Position numbers and translations under genes: made by a program. Source: Chiloscyllium plagiosum (Eukaryota). Taken from it: 64,000 bases of DNA. How positions within the stretch are numbered: position 1 is the stretch's first letter; each line of letters starts with the position of its first letter. Below are positions 1 through 64,000 of the stretch, piece by piece. Location of the stretch: assembly GCF_004010195.1 (NCBI RefSeq), contig NC_057718.1:83864924-83928923 (forward strand). The letters run 5' to 3'. Under the pieces are notes generated by a model. The model did not search any database. It saw nothing but the letters and a program-made list of their open reading frames with translations, and was not told the origin of the DNA.

Positions 1-219
1 CCCTCACCTTAACCTCCTTCCACCTATCGCATTTCTCCCAAGTCCCTCCTCCCTACCTTTTATCTTAGCCTGTTTGGCACACTTTCCTCATTCCTGAAGA
101 AGGGCTCATGCCCGAAACATCGATTCTCCTGCTCCTTGGATGCTGCCTGACCTGCTGCGCTTTTCCAGCAACACATTTTCAGCTCTGATCTCCAGCATCT
201 GCAGTCCTCACTTTCTCCT
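1..219 (+). mobile_element. Penelope-like element 3' end / pseudo-LTR (family A)
   Basis: Near-identical to 49850-50039 and to the pLTR pieces at 12938-13148 and 39969-40406. Contains the hammerhead-like core CTGAAGA-gggc tcat gccc-GAAA (94-117). Confidence 0.8.
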
Positions 220-223
220 GAAA

Positions 224-2230
224 GACATTTCATGGTCCCTTTAAATCCTCCTAAATCCTTGTTTGAGTTTTTTTCTGCCAGCTTTGTATTCTTCAAGCGC
301 TCTGTCTGTCTTTGGTTTCCTGAACCTTACATATGCCTCCCCAATCTTTTCAACTAATATCGCAATTTTTCTTGTCATCCAAGTTTCTTGAATCTTACTA
401 TTTTCATCCTACATTTTCAGAAAAACCCACTAGTTCTGAAGTCTAATCAACTGGCCTTTAAAAGGTTCCCACATACCAGATGTGGGTTTGCCCTCAAACA
501 AACCCTGTCTGCATTTCCCTAAACCTTGCCCATTATTGTAAAATGTTGCCCCCCCCGCTCCCCCCACCCCCAGTTGAGTGCTTTCACCTAAGCACTACCT
601 TTATCTTTATACCTAAGTAACTTAAAACGCAAGGAGTTCTAGTCACTTTCTCCGAATGCTCTCCCAGTGAAACTTTGGTCACCAATAGCGCGTTCAGTAT
701 AGTGCTTTCTCCAGTTGGACTAGTTGTTGTAAGAAACCATGATGGATGCAAGTAACAAGTTCTCCCCTATCCCAAGTGAGTCCTAGTCAATGAAAGTTAA
801 TCACTTAGCACAACAAGCCTTCAGTTTTCACATTTTTTCATAATCTATCGACATATTATGGAATCCCTACAGTGTGGAAGCAAACTATTTGGTCCATTGA
901 GTCCATCCCGATCCTGTGAAGAGTATCCCACCGAGTCACATCCTCCTACGCTATCCTTATAACTCTGCATTTCCCATGGCTAATCCACCTAGCCTACATC
1001 CTCTATCACTCACTGGCTGCTGGGGTGGGTGGTGGTGGGGGGGTCTGCAGTAAAAGTGCTTGAACAGTTACTATTTCTGAACTCTATCCATATGGCCTCA
1101 CTGGATGAGCCTCCAAGGTGTCCTCCCTCCGAGTTGTGATATTCTGTCTAATCAGTAACACAACTCCCACGTCCCTCTTCATCATGCCTGAAACTTGTAA
1201 ATCTCAGAATGTTATGTTGCCAGTCTTGTCCCCCTCTCAACCAAGTCTTTGTCATAGCTAGACCATCATGTATTAATCCAAGCTTTACTTTTATCTGCCT
1301 TCTATGTCATACTCTTTGCATTAAAGCGGACTGATCGTCCCAATATGTTCAGTAATTTCCCTCTGTCAGTTCTTTCTCTTAGTCTAACTGGCCTGAATCT
1401 TCTACTCCTCCTTTGCTTGCTGGCCTTGCAGCCCCTTATCTCCAAGTGATACTAGCAAACCTCCATGCAAGGGTATTGGTGCATCTCTAGTTTCGATGCA
1501 ACCTGTCTTTGTTGTATAGGTCCCATGTGCCCTAGAAGACATTCCAATGATCCGTATACCTGAAGTCCCCCAACTCCTGCACCTGCTCTTTCGCCACTTA
1601 CTTAACTGTACTATCTTCTGTTCCTGTACTCACTGGCATGTGGCTCAGGAAATGATCCTGAGATTCCAACTCTAGAGGACCTGCTGTTCAACTACCGAAC
1701 TACCCCCTTGAACTCCCTTTGCAGAACTTCATCTCTCTCTCTGCCTGTGTTGTTGATAGCAATATTGATCACCACCTTTGGCTACTTACCCTCCCCCTTC
1801 AGAATATCCTGTGCCAAGTTCGAGACATCCTTGTCCCTGGCACCAGGGAGGCAACACAAGAATCTGGTGTCTTGCTTGCAGCCACAGAAACGCTTGTGCT
1901 CCTGACAGTAGAATCCACTATCACTCACTGCTCACGTACACTTCAAGATTCTCTGCTATACAAGAGCGCCAGTCATGGTGCCACTGGTCTGGCTGCTGCT
2001 GTTACTGCTTTCCCTTGAGAGGCCATCCCCCTTAGCATCCAAAATGATGTATCTACTTAAGAGGGGAATGACCATGGGCCACTCTTGTACTGCCTGCCCA
2101 TGCTTTCTCTTGTTTCTGGTGGTCATGGGTCCATGGTCACTCTCTTCTGCTTGTGTAGTCTTACTGGTGATATGACCTGCTTTCTCGATGTTGTATACAT
2201 GACATTTTCAGCCTCCGGGACGTTCCATGT
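224..2230 (-). mobile_element. Decayed CR1 LINE, 5' half (ORF1 SGNH-esterase region plus ORF2 endonuclease remnants)
   Basis: Minus-strand translation gives CCLPGAR (~1833-1857) and LDHW..F.G.WDLY.KD.LH.N..TN.LA.RF (~1455-1552), typical of the CR1 ORF1 esterase. Many stops and frameshifts. Interrupted by a SINE at ~857-998. Confidence 0.65.
857..998 (-). mobile_element. HE1/V-SINE 3' fragment
   Basis: gaatccctacagtgtggaagca...catggctaatccacctagcctac matches the reverse complement of the HE1 tail seen at 28258-28485. Confidence 0.65.
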
Positions 2231-2259
2231 CCTTGTACAAAACTTTGGTCACAGGCAAG

Positions 2260-3445
2260 GTCCCAAATCCCAGGGGAATAGCCCATGTTCTTCCTTTCTT
2301 TAAGAAGGGCAGCAGGGATAATCTGGGAAATTACAGGCTGTTGAACTTTTCATGAGTGGTAGCGAAATTATTGGAGAAGATTCGTCAAGATAGGATTTAC
2401 TCACATTTGGTAAAATATGGACTTATTTACAATATACAGTATGGCTTTGTGCGAGGAAGGTCATGTCTCTGAAACATGATGTGAATTTTCTAACGTGACA
2501 GATGATTAAGAGCAGCACAGGAGATGTTATCAATATGGACTTTAGCAAAGCCTTTGACATGGTCTCTTATGTCAGGCTGCTACAAAAGATGAAGTTGCAT
2601 GGGATCCTTGCTGGGCTGTTAAGGTGGATGCAGATCTACCTTGTCATAGAAGATGGAGTAGAGATGGAAGGGTGTTTTTGTGACTGGATGTCTGATGATC
2701 CAAAGGGGTCAGTCCGAGGTGATATATTTTGGTATATCTAATGTCAGAGGGAAGTATACAGTATCTAGCAGAATATTGTCTAGCATAATAGACAGAGGGA
2801 TCAAGACATACAGGTTCACAGTTCACTAAGTGGCAATGCAAGTGGATAACGTGGTCAAGAAGGCATATTGCATGCCTCCCTTCTTTAGTCGGGACATAAA
2901 GTATAAAACATGTCATGTTGCAGCTGTATCCAACTTTAGTTTACTTCCTTTTGGAATGCACTGTACGCTTCTGGTCACAACGCTACCAGAATGATGTGGA
3001 GGCTTTGGAGAGGGGACAAATGGTTTACCAGGACATTGCCTAATTTGGAGGTTATTGGCTGTGAAGTGAAATTGGATAAACTTGGTTTGTTTTCACTTGA
3101 AGGATGAGGGGGGTGACCTGATAGAAATTTCTCAGAGGCAAGGACGGAATGGATAGGTGAAGTCTTTTTCCCAGGATAGATGAGGAGGCATAAGTTTCAG
3201 GTAAAAGTGGATAAGTTTAAAGGAGATGTACACAGAGGGTGGTCAGTGCCTGGAATGCATTGCCAGAGGAGGTGATGGAGATGAATACAAAATAATGTTG
3301 GCAGATTTGTAACTTAACAGCTATATGAATAGCTGGAATAGAAGGAAATGGACCAGGTAGAGGCAGCAGACTTCGTTTTGAAAGGCATCATGTGTCTGCA
3401 CAGTCTTAGTAGGTTGAATGGCTTATTTCTGTATTGGACTGTTCT
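2260..3445 (+). mobile_element. Decayed CR1 LINE RT and 3' tail
   Basis: ORF 2502-2741 reads GDVINMDFSKAFDMVSYVRLLQKMKLHGI (CR1 RT DFSKAFD motif). The CR1-type tail ends at ggcttatttctgtattg. Confidence 0.8.
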
Positions 3446-4069
3446 TAAGGACAAAGAAAAAATGTCCTTTCGTTGACATCTTTTACATAATGAGGGAAAA
3501 AATGTCCAGAGACCACAGTCCCTCAAACATAATTCTGTAAAAGTTATAAGCCTTCATCATAATTCATCAGTTGAGGGATGATCCACCACAATTAAGAAAG
3601 CCCATTTGGCACAAGTGTCCAGTTATTCTGGGCAAGACTTTGTGGAGCTGGTGAGGCTAGGGTATGCTTTTATTGTACATTGTACTTGGGTTAATGCTAA
3701 GTGGCCTGTCCTATTTGAGGACAATGCAATTGAGGTGTTATGCATAATTTTCAGCTTCAAATTATTGGAATCATATTAAGTCACTCGAAAATAGACTTGA
3801 GGAATAGGAACAGGAGTTGGTAATTTTGTTCTTGAGTCAGGACTTCCATTCAACAAGAAGGTGGCTGGTTTAATTGTGGCCTTGACTCCAATCTCATGCT
3901 TGACCCTGTAACATTTGATTTCTTCATAGATAAAACCCATCTAATTCAGTTTGCCTTAAGGGGTGAGAACACACTCTAGATTGACAAATGTTGGTGAAAT
4001 TTAAAAAAGAAACAAATCTTGAAAAAATGTTATAGGAAGACATCTTCTTTACAGAGTGATTTGACATTG

Positions 4070-5500
4070 ATATGGAAACTGTTCCTCATTTTTGTTTCTG
4101 GGAACAGACACAGAGATAGGAGGTCTAAGTTAAGGTACTTAAGACATAGAGCAGGGTGAGGCTTCCTTTTAATGATATGATAATGCAGGGAACTAGGGCT
4201 AAAAATTACAGAGGCGCTGGCCATAGTCTTCCAAACCTCCTCGAATGTAGGGATGGTGCCAGAGGACCAAAGAATTACAGATGTTCAAGAAAACATGTAA
4301 GGCTAAACTGAACAACTTGGTCAGTTTAACTTCATGGTTGAGAAATAATAAGCAGGGATGACATTCATGAGTTGCTTGGGTAAATGTGGATCAATTGAGC
4401 AAAGTTAGCACAGATTTGTTAAGGCTGATTGGGTTTTAACCAACTTGCTTGAGTTCTCTGCAATATTTGAAAAGGTAGATGAGGGTAATGATTGATATAT
4501 ATATATACATACATATGACTTTCAGGCAATTTTTGATAAAGTGTCTTGTAATACTTGTGATATTAGAGCTCTTGGAATAAAAGAGACAGTAGCAGCATTG
4601 AGACAAAATTGGTTGAGTGATAGGAAACAGATGGTTGGCTCTCATAGTAGAGTAATATATGCAGTGTAACTTCCCAGGGATCAATGTTCGAACAATGCTT
4701 TTCTCGACATATATTCAAGACTTGGACTTTGTACAGTATATGATTTAAAAATTTTTGAATGATTCAAAGTCTGAAGGTATTCTCAAGTGTCTGGAAGATA
4801 ATGATTAAATATTAAGAAGTTGCTGAAATAGTGGCTAAGTGGCCAATGATATTTAATGCAGATAAGTGTGCAGTGTTTGAGATTTGGTTTCACTTGGACC
4901 AATGAGGAGAGGTAAGGGTGCAGAAGCAGAGGAATCTGTGGACATGTGCACAAAATGTTGAAAGTGATAAGGCAAGTTGGAAAAGTGGTGATTGAAGCAT
5001 AAATCCAAGGATCCCGTTAGTAGTGGTCACGAATAAAACAGTAAAGAATTTATGCTAAACTTGTACAAAACATTTGGCTGGTCTTGAATTAATGTGCCCA
5101 GTTCTGGTTGCCACACTTTAGGAACAATGTGAAGGCATTTAGAAAGGGTGCAGCAAAGCATCAAAAGAATAGTTCTTGATATGAAATAGTTCAGTTATAT
5201 GGTTATGTTGGAGAAGCAGATCTGTTCTCCTTGGTTCAGAGGAGACTTAATAGAAGTGCTAAATATCATGGGAACCCAGAGTGGGGATAGGGAGAACTTG
5301 TTTCTGTTGGTGCAGTGATTAATAAGCAAAATATGCAGGCTTAAGAACATGGGCAGCAGAAGAAATGATATCATGAAAATGCAGCCCATCGTTAGAATGC
5401 ACTCCTGAGAGTGTACTGGAAGCATTTCCACTCGTGGCTTTGAAAAGGCAATAGTTAATCAGTTGTGCAATTTCACTTGCATGTATGAGAAAGTAGGAGC
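4070..5500 (+). mobile_element. Old, highly decayed CR1 LINE ORF2
   Basis: Degenerate CR1 motifs: EIAEALAIVFQ..L..G.VPED, Y.DFQ..FDKV, and C.QFW.PHFR..V.ALE.VQ near 5095-5155. Confidence 0.65.
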
Positions 5501-5543
5501 CCAGGTGAGTTGTTGTCTCTCAGAGACTGCATGTAGATTTTGA

Positions 5544-5832
5544 TTAGATTAGATTCCCGACGGTGGAAACAGGCCCTTCGGCCCAACAAGTCCACACCGA
5601 CCCTCCGAAGAGTAACCCACCCCCCCTCTGACTAATGCATCTAACACTATGGGCAATCTAGCATGGCCAATTCACCTAACCTGCATATCTTTGGATTGTG
5701 GGAGGAAACCGGAACACCTGGAGGAAACCTATGCAGACACTGGGAGAATGTGCAAATGCCACACAGACAGTCTTCCAAGGCTGGAATTGAACCAGGGACC
5801 GTGGCGGTGTGAGGCATCAGTGCTAACCACTG
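5544..5832 (-). mobile_element. HE1 (V-SINE superfamily) tRNA-derived SINE
   Basis: Reverse complement has a tRNA head (cagtggttagcact...ggttcaattcc), the V-domain gggtttcctccaggtgttccggtttcctcccaca, and a CR1-like tail gggccgaagggcctgtttccac ending in (aatct)n. Confidence 0.85.
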
Positions 5833-6334
5833 GTAGGGCTGAAATGTGAATAGTGTGAAGACCATATCAATATTGTGAAATAGCATAGATATATACTAAG
5901 CTGCTTATTTGGTGCATAAACACATTGAAAGGAATCTGCTGAACCAAATAGCCATTTTCTATCTTGAAATTGTAGACTACTTGCATGTTACTGTTTGCTG
6001 TCTTTGGATTCAAAATGGAAAATATAACCGAGGAACTTCTCAACTTCTGCAGTTAGATATGTTAATTCGGCTTATTTTTTTTTAAAAGATTTGCTTTATT
6101 TTGCCAAGTAAAGTATTGGTGTTAACATTTAAAAATAATTTGTTAAATATGTCCAAACTTGGTAAGTTTAATACACTAACTCATGCTAGTATTTAGAATT
6201 TATTAAATGAACTACTTCTATGTTTAAATACTGTTTCAGAGAGATGATTTGGAGATCCTGGTGTTGGATTGGGGTGCACAAAGTTAAAAATCACACAACA
6301 CCAGGTTATAGTCCAACAGGTTTAATTGGAAGCA

Positions 6335-6369
6335 CACTAGCTTTCGGAGCGTCACTCCTTCATCAGGTG
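6335..6369 (-). ncRNA. Minimal type I hammerhead ribozyme motif (PLE-associated), core intact
   Basis: Minus strand reads cac CTGATGA a ggag tgacg ctcc GAAA g c TA gtg: stem I cac/gtg, CUGAUGA, stem II ggag/ctcc, GAAA, palindromic agct stem III and a CUA cleavage triplet. Confidence 0.7.
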
Positions 6370-6744
6370 ATAGTGGAGGACTCAATCCTAAAACACAATT
6401 TATAGCAAAAATTTACAGTGTGAAGTAACTGAAATTATACATTGGAAAAATACCTTGATTGCCTGTTGAGTCTTTCATCTGTTTGAATACCATGATAGTT
6501 TCACTTCTTTCATGAAAATCACAAAACCTTTTTTTAAAAAGTTACAATCTCAGGTTAGCTGTAACAATGGGTGATAGCTCGACAATATATTGAAGGTGTT
6601 AACCCCCTGTGTTCTCTGTCTATGTCATGCTGTCTAGATTGATTCTAATCTAAAAAGTGAGATAACGGAGTTTTACATAAATTCTTGTAGTTTTTGAGCA
6701 AAGTCCAATGTAACTCTGCAATTACAAATTCACCCCAGAAAATA

Positions 6745-7030
6745 TATGTGTGTGTGTGTGTGTGTGTGTCTGTCTGTCTGTCTGTCTGGGTTGTGAGTTT
6801 ATGTGTGTGTGGTGAGTGTAGAGTGTCTTAAGTCTGTGAGAGGGTGCATGTGTGAGTGTGGGAGTGTGTGTGCGTGTCTGGGGTGGGGGATTGAGTGTCT
6901 GAGAGAGAGAGTTTATGTATGTGTGCATGAGTGTAGAGTGGTCTAAGTTTCTGAGAGGATGTCTGTGTGGGTGTGTGTGGGTGTCTGTGTACATGTGTAT
7001 GTGTGTGTATAGGAGTGTGGGTGTGTATAG
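6745..7030. repeat. (GT)n/(GTCT)n-rich microsatellite tract within the PLE 3' region
   Basis: Direct reading of the sequence. Confidence 0.9.
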
Positions 7031-7480
7031 TGCAATGGTGGTCACCTGTAAGGTGACATGAACCTAAGGTCCCAGTTGAGGCCCTCCCTATGGGTACCGA
7101 ACTTAGCTATCTTTTGGCCACCTTTTGCTGCTGCCTGTCCCGAAGTCTGCCTTGGAGGATGGTCACCCGAAGGTCCGAGGTCGAATGTCCAGGATCACTG
7201 AAGTGTTCCCCAACTGGGAGGGAACGTTCCTGTCTGTTGATTGTTGTGCGGTGCCCATTCATCCATTGTTGTAGCCTTTGCTCAGTTTCCCCAATGTACC
7301 ATGCCTCAGGGCATCCTTGCCTGCAACGTATTAGATAGACAACATTGGCTGAGTCACATGAGTACCTGCCATGTACAAGGTTGGAGGTGTCCCCTCGTGT
7401 AATGGTGGTATCTATGTCCACACTCTGACACGTCTTGCAGCGCCTACCGTGACAGGGTTGTATGGAGTTGTCCTGAGAGC

Positions 7481-8199
7481 CGGTCAGGTAAAAACAATGA
7501 CTGCAGATGCTGGAAACCACCACCAGGGATATATTTCCCTCCCCACCCCTTTCCGCCTTCCACAAAGACCGTTCCCTCCGTGACTACCTGGGCAAGTCCA
7601 CGCCCCCCTACAACCCACCCTCCCGTCCTGGCACCTTCCCCTGTCACCGCAGGAACTGTAAAACCTGCGCCCACACCTCTTCCCTCACATCTATCCAAGG
7701 CCCTAAAGGAGCCTTCCACATCCATCAAAGTTTTACCTTCACATCCACTAATACCTGCCACTGCAGGAACTGTAAAACCTGCGCACACACCTCCTTCCTC
7801 ACCTCTATCCAAGGCCCTAAAGGAGCCTTCCACATACATCAACGTTTTACTTGCACATCCATAATATCATTTATTGTATCCGTTGCTACCGATGCAGTCT
7901 CCTCTACATTGGGGAGACTGGGCACATCCTAGCAGAGCGCTTTAGGGAACATCTCCGGGACACCCGCACCAATCAACCACACCACCCCGCGGCCCAACAT
8001 TTCAACTCCCGCTCCCACTCTGCAGAGGACATGGAGGTCCTGGGTCTCATTCACCACCGCTCCCTCATCACCAGATGCCTGGAGGAAGAATGCCTCATCT
8101 TTCGCCTCAGAACACTTCAACCCCAGGGCATCAATGTGGACTTCAACAGTTTTCTCATTTCATGTCAATTTCGCTGCTCCTTGGATGCTGCCTGAACTG
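7481..8199 (+). mobile_element. Nested Penelope-like element (family A-type) GIY-YIG fragment
   Basis: ORFs 7507-7932 and 7851-8195 read FPSPPLSAFHKDRSLRD, CHRRNCKTC and NIIYCIRC..C.LLYIGETGH.L.ERFREH. Flanked by duplicated ctgagagc (7473-7480 and 8200-8207). Confidence 0.85.
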
Positions 8200-8815
8200 C
8201 TGAGAGCTGGGCAGCTTGCTATGAACTATGATTTGTTTTGAGGTTTGGCCGTTGTTTAAAGGCATGTAGTGGAGATGTGGGGAAGGTCTTGGCGAGGTGC
8301 TCATCCTCATTGATAATGTGTTGCAGGTCACGAAGAACATGGCGTAATTTTTCGGTTCCTGGGAAGTACTGAACAATGAAGGGTACTCTGTCAGTTGCAG
8401 CACGTGTCTGTCTCCTGAGGAGGTCATTACAGTTCCTTGCTGTGGCACGTCGGAACTGGCGGTCGATGAGTTGGGCATCGTACCCTGTTCTTGTGAGGGC
8501 ATCCCTGAGTACTTCAGGTGCCGGTCACGTTCCTCCTCATCTGAGCAGATCCAGTGTACATGTAGGGCTTGTCCATAGGGGATGGCTGTTTTAATATGTT
8601 TTGGGTGGAAGCTGGAGAAGCGTAGCATTGTGAGGTTTTCTGTGGGTTTGCGGTAGAGTGTGGTGCTGAGGTGTCCACCTCAAAACCAATCACAACATTG
8701 TCATCAAACCAGCAGATAAAGGAGGAGCACCACACTCTACTGATCAAAACATGAACTTCTGGAGTTAATTTTGAAAATGTTGTATAGCTTTTAAAGCATA
8801 TTTGTGTTAATTATC

Positions 8816-9620
8816 AGAGTCATAGAGATGTACAGCACAGAAACAGACCCTTTGGTCCAACTGGTCCATGCCGACCAGATATCCCAACCCAACCTAGTCC
8901 ATATCCCTCCAAACCATTCCTATTCATATACCCATCCAGATGCCTTTTAAATGTTGCAATTGTACCAGCGTCCACCACTTCCTCTGGCAGCTCATTCCAT
9001 ACACGTACCACCCTCTGTGTGAAAAAGTTGCCCCTTAGGTCTCTTTTATATCTTTTCCCCCTCACCCTTAACCTGTGCCCTCTAGTTCTGGACTCGCCCA
9101 CTCAGGGAAAATACTTTGTCTATTTATCCTATTCATGCTCCTCATAATTTTATAAACCTCTATAAGTTCACCCTTCAGCCTCTGGTGCTCCAGGGAAAAC
9201 AGCCCCAGCCTATTCAACCTCTCCCGATAGCTCAAATCCTACAACCGGCAACATCCTTGTAAATCTTGTCTGAACCCTTTCAAGCTTCACAACATCCTTC
9301 CAATAGGAGGAGACACCAGAATTGCACGCAATATTCCAACAGTGGCCTAACCAGTATCCTGTATAGCCGCAACATGTCCTCCCAACCCCTGTACTGAATA
9401 CTCTGACTGAAGGAAAGCATACCAAATGCTGCCTTCACTACGCTATCTACCTGCGACTCCACTTTCAAGGAGCTATGAACCTGCACTCCAAGGTCACTTT
9501 GTTCAGCAACACTCCCTCGGACCTTACCATTAAGTGTATAAGTCCTGCTAAGATCTGCTTTCCCAAAATGCAGCACCTCACATTTATCTAAATTAAACTC
9601 CATTTGCCACTTCTCAGACA
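8816..9620 (-). mobile_element. CR1 LINE 3' portion (relatively young)
   Basis: ORFs 9280-9621(-) KWQMEFNLDKCEVLHFG...LYRILVRPLLEYCVQFW and 8820-9101(-) RTRGH...DLRGNFFTQRVVRVWNELP. The 3' tail ends in (ctctatga) repeats. Confidence 0.9.
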
Positions 9621-9621
9621 A

Positions 9622-9781
9622 AATCTTTTACCTGGGGTGGGGGAGTCCAGAACTAGAGGGCATAGATTTAGGGTGAGAGGGAATTAATTTAAAAGGGACC
9701 AAAGGGACAAGTTTTTCATGCAGACAGTAGTATGTGTATGGAATGAACTGGCAGAGGAAGTGGTGGAGGTTGGTACAATTT
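9622..9781 (+). mobile_element. CR1 3' fragment; its tail resumes at ~11536-11630 after a Rex1 insertion
   Basis: gagtccagaactagagggcatag...tggaatgaactggcagaggaagtgg, with the tail gtttctgtgctgtacatctcttatgactct at ~11595-11625. Confidence 0.7.
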
Positions 9782-11530
9782 CTACTGTAAACAACTGATA
9801 AAGTAAAAACGAGACAACATTCCCCCTGGGCCAAGGGTGCTACATGGACAGCACAAACTACACAATTGTACACTGCATAAAGTGCATAAGATGTCTAAAA
9901 CATGCAAGTTATAGTGTAATAGAAGAATTACAAATAATAGACATTTTTCTGGCAGCAATTCAAAGTCATGCAAAGAATTTCGGATGGAAAAGAGTCTGAT
10001 TGTACTGTGTTAAGGAGCCTGATGGCTTGGGGGGGGTGGGGAGAAGAAACAGTTGCACAGTCTGGCCATGAGGGACATATGCTCCGTTATCTTGTGCCAG
10101 ATAGCAGGAGGGAGAAGAATTTGTTTGAGGGGTGTTTGTGTTCTTCCACAATGCTCTTAGCCCTTTGGATGCAGCATGAGGTGTCAATGTCTGATGGAGG
10201 GAATAGAGACCCCACTGATCTTCTCAGCTGTCCTTAATATCCGTTGTAGGGTCTTGGGACCTGAGACGGTTCAATTCCCGAACCAAGCAGTGAGGCAGCA
10301 GCTCAGGGTACTTTCAATGAACCCTGTGTAGAATGTGGTGAGGATGCGGGGTGAAGTGGGCTTTCCACAACCTGCATAGAATGAGGAGATGCTGCTGTGC
10401 TTTCTTGACTATGCAGCTGATGTGGAGGGTCCAAGTGAGATTGTCCACCAGGTGTACACTAAGAAATTTGGTGCTTTTCACGATTTCCCCGGGGAGCTGT
10501 CAATGTTCAGCGGAGAGTGATCGCTCTGTTCCATCCTGAAATCAACAACCATCTTTTGCAACTTGTCCATGTTCAGAGATAGGTTGTTGGCTCTGCACCA
10601 ATCCAGTAGACACTGCACCTCCTGTCTGTATGCGACTCATCGTTCATGCTGATGAGACCCACTGCAGTTGTATCATCAGCGAACTTGGTGATGTGATTCA
10701 ACCTGTGCATCACTGCACAGTCGTGTGTCAGCAGGGTGAACAGCAGTGCGCTGAGCACACAGCCTTGGGGTGCCTCCATGCTCAATGATGGTGTTGATGA
10801 TGCTGTACCCAATCCGGACTGACTGAGGTCTGCCAGTCAGGAAGTCTGAGATCCAGTTACAATGGGAGCTTATTAGGCCCAGCAGACTCAGCTTTCCAAT
10901 CAGGTGCTGAGGAATGACAGTGTTAAATACAGAACTGAAGTCTATGAACAGTAGTTTGATGCAGGTGTCCTTCTTCAGGTGGGTGAGGGCCAGATGAAGG
11001 GTGGTGGAAATAGCATAATCTGTTGAGTGGTTTGGTCAATAGATGAACTGCAGGGTGTCCAGGGAAGAGGGCAGCAGGGCCTTATAATGCCTCATCACGA
11101 GCCTCTCGAAGCACTTCATGATGGGTGTTAGCGCAACAGGAGGGTAGTCGTTGAGACAGAATGTTGAAGACTTCCTTGTCACTGGGTTGGAACTATGGTG
11201 CAGCTCAGGGAGATGTTTAATGTATCCGTGAGAACATCTGCCAGTGAGTCAGAGCATCCTCTGACCACTCTGCCAGGGATGTTATCTGGTCCAGCAGCCT
11301 TACATGGATTGACCCTGCATAGGGTTTTTCTCACGTTGGCCGTGGTAAGACACAGCGCCTGGTTATTGGGTGGGATGGACTTCCTTGTTGCCATGTCATT
11401 TTGTGTCTCAAACCGTGCTTAAAAGTTGTTCAGCTCATCTAGGAGGGAGGCATCACCAGCAGGCGATGCTGTTTTGTGCTGGGTCATGCTCTGGATGCCC
11501 TTCCACATGCTGCTCATATTGCCGTTGGTT
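9782..11530 (-). mobile_element. Rex1/Babar-type LINE, RT region and 3' UTR, decayed
   Basis: ORFs 11179-11394(-) [16 protein letters not shown]...LADVLTD.LNISL and 10573-10812(-) [19 protein letters not shown]...[15 protein letters not shown], characteristic of Rex1 RT. Confidence 0.85.
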
Positions 11531-11781
11531 AGGAGCTCTGGTTGGAAGGACTGAATTCAGTTATGATATCTGGTCGACCCAGATGATTTGGACCGTTTCT
11601 GTGCTGTACATCTCTTATGACTCTGTGACTGTATTTACTTCATTTTGTAATGTAGTTGAAATGCTTATATTGACAGCGCAGTAAGAATATTATGATGTTA
11701 TCAGCCTTAATAAAGTAATATGAATTTTTTTTAAGAAGGAAGTTAGTTGAATATTTCCTCATTGCATCTTGTGTTCCTCCA

Positions 11782-12001
11782 TAGATGTTCTTTCACTGGA
11801 CACAAATCTCCCCTTATCTCCCAAGGCAATGGATAAGTAAATCTTAATTTAGCTTTCAGGTGCCCCGTCACTTACATAGCAATGTTCCTCCACACAGGAT
11901 CATTGTTATGTAAATAGTGGGGCACCTGAAAGCTAAATTAAGATCTACATTCATTGCCTTTGGGGATGAGTAGTGGTTTGTGTCTGGTGAAAAAACATTT
12001 A
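11782..12001. repeat. Long inverted repeat / hairpin (MITE-like or structured RNA)
   Basis: Arms 11782-11889 and 11896-12001 with a 6-nt loop (ccacac). Perfect 26-bp core atcttaatttagctttcaggtgcccc (11841-11866) pairs with ggggcacctgaaagctaaattaagat (11919-11944). Confidence 0.9.
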
Positions 12002-12107
12002 GTTTCTTAGCTACTTGCAAAGGATAGATACTTTGTTTAATTATGTATTGTAAAATATACTTTATTTCTAAAATAATGTCTCCTTCTTTCAGATTCTTTC
12101 AGGGTAG

Positions 12108-12257
12108 ATGTTTGTTTTGTCCAAACTTGAACTCTCCAAATCCACATCCATCCTTTTTGCAACCGCTTGTTTGAAAGACTTCATCCGAAATATCAGTTGC
12201 TGTAATGGAGCTGAAAAATTTAGATCCCAAATGAGAGAATCCATAACTGTAACTACA
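12108..12257 (+). CDS. Candidate coding exon of an unidentified gene (MFVLSKLELSK...RESITVTT)
   Basis: Pyrimidine-rich acceptor tctccttctttcagattctttcag (AG at 12101-12102), ATG at 12108, 50 open codons, donor ACA/gtatgt at 12258. Non-repetitive sequence, but no recognisable domain, and the opposite strand is also open. Confidence 0.2.
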
Positions 12258-12937
12258 GTATGTTTTTCCTTATTGATCTTGTTCCAATGGAGGTGTGGAG
12301 GAGTATGCTGTTGCTGGTTTCTCATTCCTCTGTGGGTTACTACATAAAATAAAAGTACTCTTTCCAGGAACCAAGATCACCAATTAAATATCTTGTCTAT
12401 GGAAGATTTTAAACGCAAGATATATCAACTTGGTTTCTAAATAAGAATGTTTGTTGGTTCATTGTCAAAACAAAACTCACAATAAACATGCAATAATTGG
12501 TCAATACTGAGAATCAGTAATTTAGAAGCTTAAATGCTTATACATTTTAAAAATCTCCAGAACACACAAATGCACACAAACAGGCACATGCGTATAAACA
12601 TGCGCTATCCTTTGCAGTGATTGGCTTTCTGAAAAAAAATCTTTTTGGCCCCCAGGTTATTCTTGAAGGCAAAGGGAAAATGTATAAGATGTTCTAGAGA
12701 CTGTTTGCTGTGATGTTCTGGTACATCGGATAAAATCATTAATCATGCACAATCGCCTCTGAAATCTTGCAGTCACTGAATTTTCCAGAATCAAGCTATC
12801 TTGATGTTCTTTCACTCTTCCAAAAGAACATGCAGTTTTCAATCTGATCTGATGTAATATGTTTTCAGTTCACAAATGGGAGAGATCAGCTGGACAAATT
12901 ATTCTTATCTGGTTTGCTTCCAACTCAGTTATTTGTT

Positions 12938-13148
12938 GAGAAAGTGAGGTCTGCAGATGCTGGAGATCAGAGCTGGAAATGTGTTGCTGGAAAAGCGCAG
13001 CAGGTCAGGCAGCATCCAGGGAACAGGAGAATCGACGTTTCGGGCATAAGCCTTCCTGAAGAAGGGCTTATGCCCGAAACGTCGATTCTCCTGTTCCCTG
13101 GATGCTGCCTGACCTGCTGCGCTTTTCCAGCAACACATTTCCAGCTCT
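12938..13148. mobile_element. PLE family A inverted pseudo-LTR pair (palindromic insertion) with 10-bp TSD
   Basis: 84-bp perfect arms at 12969-13052 and 13065-13148. TSD gttatttgtt at 12928-12937 and 13149-13158. Confidence 0.85.
13053..13086 (+). ncRNA. Minimal hammerhead ribozyme motif, core intact
   Basis: ttc CTGAAGA a gggc ttat gccc GAAA c GTC gat: CUGANGA, 4-bp stem II, GAAA and a GUC triplet; stem I is very short. Confidence 0.6.
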
Positions 13149-15141
13149 GTTATTTGTTAGCTTTCCTCCAGCATAACTAGATGAAAGAAGTACATCTCCA
13201 AGTTCATCACTGTTAACAAACAACCTCAGTCAGGCCTACGACAAATGAAATAGTAATCACTAATCGTTGGTTTCTCAGAAGTCTTGCTTTTTTTAAAAAA
13301 AAAAGTGCATTGTCCACAGTGAACTTGGAGAGTTTTAAAGAAACTAGTCTAAGTATGTCCACAAAATAAATTCCTTTTTATACAATCCATCAAAACCTAT
13401 GTATCCAAATAGTGTTAAATGTAAAATGTTTTTGCAACATCCTCTTTGAAGTTTATGCAACCTCTTGATACATGGGCTGTGTCATCCCTCTCCAACTGAG
13501 TTCCCCAAATCTGACTCAGTGGGATTGCGTTTCACTGATTTCACTGTTAGCTTTACAGTTGTAGCTGGAGAGTATCTACCAATGGCTTCTGTTCTGTCCT
13601 AGAACTGATATTTCGAGAGCACCTCTGCCCCATGGTCTTTGATCCCCTGCTCTTCCTCATTTCCATACAGCCCCTAGGTGACAGCATCTAAATATCTGGG
13701 TCAAATGCAACAGGTTTATTGAGTGATTATATCTGTTGCTACATCTCTACCAGTTTTGTTGACATGTTCGCTGTGTCTGTTATTAGACTGTTGATCAAGT
13801 CTAGGATCAGCCGCAGTTTTTCCCAATTAAAATATGAATGTTATAAACTTTGGTACTGATTTTTCCCTATTAGCAGTCTTAGGTTGGACAACAATATTCA
13901 AAATATTGTTTTCTCATTTTTCTGGAGCTTCCAATTATTTCTCTTCTGAATTGCAGAAGTTTTTAATCTCTAACATGGCTGCCCTCTGGCCCTGGCTCAA
14001 TGCATATGCTGCTGCAATGTGCATTAATGTTTTTGACTTGACAAAATCAATGGTTTCATTGATGTTCTGGCCACCCTCCCGTATTCATGCTCTGTAAACT
14101 TCTGCCCATTGAATATTTGCTTAATTCATATTCGTTCTTGTTCACTACTGCTCTTGTCCTTGCCCCATTGGGCAGTCCCTTGTAGTCAAGGATTACTTGT
14201 TTCAACACATAAATTGAGTTCTTGGGTGCTGAAAGAGTCCAGTGCATTACCTGAAACCTCTTTCACAGGTTGGATAGACAGTGGTTGAGCAACTAGGAGG
14301 GTGGCATATCTTGATGCTTGAGCAAGCTGTTGGCGATGAGTTGCGAGGTATACAAATCTTTCCCAGTAGCTTACCCTCCACTTAGGGTGGTCAGAAGCCA
14401 GGATTTCCTAGGTATTGTTGGGTACTTTTTCAAGGAGACTTTGAAATCCTCTATCCTCTTTTCCTCTTTGGATTTGCTTGCCATTGTTAAAGCTGACCAG
14501 CATTGATCTCAGCCCTCCAATGCTTCAAACATTAAAATTATTATTTTGCGTACTTAAATTCTTTCATGCTATGAGTTATTCAATATTATAAATAGAGGCA
14601 AATTATAAACAAATTAGAAGGAACAAAAATTTAGGGAGGCTGTGGGAAAGGGGATCTTTGGGGGAAAAAAAAAATCATTTGGTGAAATCAAATGGAATTT
14701 CCGAACCCTTCTTGCAGAAATTAAAATCAGGAAAAGTTATTGGAGAAGAACTGGAAAATAATATGCAGTAGCTCTGAAGAAATACAGTTTAAGTAGTTGT
14801 GGGAATTTGTGGCATTGTGAAACATTTTGGAGAGTCTTTGATTAATAATGGGTAGAAGGAAACCCGAGGTTTGAACTTTTGGTTTACATTTGTTACTTTC
14901 CAATCTATTCAATGAGGATTCTTTCAGAATTGAAGGAATTATGGAAGATCAAAGCCCAAATGTTATCTGTAACTATTTTGATAATCCTAGGATGCAGGCC
15001 GTGAAGTTGAGGTGATTTATAATTTTTAAATCTCCATTTTGTTTAAGTTGCTTTATGGATGGAAATCTACTTGTGGCTGGCCTCAGCTGGTCTGTTTTCC
15101 ATGATTGCCTATAAACGAGCTTGCTGTGAAAAAGGATCTTT

Positions 15142-16342
15142 GATGTAGGTTTGCTCGCTGAGTTGGAAGGTTCACTTTCAGACGCTTCGTCACCATACTA
15201 GGTAACATCTTCAATGAGCCTCCGGACGAAGCACTGCTGATGTTTCCTGTTTTTTATTTGTATGTTTGGGTTTCTTTGGGTTGGTTATGTCATTTCCTGT
15301 TCTTTTTCTCAGGTGATGGTGGTAAATGGGGTCCAAGTCAATGTCTTTGTTAATAGAGTTCTGGTTGGAATGCCGCGAAAGAGGAAGAAAACAACAACAA
15401 ACTGCCATTCCTAGATGTCACAGTAGAGCAAACAGCCAATGGGGAACTTCAATCCAGCGTGTACTGGAAAACAATGCATATGGACCAAATATTGAACTAC
15501 AGAAGCAATCGGCCCAATATCCACAAACGAAGCTGCATCAGAACATTATTTCAATGAGTCACCACGCACTACAGCACAGAGGAACTATGTAGAGCAGAGG
15601 AAAATCACCTATACAGTGTATTCAAAAAGAGTGGGTACACAATGAACACACTCTGCCGATTTCTCAACAACGAACCCAAACAAGCAGACAAAACACGTCC
15701 TGAAACTCTAGCCACTCTCCCCTACATCAAAGACATCTCGGAAATGACTGCCAGACTACTCAGACCCCTTGGCATCATGGTAGCCCACAAACCCACCAAC
15801 ACACTAAAATAGTAGCTAATGAACTTAAAAGACCCTATTCAGACAACAAGCAAAGCTAAGGTCATTTAGAAAATACCGTGCAAGGACTGTAACAAACACT
15901 ACATTGGACAAACAGGCAGAAAACTGGCCACAGGGTACATGAACATGAACTAGCCACAAAATGACATGACCCTCTCATTAGTATCCATACATACAGATAA
16001 GGAAGGACACCACTTTGACTGGGACAGCACATCCATCCTAGGACAAGCCAAACACAGACATGCATGAGAATTTCTAGAAGCGTGGCATTCCAACTGGAAC
16101 TTTGTCAACAGCCACATTGACTTGGGACCCATTTACCAGCCCCTGAGAAAAAGAACAGGAAATGATATCACCAATTCAAAGAAACCCAAACATGGAAAGC
16201 AGGCAACATCAGCAGTGCTTCGTCTGGAGGCTCACTGATGTTACCGAGTATGGTGACAAAATGTCTGAAAATGAACCTTCCAGCTCAGCGAGCAAACCTA
16301 CATCCAGAACCTCAACCTGAGCTACAAATCTTTTCAAAACTC
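15142..16342 (+). mobile_element. Penelope-like element (family C, Penelope/Poseidon-like) with 5' inverted pseudo-LTR
   Basis: Translation near 15860-16150 reads IPCKDCNKHYIGQTGRKLATGVHEHELA...HFDWDSTSILGQ...EFLEAWHS (GIY-YIG). 15142-15375 is the reverse complement of ~16075-16304. Confidence 0.85.
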
Positions 16343-17444
16343 GGATGGAATATTTTGGATCTTCATATTGAGATTTTTACAAGTTGTCTGTTGTATTAAT
16401 GGATTTATATTCTTGTTATTTTTCTTGGTAATCAAGTTTTATGTTGCTGTGTTAGAGGTTGTGAATACTTTCACTCACTGGCCATCATGTTAACAAAATC
16501 ACACATGTACAACTTGCAGTTTATCAAGCTGCTTTCTAAACCACTTCGTCCAGTATTACCATCAGTTGAATCAGAACATCTTTGACTTCATAGTAGGGCT
16601 GCAAAATTTTTTTAATGCAGTTATAAACCTACTGGTGGTGTTGAAGCATGGAAGGTGCCACTTGCTGTATCCTGCATGACGCAAGGCAATAGAAGGAATG
16701 TGCGCAAAAGGACTGTCTCTGTGCTTGCGAAGAGATTTGAAGCAACAAGAAGATCATGTAATGGGTGTTTATTAGCTAATGCAATGAATGCTAAAATTCA
16801 TGTACAGTTAGACAGTAAAGCCTCTGAGTCACACCTAAAACAAAATGTTTTAGGAAGCAAGATTGGTCCGGTTCTGGCACAATTTAAGAAGTTGGTCAGT
16901 AAATTGAAGCAGAAATGCTCTTGAGTGATTTGTGCTTGGGTAAAGTTAGTTGAAGCACTGGTTTGCTTGAAGAGTTGCAATGTGTTCTGCTGACCATACG
17001 CACCAAAATTACTTTGCCCTGATGTCAATGCAAGAGGATAGTTGGATGGATTTCTTTTTAATGCATGTCTTTCATAAGTCTTAAAGGTAAGCTTATTTGG
17101 TCAACTAGTTTTTAAAAAATGGCGTAATCATCAGCCCTGTGGAAAGCACATCCTGCACCATGTGGTAACTTACGCTCCTCGGCAACTACATTGATAGGGT
17201 ACTCATTCAACTGGACAACCTTCATCTCCAGGTTTCTGAACCTAAACTGGCAGATGGTGTCACAACAATTGATCTGCGAGTCTGCATGTTTATATGGATT
17301 GCACTTTTCTGGATGTGTCATTCTGCAGGTTCAAGGTGTGCAGGCAGGTAGCTAGGGAGAGGGTGACTGCCAGGCTGATGGTATGGGACCCCCCGGGGTG
17401 TGGTTACTAGAGGTGAGAGGAATAATTCTTTTGGGGATTTCATG

Positions 17445-17620
17445 AAATCATTCATGGAGGTGGGGATCACTGGCTGGCCAATATTTATTGCCAATTCCTA
17501 GTTGCCTTGAACGGTCGTACTGCTGTAGTCTGTGCTGTGGGTAGATCCACATTTTTAGGGAGGGAAGTTGAGGATTTTGACCCAGTGATAGTGAAGGAAC
17601 GACAATATATTTCTGAGTCT
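17445..17620 (-). mobile_element. Old CR1/L2-group LINE 3' end
   Basis: Similar to 43385-43660 (same orientation) and to the reverse complement of ~29270-29470; tail motif ggcaataaat..ggccagccagtga. Confidence 0.5.
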
Positions 17621-18084
17621 GTGTAACCTAAGTCTACAGTACCATGTCTTGGGTGGCTCACTAAGGGAGGGCGGGAGAAAGATTGGGAGGGGAGAGATGT
17701 GGTAAGGTTGAACAGCCAGCAGAAATTTGGTCATTATGCCCATAACAAAGGTCTGAAGAGAAATGAGTACTTAAGGGAACAGTTTGCTAGTGCTGCTGGT
17801 GAGGGTTGAAACTGATTTGATAGGGATATAGCGACTGTGAGTTAATATTAGAAAGGATTAGTTTGCGTGAAACATTTGGAGAACACGGAGTTAGCATCAG
17901 AGTAAAAAATAATGAAGTATTAAGTGGCTGGAGGGAATGCAGGCAGGCCTCATGCTCTGCAAGGGATAATCCATAAAGGGGTAGAAAATTACCAAGATTC
18001 AGAACCCTTTGAGTGAAAAGACTTTGACTCTTTTTAAAAAAAAAAGCACCCTGTTATCATAAGAATGCCTACCATGTTGAGCCT

Positions 18085-18207
18085 TTTTGAGATTTTGCTA
18101 ATCAATCCCTTCAGAGATGGCGTTACACATTTTTGGAACAGGTTGAACTTGAACTGGACCTCTTGGCTCTGAGGTAGTGGTGCTATCACTGCATCACAAA
18201 AGCCCCA
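18085..18207 (-). mobile_element. Short tRNA-derived SINE remnant
   Basis: Reverse complement gtgatgcagtgatagcacc...agttcaagttcaacctg...tgtaacgccatctctgaagggattgattag. A related copy lies at ~56135-56250(+). Confidence 0.45.
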
Positions 18208-18264
18208 AACCCTTTTTCATAATTTGGTTTTAATGGGATCACAGTTCATTTTTATAACCTCTAG

Positions 18265-18312
18265 GGAGTCTATCATCACAGGGATCAGTGATAAAAGTAA
18301 TAAGCCTCGAAT
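18265..18312 (+). CDS. Candidate 48-nt symmetric micro-exon (ESIITGISDKSNKPR or SLSSQGSVIKVISLE)
   Basis: Acceptor ttcatttttataacctctag, consensus donor gtaagt at 18313, length divisible by 3, two open frames, unique sequence. Confidence 0.35.
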
Positions 18313-18624
18313 GTAAGTCTTAACTACAGGTTTGTCCTTTTTTTTTAAAAATGAGAGCACAATTCATCAACTATTGTTTCACCAAAGTCATATATACCTG
18401 TAACAAGACTCCTTTATTTATTCACATCAGTCCTCTTGCAGTACATATCATGTTTATTTACCTTTTGTTTTACTTTTTGTCGAAGTATGCTAACTTGGTG
18501 TTCTTTGTCTGAGAGTATTGACGTCTCTCTCAACGTTTGGAAGTTACAGTTTGCAACCTCCGTGTCCTCCTTAAAACTTACTTTTCCACCTAACTTTGTA
18601 CAAAGTCAGAGTTTTTATAGGGTG

Positions 18625-19160
18625 TAAAAGACTCTGTTCCATTTGTCTGTGATGGTCATCAAGCATCTATCTAATCTAATCCCATTGTATGCTGTGGCAG
18701 TTTAAGTTTTATTAAATATCTCTTGAATGGTTCTTGCCTCTGTCGCCCTTTCAAGCAGAACGTTCTAGATACACAGCACCTTGTGAGTGAAAGCATATTT
18801 CCTCTAAATTGTCTGCTCCTTAACTTAAAACTGTGTCCCATGGTTCTTCATCCCTCTCCCAAGGGGAAAGGTTTCTCCCTATCTACCTAAGCATACTCCA
18901 TGTTACTTTGTACATCTCAATCGTATCCCCTTCAGTCTTTTCTGCTTTCGGGAAAACAGCTGAATGGCTTCAGCCCAGGTGACATTCTGGTGCATCTCCT
19001 TCTCTTCTCTCTAGTGCATCTTCCCGATAGTGTGGTGACCAGAACAGCATGCACTACTGCAGCTGTGGCCAAACTAACACTATCTTGCTCTAGTATTCGC
19101 TGCCTTGGCTAATAAAGGCAAATATAATGCATCATCTTCCGCTATGTCTGCTACCTAAAG
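18625..19160 (-). mobile_element. Old CR1 LINE 3' portion
   Basis: Reverse-complement CR1 motifs such as tgtggtgaccagaac, gtggccaaactaac and aataaaggcaaa, plus RTRGH-like coding. Confidence 0.6.
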
Positions 19161-19164
19161 TCAA

Positions 19165-19605
19165 ACGCCACCACCAGAGATATATATTCCCTCCCCGCCC
19201 ATTTCAGCATTCTGCAGAAGCCAATCCCTTTGCACCTCCCTTGTTAGGTCCATGCCCCCCATTAACCCACCCTCCACTCCTGCAAGTGATATAAAGCCTA
19301 TGCCCACACCTCCCCCCTCGCCTTCATTCAAGGCTCAAAGGATCCTTTCAAATCCAGCAGAGATTTTCCTGCACATCTGAACACCTCAACTACTGTATCC
19401 ATTGCTTTCCATGTGGTCTCCTCTACACTGGGGACACACCAATCAACCGCATCGCACCGCCCTGTGGCCAAACACTTCAACATCATCCCCCCATGCTGCC
19501 AAGGACATGCAAGTCCTGGGCCTCCACCTCTGCCAAATCCAAGCTACCTGACACCTGGAGGAAGACTGCCTCCTCTTCTGCCCTGGGATCGTCTAACTAC
19601 ATAGG
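19165..19605 (+). mobile_element. PLE family A-type GIY-YIG fragment
   Basis: Similar to 7518-8130 (caccaccagagatatatattccctccc..., gtggccaaacacttcaac). Confidence 0.7.
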
Positions 19606-19945
19606 ATCACCACTTTGATTGGGACAAAACAAGCATCCTCGGATAAGCAAAACAAAGACACACTCAAGAATTTCTGGAGGCTGACGCTCCTGGAGGTCTA
19701 ACCACATCGATTTAGACCCCGTCTATCTTCTCTTGAAAAAAAGAATGGGAAATGACATCACCTACCTTAAGAAACCAAGACGTATAAATAGAGAGGCAGG
19801 ACATACCACCAGTGCTTCGCTGGAGGCTCTCACTGATGTTGTTACCTAGTCCTGGTGACGAAACATCTGAAAACAAACCTTACAGTTCAGTGAGCTAATG
19901 TACATCCATATCATCAACCTGAGCCACAAATCCTCTCAAAAATTG
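19606..19945 (+). mobile_element. PLE family C 3' end / pseudo-LTR
   Basis: Similar to 16008-16342; degenerate hammerhead ctgatgttgttacc..ggtgacgaaacatc at ~19833-19867. Confidence 0.7.
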
Positions 19946-20594
19946 CTAACATGAAGTGTGTTTCCTCAACCACCATAGACTAATAAGACTCCTTAGTTTC
20001 TTGCACCTTAATAAGGATGGCAGCATAGTGAGCTAGCATGCTGCCCCAACATGTCACACTGTTGGTTTTCTGCAGTGCCTTTTGGTCTGTTTAGCCAATC
20101 AACCTTTGCCAGCTCTCCTCAAACATGTCAAAGTTAAATATTCTTGTTTGGGATTGGAATCACAGATGGCCTTTGACTTAGGAATGTCTGATCCACAAAT
20201 GAGATCACATACTATTAATATTAATTTTAAAGATGTAACAGGCAAACAGTTCCTCATTTGTGAACAGTTATTTCATATTCTCCTGTTTTGTGTTCTGACT
20301 TGGAAATGTACTCGAGGGTGAAACTTGTTCGCAACCTGGAGATTGCTGTATTTTTAAAATGTGAAATGGAATTCAGCTGCGTTATGGTAATTCTTTCTTC
20401 GCCAATCTCTCTCTCAGTATGGGATTACTTATTAAACTGATCTCTGTTCACAATGCTAATCTAAAATAGTGTTATCCCAAGTAAATTTTGTGATCTGTTA
20501 TTTCAAGAAGCAATCTCAGAGTATTCCACAAACTCATCTTCTAGCCTGGATTTGTCTCATTTACAAGAAGGTTACATTTCCCAATTTTTTTTTT

Positions 20595-20805
20595 GATTTG
20601 AAAATGCTGGTGTTGGATTGGTGTGGACAAAGTTGAAAATCACATAACAGCAGGGTATCGTCCAACAGGTTTATTTGTAAGTATATGGTTTTGGAGTGCT
20701 GCTCCTTCGTCAGGTAGTGAGATAGTCAGGCACTAACCACCTGACAAAGGAGCAGCGCTCCAAAAGCTTGTACTTCTAAATAACCTGATGTTGTGATTTT
20801 TACAT
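20595..20805. mobile_element. PLE family B inverted pseudo-LTR remnant
   Basis: Similar to 6245-6370; inverted ggagtgctgctccttcgtcagg / cctgacaaaggagcagcgctcc. Confidence 0.65.
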
Positions 20806-22378
20806 TTACTTTGTTATAAATCAAAATGATTTGTTAATAAACACTGTGTCCATTAGTACAGCTATTGATGTACAGCTGATAAACGACTTCTCCAGTGCTT
20901 CCCACCTCTCTCATTCCTAATTTCCACCAATGCTGATTCTTTTTTCTAATCTCTAAAATGAAATCATTTTCACTTTTTTCTGTACTTTGGGGACTATTTC
21001 TTTTCTTCCATTCTATTTCTTTTTGACATGCGTAACTTGGTATATTTATTTCCTAGCCTTGATCATTTTGTAACCATGTTATTGTAAAGGGGATTAGATG
21101 TTAACTGTTTCTCTACATTTATACCTGCTGCACCCACAAGTCACAAAGATAATTTTTAAAACTATACTTCTACATATTTTTAAAATAAACTTTTGCTGTA
21201 TTTAACATGTCTGCTGATGACTGCAGATTGGCTGCTTCTAGCAATGACTGGACAAAACCTAATCATCATCTCTCTCTGCAATTTTACACCAACTATTGCA
21301 TGAACATGACAATGAAACCCACACAAGGGGAGCAATAAACATTGCATATTTGGTCCTAAGAGCCCATGGTTGTCTCCTACAGCATGTAATTGCTTTTGAT
21401 CTGAGAAATGGAAATCACCTCGTGACTGTGAAATATCGAGGAACTCTGTCGCATGTTTGAAGGTTCTGTTTTTTGAACAGCTTGAATTATACGACTCTGA
21501 GCTCTTCACTGTTTTCTAATAGCAGCAAAATACTGTGCATGATGGAACAGGTCTGGTGGCATTGATAGAGACAAATACTGTTAATACTTTCAGTCCAGTG
21601 ACAACTTGTGAGGATGTGTTAGACTAAAAATGTTAACACTGTTTTGCCCTGCATCAATGCTGCCAGACTTAGTAAATGTCTCCAGCATTTCGTGTTTGTA
21701 CTTTTCTCAGTTTGCTTTTTATTATCAGAAAACAAGAAGTGCTCCAGACTCTATCATAACCTGTCTCTAACGTCAGCCTCTCTTGAAACCTGACTACTCC
21801 CAATTTTTAATTTTCTGTAATCTTTCTTCCTTGTATGTTTGTGTCTGTGTTGTAAAAATTATCCCCCACGTTTTGAATGCATGATTTAACATCCTGTCTT
21901 GGTATCCAAAAGAATTTATTACAGACCATTTAACAATTGGACTCAACAGAGGCCTTTGGGGGTGATCCACCACCACCTATTTCAAAAGGAAAATAAATGA
22001 GAAAAGTATAACATGTCAGCTAAAAACTTAGTTAAAATGTCTGCTGATGACCACAGATTGGCTGCTTCTCGATGTTCCCAACAGTTCCTGGACACAAGCT
22101 GACTCCTCCTCTCTCTCTGGAATTTTGCACCTCTTAGAGTACTGCTTGTACATATGCTCAGAAGTAAATTTTTAGCTGCATCCCAACCTCAAGCTATGCT
22201 TCTGTTAGGAATATGGACATTTTAGGGCGGGAGAACAAATACTGATTTATTACTGGCTTTCACTTCCTTCGGACCAGTATGACAACCCAATAACAGGTTA
22301 ATCTAAGTTAGGACAATAACACTAGTTGAAATTGTGTTCATTGTTGCGATCAGACTGTACATGAAGCAGCAATGTGCT

Positions 22379-22675
22379 TTAGATTACTTAGTGTGGAAAC
22401 AGGCCCTTCGGCCCAACAAGTCCACACCGACCCGCCGAAGCGCCCATACATTTACCCCTTTTAACGTAACACTACGGGCAATTTTAGCATGGCCAATTCA
22501 CCTAACCCGCACATCTTTGTGACTGTGGGAGGAAACCGGAGCACCCGGAGGAAACCCACGCAGACATGGGGAGAACGTGCAAACTCCACACAGTCAGTCG
22601 CCTGAGTCGGGAATTGAACCCGGGTCTTTGGTGTTGTGAGGCAGCAGTGCTAACCACTGTGCCACCGTGCCGCCC
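22379..22675 (-). mobile_element. Near full-length HE1 (V-SINE)
   Basis: Reverse complement starts gggcggcacggtggcacagtggttagcactgctgcctcac (A box), then gggttcaattcccg (B box), the V-domain and a CR1-like tail. Confidence 0.9.
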
Positions 22676-23147
22676 ATTAATGCTTGATGTGAGGCTGAAA
22701 AAAAGCATGCTTTACTTTTGTTCCTGAGACCTGAAGTTTTGGTGGTCTGTATGTCAAGGCACTGTTTCAAGATCAAATAGGGAAACTTCTGGAGGGCTTT
22801 TGAAATGCAGTGAAAATTATTGTTGGCATAATTTGTTTTTGGTCCTCTCCACTTGACTGAGGTGGGTTAAGTCAATCATGTAATGTGGAGGCAGGTTTGA
22901 GAACAAAATTTGGTACATGTGGCAGGCTTCCTTCCATGAAGGGCATGAATTAATTCTTCAGATGATAATGACTAGCAGCATTTACAGTTATTTTTCTTAG
23001 ACTGAGGTGCAATTGAATTTTTAAATTTTTTGCATCAAGTCTGGCTGATCTGGATTGAGGCCAAAAACCTTTGGGTTGCTTTTATTCCTGGCTTGGTGGT
23101 GGTATATGGATTATCCCTGACAGCTTAATAACAGCGCCTGTACTTAC

Positions 23148-23209
23148 CTGAAGTATTCTCTAAAGTAGGTTTCTTCATGTGCAGACTTAATTTCTCCAGC
23201 TAACTTGAG
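23148..23209 (-). CDS. Candidate 62-nt exon (LKLAGEIKSAHEETYFREYF)
   Basis: Minus strand acceptor cattatcattgcctcctcag and strong donor CAG/gtaagta; only one frame is open. Confidence 0.25.
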
Positions 23210-24619
23210 CTGAGGAGGCAATGATAATGAGGTACTGTCTCAATAGTTGTTGAAGTTTCAACAGCACTGTTGCTTGTGAGTATTCGTGTTTTTTTCTTGG
23301 TTTAAGGTTTGGAAATGTGCTATGTTAGAAATGTTAAATTTTAAAAGGAAATGCATTTGTATGGGTTTAAATGATAAAACCTGTGATCCTTCAGATATAA
23401 TTTTATATTAACTTTTTGCAGTTTCTGTGTTCACAAGAAGAATAAAGAATTTGTTGCTTTTTCTCAAATGGCTTAACAAAACATCTACCCCAATTATAAT
23501 GGTGATAATTTTGTTTATGTGAGCCAACTTGGGGATTCACTGGGAGTATATTCATGGAATTAGGATGCCTGGGTTTGATGAAAGATTTTCTTTTGAATCC
23601 CTGAACGATGAAGGAGTTGGAGGCACTGCCTTCTGTTTTCTGTTGAACAGAAAAAAAAATAGTCAAATGCCAAAAGGAAGAGCGGAACTAAAAACAATGA
23701 CCACTAGAGAAACTAATCAGGCTAAAGACTGCTAATTCCTCTGAACCTGATCAGATGCATTCAAAATAATAAAAGTAGCAGCTGGTTAGACTTTGGCAAG
23801 AAGATTTTTGTGAAGCTGAATTTTATTTAAGTGAAGAAAGACTGCCAAGCACTACAGCACAGTGATTTGGGAGTCTTTGCACATGAGTCACAAAGTACAA
23901 GTTCAGGTACTGTGGAATGCAAATGGAATTTTGGTATTTCAAAGAAAATGCAGTATAAAATTAGCCAAGTGTAGCTCATACTAGAGAATGCGCACGTCAG
24001 AAAATGGGGAAAAAGCAGGAAGGTGGAGTTGAGGATTAGCAGTTCAACCATGATCTAATTGATTGGAGGAGCAGACTTGATGGTCTAAGTGGTCTACTTT
24101 TGCATATTGTTTAAAAAAACACTTAGCAGTTAAACTGATTTTACAGCAGGAAATTGTGAAGGGAAATCTTTTTGTCTTGGATTAGATTAGGTGTTATATT
24201 TACACTTGTCTGGAGGACTTAGCTTTTGAAGGATTGTGGCAAAGGAATTATTTCAAGTTTTGTGGACATAAATGGATCATTTTTGTTTTAAATTGGGTCA
24301 TTGAGCGTTCACTGTGCATGTTGGTGTATTTTGTTTTAAATCCGGCTGCTTAGAAATCATACAATTGATCATAATTGCTTCCTTCGTTGTAGACACTTTT
24401 GGGGTTGCTTTTGAAAAGAGACTGCTTGGATAGATGGTTCTTTTGTTTTGAGCTAGAAGGAAGCCTGCTAAGAACAAGCTGAGTTGGAGGAAAGCTTGCT
24501 AAAATTAACTGATGTTTCCCATTTCTGAAATTAAACCGCTCTCCTTCATATTTAGGGTAAAATGTACTATTTCTTCTGAAAATATTGAAAGAACATCTGA
24601 AGATGATATTTCCTGAGGT

Positions 24620-24845
24620 AAGCTGGTCTGCTGGTATCAAAGTAACCATTGCCAACTGTTGTAAACCCATCTGGTTCACTCAAGTCCTTTAGGAATGGAA
24701 ATCAATCAATCTTACTTGGTCTGGCCTGTGAGTGACTCCAGATACCACAGTAATGTAATTGTCTCTTTAATTGTGATCTGGGTAAGTAGAGATCGATAAA
24801 TGTTATCCCAGCCATTGACACCCACGTTCTATGGCCAAAATAAAA
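24620..24845 (+). mobile_element. SINE remnant with a SlmI/Meta-like central domain
   Basis: aaacccatctggttcact.aagtcctttagg.a.ggaaatc....tcttac.tggtctggcct...gtgactccaga, followed by a tail like the old LINE 3' ends at 17445 and 43385. Confidence 0.5.
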
Positions 24846-25036
24846 CAAACAATGACAGCTTTCTACCAGCAGCAAATACATACAAGACCCAGCTATTGAT
24901 TGGAGCTTCTTACTATTTTTGTTCTATTGAACATATGGGTTTCCACCCATTTTGTCTTGCCCATGAATGTGTGCTGCTCCCGTATATTTTGAGCATTGGT
25001 CTTGCTAGATAACCTTGGAGGGAAAATAAAGCCAGC

Positions 25037-25693
25037 TGTTACGACACACTGTAAACCCCTGTGTTAAATTGAACTTGACACACAGAGGAGCTCACCTCAT
25101 AGCGTAACCTGTTAAATTTTGAGAGATAAAGAACTATCCCAAAGAACTATTTAACGTCAAAATGAACAATTTTATTGTTTAAGTCCAGCAGAAAATATTA
25201 AAACCAATTACAACTCCTTTCTCTCAAACCTAACTTTTACCTCCCATTCTACCATACTGGTCCGATTTAAAAACCCTGATGAAGATTTACAAAAAAAAAA
25301 TCACATTTCAAAACCAGTTAGCTTTGTTGATGATTCTTTGTAGCTTCTCCTCTGTAGATTTTTCTCTAGGTCGGCTCTTCAGCTTCCATTTGTTGGTGTC
25401 CTTAGCAGTTCTCCCCCTAACTGTTGAGTATCTGGTTTTATACCCCCAAAACATTGGATCATTTAACTGGTCTGATGTCATCCCAAACATTAAAATACAA
25501 ATTCAATTGGATTTTGATATCTCGTGCATAATTTAAACAGATTGGATTTGCTTTGTTCCACAGCAACACAACACCTATTTGTTTCAATCTGGTGTTGCAA
25601 TTTCACTTTGCTTAGGACTCTGTGCTTTTAGTCAGTCCTTGTTAGCTTTTCAACTCTCCTAAAGGTACTGTACACCTCCACACCTTCATAACA
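25037..25693. mobile_element. Solo LTR with 4-bp TSD
   Basis: TG...CA termini with short inverted ends tgttacga / tcataaca. TSD cagc at 25033-25036 and 25694-25697. Confidence 0.75.
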
Positions 25694-26626
25694 CAGCCCA
25701 TGAACTGACCAGGGTTTATTTTCTCATTGTGGCAGTGCAGATGTCTTCCTGTGGTTAAGATGCTTGTACTGCTGAAACAAGTTTTCAAGAGAATATCTAG
25801 AGCACAGTAAACCTTTCATCAGGTCCAAGAATTAATTCATCCAAAGAATGGTGGTAATAGCACAGTTTGGAATCCATGATGGTTATGTTTTGGAAATTCT
25901 GATTGGTTTGGGGACTTTGATTCTGTCCAGATTGACATAATGAGTGTAAATCACACATTTAAGGAGAATTTTATTGTAGTTTAAATGCATTCTCCTTTAG
26001 CTGTTGTTCAACAATTCTGCTTGTGTTTGAATTTGGGCATGTCATATGAAACTGACCAAATCTTTTATTGCCCTGAGAGTTTAACAACATCTTCCAAGCA
26101 GTCTCTTTAATTTTTTTCCCCGAAGTGGTTTAATTGTCTTTTAAAGAAGGTTGAGTATTAAAATTATTGAAGGATTGTTAGCATAAAAATATTTTTCAGG
26201 TTTATAAACAATTGCAAAATTATTTATCTTCTGCCTTGGACAATTAATGCATCTACGTAATTTCTTTTCTCTCCTAGTGCTTGAATTTTACTTTTGCAGG
26301 CCTGCACTGGCAAAATTGCATTGCAGGAGCAAATTCTTAGAATAACTTAGTCTTCATCTCGTTTGTCCTACACCCTCCACACAAAAAAATTTGAGTGACA
26401 AGCAGAACATCTACCTGAAGTGTGGTGAATAGTGGGGTTGGCAATTGTTCTTTAGAGGCAGTGCTACTTTTCTAATAAAATGACTGTGTTTCAGGTACTG
26501 CACCTTTTTTAGTATCCTTTGATCAGGTTTCAGGTGGCTTTGTTTCAAGAAGAGCTCTTTGCATGCGTTTAGGCATGTCTGCCTTGAAGGAGCCTTTAAA
26601 GATTTTCTTTCCTTGACAGTAGCTGC

Positions 26627-27054
26627 TGTTAGGTTCCCTTCTTGATTCTTACACGCTTGATGCAACTACAATATGCCAACTTCTGTGAACAGCCAAAATT
26701 TATGTAAGCAAGTCCAAGTTTTTGGAGGACCATTTAACACCCTTCGCAATGTTTGCAGAGCATGTCAAGTGAGACTCCCTGAACAAGGGAACTGTCCTCC
26801 CTTTATACAGGGTTTTACATCACAGTCAGTCATGCATGCAAGACGCAACCCCCTGCCACTCCCCCATAGTCACATGCCATCCAAAACCAATATAAATTGT
26901 TTTGAGAGATAATCTAAGCAATGTATGTTTAGGTTATTCCTTGAAACAGAGTGATTAGATTGTCACATCCTGCCTGCAAGACAGAAAAACACACCTTCCC
27001 GGGACATCTGATTTCTTTCTTGTCAGCAGAACAAATTAACCCTTTAACATCTCA
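26627..27054 (-). mobile_element. Solo LTR-like element (second copy at 54232-54612)
   Basis: Starts tgttagg and ends taacatctca (TG...CA); extensive similarity to 54232-54612. No TSD seen; the right flank is a PLE pLTR fragment (27055-27150). Confidence 0.6.
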
Positions 27055-27869
27055 GCCCTTCATCGGGATTCCTGATGCTGCCTGATCTGCGCTTTTCCAG
27101 CAACACACTCTCAACTCTGATCTCCAGCATCTGCAGATCTCACTGTCTCCATGTATGCAGCAAAACCTGGATAATCTTTCAGGCTAGGGCTGAAAAATGG
27201 CAGCTATTATTGCCACCCCACAAGTGCTAGGAAATTACTGTCTCACTGATAAGAAAGTGTCACCATCTCCCATGGACTTCCTCAGTATTACATCAATGAT
27301 TCCTGATCATTGACTAGATCAACTAAAACCTGCATAAGTACAGAGATAACAAGAGCAGGTTGCAGTGAATGATTCACCTCTGGACTCCCAGAGCCTTGCC
27401 ATCATGTACACTGCTATGATAGAATATTGCTGATTTATCTGCAACTTGAACAATACTGAAAAACTAGGTATCATCTAATACAAAGCAACAAGAATAAATA
27501 GTCATTTGGTAGAATAGGCCTTGAGCACTGCTGAAACAAAATGTGTTCCCTGAGCTTTTCATTGTGCACTCTTCAGGACAATTTGTAAGGAATACTAAAG
27601 TAAAGGGAATATTACAATTGTGCCACTGCTGAATTGGTTGCCAAGTGACCTCTTATTGTCATATTTGTTGTCATGGAGCATAGGCCACCTAAAAGATTGA
27701 CCGTTAACTGCCAGACTCTGAATTTTAATCCAGACCAGTTCACCGTGTGGTTAAGGCATTGCCCAAAGAATGACACGATACATCTGCATGTTCTTTGTGT
27801 CTACAAAGACATATTGTTTCTTAGATTCATAAGTGAGCCACATTACACTGCGAGTGCAAGAGGTAACGC

Positions 27870-29480
27870 TAAATATAGTACAGAACTAGCTGTGTCGCTA
27901 ACCAAGATGTTCCAGTACCTCTACAACATTAGCAACCCCTACAAATGCAAAATTGCCCAGGAATGTTGTGTCAGTTATTAAACAGAGCAAATATAACCTG
28001 GTCTTTTAGTGTCCAACTAATCTACTCTTTATCTTTACTAAAGTGATTGATGGGATCATCAACAGTGTTGTCAGCAGCACTCGCAAAAGAATAACAAACT
28101 TGCTGATGCTCAGTTTGGATTTCATCAGGACCACTTCACCTGACATTATTACCAACTTTGGTCCAAGTGTAGACATGAGCTGAACTCCAAGATGGAAGTG
28201 ACTGCCTTTGAAATAAAGTTTACATTTGACAGAGTATGGCATCAAGGAATCTGAATTGCGTGGGTTTCCACTGGGTGCTCCAGTTTCCTCCCACAATCCA
28301 AAGATGTGAAGTTTAGGTGAATTGGTCATGCTACATTGCCCATAGTGATCAGGGATGTGTAGGTTAGGTGCATTACTGAGGGGTAAATGTAGCGTGCTTG
28401 GGGAATGGATCTGGGTGGGATACTCTTCGGAGGGTTGCTGTGCACCCAATGGGCCTGTTTCCACACTGTAGGGATTCTGTGATTCTTTGAATGAAAATGT
28501 GGCTGATGTGAACTGGGGAAAGCTCTCTTGTTACACCAAGCATGAAGGAAGACGAGTTGTTGGCGGAGAATGAGCTCAGTGTGGGACATCACTGCAGGAG
28601 TTCCTCAGGGTTGACCCAATCATCATCATCTGCTTCAGCAATGACTTTCCCTCCAGTTTAGGGTCAGGAGGCAATTTATTTGCTTATTACTCACAATATT
28701 CATTACCTTTCCGAAGCAATCAGTGTCATGCAGTGGTCATGCAACAAGACTTGGATAAGATCTAAGCTTGGGCTGATAAGCGCCATGTAACATTGACACT
28801 AAACAAATGGCAAGCATTGACCATCAACGACTAGTGTGAATCTAACCGTTGTGGCTTGAATCGGAATGGTATTGCCATTGCTGAATTTTCCAATGTCAAT
28901 GTCCTGGGGAGGGGAAGGGAGGTAAGGTGTTGTCATTGACTAGAAAATTAATTGGATCACCCTTTAAACACTGGCTACAAGAATAGGTCAAAAGTTCGGG
29001 ATTCTGTTGCAAGAAACCTACCTTAAGTCTTCCCAATGTCTGTCCACTATATATAAAACACGAGTCAAAGGTTTTATGGAATATTCCATCAAACCTGGTT
29101 GAGTGCAGTTTGAAGAAGATTCAAAAAGCTCGGAAACCATCCAGGGCAAATCACCTTAGCCACCACCTTCCTCCTAACTGGACCTCAGTGGCAGTAGTGT
29201 GTACTGTCTTCAAGATACACTGCAATAACATACCAAGCTCCTTTGACAGAATCTTCCAAACCCATGATTGTTGCAACCTAGAAGGACTATCACTTGCTGC
29301 ACGTTCCCTTGCAATCTACATGCCAGCCTGACTTGGAAATATTGCTTCACGTTGATGGGTCAAAACCCTGGAACCCTGCCTCATAACACTGTGAACACAG
29401 ACCAAATGGACATAAATGTGGGTCGGTCTCAATAATTTTGAGTTTAGGCTAGGCAATATATGCTGTTGTTCTTGTGCTGA
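27870..29480 (+). mobile_element. Old CR1/L2-group LINE RT and 3' region, containing an HE1 fragment at 28258-28485
   Basis: ELA..L.K.FQY.YN, QFGFHQDH.SPD.IT, FDRVWH, AGVPQG, QQDLDKI.AWADK; tail similar to 17445-17620. Confidence 0.6.
28258..28485 (+). mobile_element. HE1 SINE 3' part
   Basis: gcgtgggtttccactgggtgctccagtttcctcccaca...gggcctgtttccacactgtagggattct. Confidence 0.8.
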
Positions 29481-29999
29481 CACATATGGGAATAAATACA
29501 AACTATGACTTCAGTCTTCAACATTTATCTTAATTTTGCAGCCCCACGCTTCTTCCCACTAATGTTCTTCCACACAGCCATATGTTGTCCCTAACACTCC
29601 CCAACCTAACATGGTACACAATGCTCCCCGCTGCATAAATTGCATTCCTCATGACATGTATCCCTTTCTTCCTTTCACATCCCTTGATGCGCACATATTG
29701 CCATTCGCTCCATTTCAGACATGGATACGAGAAGATATCCTCCACGCAGTCAGTCCCCTACCCACTATGCGTGAACTTTCACTTTCACATGCTTCTCGTG
29801 CACAACAAATGCTACTCTTACATGCAACCCCCTCCACACATACCTGGACCCCACCAGTGCATGTGCACCATATAGATTTCTGGATTTTTACCTCAAACAT
29901 AAAGCAAATTGGCACAGGGCAAATAAAGGTTAATGAAATGAATGCATGGTTTTAAAGACTGGTGTTGGAGAAATAGGTTCTGGTTGCATAGTTGCTGGC

Positions 30000-32900
30000 A
30001 CTAATACTGGCTGAGTAGGATCTGCATTATTGATACGTTTCACGTCTCAACTACGTTGAGGTTGCAGATTGAGTAAATTGTGTAATAAAGCAGGTAACAA
30101 GGGTTTTTAACCTAATAATAGCAAGAGTGAAAGTTATAAAGTGATAAACTGTGACATGAAGGGATAGAAAATATGTTTTTGAGAAAATAAACAGATTAGG
30201 CTGGCGGTTAATGTGATAACGCTAAACTAAAAGCTGTGTATTTGAATAAATGTAGCACTTCAGAACAAAAGAAATGAATTGAGAGAGAATATATGAATTT
30301 CAATTTGTGCTGTGACCTGATCGGAGACCTGGCTTCAGGATAACAAAAGTTGTGTCTGAATACTGAACAGCATATGACATTTAGGATGCACATGAAATTA
30401 CGAAAAGATGAAGGGTTAGCTCTTGTTAATTAATCCTGATGTCACAGTAGAGAGAGTAACCCAAGGTCATAAAACGATAATGTAGAGTTGGTTTTAGAAG
30501 AGGTGAGAAATTATAAAGGCAAGAAGTCACTTCAAGAAGTGGTGTGCAGGTTCTATTGAGATGCAATAGGACTTGGGAGTTTGTCAGAAAGGATCAGCAA
30601 TCTTGAGTGAGTTTGATGGACATAATGCCAGGAATAATCAGATGAACTAAGGCAATGTGGTTGAGTTCAGGAAAAGGTTTTGATGTTGTTTCTCAGAACA
30701 GCAGATTCTGCGGCCAACTGGAGAGCAGGCTCTGTTGGACCTTTGTTTCATGCAGTGAGTTAAAATTGATTTAGTGGCCTCATAATGAAGTGAAGCTACA
30801 TCTCAACAAATCATTGGGCAGACCTTATTTGTAGTATTTTGTTCAGTTCTTGGCACCTTATTCAAGGACGAACATCAAAGTCCTGAAAAAAGTGCAAAGG
30901 AGATTTAGTAGAATAATACCAGCAATGAAGGATTTTATATACAAGGAAAGAGGGGAGAAATTGGGCCTACTCTCCTTGGAACAGAGAAGATTAGAGGTAA
31001 GTTTATTGAGGTGTTCAGAGTTGTGAACAATTTTGGTTGGTATCTCAGCAACTGAGGGTTGCAATTTCAAGATAGTTATCAAGGAAGGTAGGAGTAAGGT
31101 GAGGAGAAATGTGTTTCCTCAGAGTTGTTAGGATTTGTAATGTGCTCACTGGGAAAGTTGGGGAGACAGATTCTAAGGGAGGTTTCAAAACATAGCTGGA
31201 TATATATTTAAGTGACGAATTTAGAGGGCTGCAACGATGGGTTTGGAGAATGGTATATTGGACCAGACAAGACCCCTCAAATTATTTTAAGTACCTAGAT
31301 TCTAACTCTTGCTTACTTTAAAGGCAAATGAGAATGCTGTGTTCCAGATGCAATGTGACTCATCAAATTCCTCAACGTTAAGCAAAAACACAACTTATTT
31401 AAACACTTTATTTCTTTTGTTTGTATTTTAACTAAAACTTAACTGTGGATAATTTAACGGAATAATAGATGGAGCAACCATTACTAATTAACTGTTCCAA
31501 GATAGTAACATCCCATAAACACCTCCTTGGCAACAATGGCAACTTCAGAAAAATAGATTTGTCCTAACGGGTAACCTAGCTTCTAGCTGTAATGGAGAGA
31601 GAGAAAAGATAGTTTCTACTACTTCAAGCACACAACAGCAACTGTTTAAAGCTAAATCAAAAATTTAAAAATAACACTAGAAATCCTGGTTTGAGAGAAC
31701 TGACCACACCCATCCAGGCTGCCTCCATTGTTTTAACGTTTTTGAAAAAAAAACCCAAGGCCTAACAAGCTGTTTACCTTTATGGTTTTGGTAGACTGCT
31801 TGGTGCCTCTGCCTTACAACCGGTCTTCAAAAAAAAACCAGAACAAAATAACCTCTTCAAGCCACAACATTGCCACAATGGGACTAGCTGGATAACTCTT
31901 TCAGGAACTGGTACAGATGTGATGGACCAAATGACTACCACCTGTACTGTAAATTTCTAAGATTTCTATGCGTTCCTGAGCAAGTAACATGGTGTGGATG
32001 AAGAAAATCTGGTGGATGTATAGGACTTGGATTTCTAGAAGGCATTAGATATAATGCTACAAATAGTATTGCAGAAAATCAGGGTTCATGGTATCGGTGG
32101 TAACCTTCGGATTGTAGATTGATGAACTAACAGGAAACACATTAGACATAAATGGATCATTTTCTGTCTGGCAAGATATGAGTTGCGTGCCACAGCAAGC
32201 AATGCTTAACTTATAAATTGTATATTAATATCTTGGATGAAGGTACCGAAGGTATGCTTGCTAAATTTGCTGATGTCACAATGACAGCAAGGAAAACAGT
32301 TTGTAAACTGGACATAAAGTGGCCACAAAGATTTAGAGAGGTTAGGTGAAATAGACAAGATCTGCAAATGGAAGATAATGTTGGAAAAACATAAAATTGT
32401 CAATTTTTGGTAGAACGAATGAGTGTACAAGTGAAATGATAAGAGATGGTAGAACTTTCAGATGCAGTGGATGTAGATGCTGTTTGTCCATTGAGTCACA
32501 AAAGACTAATATGGAGATACAGGAAGTGCTTAGGAAAGCTGATAGAATCATCTTGTTTATAGTGAGTTGAATTGAATTTAAAATTCAGGAAGTTATGCTT
32601 TACTTTCTGGGGCATTGGTGAGACAACATGATAGAGTTCAGTGTGTCATAGTAATCTCTCCCTTTAAGGAAGGATGTAAATGCATTGGAAGCAGTTCAGA
32701 GAAAGTTTACTCAACCAATTCTTGCCATGGATAAGTTAACTTGGAGTATTATTTGGACCAGCTCAGCTTGTATCCGCTGGAGATAGAAGTTCGAAGAGGC
32801 AATTTGATTGACTAATAGAAGATCCTGAGGAGCCTTCACAGATATAGAAAGGATGATTTTTCTTTTGGGAGAATTGGAAGTAGAGTTGAGTTTTGAAAAG

Positions 32901-33150
32901 AAAATGTTGCTCATTTGTGACAAGTGAGGAAAAATATTTTGTGAGAAAGTTGAGACTGAGAAACTGTCTTTTTCAAAAGGCAGTAGAAACAGAATCTTAG
33001 AATATTTCGAAGGCAGAGAGAGTCATGTTCTTAAGCATTGGGTTAAAAGGTGATTAGGGGTAAGCAGGAACATAGTTATCAGATGGACCATTATCCTGTG
33101 GATTGGCAGAGCAGGCTCAATGGGCTCAGTGGTTTTTTTTGTGCTCCTGA
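30000..33150 (+). mobile_element. Old CR1 LINE remnants (two or more copies), split by a solo LTR at 31254-31877
   Basis: Degenerate endonuclease and RT motifs (ETWL, LDL, C.QF.APY..., LDF.KA.D, KFADVT) and CR1 tails at ~31880-31970 and ~33060-33150. Confidence 0.6.
31254..31877 (-). mobile_element. Solo LTR (same family as 33706-34349) with 4-bp TSD
   Basis: TSD atgg at 31250-31253 and 31878-31881; the termini are reverse-complement similar to 33706-34349. Confidence 0.75.
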
Positions 33151-33239
33151 CTTTTGTATGTTCACATGTATACCCTACACCAAATACATGGACCCCCCCC
33201 ATATAGCATGTGAATACGCATTCCATACCAAACACATAA

Positions 33240-34480
33240 CTTGTGACTCAGGACAGGAACTGCTGCCAGTAAAGGCTGTTGAAAATGCATTACCATCCTG
33301 TCCTGGTCAACCAATGTCAATACAATGGTCAAGAAAGAATAACGTCACCTCAACTTCCTCAATAGGCTAAGGAAATTCAGCATGTCCACAATGACTCCTA
33401 CAATTTTTATTGATACACTTTTGAAAGCATTCTGTCTGGTTGCATCACAGCTTGGTATGGCAACTGTTCTACAGAGGGCCATGAACACATCTCATTCCCA
33501 TCATGCAGATCAGCCTTCCATCCATGTCCATATCATCAAAGCCCGCTCCCTTTCCAGTTATACTCTATTCCCTCCTCTTCCATCAGGCAGAAAATATACA
33601 AGTTTGAATGTACATGCAAACAGTTTTGAAGATCAAATTTTTCCCCACTGTTACCAGACTTTTGAACCACCTCTCATGTTAAATTTGACCTCTGTCTCTG
33701 TACCTTGTGACGATGCTTTCACTTTAAAAAAGGTTCTTTTGTCTTGGGTTTTTTTGTGAAGAGAGGTTATAAAGGCAGAAGTGTCAACTCAGCTATGACA
33801 GACAGCCTAAATAAACAACTTCGGAGGCCTTTACCTTTTGTTTTAAGAAGTTGGAAGAATTGGAACAACTTGAATAGGAGTGGCCAGTTCTCGCAGCTCA
33901 GACTTTCTAGTTTGCTTTTGCTTTAGCAATCAAAAGCTGTTTGGGATTCCAGAAAAGATGGAGCTTCTGTGAATGATTCCTAGTTGCTACTTATTCTGAA
34001 ATCTCTCTTAATGTTGTTTTCTCCTGGATTGGAGAACTGCACTTAAGAATTTATGTCTGAATTTACCATGTTGCCAAGAAATGTGTGAATGGGGTATAAC
34101 ATATTGCAACAGTTAATTAGTAATAGGTACTGCATCTGTTATTCAGTTAAACTTTTCAATGGTTTGGTTACTCAAAATTCCTCTTTGTTTTGTTTTGTAT
34201 TTTAAGTATTGTGTTTAAATAAATTGTTTTGCATAAAGTCACATCACATCTGGAAGATGCACTTGACATCTATCTTCTAAAATGAGCAAAAGTCAGGGTT
34301 GAGGCTCCTTTCTTAAAATATTTTGAGGGGTCTGGTTTGGTCCATATCTACCTTTTCTGTGGCTGTAACATTGTACTCTGTTCTGTTACCCTGATGCACT
34401 TTGTATGGTACGATCTACCTGATTATCACACAAAGCAATACTTTTCACTGTATCTCGGCACAAGTATTATGAATTAATCA
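33240..34480 (+). mobile_element. Rex1/Babar LINE 3' fragment split by a solo LTR
   Basis: Reads SWSTNVNTMVKK...L.FL.RLRKF.MS...ESILSGCITAWYGNC; the 3' UTR continues after 34353. Confidence 0.7.
33706..34349 (+). mobile_element. Solo LTR with 4-bp TSD
   Basis: Starts tgtgacg, contains aataaa at ~34218; TSD acct at 33702-33705 and 34350-34353. Confidence 0.75.
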
Positions 34481-35319
34481 AACTCAAACCACTGGGCTTT
34501 AGTAAATGGGAGGATAAAATATAAAGGTAAAAAAGCTATGATGAACGGTTTGGCCCCAGCTTGTCAATTGTGACCACTTCTCTGCACCACTTTAGGATGT
34601 ATGTCATTGCTTTCCAGAGGATGTAGAGGACCTTTACAAGAATATGGTTATTCTCCCAGTAGTGGAGCAGGCTAATTGGAGATTTCGTTGGGGTGTTCAA
34701 AATGTTTAATTTTTGGTGTAACAACTGAGAAATTGTTTCTGTTGACAAAGTGTTGGTAAATGACTCAGTTTAAAGTTGATTTACAGATTAGACATTGGCC
34801 AAATGGGGAAATTGTTTACCATGTAGTGAGGCATTGTGATCTGAAGTGCACTGCCTGAAAGGATTGTGGAAGCAAGGTGGGAAAGAGCTTTCAAAGAGGA
34901 GCTGGATAAATGCCTGCATGAAAAACACAAGGATTCTGGGTAATCCAAGATGGAGGATGGGATAAATTTCTGGCTGTAAAAGGCTGCTTTTTTTTTTGAG
35001 GTATTTTAGGTAGTGGAGGTGATTTGCCTCTAATTCCAGGAGCAGCAATGACTGTTTTATATGCTGGAGAGAGAAAGAAACCCACACTGCTAACTGACAG
35101 CACTGAACCTGCCTTTACTGTTTGAATTCCTGTATCGCTGGACATTGGAGTGCATCTAGGAAAACTTAACAAGCAGTGAAATTCACAACTGATTTGAGAG
35201 GAACCTGTTTGGGAGCGGTCACGGCACAGAAACAGATAAGTGAATAGCTTTAAGTATATTGCTATAATCTACAATAGTGAGTAGAATGGGTTCTTTCTTG
35301 ATTATATGTTTTATTGACG

Positions 35320-36103
35320 GTATTAGGCAAGAACTTTCAAAAGCTGATTGGGGTCAGATGTTCGCAGGTAAAGGGACAGCTGGAAAATGGGAAGCCTTCA
35401 GAAGTGACATAACGAGTTCAGGTGAAAGGAAAGGCTGGTATGTATAGAAAATGCTAGATGCCTAAAGAAATTGAAAGTTTGGTTAAGAAAAAGAAGGAAG
35501 CATATGTAAGTTGTAGACAGGATAGGTCGAGTGAATCCTTAGAGTATAAAGGCATTAGGAATATACTTAAGAGGAAAATCAGGAGGGCAAAAAGGGGACA
35601 AGAAATAGCTTTGGCAAATAGAATTAAGGAGAATCCAAGGGGATTTTATAAATACATTTAAGGACAAAAGGATAACTAGGGAGAGAATAGGGCCCCTCCA
35701 AGACCAATAAGGCGACCTATGTGTGGAGCCGAGGAGATGGGGGAGATAGTAAACAAGTATTTTGCATCAGTGTTTACTGTGGAGGAGGGCAGGGAAGATA
35801 TAAAATGTAGGGAAATAGATGGTAACATCTTGAAAAATGTCCATATTACAGAGGAGGAAGTGCTGGATGTCTTGAAATGCATAAACCTGGATAAATCCCC
35901 AGGACTTGATCAGGTGTACCCTAGAACTATGTGGGAAGCTAGGTAAGTGATTACTAGGCCCCTTGCTGAGATACTTGTTACATCGATAGTCACAAGTGAG
36001 GTGCTGGAAGACTGTCGGAAGGCTAACGTGGCACCACTATTTAAGAAAAGTGGTAAGGATAAGCCAGAGAACGATAGACCGGTGGTGGGCAAGTTGTTGG
36101 AAT
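35320..36103 (+). mobile_element. CR1 LINE ORF2 middle fragment
   Basis: ORFs 35458-35661 (IRRAK...LANRIKENPRGFYKYI), 35719-35946 (NKYFASVFT...KSPGLDQVYPR) and 35947-36207 (ANVAPLFKK..KDKPEN.RPV); ends at the ERV LTR. Confidence 0.85.
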
Positions 36104-39100
36104 TGAGAATGTGTATAGGGTATAGGCAGGCAGGGAAAGAGTTAAGTTCTGAGTTTTGTGCAACAAGAGGTTCAGCTGAGCATGACTCAGACCAGATAAG
36201 AACTTAATTAGCATTGGAACGCTGGAGGCAAGGGTAATGGGTTAACAAGGTGCAAAAGCAGTCATTATGTAGAGCCATTTAACAAGATGACGTAGCATTC
36301 AATATGTAACGTCAGTTAACAAGGTGAAAAGTATCCATTGTATGAATCCAGTTAACTGTCAATGTATAATGGAAAAGGGTTTGGTCTCTGCTATTGATAC
36401 TCGTTAATTACAATAGTTACCAATTAATATGTATGTTGCCTTATCTGGATGCTCCTCCCTGTGAAATGACTGTATTGTTCATTGAGAAACTGCTGTTCCA
36501 GAGAACTCAGGCCCCTGTGCACATGGGCAATTGTTCTCTCTCCCTCCAGGGCCCAGAATAAAGATGAAGAAGGTAAAACTATACTGTGTTTCTGAGCGTT
36601 TTGCTTCGACTGGTGGGGTGGGAGTGAGATAATATTTGCCTAGTCGGCAGGATCCAAACGAATAGTTACGATTGGATGGTATCAGCGGCCACCCAGAACA
36701 TCGGTGTTTCGAGATGGACGGACCTACAAGGTAAGATTTAAGTCCTTGGTCCCTCTCGATATTCCTATGTGCTGGAGACAATCCCCTCACTCAGTCACTC
36801 TCTGTTCTGCGATAATTAGCTCAGTCGAGAGATAGAATTTTGCAAGAGCGCTAGCAGGCAGAGATTAGAGTCCTCTGCGCTGCATTGGGGGTGGGGGTGT
36901 GTGATTGAGATTAGAGTCCTCTTCGCGGCACTGGGGTTCAAGTCCCCTGGGGTGGGTTTGATTGAGGTTCAAGTCCTCTCCGCGATACTGGGGTTCGAGT
37001 CTACTGGGTAGATTGATTTCAGGTTCGCACTGTGCTGAGCTTTGAGCTCTCTGTGTTTAATTGGGGTTTGAGTTCTCTGTGTTTCAGTGGGATTTGAGTC
37101 CCTGTGAGGAGTAAAGTGAGAAAGGAGTTAAAACCCCTAGTGGTGAAATTTGAGGCTCTGCGAATCTTTGTTCTAGGGAAGAGAGTGGCTTGGATTCCGG
37201 CGCCATGTGATCTGCAGCAACGGCTTTCTCTTTTTATTAGTGTAATTTCACTGAAGAGATGCAAAAAAAAATGAGAAGTGCTGAAATTAAGGTTGGACTA
37301 ATACTTGGGTTGGAAAAAAAGAACTACATGTAGATTGTGCCATGTTGAGATTGTTGTTTAAAAATTTTGATTTGTCAAATTACTGGTTCAGAAAATCCTT
37401 TTTTAAGTAACTGTTTTGCCTTGTTTGAATCAGGGTCTCAGTGTGTTTTGTGGGCTATGTAATGGGGCAGATTTTGTTTTTACATTGAAACTGTACAACA
37501 TTATGTCCTTTTTAAAATGATCAAACTTGTAAACTCAAAATAAATTGAGTGCCTTGAGCCCCTGATGTGTTTGCAATTCTGCACTGCCTGTGTTTAAAAA
37601 GAAAATTGGGGCAAGTGATCGTGCTGTAGACAGATGAGAGTATTGTATTATAATATTTTTGCTGCTGTGTTTTTAATGCGGAGTGTTCACAAAAGGAAGA
37701 GTGCATTTTTTGTTTGATGTTTAGTTAAGATTTTCGAGAGAACATGAGGCTGAGCTGCATAAATTCTGTTAATTATCGTTAAGTCTTCATTGGCCCCCTT
37801 CATATTGCAAATTCAAAGAATGTTGATCTCTACCAAAGTTGCCACTGTAATTTCAATGTTTTATTTGGGAAGTTTCATTTGGAGACCATATTTTAAAATA
37901 TTCAGCATTTGTTTCCCATGAAAATTTGAGATTTAAATCTGAACTGAAACTGCCTCTTCAATTGCTAAAGCACAGGAAACATTTTGTTGTTTTCTTGCTG
38001 TTCCAGACTTTCGAAATACTTTTCCTGACACCTTTCATATTAGCCAAGTATCAATTTGTAAAAGGGAAATAATTTTTGAATAACCTGAACGGAGGCAACC
38101 GAGGGTTAGATTTTTGTTTGTAATTGACTGAATTGTTTAGGCAGTACAATTTAGAAGTTTATGGATTGTATAAAACTTGATAATGTCATAAATAGTGAAC
38201 AGAATAACAGACTTCAAGAATTCAGAGAAGGTTGAAATAGGCAGACACAATTTAGTGTAGTTAAATGTGTGACAGTCTTCATATTGATATCCACCTTGGT
38301 AAGGAAGGTATGAGAGAGGAAATGCAAAGATACTTTCAGCACCTAACATTGTCTCTAGAGTTTCTCCATTCACAGGTAAAGCACACCTTAGGACCACCTC
38401 CTACCCCTCCTCAACCTGATCCAACAGATTCAATCAGCTCCCTAGTCAAAAGTGAAGAACCTAGCAACAATGAAGAGGAGATCAGTACTTTTTTGTCAGT
38501 GGCCTTCCTACGGACATTAAACCATGTAAGCTTTACCTTGCCTTTTGATCATTTAAGGGATATGAAGATTCACTGATTAAGCTAACATCACAACCTCCAG
38601 TTGGCTTTGTTACATTTAACGGCAGAGTGGGAGCAGATGCGGCAAAGAATGCTGCATTCACCTAGCCTGCAGCTGCTCCACTGCACGCTCAGATGTGCTG
38701 GTATCCTCCATCTGAAGCATCTCTGGAAGAACAGAAGTCTTGTCAGTGTTAAGTATTTAACTGCCCTCATCCAAGAAATCAGATTTCTCTGAGGAGTGAT
38801 GCAAGAACAGACTGAATTTTGTTTTCAGGTTGGACTTTACTGAAGGAGGCTTTAGAGAACTGGCTTGTTTCCACTCGACTTGGAGGGGATGGAGTGGTCA
38901 CTAAGGACTGTGGATTTAAGAACTTCACTGGTGAATCTTTTTTCCACATGCGAGGATTCTTCAAACTCTAATTGCTGTAATGGACTAGCAGTTTTTGTTG
39001 TTATCATCATGGTATGCTGTGTGTCAATAACTTGCTTTAATACTGGCTGTCAGAGTCTTATGAAAGCTGGTAGTACCATCTTGATGATTATCATGTGTTG

Positions 39101-39660
39101 ATAAAAGGAGGGAATGAGAATTTTTGTGTTTTGTGAGGCAGGAAATTCAGCTCAGCTTGACTGAAATTAAGAGAGGTTTGTGAAGCAAGAGGTTCAGCTG
39201 AGTATGACTCAGTTCAGATAAGAACTTACAGTTAACATTGAGGTGATGGATGCAAAGGTAATGGGTTAACAAGGTGGAAAAACATTCATTATGTAGAGCT
39301 ATTTAACAAGATGAGGTAGCATTTGGTATGTAAAGGCAGTTTAACAAGGTGAAAAATATTCATTATGTGGAATCAGATATTCATTGTGCAACAGCAGATG
39401 ACTTAATCTTTACTATTGACATGTTGATTGTAACGGTCACCCAATCAATATGTATGTTGTCTTATCTGGATGCTCCTCTTTGTAAAATGACTATATAGTG
39501 CATTAAGAAACTGCAGTTCCAGAGAAGACCATGAACTCATGTCACTGTGAAAATGGGCGATCGTTCTCTTTCCCTCCAGGGCCCAGAATAATGGTGAAAG
39601 AGATAAAACGACACTGTGTCTCTGAGTGTTTTGCTTTAACTGAGGCGGGAAATGGGAAGG
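36104..39660 (+). mobile_element. Internally deleted ERV-like provirus (5' LTR 36104-36634, 3' LTR 39115-~39655)
   Basis: Two ~530-bp direct repeats, both starting tgagaat. PBS directly after the 5' LTR; PPT aaaaggagggaa (39103-39114) directly before the 3' LTR; integrase-like LHIDIHLGKEGM and env-TM-like GLAVFVVIIMVCC remnants. Confidence 0.8.
36636..36653 (+). promoter_or_regulatory. Primer-binding site complementary to tRNA-Ser
   Basis: ttgcctagtcggcaggat matches TGGCGTAGTCGGCAGGAT (reverse complement of the 3' end of vertebrate tRNA-Ser AGA-type plus CCA, recalled from knowledge) at 16/18 positions. Confidence 0.75.
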
Positions 39661-39661
39661 C

Positions 39662-42105
39662 AGGTGATCACTTTCATGACAGTGACCACAATTCAGTTAT
39701 GTTTTCTTTAGCAATGGAAAGGCATGGGGAAATACATCAGGACAAGATTGTAGCTGGGGGAAAGGCAATTATGATGTGATCAGGCAAGACCGAGGGTGCA
39801 TCGGATGGGGAAGGACACTTCATGGGGTGGACACAGTTGAAATTTGGAGCTGGTTCAAGGGGCAGCTATTGTATGTACCTGTCCGGCAGGGAGGAAGTGG
39901 TTGAGTGAGAGAACCAGTGTTTACCAAGGAAGTTGAATTTCTTGTCAAGAGGTAGAAGGAGGCTTATGCTGAAAATGTGTTGCCAGAAAAGCGCAGCAGG
40001 TCAGGCAGCATCCATGGAGCAGGAGAATCGACGTTTTGGGCATGAGCCCTTCTTCAGAAGCTCTCTTCCAAAATCTTGCAAGGATGCCTTCCTTGAAGAA
40101 GCTCTCTTCCAAAATCACTTTCTCCTAGAAGATTTTAACCTACTGCAAATCCTCTTGCTAGGATGCCTTCCTTGAAGAAGCTTTCTTCCAAAATTTCCAG
40201 CAACACATTTTCAGCTCTGATCTCCAGCATCTGCAGTCCTCACTTTCTCCTCGAAGATTTTAGCCTACTGCGAATCCTCTTGCAAGGATGCCTTCCTTGA
40301 AGAAGCTCTCTTCCAAAAGCTCCTTGGATGCTGTCTGACCTGCTGCGCTTTTCCAGCAACACATTTTCAGCTCTAATCTCCAGCATCTGCAGTCCTCACT
40401 TTCTCCTAGAAGGAGGCTTATGTAAAGATGTGACGTGAAGTGGGTGCTTGAGAGTTACAAGTTAGCCAGGAAGGACCTAAAGAGCCAGGAACAGACAGGA
40501 GATATCTTTGGCAGGTAGGATCAAGGAAAACCCCAAAGTTTTCTATAGGTATGTCAGGAGTAAAAGAATAACTTTGATAAGATTAGCGGCCAGTCAAGGA
40601 CAGTAGTGGGAAGTTGTACGTGGAACTCCGAGGTAGGAGAGGTGCAGAATGAATATTTTTTTCAGTATTCACGCAATAAAAGACAATTTTGTCAAGGAGA
40701 ATACTGAGGTACAGCCTATTAGACTAGACTGGTTTGGGGTTCATAAGGAGGAGGTGTCAGCAATTCTAGAAAGTATGAAAATATGTGTCTCCTGGGCCCG
40801 TTGGGATTTATCCTAGAATTCTCTGGCAAGCTAGGGAGGACATTGCAGAGCCCTTGGCTTTGATTTTTATGTTGTCATTGTCAACAGGAATAGTGCCAGA
40901 AGACTGGATGATAGCAAATGTTGTCCCCTTGTTCAAGAAGGGGAGTAGAGACAATCCTGGTAATTGTAGACTAGTGAGCCTCAGTTCTTTTGTGGGCAAA
41001 GTTTTGGAAAGGAGTATAAGAAAGAGGAATAATTTAATTAGGGCTGGTCAACACGGTTTTGTGAAGAGTAGTTTGTGCCTCACAAGCCTTATTGAGTTCT
41101 TTAAGAGGATGACCAAACAGATGGATGAGGGTAAAGCAGTTGATGTGGTGTATATGGATTTCAGTGCAGCATTTGATAAGATTCCCCACAGGAGGCGAAT
41201 GCAGAAAATACGGAAGCATGGGACTGAGAGTGATTTAGTGGTTTGGATCAGAAATGGGCGAGCTGAAAGAAAACAGAGGTGGTGGTTGATGGGGAATGTT
41301 CATTCTGGAGTTCAGTATCTAATGGTGTACCGCAAGGATTTGTTTTGGGGCCACTCCTGTTTCACTTTTTTAATGACTTGGATGAGGGGGTTAGAAGGAT
41401 GGGTTCGTAAAATTGCGGACAACACTAAAGTCGGTGGAATTGTGGACAGTGCGGAAGGATGTTGCAGGTTACAGAGGGACGTAGATTAGCTGCAAAGCTG
41501 GGCTGAGAGATGGCAAATCTAGTTGAATGTGGAAAAGTGTGAGGTGATTGACTTTGGAAGGAGTAACAGGAATATAGAGTACTTGGCGAATGGTAAGATG
41601 TGGATGAGCAGAGCGAAATCTGTGTCCATGTGCATAGATCCCTGAAAGTTGCCACCCAGATTTATAGGGTTGTAAAGAAGCCATATGGTGTGGTTCGCTT
41701 TTATTGGTAGAGGGATTGTGTTTCAAGCCATGAGGTCATATTGCAGCTGTACACAAATCTGGCGTGGCTGCACTTGGACTACTGTGTACAGTTCTTGTTG
41801 CTGCATTATAGGGAGGACGTGGAAGCATTGGAAAGAGTGCAGAGGAGGTTTACTCGGATGTTTCCTGGTATGGAGAAAAGGCTGAGGGACTTGAGGCTGT
41901 TTTTGTTAGGGAGAAGGTTAAGAGGTGACTTAACAAATGCAGACAAGATGATCAGACGATCAGGTGGATAGTGAGAGCCTTTTTCCTCGGATGGCGATGG
42001 CTTGCATGAGGGAACGTAGCTCTAAATTGAGGGGTGATAGATATAGGACAGATGTCAGAGGTAGGTTCTTTACTCAAATAGTAGTAAAGGATGGAATGCC
42101 CTGCT
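39662..42105 (+). mobile_element. CR1 LINE ORF2 (end of endonuclease through RT), decayed
   Basis: ORF 40785-41489 reads SPGP.GIYPRIL...VPEDWMIANVVPLFKKGSRDNPGN...QHGFVK..CLTSLIEFF...VDVVYMDFS.AFDKIPH. Confidence 0.9.
39969..40406. mobile_element. PLE family A pseudo-LTR concatemer inserted in CR1 with 16-bp TSD
   Basis: TSD tagaaggaggcttatg at 39953-39968 and 40407-40422; inverted and tandem pLTR pieces inside. Confidence 0.85.
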
Positions 42106-43384
42106 TGCCCGAAGAAAGAAGATTCCTTCATTGGCTTGATAGATGTGCACTGAAATTCTGCAGGGCAAACAAGAAGCAACTAATTATCAGAAACTGATTT
42201 TACAAGTCCATTATTCACCCGCATGACACATGGTAAGCAACCATGTCACAAGTGTAGAATGGTTGCAGTAGTGTGCATTATGATTGAAGCCAACATTATT
42301 ACTGATTTAAGTCCGATCCCAGACTGAAACCAGGCATGATTATTGGGCTTATTCTATTTTATGTTCATTTCTTTTATTAATTAACTTTTGTTTTACTGCA
42401 GCAAAATCTGCAGCATTGCATACTTATGTTTCAGCAAGTACTGCTTAGTTCATTGTTTAATTTATTTTGATTTTAACAAACTCCCTATAACACAAATTCA
42501 AAGATTTTTAAACACACAATAAAAATATGATGCCAATAAATACACATCACTACTTTATAAACTGAAAAGCAAAAATTATTTTTTTACACAAATCTGTTCC
42601 CTGGTACAGTATTCAAAAACATATCTGGTATTGTACCCAAAAGACTACTCAAATACTCTCACCAGACTTTGTTTTTAACACCTTGATAACTTCAAGTCAT
42701 TTGTGACTTTAACATAAGCTAGAACAACAAATAAGTTCTTCCTGGAGCTGTTATGCACCTGGGCTTAAAAGTACTCAGCTTGAAGAAATTGCGTCAAGAT
42801 TTAGTCTCAAATCGGAAGTTTTGGGACTGTCAATAACTCTTCACTCTAATGCAATCTAATTTTGCTACATCCTTCCCCTCTCACGATCACTGGTCTATAT
42901 GGCCATTTTCACCCAAGGCCTTCAAAGAATTGCCCAAAACTCAAAGCAAAACTTAAAACACATCACTCCCTTTCACCTACGGGTGCTTCTTTTCAGCTTA
43001 AAAATAACCTCGCATGACTTTCTAAACTGGAGTTTGTTTTGTTTCGTCTTAAATCCCTGCCAATATTAACAAAAAAAAATCATTCATTCTCAAGCTTGGC
43101 TTCAAAAAATGTTTTAAATGAAATCCCTTGTGGCTAGGGAACACTTACAAATTAACTTCAGTTATTCAACAAAACCCATATCTGAATAACTCAAAACTCA
43201 AGAGCCCAAATTTGCAATACATAGTATTAAAAGCACATACATAATCTACCAGTAGTTCAGAAAACATTTTCACTTCCGATAATTATTCTGTTCCTTTTTG
43301 CAACGCTCATATGCATCTGGCTGCAACTTATTACATTCCAAATTATAACCATTTGCCATTAAAAGTATATATCTTTTAAATTAA

Positions 43385-43660
43385 TGTATTCATGGAATGT
43401 GGGCATCACTAATTGGGCCAGCACATGCTGCCCATCTCTGATTACTTGAGAAGGTGGTAGTAGTGAGCAGCCTTCTTGAACTGATGCAGCTCATTTGGTC
43501 GAGGTACACTCACAGTGCCTTAAGAGTTGGAATTTTAAGATTCTGAGACAGCAACACTGAAGGAATGTTATATGATAACTTTCCAATTCGGGATGGTGAG
43601 TGACTTGCAGAGGTACTTCTAAGTGTCAGCATTTCAATGTTCTTGTTGCTCTTGCCCTTC
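43385..43660 (-). mobile_element. Old CR1/L2-group LINE 3' end
   Basis: Similar to 17445-17620. Confidence 0.55.
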
Positions 43661-43669
43661 TAAGTGGTA

Positions 43670-43855
43670 GTGGCCCTGAGCTTGGAAGGTATTTTCTGCA
43701 TTAGCCCATTGTGGGGAATCTTATTTAAAGTTTTACTGCAATCCATATACAACACATCAACTGCTTTACCTGTTTCCACCTGTTTGGTCACCCTCTCAAA
43801 GAACTTGCTAAGGTTTATGAGGCACAACCTACGTTTCACAAAACCGTGTTGATAA
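43670..43855 (-). mobile_element. CR1 RT fragment
   Basis: ORF 43660-43902(-) reads QHGFVKRRLCLINL..FFE.VTKQV..GKAVDVLYMD.SK.LNKIPH. Confidence 0.75.
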
Positions 43856-43899
43856 TAGGGAAGATACAAGAGTTCATTATCAAGGACTTTCCCACAGAC

Positions 43900-45432
43900 C
43901 ACTTAAGTAAACTGTGGTAGAATCAGATACAGTCAGTATGGATGTGCAAAAGGGAAATTGATGCTTAACAAATCTACTGGAATCTTTTTGAGGATGTAAC
44001 TCGTACAGTTGATTGGGGGAGCCAGTAGTTGTAATTTATTTGGGCTTTGAGAAGGCTTTTGATAAAGTCCCGCAGAAGAGATTAATATGTAAAATTGAAG
44101 CACATGGGATTTGGATAGTATATTGAGGTGGATGAAAAATTGGTTAGCAGATAGGAAACAAATGCATAGTTTTCTGAATGGCAGGCATTGACTGGTGGGG
44201 TATCGCAGGGATCGGTCCCCAGCTATTCATAATATATGTTAATAATTTAGATGAGGGAACGAAATGTGATACCTTTAAAGTTTTCAGAAAACACAGAGCT
44301 GAGTTGAAGGGTCAACTGTGAGGAGAATACAGAGATATTGCAGTGTTTTTTTATGGACAGGCGGAATGAGTAGACAACTGCATGCAACTTCAATGTGGGA
44401 TATGTAAGGTTATCCATTTTGGTAGCAAAAATAGGATAGATTATTATTTGAAAGACTGTAAATTGAGAGAATGTTCAACAAGACCTGGATGTCCTTGTGC
44501 ACCAGTCACTGAAAAGAATGTGCAAGGCAACCGGCAGTAAAGAAAGCAAACTATTCCTGGCTTTCTTAACAAGAGAGCGGCACAGTGGCACAGCAGTTAG
44601 CACTGCTGGCTCACTGCACCACGGACTCAGGTTCTATTCCAGCCTTGGGCGACTGTCTGCACGGAGTTTGCATGTTTGCACCGCGTCTGTGTGGGTTTCC
44701 TCCCACAGTCCAACTTTGGTAGATTAGTCATATGAAATGTAGGGTCATAGGGATATGGTGGGTGTTTGGAGGATCAGTGTGGACTTAATGGACTCAACGG
44801 CTGCTACGGCACTGTTGGGATTCTAAGATGATTTGAGTAGAGGAACAAGTATACCTTGCTGCAGTTATACAGGGCATTGGTGAGGCAACATCTAGAATAT
44901 TGTGAGCAGTCTTGGTTTCTTTATCTGAGCAAGGATGTTTTTGCTATAGAGGAAATTAAGGTTTACCAAATTGATTCCTGGGATGGTAGGACTAACATAT
45001 GACGAGGAATTGTGTAGGTTAGGATTGTATTTGTGTGGTTTAGAACAATGAAGGGGGAGCTTTCATAGAAACCTACACAATTCTAACAGGACTAAACAGG
45101 TTAGATGCAGGAAGAACGTTCCCGATGATGGCCAAGTCCAGAATCAGGGGTCATATTTTAAGGGTAAGGCGTAAACCTTTTAGGACCGGAGATAAAACAT
45201 TTCTTCCCCAGAGAGTGATGAGCCTGTGGACATTACTATCACAAAGTGGTTGATGCCAAAACACACTGTTTTCAAGATGGAGGTAGATATAGCTCTTGTG
45301 GCTAACAGGATCAAGCAACTTGGGGGAAGGACAGGATTGGGATATTGAGCTCGATGATCAGCCATGATCACAATGAATGGCAGAGACTCAAGTGCTTGAA
45401 TGGCCTATTCCTGCTTCTATTTTTGCATTTCT
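43900..45432 (+). mobile_element. Decayed CR1 RT and 3' tail, with an HE1 SINE inserted at 44575-44826
   Basis: GK..CLTNLLE, KAFDKVP, GVSQGS, LYRALVR.HLEYC; tail ggcctattcctgcttctat. Confidence 0.75.
44575..44826 (+). mobile_element. HE1 SINE (diverged)
   Basis: gcggcacagtggcacagcagttagcactgctg...ggttctattcc...gggtttcctcccacagtcc. Confidence 0.75.
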
Positions 45433-45704
45433 GTGTTGGTGAGGCAGAATACTGGACAGCAGACACTTATTACTATTTAAAATGGCTATAAAGTTAAAAC
45501 ATCCAACTTTATTTTGGCTTAATGGGAAATTTGCAAGCCGTTGAAATAAAAACTACCATCAGCCAACATTTGGGCTAATATGGTTAGAGAACATATATTT
45601 GGAAAGATGCGGTCTCCGCTTTTCAATCTTTCCTTATTCTTGCAAGGAAATGACCAGTCTGACAGATAAATGAAATGCATTAGATGTGATAACTTCACAA
45701 CATG

Positions 45705-45810
45705 TGTGTTATGATCCTGCTCCACAGCTACTTGATGAAGAAGCAGTGCTCCGAAAGCTAGCACTTCCAAATAAACCTGTAGTGTTGTGAGATTTTTAAC
45801 ATTGTCCACC
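45705..45810 (+). mobile_element. PLE family B pseudo-LTR fragment with degenerate hammerhead
   Basis: cttgatgaagaagcagtgctccgaaagctagcacttccaaataaacctg, the reverse-complement counterpart of 6280-6370. Confidence 0.6.
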
Positions 45811-46479
45811 AGAATTTAGTCAGAGAATGTTCTCTGGCTGTTTTCATTTTGTACTCTAACAAAACATTAGTTCGCACATGCAAGTACAATGTGCCATCTA
45901 GTCTTGAAGGTAGCCTAAGACATGCCCTTATTACCTCAAAACCCAAGCATCCTAGTGCCCTCCTTGGTTGATCTCCCATGTTCAACTTTCTATAAACGTA
46001 AGTTATTCGAAATCTCTGCTGTTCATGTCCCATTTGCTCAAAGCCCCTGTATTTGCTGTTAAAGCAACATTTAACTTTTAAGTTCTCATCCTGCTCTTAA
46101 AATCCTTCTAACTCCTCCATCCTTAAACTCTTTTGAAATATTTACTGTGCACTACTTGTATCTTTTGAGCGACCCAAATTTGTGTCACTGGATAGTTTGT
46201 TTGTGGAGCCAACTGTACCCTGAGAAATTTGGCAGTACAGGTGTTGAGAAACAAGGAATTGGTTTCAAGTATTTGAGTCTGGGTGACAGAGCAGCTCAGA
46301 AACGTTATTGCCAAGAAATTACGGTATGTTAGCAAGGTGAAAATCTTGATATTTCTTTTCATTTGTTGTCAGAACAGAGCTTCAAAATGTTCCGTCTTGT
46401 GGTTTTTATGTACTTTTAACGGGAATAAAATGAAAATTGGAACCCTACGTAAAACTTTGCCTTAGATTGACATGTAGTT

Positions 46480-48632
46480 TGTGGTATGTTTCAGATGAAG
46501 CAGTTGAAGCTCCATCTGCCCTGTCAGTTGGACATCGATGGTCTAATGATATCATCTTGCAGAGAAGCAGGGGCGATATCTCTGGTACTTTGGGCAATAT
46601 TTATTCCTCCAGTAACAACACAAAAAGACTTTATCTTGTCATTATCATATTGCTGTTTTTGGGAGCTTACAGTGTAGAAATTGGGACATTTCAACATGAC
46701 AACATTCACTAAAATTCCAAAACAAATGTAGGGTATAGACAGGATAGATCGAGTGAATCCTTAGAAGAGTTCAAAGGAAGTAGGAGTATACTTAAGAGGG
46801 AATTCAGGTGGGCAAAAAGGGGACATGAGATAGCTTTGGCAAATAGAATTAATGAGTATTTTGCATCAGTATTTACTGTGGAAAAGGATATGGAAGATAT
46901 AGACTGGAGGGAAATAGATGGTGACATCTTGCAAAATGTCCATATTACAGAGGAGGAAGTGCTGGGTGTCTTTAATGCATAAAAGTAGAAAAATCCCTAG
47001 GGCCTGATCAGGTGTACCCTAGAACTCTGGGAAGCTAGAGAAGTGATTGCTGGGCCTCTTGCTGAGATATTTGTATCATTGATAGTCACAGGTGAGGTGC
47101 TGAAAAACTGGAGGTTGGCAAATGTGGTGCCACTGTTTAAGAAAGGTGGTAAGGACAAGCCAGGGAACTATAGACCAGTTAGCCCGACATCTGTGGTGGG
47201 CAAGTTGTTGGAGGGAATCCTGAGGGACAGGGTGTACCTGTATTTGGAAAGTCAAGGACTGATTAGGGATAGTCAACATGGCTTTGTGTGTGGGAAATCA
47301 TGTCTCACCATCTTGATTGAGTTTTTTGAGGAAGTAACAAAGAAGATTGATGAGGGCAGAGTGGTAGATGTGATCTATATGGACTTCAGCAAGGCGTTCG
47401 ACAAGGCTCCCCATGGCAGACTGATTAGCAAGGTTAGATGTCACTGAATACAGGGAGGACTAGCCATTTGGATACAGAACTGGCTCAAAGGTAGTGGTGG
47501 AGGGAGGGTTGTCCTTCAGACTGGAGGCCTGTGACCAGTGGAGTGCCACAAGGATCGGTGCTGGGTCCTCTACTTTTTGTCATTTACATAAATGATATGG
47601 ATCTGAGCATAAGAGGTACAGTTAGTAAGTTTGCAGATGACACCAAAATTGGAGGTGTAGTGGACAGCGAAGAGGTTTACCTCAGATTACAATTGGATCT
47701 TGTCCAGATGGGCCAATGGGCTGAGACATGGCAGATGGAGTTTAATTCAGATAAATGCGAGGTACTGCATTTTGGGAAAGCAAATCTTAGCAGGACTTAT
47801 ACACTTAATGGTAAGGTCCGAGGGAGTGTTGTTGAACAAAGAGAGCTTGGAGTGCAGGTTCATAGCTCCTTGAAAATGGAGTCGCAGGTAGATAGGATAG
47901 TGAAGAAGGCGGTTTGGTATGCTTTCCTTTTATTATTCAGAGTATTGAGGACAGAAGTTGGGAAGTCATGTTGTTGCTGTACAGGACATTGGTTAGGCCA
48001 CTGTTGGAATATTGCTTGCAATTCTGGTCTCCTTCCTATCAGAAAGATGTTGTGAAACTTGAAAGGGTTCAGAAAAGATTTACAAGGATATTGCCAGGTT
48101 TGAAAGATTTGAGCTATAGAGAGAGGCTGTACTGTTTTCCCTGGAACGTCGAAGGCTGAGGGGTGACATTATAGAGGTTTACAAAATTATGAGCTACATG
48201 GATAAGGTAAATAGGCAAAGTCTTTTCCCTGGGGTGGGGGAGTCCAGAACTAGAGGGCATAGGTTTAAGGTGAGAGGGGAAAGATATAAAAGAGACCTAC
48301 GGGGCAATTTTTTCACACAGAGGGTGGTACGTGTTTGGAATGAGCTGCCAGAGGAAGTGGTGGGGGTTGGTACCATTGCAACATTTGAAAGGCATTTGGA
48401 TGGGTATATGAATAGGAAGGGTTTGGAGGAACATGGGCCGGGTGCTGGCAGGTGGGACTAGATTGGGTTGGGATATCTGGTCGGCATGGATGGGTTGGAC
48501 CGAAGGGTCTGTTTCCATGCTGTATATCTGTGTCTCTATGACTCTAAATACTTAATAGACTGCAAAATACTTTGATAGATCCAGTGGTTAGGGTAAAGTT
48601 GTGAAAGATGCTATACAAATGCACATCTATCT
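46480..48632 (+). mobile_element. Deu-domain SINE (46480-46727 and 48546-48632) split by a CR1 insertion
   Basis: Deu-like core gggcaatatttattcctcca...ttatcttgtcattatcatattgctgtttttgggagctt; the tail gtgaaagatgctatacaaatgca resumes after the CR1. Confidence 0.6.
46728..48545 (+). mobile_element. Relatively young 5'-truncated CR1 LINE (RT and 3' tail)
   Basis: ORFs 47043-47447 and 47531-48055 read NYRPVSPTSVVGKLLE, SQHGFV.GKSCLT, DFSKAFDK, GVPQGSVLGPLLFVIYIND, SKFADDTK. Tail ends ctctatgactct. A premature stop (47445) and frameshifts make it non-functional. Confidence 0.92.
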
Positions 48633-48934
48633 TGTTAACACCACCCTTGTAATAGGGTTTTGATTCGTGTCCTCAGCAGTTTGATGTCATCTTTCAACCT
48701 TGAGGTTAGCTATAGTTTTGTCTGAATTAGACTAAAATTTTTGGTTATTTGGTTCGATTTTTACTTGCATTATTGATTCATCTGGCTTGTTCTTAAAGTA
48801 AAATTTTGATAGTGATTCCACTTGTAGAAAGCTTTAAGTTGACGCACATTATCCTTTGATTGTAATTCCTTGTATAAAATAGTTTTGAGTATCATTGGCA
48901 AGTTGAAATGTAATCTGGCAGGAGTATCAGACTT

Positions 48935-49330
48935 GATTCAGTGGTCATGCTTTTACTTCTGGAGTGGGCTTGTAAGTATAACTTTCTGAAACTCACATTT
49001 GACCTCTCTGTTCTGGCTGACACTCCTATGTAGTATAGAGGCCATCTTTTCATTGAACTACTAAGCCAAGGCCTTGAATTTGATAGAAATTTAATAGGAA
49101 TCTCCTGGTGTCTTGACCAACGTATATCTCTCATCCAAAATCACTAAAAAAAAATTAGTGTATCTGGTCATTGATCTCATGGCTGTTTGTTGGATCTTGC
49201 AGTCTGAAAACTAGCTCTTGTGTTTGGCTACATTGGAACACTGATTACATTTCAGTAGTAAAACAGTTGGCTGTAAAATGCTTGGAGATGTTCTCTTGTC
49301 ATTAAAACGCTATATATCTCTAAATCTTTT
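48935..49330 (+). mobile_element. Deu-domain SINE (SacSINE1/AmnSINE-like)
   Basis: ctcctggtgtcttgaccaac...atcactaaaa...tatctggtcattgatctcatggctgtttgttggatcttgc...ttggctgtaaaatgcttgg...aaaacgctatata. Confidence 0.65.
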
Positions 49331-49609
49331 CACTTTATTTACTGAAGATAATTTATCAGAATTTCCATGCAAGGCTGAAACACTGAAGTTTCCCACTCTT
49401 TGCTCTGAGTTTTATGTGAGCTATGGCTAATTTGGTATCAGATTCTCTTCTGCATAAAAAGGTTACATATAATGTTGGAGCTGGAGTCTTTCAGTTTTTT
49501 TTAATTCCTTCATGGACGTGGGAGTCACTTGCTATGCTACCATGTTATTATGTATTCAGCACAGCCAAACCATTTCTCATTCGTACTTCTGCTTATCTGT
49601 TATTCACCT

Positions 49610-50039
49610 TTTCTTCTGCCTTGGCCTGCTATTCATCGCCAGACCATAGCAACACGACGGCTGGAGGAAGAGTGCCTCATCTTCCGCCTCGGAACCCTCC
49701 AACCACAAGGGATGAACTCAGATTTCTCTAGTTTCCTCATTTCCCCTCCCCCCACCTTGTCTCAGTCAAATCCCTCAAACTCAACACCGCCTTCCTAACC
49801 TGCAATCTTCTTCCTGATCTCTCCGCCCCACCCCCACTCCGGCGTATCACCCTCACCTTGACCTCCTTCCACCTATCACATTTCCAACACCCTCCCCCAA
49901 GTCCCTCCTCCCTACCTTTTATCTTAGCCTGCTGGACACACTTTCCTCATTACTGAAGAAGGGCTATGCCCGAAACGTCGATTTTCCTGTTCCTTGGATG
50001 CTGCCTGACCTGTGCTTTTCCAGCAACACATTTTCAGCT
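49610..50039 (+). mobile_element. PLE family A 3' end with hammerhead motif (49953-49979)
   Basis: Reads RRLEEECLIFRLGTLQPQGMNSDFSSF (PLE ORF C-terminus); CTGAAGA-gggc tat gccc-GAAAcGTC. Confidence 0.85.
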
Positions 50040-50067
50040 GTTATTCAGTTGTTTACTTATGCAATTC

Positions 50068-50198
50068 GTCTCTCTCTCTATCTGTCTGTCTCTGTCTGTC
50101 TGTCTGTNNNNNNNNNNNNNNNNNNNNNNNNNNNNNCCCACTTCTCTCTCTCACTCACTCACTCACACACACAGACACACACAGACACACACACACAC
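50068..50198. repeat. CT/CA microsatellite around an N-gap (50108-50136)
   Basis: Direct reading of the sequence. Confidence 0.9.
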
Positions 50199-50219
50199 CT
50201 TCAAGCAGAGGGTTGCATT

Positions 50220-51007
50220 TCAGAATAGACACCTGTGACCACTGGTATGCCACAATGTTTGGTGCTGGGTCCACTCCTTTCTGTCATTTGTACAAATGAT
50301 TTGGATGCAAATGCAAATGTAGGAGGGAGGGTTAGTAAGATTGGAGGTGTAGTAGACAGCAAAGAAGGTTATCTCTTACTACAAGGGGACCTTGATCAGA
50401 TAGGCTGAGGAGTGACAGATGGAGTTTAATTTAGATAAATGTGAGGTGCTGAATTTTGGAAAGGCAAATGAGGGCAGAACTTGCACACTTAATGGTAAGG
50501 TCCAAGGGAGTATTGCTGAAAAAGAGACCTTGGAGTACAGGTTCATAGCTCCTTGAAAGTGGAGTCCCAGGTAGATAGGATCGTGGAGAAGGCACGTGAT
50601 ATGCTTTCCTGAATTGGTCAGTGCATTGAGTATAGGAGTTGCGGGGTCATGTTGCGACTATACAGGACATTGGTTTGACCACTTTTGGAATACTGCATTC
50701 AGTTCTGGTCTCCCTACTCAATGAAGGATGCTGTGCAACTTGACAGGGTTCAAAAAAGATTTACAGGGATGTTGCCAGCGTTGGAGGGTTTGAGCTACAG
50801 AGAGAGGCTGCATAGTCTGGGGCTGTTTTCCCTGGAGCATTGGAAACTGAGGGGTGACCTTTATAAAGGTTTATAAAGTCATGAGGGAAATAGATAGTGT
50901 GAATAGCTAATTCTCTTTGCCCCAGGGTCGGGGAGTCCAAAACTAGAAAGCATAGGTTTAATGTGAGAGGGGAAATTATTGAAAGGGACCGAAGGGGCAA
51001 CTTTTCC
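50220..51007 (+). mobile_element. CR1 RT 3' fragment
   Basis: ORF 50685-50876 reads EYCIQFWSPY..KD..QLDRVQKRFT.MLP.LEGLSYRERL. Confidence 0.85.
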
Positions 51008-51013
51008 TCTGTC

Positions 51014-51963
51014 TGCTCATTCCATACACTCACCACCCTCTGCATGAAAAAGTTGCACCTTAGGTCCCTTTTAAATCTTTTCCCTCTGACTTTAAAACCG
51101 ATGCCCTCCAGTTTTGGACTCCCCTACCCTGGGAAAAAAATATTGTCTATTTACCCTATCCATGCCCTCATCATTCTTTTTCAATTTCTGTACAGGCACC
51201 CCTCAGCCTCTGACACTCCAATGAAGATAGCCCCAGTCAATTCAGCCATTACCTGTCGCTCAAACCAACCCTGGCAACGTTCTTGTAAATTGCTTCTGAG
51301 CCCTTTCAAGTTTCATAACATCCATTCTTTTGGAGGAAGACCAGAATTGCCCACAGTAAACCAATAAAGGCAAGCATTCCAAATGCTACCCTCACTATCC
51401 TGTATACTGCATCTCCACTTTCAAGGAACTATGAGCCTGCACTCCATTGTCTCTTTGTTCAGCTGCACTCCCCAGGACCTTAGCATTAAGTCTATATATT
51501 TTCTGCTTTGATTTGCTTTTCCAAAATGCAGCACCTCACATTTATTTAAATTAAATTCCACATGCCACTCTTCAGCCATTGGCCCATCTGATCAAGGTCC
51601 CGTGGTACTCTGAGGGAACCTTCTTCGCTGTCCATTGCAGCACCAGTTTTGGTGTCTTCTGCAATCTTATTAATTGCACCTCCTATGTTCACATCCAAAT
51701 CATTTATGTAAATGATGAAAAGCAGTGGACCCAGCACCGACCCTTGTGGCACAACACTGGTCACAGGTCTCCAGTCTGAAAAGCATCCCTCCACCATTAA
51801 CCTCTGTCTTCTACCTTTTGAGCCAGTTCTGTATCCAAATGGCTTGTTCTTCCTACGTTCCATGTAATCTAACCTTGCTAACCAGTCTCCCATGAGGAAC
51901 CTTGTCAAATGCCTTGCTGAAGTCCATGTAGATCACATCCATTGCTCTGCCCTCATCAATCTT
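51014..51963 (-). mobile_element. CR1 RT 3' fragment, inverted relative to the previous copy
   Basis: ORF 51546-51908(-) reads RRQRLMVEGCFSDWRPVTSVVPQGSVLGPLLFIIYINDLD. Confidence 0.85.
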
Positions 51964-52356
51964 GTTTGGTTTGTCCTGGTGTTTTTGAAATCTTGCAATT
52001 GTTGATAAAGACCACTTAGCTAATTTTTGCCCATTTCCTGAACGTGTAATACTCCAGTTATATTTGGGTTCAGAGTATCAGCTCATTTTATACTTGACTT
52101 CTCGTTACTTCTTCAGCTAAAGTACTATTAACACTGACGCATCCTTTTTGCTGTAACTTCATATACTTTTGAACCAGCAGTGATTCTACATTGTTTCAGG
52201 AGTGGTGAGATAAAGGTTGAATGTATGGCAAATATTGGCTCAAATCCAGGGATCTCAAATTCTAAATTCCAAATTGCAATGCCAGTTATCCAAAAGGAAA
52301 GTGTCTTTATTCTAGAGAACCATTCTCATCCTTGGTTCGTTCTTTTTGCCTTGCAG

Positions 52357-52464
52357 CTGTTGATTTTCTCAACCACTCCCACATATAAACTTTACGACAT
52401 TGACCCATTTAACTTGATGAAAAAGGTTATCTTCATTCCAAACATTTCCAAAGTATTCACTCAA
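52357..52464 (+). CDS. Candidate 108-nt phase-0 exon (LLIFSTTPTYKLYDIDPFNLMKKVIFIPNISKVFTQ)
   Basis: Strong acceptor gttctttttgccttgcag, one open frame, moderate donor CAA/gtaaat. Confidence 0.15.
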
Positions 52465-52594
52465 GTAAATAAGAGTTTACTTGGAACCTAACTGCCACCA
52501 CTACCATTGTCACATGTGACTTCGACACACGTAAAGCTGAGTATTGCCAAATCATCCTGGAATGTAAAGACTAACCTGCAGCACTTCTTTGGGC

Positions 52595-52699
52595 TGTCTG
52601 TCACTCTCTCTCTCGCCTTCCTTCAATATCTGTCAGTTTTTATCTGTCTATCTTTCTCTCTCTGTGTGTCTCTCTCTCTCCTCTCTCTCTTTCTCCTTC

Positions 52700-52744
<45 letters not shown>

Positions 52745-53887
52745 CCCCTCCCCCCATGCGCTTTCTCTTCAGTCTCGTGCGTGCTGTCTCTCGCTCTCTC
52801 TCTCTGTCTCTCTCTCTCTGTCTCTCACTCTCCCATGCGCTTTCTATTCAGTCTCGTGCGTGCTGACAGTCTCTCTCTGGCTCTCTCTCTCTCGCTCTCT
52901 CTGTCTCTATCTATACATCTTTGGAAAAGCAAATCTGTCTCTATCTGTATATATCTCACTCTCTTTCTATTTATCTATATATATTATATATGTGTGTATA
53001 TATATAAAACTCTCTGCCTCTATTTCTCTGTTTCTCTATCTCTCTTGTGCGCTTTCTCTTCAGTCTCGTGCTCTCTCTCTGTCTCTCTCTCTCTCCGTCT
53101 CTGTCTTGTGTGCTCTTCAGTCCCGTGCTCTCTATCTCTCTACCTCTGTCTTTCTCTCTCTGTCTCTCACTCTCTCTCTACCNNNNNNNNNNNNNNNNNN
53201 NNNNNNNNNNNNNNNNNNNNNNNNNNNNNNNNNNNNNNNNNNNNNNNNNNNNNNNNNNNNNNNNNNNNNNNNNNNNNNNNNNNNNNNNNNNNNNNNNNNN
53301 NNNNNNNNNNNNNNNNNNNNNNNNNNNNNNNNNNNNNNNNNNNNNNNNNNNNNNNNNNNNNNNNNNNNNNNNNNNNNNNNNNNNNNNNNNNNNNNNNNNN
53401 NNNNNNNNNNNNNNNNNNNNNNNNNNNNNNNNNNNNNNNNNNNNNNNNNNNNNNNNNNNNNNNNNNNNNNNNNNNNNNNNNNNNNNNNNNNNNNNNNNNN
53501 NNNNNNNNNNNNNNNNNNNNNNNNNNNNNNNNNNNNNNNNNNNNNNNNNNNNNNNNNNNNNNNNNNNNNNNNNNNNNNNNNNNNNNNNNNNNNNNNNNNN
53601 NNNNNNNNNNNNNNNNNNNNNNNNNNNNNNNNNNNNNNNNNNNNNNNNNNNNNNNNNNNNNNNNNNNNNNNNNNNNNNNNNNNNNNNNNNNNNNNNNNNN
53701 NNNNNNNNNNNNNNNNNNNNNNNNNNNNNNNNNNNNNNNNNNNNNNNNNNNNNNNNNNNNNNNNNNNNNNNNNNNNNNNNNNACCGCGCTCTCTCTCTCT
53801 CTACCGCTCTCGTGCCACCGCTCTCGTGTCCCCTCTCTCGTGCCCTCTCTGTCACGCTCGTGCTCTCTCTGTCTCTGTCTCTCTCTT
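52595..53887. repeat. (CT)n-rich microsatellite/minisatellite with a 600-nt N-gap (53183-53782)
   Basis: CT runs with a recurring unit tgcgctttctcttcagtctcgtgc. Confidence 0.9.
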
Positions 53888-54026
53888 GGAAACTAAACTA
53901 AGCAGAATTTTCCATCTATAATGTTCTAAAAATATTTTAAGTCACGGTTTTATAATTCTAACCCTTTATGAAAGGGTTTGGAGGAGAGGCTGCTATTACA
54001 TATTTAGGTCTGCATTGGCAGCAATA

Positions 54027-54826
54027 CAGTATGAGAGGTTTTAAATTTCCCAGCCCCTCTACACTATGACTGAAGATCCTGGAAAACAACCTTTCTCTGT
54101 GATCCTTTTGCTCCTCTCTGCCACTCAGACTATTTTCCAAGGGGAGTGTGGCCTCATTTCTCCTATTGAAGTGTACCGTGATATTCTAACACGATTGAAT
54201 GTCACCTGCTAATGATATGCCCATTCTGCAAGTTCCCTTCTTGAGATTCTTACATGCCTGATGCAACTGCAATACGCCAATTTCTGTGAATATCCATGAT
54301 TTACTTAAGCAAGTACAAGCTTTTGGAGGATCACTTAATACACAGTCCTCCCTTTACACAGGGTTTTCCATCAATCAGTCATGCACGCAAGACACAACCC
54401 CCTACCACTCCCCCATAGTCACGTGCCAACCAAAAACCATGTAAAGTGATTAGATTATGTCTCAAAACAATGTGTGATTCGGTTATTCCTCAAACTGCAA
54501 CATTTACAGAGTATGATTAGATAGTCACGTCCTGCCTGTAAGACAGAGACCCTCCTCCCGGACATCCACTTTCTTACATGTCAACAGAACAAATTAACCC
54601 TTTAACATCTCATTCAGTGTGAGAGGTTTTTACATTTCCCAGCCCCTCTGTACACTGTGACTGAAGATCCTCAATAACAACTTTTCTCCATGACCTTTTT
54701 GTTCCTCTCTACCATTGACTGTTTTCCAAGAGGAGTGTGGCCTCCTTATTTCTCCTATTAAAGTATACCGTGATATTCTAACTCTGTTGAAAATCACCTG
54801 CCAATGATATGCTCATTCTGAAAGTT
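54027..54826 (+). repeat. ~210-bp direct repeats (54027-54234 and 54615-54826) flanking an LTR-like element
   Basis: Both copies read cagt.tgagaggtttt...ttcccagcccctct...ttttccaag.ggagtgtggcctc...aatgatatgc.cattctg.aagtt. Confidence 0.85.
54232..54612 (-). mobile_element. Solo LTR-like element (same family as 26627-27054)
   Basis: Shares gttcccttcttga...gaacaaattaaccctttaacatctca with 26627-27054. Confidence 0.6.
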
Positions 54827-55414
54827 TATTGCAGTTGATATTGTGTTTTAGTATTCTATGTTTCAGATATGAAGAAGAATTTTAAACTTAACAGGGAAAG
54901 GTGGACATATCTTATGCAAAGACAAACTTATTTATCTCCTGTTACAGCAAATCTGAAGTCTCATCTCAACTCTGATTCTTCTTTTTACCACCCGAATTAT
55001 CTTGGGGGAATTCAATTGTAATTTCTTTTAAGTTGTATTAAAACATGATTTTTGCCATAAGTCTCCGTATTTAGTGACGCTGATAACATACTGTGGCACA
55101 AAATTTATGAGCAAAGGGAGTGGTCAATAAAACGACTGGATTATATTGTCGGTTATGCTTAAGCATATTTGTCATTTTCTGTTATGTTGTGTACTTCAGT
55201 ATAACAGAAAAGGACTTTTGAGTCTGTGGCTGCATGTTGTGCTGAATATCTGATCATTCGAAGATTGAGTTGACAAATAGGGTAAATATTAAAACTTCAA
55301 CATTTTAAAGTATCACAGTTTTCCTAATGATACAATGTTCCAAGTTTAATTTAACTTGACACGTGTCTGATTGATTAACTTTACTGGCCAGAATAAGCCA
55401 TTTTGCGCTACGCC

Positions 55415-55675
55415 AGTTAATAGCACTGACGAGTTAAAAGATTGTGAGTCAAGTCCAATTCAAGAGATTTAAGCACAGAATTGGATACACTACCAAGGGA
55501 ATGTTTGTACTGTCCTTCAGATGAAATGTTCTGTTTGCTGTCTCAGGTGAGCATTAAAGGTCCCCTCGCATTGTTGCTGGAAGAACCAGTAAGTTATGTA
55601 GTCCAATATTTATCCTTTAGTTAATATAGTTAAACCAGATTATCATCATTTCCTCATTAATATCTGTGGTAGATA
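55415..55675 (+). mobile_element. Deu-domain SINE remnant
   Basis: tgtccttcagatgaaatgtt...tctcaggtgagcattaaaggtccc...ccaatatttatcctt...accagattatc. Confidence 0.5.
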
Positions 55676-56479
55676 GTTTTGTTGGGAGCAGCTATGGGAA
55701 TGGACAGACCTGTGAAGGAATTGGCTGCAATGGTTTTAGAAAGTCTTGAGTCTCGAGGCTCTCCAAACCAGTTGAGAGCAATAATAGAAGTGTGTGAAAT
55801 TTGTTTTTAAATCAAGTTTGAAAAAACAAGCAAGTCTAAGTATCACCTAAGTATACCTTTGCTACTATCATAAAAAAGCATTTGACTGATTGGCTAGTGA
55901 GTGTTTTTCTTGTTTTCTCCCTGAGGTAGAGCTTCAGTTTGAACTAGGAGCCTGGACAGCAAATACCAATAAATATTGCCAAATTGGGTCATTATGCAAC
56001 AATAATGGTTGTGATGTGCTGACAGTCTCCCTTCCTCTGGGCCAAAATGTCCGGTTGCAAGATCCATCTACCCCGGAGATATCAAAACTTGTCCAAATTA
56101 ATGAAAAATAATTATTTTAATGTGTAAAGACATGTGTCTGGTAAACAGGGGCTGCTGAGGTCTCAGGCTAAAATCTGGTTTCAAATCCCATCTGTGTCAG
56201 AGATATGTCATAACATGTATGTCATAACATGTCTGAATAGGTTAATTAAAATAACTTTAAAAAATGCAAGGTTATTGTCTGGATTAATAACTGTAAATAA
56301 ACCAAGCTTGTAAACCTTTTTAGTCGAAGAAAATGGCATATGAATGGCAGGGCAGGTGATGTGTTGCAGCTGTTACATATTGAGTTGATTTGATATCTGT
56401 GTGATCCATAACAACATATCAGTAAATGTCTGCAGCTAGAGTTTATGACTTTGTATCTGAACTCTGGACAGTGTGACAT

Positions 56480-57335
56480 TTCAGGGAATGTGAAAGTTAC
56501 CTGAACACTTTATTGCAGGAAGCAGTTGCATATCTTATGTCAAATACTTAAATGAGAGTTCGGAGAATGTGACAAGTGAAGCAGATATGAGGATTCAAAA
56601 GGTGACATTGAAAGAGCCCCTAGATCTTGCACACCTCCAACAGGTTAGTAGTATTTGCAATCTGGAATATGGCAGATAAGAATTGGCAGGCATTTAAGGG
56701 ACTGTCATATTTTTCATAAATATATTGAGAAAAGAAAAACTCGTGAAAGTGGAGGTACTGTTCATGACTAACTGAAAAACTTACAGATAGCAACAAATTG
56801 AAAGAAAATCTACGCAATTTGAAACTTCATGGTAGGCCAGAAGTTTAGGAAAGTGCTAGAAATCAACAAAAAATGGGATTTTTTCCTTTTCTTGTTAGGT
56901 GAGCAAGTGTGCACAAAATAGTAAAACAGGTAGTTGGTGCTTCTATGGTTATATTAAATAGGCAAGGAGTAGATGAAGAGAGTTTTACTGCCTTAGAGGA
57001 TGAGACTTGGAATTGTGATGAGAAGTGAGATGACAAGAAGTTTAAACAAGTATTTTCTGAACTGTTCAAAACAGAGTTACTAAAAGCATATAATAATCAT
57101 TAGTAAATGAAGGGTTAGAAGGGTGAAAGGAACATTGTGGGTGGGGAGAGACAGGAGAGATATTCGGGAAAACTAATAAAAGGAAGAGCTGACTGATATT
57201 ATAACTTGCATTACAGGATCTTGAAAAAAGTGGCTGCTGAGATTGTAGATGCATTCATGGTAATTTTATATAATTCCCTACTTTGTGGAACAGTCCCAGT
57301 GGGCATGAAAACTGCACATGTAACTCTTTATTCAA
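56480..57335 (+). mobile_element. Very old CR1 ORF2 remnant
   Basis: ORF 57206-57496 begins HYRILKKVAAEIVDAF..I.YNSL..GTVP..MK.AHVT. Confidence 0.55.
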
Positions 57336-58324
57336 ATAAGCACGTCTTCTTTTTGTGGGTTCGTACACTGGAAAGCAAGCCATGCTATTCCTTGAGTTAT
57401 GACAAAATTAAAGATTTTGAAGCAAATATACAAAATTCCCCAATTTACCCATTTTCAGACCCTGGTTCACAGATAGCACAGAAAAAGTTTCCATAATTAA
57501 CAAGAATTAGCATTTATCATAAGTAATTAGATTCTAGCTACAAGTGGACAGATATGAACGATTTGCATACAACTCTCCAAATTAAAAGTTTAATCTTTTC
57601 ATAAACTCACCCTTACACACACATACAGAGAGACAAAGAAAATTTGGTTATCGGCGAAGCAAAATTGGAATGCATTTCAGTAGTTCCTATTCATGATGAC
57701 CGTTGTGATTCTTATGCTGGCCAGTATGTTACTGTTCAGTTGTCTTTCTCTGGATGCTTCCATTGTTTTGCAAGAGACACAAGGTAGCTGGTTCACATAA
57801 AAACGAAGGGTCTTTGACTGACTCATCAATTAAAAGTCCCAGCTTATTACTACTGCTTAAAGAAAGATTTACTAGTTTTCTTTAGGTTTAAAAAATGAGT
57901 TTTGACTGCAGAGAGTGAGCTTTAGTGCTAGTGGAGTTTGGAACAGTTCTGTCTCTTGATCCCTACTTCAAGCTGTTCATTTACTGGAGACCTAATGTCT
58001 AAATACTAATGACTATCTGAGAGAGAGTATTCCTGATCATTTCTGTCTTAAGATCCATTTATTTTTCAACCGTACTCACTAGTTCTAGTTTCTCCCAGAT
58101 TCTGAGCATCAAAGGGAGAGAAAGATGAGTAGGTGAAGAGATGCTTAATGCTAAGTCAAGAAAGGACAAAAAAATTGGTAATTGGGGCCATAAGTAGGTA
58201 ATTCCTCTGAGGCTTCCTGTCGGTTTCAGAATTTCCAGTTCGTGGGCACTAGCTGCTTCCTCTCCACCATTGCAAAACAATTCCATAATACATCTATCCC
58301 CATAAAGATGGTTTGAGTGAGGGC

Positions 58325-59112
58325 TTTTCACTTCTCAGTATCAAAACCTAAATGTCTCCATTCTCCACCATCCTCCTCTGCCTGTCTGAGCTTGTCCTCA
58401 CTTTGAACAACTTGTTTAACTCCTTTCTCTTTGTCCAGATCAAAGATATGGCCGTCGGTATCTGCATGTATCCCCATTATGCATTTCTCTTTGTGGGTTA
58501 CATGTAATATTCCTTGTTCCAATCCTGCTCTGGTTTCTCCCCACAACTGTTTCTCCTGTACATCAATAACATTGTTGATGGTGCTTCCCCTTCTCATTTT
58601 GATTTGGAAAAGTTTATCTATTTCACTTCCAATTTCCACCCTAATCTCACCTTCACCTGGTCCATCTCTTGGATTCCTCCCTTCCCTTCCCTCCATGTCC
58701 CCATTTCCATTTCTGGGGATAGGCTGGCTACTGATACCCACTGACTCCCATAGTTACCTTGCTATACATTCCCATGCCGTGATGATGCTGCTTCCAGAGG
58801 ACAGCCTCAAAGTTTATTCTTTTTCCTCTAACTAAGAATTCCCTGCTACTATGGTTAAGAGGGCCCTCTGCCTACACACCTCTCTTCCCTCCCACAACAG
58901 GGAAGGATCCCCTCCTGGCCTTCACTCTCCACCCGCTAGCATCCTCATCCATAGGATTTAAGCTGTCAGTTCCGCCACCTCCAGCAGCGTGCCACCACCA
59001 GCCACGCTCCCCTCCCCTCCCTCATCAACATTCTGTAGAGATTGTTTTCTCTGGAACATGCTGGTTTGCTCCTCCTCCGCTCCCAGTACCTGCTCACACC
59101 CCCACAGCATCT
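58325..59112 (+). mobile_element. Old PLE RT remnant
   Basis: ORF 58514-58744 reads PQLFLLYINNIV (degenerate RYIDD)...LEKFI.F.SNFHPNLTFTWSIS...ISISGDRLATD. Confidence 0.7.
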
Positions 59113-60414
59113 TTACTACCCTACCAATTTTTGATTATCCACAATGAACTTATTGATTAACTTTCCAACATTGAAGTCAAAATCATAAATTAACGGGTTT
59201 GACATTTGTGGTGACGAAGTTTTTTGGAAGTCCACTTGCTTGAGATGTTGGAGAGATTTAAGAAACAAGCATGGTTTAAGGATAAATGGAAATATAAACT
59301 TGGGGAACAAAGCATTTAATGTTACAGTAGCAAAAATGTTGATCAAATTGAAAGCTGTTCTGCTTTGTTGACGAACCAATTGCTGTTCAAGGTTTTGGGT
59401 TTTTATTTTTGACTTCAAGGATTTGCAGTACTTTCCTCTTTCCTCTTTTGATTAGAGCATTATTGGCTTTCTTAGTTGCTTCTACTTAAAGTATTTACAA
59501 TTTTCTTCATTTTATCTTACCCATTACAGATATAGATGTTTAATTTTAGAAAGGTGCTCTTGGGTGGCATTTTGAAAACAACACTAATACAGTGTGATAC
59601 TGCAGATAATCCATTAAACAATTCAGATCAGTCAGGCATTCATAACCGTAAGGACAAAGAATATAAATAATATAATTTTCAGATCACATGGGGCAGGATC
59701 TGCTTCAAGGAACTGCAATTAGAGTACTTATAAAGTTGAAATTCTAAGGTTTTCAAATCACCTTTCCTATATTCTTGGAACATCCTTGAACACTCAACGA
59801 GCAGTCCCTGGGGTTTGAGCAGGTTCTCTTCTGGAGTCTGTTTGCAAGTTGATTTATACACAAATCTGAACACGATGCGGCACAATGGAAAGCAGCTGTT
59901 TGTGGGTACAGGAATTGTTCATGTGTTGAATCTTTATAATTACGGCCACGTACAGGATTGCTTTTGTAAGTTGGACATTGACAAGTTGCGGACCCTCTGT
60001 TTGCACAATTCTGATAGGTTGGAATGAGGTACATTACGTTGAATCTTTTCGAAAACACGTGTTTGGTTTAATGGTCTTTGTGTTATTTAAAATTTACACG
60101 GTTAACTTCTGACATTAAACCATTAGCAATTTGAAAGTAATTTTTCCGTAATTTAACATAATTTCATTGATTTTACAAATATCATAATTAGCATATTACT
60201 CCTAGCAATGATGCATTGCTGGTACTGGAACTGACAATAACCAGTTACCTCCTTTCAGTTAATGCTTACAGGCCGTTGGGAAATTGCTGGAGTGAACAGA
60301 CCTTTTAATTAAACTGATTTCAGAACTATAACTCACTAACCTAGCAGTAAGTAAATGGGAGAATAATGTGGAGCCACCTAATATAAATGATGTTAAATAT
60401 TTTTAGCTTTCAAT

Positions 60415-61480
60415 AGTAGAAATACTAAAGTATTGGAATCAATTATTAAGGAATTCATGCAGTATTTGTCAAATCTTAATTTAATCAAGCAGAGTAAACA
60501 TGGCTCCGTTAAAGGGAAATTGCGTATGATTAATTTATTCAAGATTGCCAAAGAAGTCCCAACCAGGGTGGATAGCGGGGAACCAGTAGATGTGTTGTGT
60601 TTGGACTTCTAAAGGCATTCCACAAAATATTTCACAAAATCTAAGCCATGCGCTAAGAGCCCACAGAGTTGGATATCATATATTGGCATGGAAAGAGAAT
60701 GGGCTAAAGGGCAGGAAATTGCAAATGAGGATAAAGGGTTCTTTGTTAGCTTAGTGACTTGTGGCATGTGGGATTCCACAGCATCCATACTGGGACTGCA
60801 TTTGTTTATGATCTGTATTAAAGACTTGGAGGAAGGAAGTCAAAGTATGATAGCCAGATTTGTAGATGACACAAAGTAAGTGGAAGGGCAGGTTGCAAGA
60901 GAGATACTAACAGTTAAAGTGAGGTATTGATAGGTTAACTAAGTGGGCAAAATTGGCAAATGGAGTGTAATGTGAAAAAATGTGAAGTTCTTCATTTTGA
61001 AAAGGTGAACAAAAGAACAAATTAATGTTTAAATGGACAAAAAATGCAGAGAGTGCAACATAAAGGGGTTTGGGTTACTTCTGCATGAATCATAGAAAAC
61101 TAGCACGTAGTAACCACATAATCAGGAAGGCTAATGGAATGTTGGTCCTTATTTAAAAGGGCTTGGAATATAAGAGTAGTGAAGTCTTCCTGCAATTGTA
61201 CAACATGCTATTGAGACCATATCTGGAATACTGAGAGCAGTTTTGGTACGCTTATTCAAGGAAAGATATCATTTCACTACAAGCAGTTCACTCGGTTAAT
61301 CCATGGTATGGGAGAATTATCTTATGAGCAAAGGCTGAACAATTTAGGATTCTATTGACTGCAGTTTAGAAGAATGAGATGTGATAGCATTGAAACAAAA
61401 TTCTTAAGGGGCTTGCCAGTGTAAATGCTGAGAGGATGTTTTCCCTCCATGGGAGAGTCTATGGTATAGACTCAGAGTAA
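60415..61480 (+). mobile_element. Old CR1 RT
   Basis: HG.VKGK..MINL, LDF.KAF, LFMICIKDLEEG...IARFVDDTK, WQMECNV.KCEV.HF. Confidence 0.75.
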
Positions 61481-61519
61481 AGATAAGATGACTCTACTCT
61501 GACGTTTGAGAATCTTATA

Positions 61520-62085
61520 GAGTAAGAATCATACAACACAGAAACTTGTCCATGCTAACCAAGTTTCCCAAACCAAACCAGTCCCACTTGCCTGTGTTTG
61601 GCCCATATCCATCTCAACCTTGCCTATTCCTATACCTATCCAATGTATTTTAAATGTTGTAATGTTGTCCTCTGGCAGTTTATTCCACATGTGAACCACT
61701 GTGTGTGAAAATGTTGCCCCTCTGGTCCCTTTTAAAAATCTATCTTCGCTCAACTTTAAAAAAAAAATGCCCCCTAGTTTTGAACTCCCCTACCCTTGGG
61801 AAAAGACCTTTGTTATTCACCTTATCGATGACCTTCATTATTTTATAAACTTCTCTAAGGTCACCCCTGAACTTCCTATGCTCCATGAAAAAGGTTCCTA
61901 GTTTATTTTTAGAAATCAAACCCTCTATTCCTGGTAACATCCTGGCAATTTTTTTCTGAACCTTTTCCATTTTAATATTATCCTTCCTACAGCAGGGTGA
62001 GCAGAACTGTACACAGTACTCCAAAAATGGTGTGCTAAATGTCTTCTTAACCACTCTGTCCACGTGTGATGCAACTTTCAAAGAA
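61520..62085 (-). mobile_element. CR1 3' fragment
   Basis: ORF 61740-62141(-) reads LEYCVQFCSP..RKD...EKVQK...RGDLREVYKIM...KTRGH. Confidence 0.8.
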
Positions 62086-62237
62086 TGTGGAGGTATTTCC
62101 AAGAAAAGTGGAAACTTGAATTCATGGATGAATGGAGCCAATGGAGATTAACTCAACTAGGAATGAAGTGACTAAGTTTGTTAATGTGCCTGTTCAATAA
62201 ACATGAAATCCAGTATCCATATTCTAATTGAATTTCA

Positions 62238-62340
62238 TGGTCGACACAGTGGCTCAGTGGTTAGCACTGCTGCCTTAACAGTGCCAGAGACCTGTGTTTC
62301 CTTCTAGCGATTGACTGTCTGTCTGTGTGGAGTTTGCAGA
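62238..62340 (+). mobile_element. HE1 SINE 5' head, truncated by CR1
   Basis: cacagtggctcagtggttagcactgctgcc...gtgtggagtttgca. Confidence 0.7.
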
Positions 62341-62341
62341 T

Positions 62342-62990
62342 TAGAGTCATAGAGATGTATAGAATGGAAACAAACCATTTGGTCCAACTAGTTCACGGTG
62401 AGCATGTTCCCAAACTAAGCTCGCACCACTTACCTACTTTGGTCCTATATCCCTCAACCTTTCCCATTCATACACCCATCCAAGTATCTTTAAATGTTGT
62501 ACCTAGATCCTGCACTTCCTCTGGCAGTTCATTCCATCCATTAAACATTCGGTTTTCAAAAAAAGTTGCCCCTTGTTCTTTTTAAAACTTAATCTTCCCA
62601 CCTTAAAAATATGCCCCCTAGTTATGAACTCTCCCGCTTGAGGGAAAATATCCTTGTTATTCCCCTTATTTGTGACCCTTAGGATTTTATAAACCTCTAT
62701 AAGATCACCCCTCAACCTCCTAAAAATGGAGAAAAAAGTCTTTGCCTATGCATCTTATTTTTATAGCTCAAATCCTTCATTCCCAGCAATATCCTGGTAC
62801 ATCTTTTCTGAACCCTCACCAGTTTAATAATTCCCTTCATAATTCTTCATATGACAGGATAGTACACTGTACTCCAGAAGAGGCCTTACCAACTGTGCAA
62901 CCTCAACCTGACATCCCAACTCCTACACTCAAAAGGTCTCAACAATGAAAGCAAGCATGCTAAAATGCCTTCCCAGCAACCCTGTGACAC
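62342..62990 (-). mobile_element. CR1 3' fragment
   Basis: ORF 62503-62715(-) reads RGDLIEVYKILR...TRGH; tail revcomp of agagtcatagagatgta. Confidence 0.8.
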
Positions 62991-63004
62991 AAAGTTCAAA
63001 GAAT

Positions 63005-63205
63005 TCTCAACTTGAATCCCTTGGGGGGTCCCAAGGCACACGACGAGGCGTTCTTCCTCCAGGCGTCAAGTGGCTTTGATTTGGTGGTGTAGGAGGCCCA
63101 GGGCTTGCATGTCCTTTTTGGGATGGGCAGGGGACTTGAAGTGGTTGGCCACAGGGTGGTAGGGTTGTTTTTCCCAGAGATGTTCCCTGAAATGTTCTGC
63201 GAACA
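63005..63205 (-). mobile_element. PLE GIY-YIG C-terminal fragment
   Basis: Reverse complement resembles 19440-19600 and 7935-8150. Confidence 0.6.
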
Positions 63206-64000
63206 TGTAACCTAGGCTGATGATAATGCAACATAGAGAATGCTACATTGGTGATGGTGTTGACTTTTGACTGCTTAGTTTGTTATGTACAATGTTAAAA
63301 AGAGATAAGGGACTTTTTTGGTGTTCTGTCTTGTATTTATTCTCCAGTCACTGTCATCAAAGCAGAATGATTATTTCATTGCATTTTGGAAACTTTTGGT
63401 GTTTGGAATCTGGCACCTACATTTTTCAGCATAACAGCTGGGAATTTATACCCATAAGTTGTGACTTGCTTTGTACTGTCTATAATTACATCTTTTTCCT
63501 TACTGTTAGCATTTTAAACTTCATTACTTGAGACTCTCTGCAGTAGAAACCAGCTGCCCTTGAGGACCTGCAGGTCTTGTGCTGTTAAGTTCTGACTTGA
63601 CATGTTGTCAAAACTTCTTAAACCGACACAGAATATTGTTTAGGAACTTTTTTTTATGAATGGACATGTTGGTTCCAGAGAGTACTTAAAAATGTGCATC
63701 TAAAGCAGTTAATTTCCATTTCGTAGTATTATTCTTGGTAGCATTTTTTAAGAAAAGATTTTTGCTCTCAGCATGATTAGTCTGTAAGAGTTTGTTTATA
63801 GAGTAGTAGAGCTTCTGGAAAATATGTTATAGTTTTATCTGCTGTCAGTTATGTTATGTAATGCAATGCTTCACCATATTTGTGTTGCAGAAACCAGCGG
63901 ATTCCTTGTTCTGTTTGGGCTGTGCTAAAATCACAGTAAAAATATTAGAGAACATCAGGTCATTTGTCATTTTATAAAGCTATTCATCTAAAATGCAGTT

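Follow-up and report, generated by a model that had tools for sequence, protein, structure and literature searches.

The window analysed here, a 64,000-nucleotide stretch of Chiloscyllium plagiosum DNA, contains an LTR element on the forward strand, enclosed by two LINE fragments of the same orientation, which we take to be of CR1 type from their ORF2-like peptides. The left-flank fragment (35340..36103, start approximate) is truncated at the LTR, close to where its RT region begins. It is 82–85% identical to a CR1-like copy at 46720–47212, which continues beyond the point where the LTR starts; the remainder of the left-flank fragment was looked for on the far side of the element and not found. 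On the other side, a second, 5'-truncated CR1-type LINE (39658..42110, end approximate), with a nested insert at approximately 39900–40430, abuts the 3' LTR, and loose contig ends were detected at 39658 for 46 and 38 contigs.

As described in the initial annotation, two diverged direct repeats of approximately 530 bp, both opening with TGAGAAT, start at 36104 and 39115, and their identity is 79.5% over 516 aligned columns (K2P 0.245). The 5' LTR (36104..36634, 531 bp) carries AATAAA at 36557 and is delimited by the repeat alignment and by contig ends. The family boundary at 36104 is exact: 181 contigs in set X1, 158 in X13 and 51 in X17 depart at this position, and their flanks are mutually unlike (agreement 0.36–0.37). 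The 3' LTR (39115..39657) is defined by the repeat alignment. Both LTRs open with TG and the 5' LTR closes with TA. The previously noted lack of a TSD next to a CR1 was upheld, with the CR1 beginning at 39658 and the TSD lost at this junction, but the 3' LTR ends earlier than annotated, at approximately 39657, and its final ~10 nt are absent. Two terminal repeats with a sharp family boundary, together with a primer-binding site (PBS) adjoining the 5' LTR and a polypurine tract (PPT) adjoining the 3' LTR, identify an LTR retroelement.

The PBS (36636..36653) matches the complement of the tRNA-Ser 3' end at 16 of 18 positions and is unique on both strands of the window, where the runner-up site reaches 13/18; the 18-mer is the start of a human tRNA-Ser template oligonucleotide in PMC3299991. 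The PPT consists of 12 purines (39103..39114); the element has no longer purine run and only one of equal length, at 37312. In paralog contigs, the same PPT stands before an LTR start of the 36104 type. Between the LTRs lie 2,480 bp. In the leader, a candidate major splice donor, AAG/GTAAG (36728..36735), is the sole AGGTRAG site of the interior, and its strict form occurs twice on the forward strand of the window. Thus far, the anatomy proposed initially (tRNA-Ser PBS, retroviral-style donor, PPT abutting the 3' LTR and an interior of ~2.5 kb) was reproduced. Repeat analysis further revealed that the leader contains four imperfect repeats of ~57 nt (36847..37105) in which words resembling a tRNA T arm occur, and which probably represent the packaging region; Rfam and ARAGORN gave no match anywhere in the window. 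The leader is followed by AT-rich family sequence of high copy (37201..38264; 33.6% GC; X1 summed depth 1,220–14,547) with no recognisable ORF, and a pyrimidine tract ending in CAG/G (38350..38376), by its sequence pattern a candidate splice acceptor, lies shortly upstream of the captured sequence described below.

The initial annotation noted coding remnants in the interior, but missed a processed RBPMS2 retrocopy at 38448..38752. This cargo is the only identifiable coding sequence of the interior and the defining feature of the family. It comprises the N-terminus and roughly the initial 80% of the RRM and, beyond a gap that preserves the frame, the C-terminus to the stop position of the host gene. 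The match to RBPMS2 in the PDB (2m9k) reached a phmmer E-value of 5.5e-19; 41 of 54 residues agree with shark RBPMS2, the N- and C-terminal pieces follow in order, and the C-terminus is of RBPMS2 type. RRM_1 was the only accepted Pfam match in six frames and sub-peptides, covering profile positions 1–58 of 70, with positions 59–70 absent. At least 85 codons are missing, in frame, at approximately 38650, and the gap shows a codon-implied overlap. The cargo is intron-free across three joints at which host isoforms diverge. At the joint before VRTLF, 121 proteins were examined and 119 matched; 81 of these show EEE and the remainder show 34 other strings; the two further joints are marked by an insertion in host protein P0131 and by alternative ends in P0126 and P0128. 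A functional RBPMS2 retrogene was rejected on the basis of a frameshift near 38490, stops at 38546 and 38663, the incomplete RRM, and changes at 13 of 53 RRM residues, compared with 0/53 in six shark host proteins. The present copy is thus shown to be a decayed pseudogene, with no sign of constraint.

The cargo was amplified with the element. The C. plagiosum protein XP_043546817.1 has the same gap junction, the same stop behind the gap and a shared P-to-S change, and agrees with the present copy at 20 of 30 upstream residues; its frame stays open over 109 codons, with 6 of 53 RRM residues changed. The gap junction was present in only 2 of 131 proteins examined, and the S in 2 of 130 matched. 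Paralog contigs from two organisms cross the gap with no large insert (X13 record 14 at 38608–38914, 40 differences; X17 record 20 at 38490–38783, 47 differences; the reading of X17 as RNA is a guess), and in X1 records 4 and 7 the cargo is joined to ERV sequence on both sides. Because separate copies share them, the gap, the stop and the substitution were fixed before amplification. Summed depth over the cargo was 3,871–8,349 in X1 and 4,065–7,291 in X13, against ~17 for locus-identical contigs; summed depth is not copy number, and none of the contigs listed spans the whole element, but these values point to roughly hundreds of copies of the family. Depth upstream of the cargo was higher still (9,123–14,547 in X1), and many family members may lack the cargo. 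An LTR 20-mer had no match in metagenome contigs, and a metagenome search with XP_043546817.1 returned three loci, which were rejected: they look like RRM genes of the RBPMS family from other organisms, and none of them matched the LTR or the interior.

The LTR alignment suggested initially for dating was performed, but the divergence is uneven, with identity ranging from 62% to 88% per 50 bp and with 12 transversions against 2 transitions in the U3 tip. The U3 tip of the 3' LTR is of a type rare among the contigs examined (depth at 39130–39172, 17.5 in X1 and 24.5 in X13). At the shark rate of PMC4422223 the LTR pair would be ~500 Myr old, and at faster rates 50–110 Myr. Dating was rejected on these grounds; the LTRs differ unevenly and give no safe date, and the pair is probably recombinant or derived from two subfamilies.

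Two further peptides flank the cargo in retroviral gene order. Upstream, an HxxxH-G-M..YF peptide (38274..38336) possibly represents the N-terminal half of an integrase zinc-binding domain. The extended HxxxH pattern occurred in 0 of 500 shuffles and H-x3-H-x-G in 22 of 500, for patterns picked after viewing the sequence; the CxxC half of the finger is absent from all three frames. Downstream, 38753..38981 may be host 3' UTR and/or decayed env, followed by a hydrophobic 19-mer with CC and a short open tail (38982..39101). The mean hydropathy of this anchor, 2.8, was matched in 2 of 500 shuffles, and an anchor with CC in 0 of 2000, again for patterns picked after viewing the sequence. It is a putative remnant of an env membrane anchor and cytoplasmic tail.

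A gamma-type env has an ISD and then CX6CC at a given spacing. Both features are named in bioRxiv 10.1101/2021.11.23.469661. No NR..LD or QNR was found in any forward frame, and the ISD-like NRL...LDF.EGG string reported earlier within 38753..38981 fails as an ISD, since its NR..LD spacing is wrong and CX6CC does not follow; a single CX7CC sits directly before the hydrophobic anchor and not behind any ISD. The proposed profile check for retroviral domains was likewise negative: there were no retroviral Pfam matches in six frames and 14 sub-queries, and only unrelated chains in the PDB at E-values up to 10. Searches with the HxxxH and env-like peptides found no homologue among 6 and 13 candidates, a search of 1.84 billion representative sequences gave a single match, a cargo copy, and no retroviral gene, and viral contigs gave no match. 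In the Atlas, the HxxxH peptide had three unnamed matches below 0.9 and the env-like peptide none. Pfam matches to Sperm_Ag_HE2 (E 2e-4 to 0.013; 20.4–22.2 bits with short queries, cut-off 20.1), COX7C and Apc5_N were judged to be chance. The integrase-like and env-anchor-like peptides of the initial annotation exist as strings at the positions given and are rarer than in shuffles, but gain no profile or homologue support, and their identity is putative.

Taken together, the LTRs, PBS, contig ends and copy evidence support the earlier view of a non-autonomous, ERV-like LTR element in a shark. With good confidence, we regard the locus as the decayed remains of one member of a non-autonomous LTR family. 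In this reading, the family descends from a tRNA-Ser-primed ERV, captured RBPMS2 mRNA at the env position by template switching, and was spread by the enzymes of a helper. Co-packaging of spliced RBPMS2 mRNA and viral RNA would have taken place in germ cells; the oocytes of fish and frogs are rich in rbpms2 transcripts (PMC6049948). Reverse transcriptase would then have jumped onto the mRNA and back, setting the cargo between the integrase-like stub and the env tail, and a further jump over a short microhomology may have deleted the cargo middle. Precedents for capture by template switching are given in PMC5131818 and PMC4299795. We infer the switch points and microhomologies, because the analysis met neither a helper nor a cargo-free parent, nor a cDNA of host RBPMS2. 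With these shared marks (gap, stop and substitution) already fixed, the element, retaining its LTRs, PBS, leader and PPT, was copied to roughly hundreds of loci, presumably with the Gag and Pol of an intact helper. The present copy has since decayed, has lost its 3' tip and TSD, and carries two unevenly diverged LTRs.

Alternatively, the carrier in the same capture and amplification may have been non-autonomous but not retroviral, a Ty3/Gypsy or other LTR element, the env-like anchor being chance or host UTR. A tRNA PBS and a PPT are also found in Gypsy elements and are not confined to retroviruses, the integrase-like stub fits Gypsy as well, and neither an env or pol profile match nor an ISD or CX6CC was obtained. 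Against this, the leader splice donor, the acceptor-like site and the CC anchor before the PPT, rare in shuffles, follow retroviral order, and we consider a Gypsy carrier unlikely.

Under template-switch capture by an ERV, the cargo is most likely a passenger. It is very improbable that the cargo was selected, either a truncated RRM protein read from spliced env-type RNA or the RNA stretch of RBPMS2 itself having aided the element in reaching or persisting in oocyte germ plasm. The cargo lies behind an acceptor-like site, its gap is in frame, XP_043546817.1 keeps its frame open, copy number is high, and the Balbiani body is a site to which RNA of rbpms2a and hermes localises (PMC6049948). However, the RRM lacks the last 12 positions of its profile, both copies are changed at many host-invariant residues, and germ-granule localisation of Rbpms2 depends on its RNA-binding domain being intact (PMC6049948). 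If true, a germ-plasm mRNA set in the env slot downstream of a splice acceptor would have provided a route to the Balbiani body, or a truncated RRM would have interfered with host RBPMS2 in oocytes, and either would have driven the family to hundreds of copies; the retroelement would have borrowed its germ-plasm address from the host. It is also very improbable that a LINE-made RBPMS2 processed pseudogene entered one integrated provirus and the chimera founded the amplified family: the window is full of CR1-type LINEs, decay could have removed the poly(A) and TSD, and the cargo edges are approximate, but no A-run of at least 6 nt and no flanking direct repeat of at least 7 nt was found around the cargo (a weak test in an old copy), and gag and pol are missing, as predicted by template-switch replacement and not by simple insertion.

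On the preferred reading of template-switch capture, this family is a documented case, in a cartilaginous fish, of an LTR element that captured host mRNA and was amplified en masse; its cargo comes from an oocyte gene. RBPMS2 is needed for oogenesis in fish, and such a cargo points to female germ-line activity of the element. At least one copy, XP_043546817.1, is annotated as a real 'RBPMS2-like' RefSeq gene; the family can thus swell the number of genes counted and make the mapping of reads to RBPMS2 ambiguous. Given the many copies, whether the cargo is a passenger or an aid is addressable by dN/dS and comparison of sister lineages. Among the literature matches listed, there was neither an RBPMS2-bearing LTR element nor a shark ERV with a Ser PBS.

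HERV-S and the class III ERVs, which are recognised by pol phylogeny and a 5-bp TSD, presumably have only the Ser PBS in common with the present element, in which neither pol nor a TSD was found. In acutely transforming retroviruses, a host mRNA is transduced into the retroviral genome, and the product is usually helper dependent. Compared with the v-src and v-kit viruses named in PMC4299795, the present element is a germ-line fossil with a non-oncogene cargo and, in this copy, no intact product. Among shark ERVs, CmiERV (Han 2015, PMC4422223) and the Chiloscyllium ERVs with gamma-type env (bioRxiv 10.1101/2021.11.23.469661) share cartilaginous-fish hosts with our family and are likely the pool for its parent; as characterized there, they are epsilon-like or snakehead-virus-like, in some cases exceed 500 copies, and are defined by pol and env, whereas the present copy has neither in recognisable form. 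LTR-mediated retrocopies (Tan et al. 2016, PMC5131818), for which HERV-K/FAM8A1 is cited, likewise consist of intron-free host sequence between LTR parts without poly(A) or TSD, and undergo further rounds of retroposition as non-autonomous elements. The cases presented there are young and of low copy, with microsimilarity measured at the switch points and no shark named among them, in contrast to the old, high-copy family described here. Closest are CrocERV31 (nectin3) and CrocERV29 (KIT-ligand) (Chong et al. 2014, PMC4299795), old lineages with several copies in more than one species, in which a host mRNA was captured at env or beside it, as here; in CrocERV31, nectin3 replaces env, and spread is thought to have occurred by retrotransposition. 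As reported, their cargos are near full length, with open frames under purifying selection, and number 6 and 9 copies, whereas the present cargo lacks its middle and decays freely, depth suggests hundreds of copies, and gag and pol are unrecognisable. Gene capture of this kind is known in principle, and the family adds a clear new example to it.

Between its two LTRs, the element carries an intron-free copy of the host RBPMS2 gene (38448–38752). Pfam RRM_1 matched 38495–38656 (E 6e-4; profile positions 3–58 of 70), and the same stretch matched RBPMS2 in the PDB (2m9k; E 5.5e-19). Compared with shark RBPMS2, the window contains, in order, the N-terminus (38448–38489, in another frame), the RRM (41/54 residues identical) and the C-terminus as far as the stop position, and its C-terminal motif is of the RBPMS2 type, not the RBPMS type. 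The window crosses without an intron three joints at which host isoforms diverge: before VRTLF, where 81 of 119 matched proteins (121 examined) have EEE; between SKQ and PVG, where host isoform P0131 has an insertion; and after LHAQ, where isoforms P0126 and P0128 diverge. The cargo is thus a processed copy, its source being, as judged from the sequence, a spliced mRNA. The initial annotation correctly recognized a real element, but its reading was incomplete, as this cargo was overlooked.

The cargo contains an in-frame gap of 85 codons relative to the short host isoform and 120–121 relative to the long isoform. The sides of the gap end in N-A and H-A, the codons of which must share at least three bases, suggesting that a microhomology jump would have made the gap. 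This copy has decayed: a frameshift near 38490 and stops at 38546 and 38663 break it, the host start codon has no equivalent here, and 13 of 53 RRM residues are changed, compared with none in six shark host proteins.

The same cargo was detected in a second sequence. P0122 (XP_043546817.1 of Chiloscyllium plagiosum), the sole match among 1.84 billion representatives, has the same junction, ends at the cargo's stop behind it and shares a P-to-S change; in addition, of 30 residues that lie upstream of the host start, 20 match. The junction was present in 2/131 proteins and the S in 2/130 matched, both times P0122 and this cargo. Since the sequences differ otherwise, they are separate copies. The RefSeq name of XP_043546817.1 is 'RBPMS2-like'; it most likely represents a copy of the element's cargo rather than a true paralog.

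Contigs from three public sequencing runs were matched to 36050–39750 at 80% likeness, yielding 9,339 (X1, organism A), 9,464 (X13, organism B) and 2,287 (X17) records. Among these, 181, 158 and 51 contigs, respectively, exit exactly at 36104 into flanks that do not resemble one another; this pins down the LTR start and indicates many independent insertions. The gap is bridged without a large insert by contigs about 85% like the locus (X13 record 14 and X17 record 20), and X1 records 4 and 7 join the cargo to both upstream and downstream element sequence; these contigs come from 24 of about 22,000 matching pieces. The cargo has been amplified: its summed depth was 3,871–8,349 (X1) and 4,065–7,291 (X13), compared with about 17 for contigs that match the locus exactly, a quantity that is no copy number and is read only as 'hundreds' of copies. 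Depth directly upstream of the cargo was higher (9,123–14,547 in X1), suggesting that cargo-free relatives may exist. Just before the LTR start, the majority letters formed the same short word in all three runs, with an overall agreement of only 0.36; this word may reflect a target preference or a repeat common in the host.

End-to-end alignment confirmed the two direct repeats opening with TGAGAAT at 36104 and 39115 (79.5% identity over 516 columns; K2P 0.245). Near 39657 the 3' LTR, which lacks its tip, abuts a second CR1-type LINE; on the left, the flanking CR1 is truncated where its RT region starts. The continuation of this left-flank CR1 was not found downstream of the element; the 3' tip and TSD were therefore removed by deletion or recombination. 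The right-hand CR1 harbors a nested short repeat (39968–40412) that itself contains tandem and inverted copies; related pieces lie at 1–225, 12938–13154, 27074–27150 and 49850–50045. Elsewhere, long gapped inverted arms (31249–31775 and 33727–34355; 76–91% complementary, about 2–3 kb apart) may be the long inverted repeats of a DNA transposon or one repeat present in two opposing copies. ORF fragments at 7107–8679 with GIY-YIG-like and RT-like peptides are presumably of a Penelope-type element. N runs (assembly gaps) occur near 50100 and at about 53180–53780, the larger inside a CT-rich tract.

The initial annotation proposed dating by LTR alignment; the divergence is real, but no usable date follows. 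Identity per 50 bp ranged from 62% to 88%, the U3 tips differ by 12 transversions versus 2 transitions, and the 3' tip type was found in single contigs only; the LTR pair is therefore no clean clock. The shark rate assumed in PMC4422223 gives about 500 Myr, and faster rates 50–110 Myr. The element is 'old', with no firmer date, and the family is present in both organisms A and B. Blocks 39115–39172 and 36354–36403 differ far more than the rest, and hardly any matched contig carries the 3' tip type. Paralog contigs show the 36104-type LTR start behind the same PPT. The locus may be a recombinant between LTR subfamilies, or two LTR subfamilies may exist.

The PBS, splice donor and PPT described earlier were borne out. 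The PBS (36636–36653) matches the tRNA-Ser 3' complement at 16/18, no other site in 64 kb exceeding 13/18, and its 18-mer opens a human tRNA-Ser template (PMC3299991). The splice-donor-like site at 36728 is the sole one within the interior, and a 12-purine tract adjoins the 3' LTR. In addition, a putative acceptor-like tract (38350–38376) lies upstream of the cargo. Leader repeats with tRNA-T-arm-like words were seen at 36847–37105.

The proposed integrase, env and immunosuppressive-domain (ISD) peptides are all present, but no search supported a retroviral identity. No retroviral Pfam family was detected with six read-through frames and 14 shorter queries, and PDB, two homolog searches, Atlas and viral contigs gave no support; phmmer with the frame holding the HxxxH and hydrophobic peptides found one match among 1.84 billion representatives, on the cargo side. 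In favor of the integrase and env-anchor readings, with patterns picked after the sequence was seen, H-x3-H-x-G occurred in 22/500 interior shuffles and the longer integrase-like pattern in 0/500; the hydrophobic 19-mer at 38982 was equalled in 2/500 shuffles of the 350-nt region containing it, and the combination anchor-plus-CC occurred in 0/2000. CxxC after HxxxH is absent in every frame. Integrase and env-anchor remnants are thus plausible but unproven. The ISD reading was not supported: the plus frames contain neither NR..LD nor QNR, and the single CX7CC directly precedes the hydrophobic anchor. The gamma-type env features named in bioRxiv 2021.11.23.469661, an ISD followed by CX6CC, were not found in this copy. 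The carrier is putatively a Retroviridae-derived ERV, pol being absent from this copy; that it is instead a Gypsy element is unlikely.

We consider it probable that an ERV captured RBPMS2 mRNA, which was trimmed, spread with the aid of a helper and then decayed. The spliced-mRNA origin of the cargo, the marks common to separate copies, the amplification and the decay are demonstrated, whereas we infer the capture, trimming and helper use. A tRNA-Ser-primed ERV would have co-packaged RBPMS2 mRNA in germ cells. Zebrafish oocytes contain abundant maternal rbpms2 transcripts, and the RNAs of rbpms2a and of Xenopus hermes localize to the Balbiani body (PMC6049948); in axolotl, vegetal and PGC localization is described (PMC10620976). 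Template switches (model in PMC5131818) may then have inserted the cargo at the env position, with the acceptor-like tract ahead of it, and shortened it. An element RNA that retained intact LTRs, PBS, leader and PPT could be copied by the helper's proteins. Selection of the cargo as a germ-plasm address, which overlaps with this capture, is improbable: the last 12 profile positions are missing from the RRM, and localization to germ granules depends on the RNA-binding domain being intact (PMC6049948). Also improbable is a LINE insertion of RBPMS2 into a provirus before the family was amplified, as neither an A-run nor a flanking repeat marks the cargo.

A literature search returned no 'rbpms2' among the papers listed for an RBPMS2-bearing LTR element. 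Among the closest systems, in which the element works alike, are CrocERV31, in which nectin3 replaces env, and CrocERV29, with a captured KIT ligand (PMC4299795); LTR-mediated retrocopies in general are also close and work alike (PMC5131818). The RBPMS2 element is a new case of a kind of gene capture already known.
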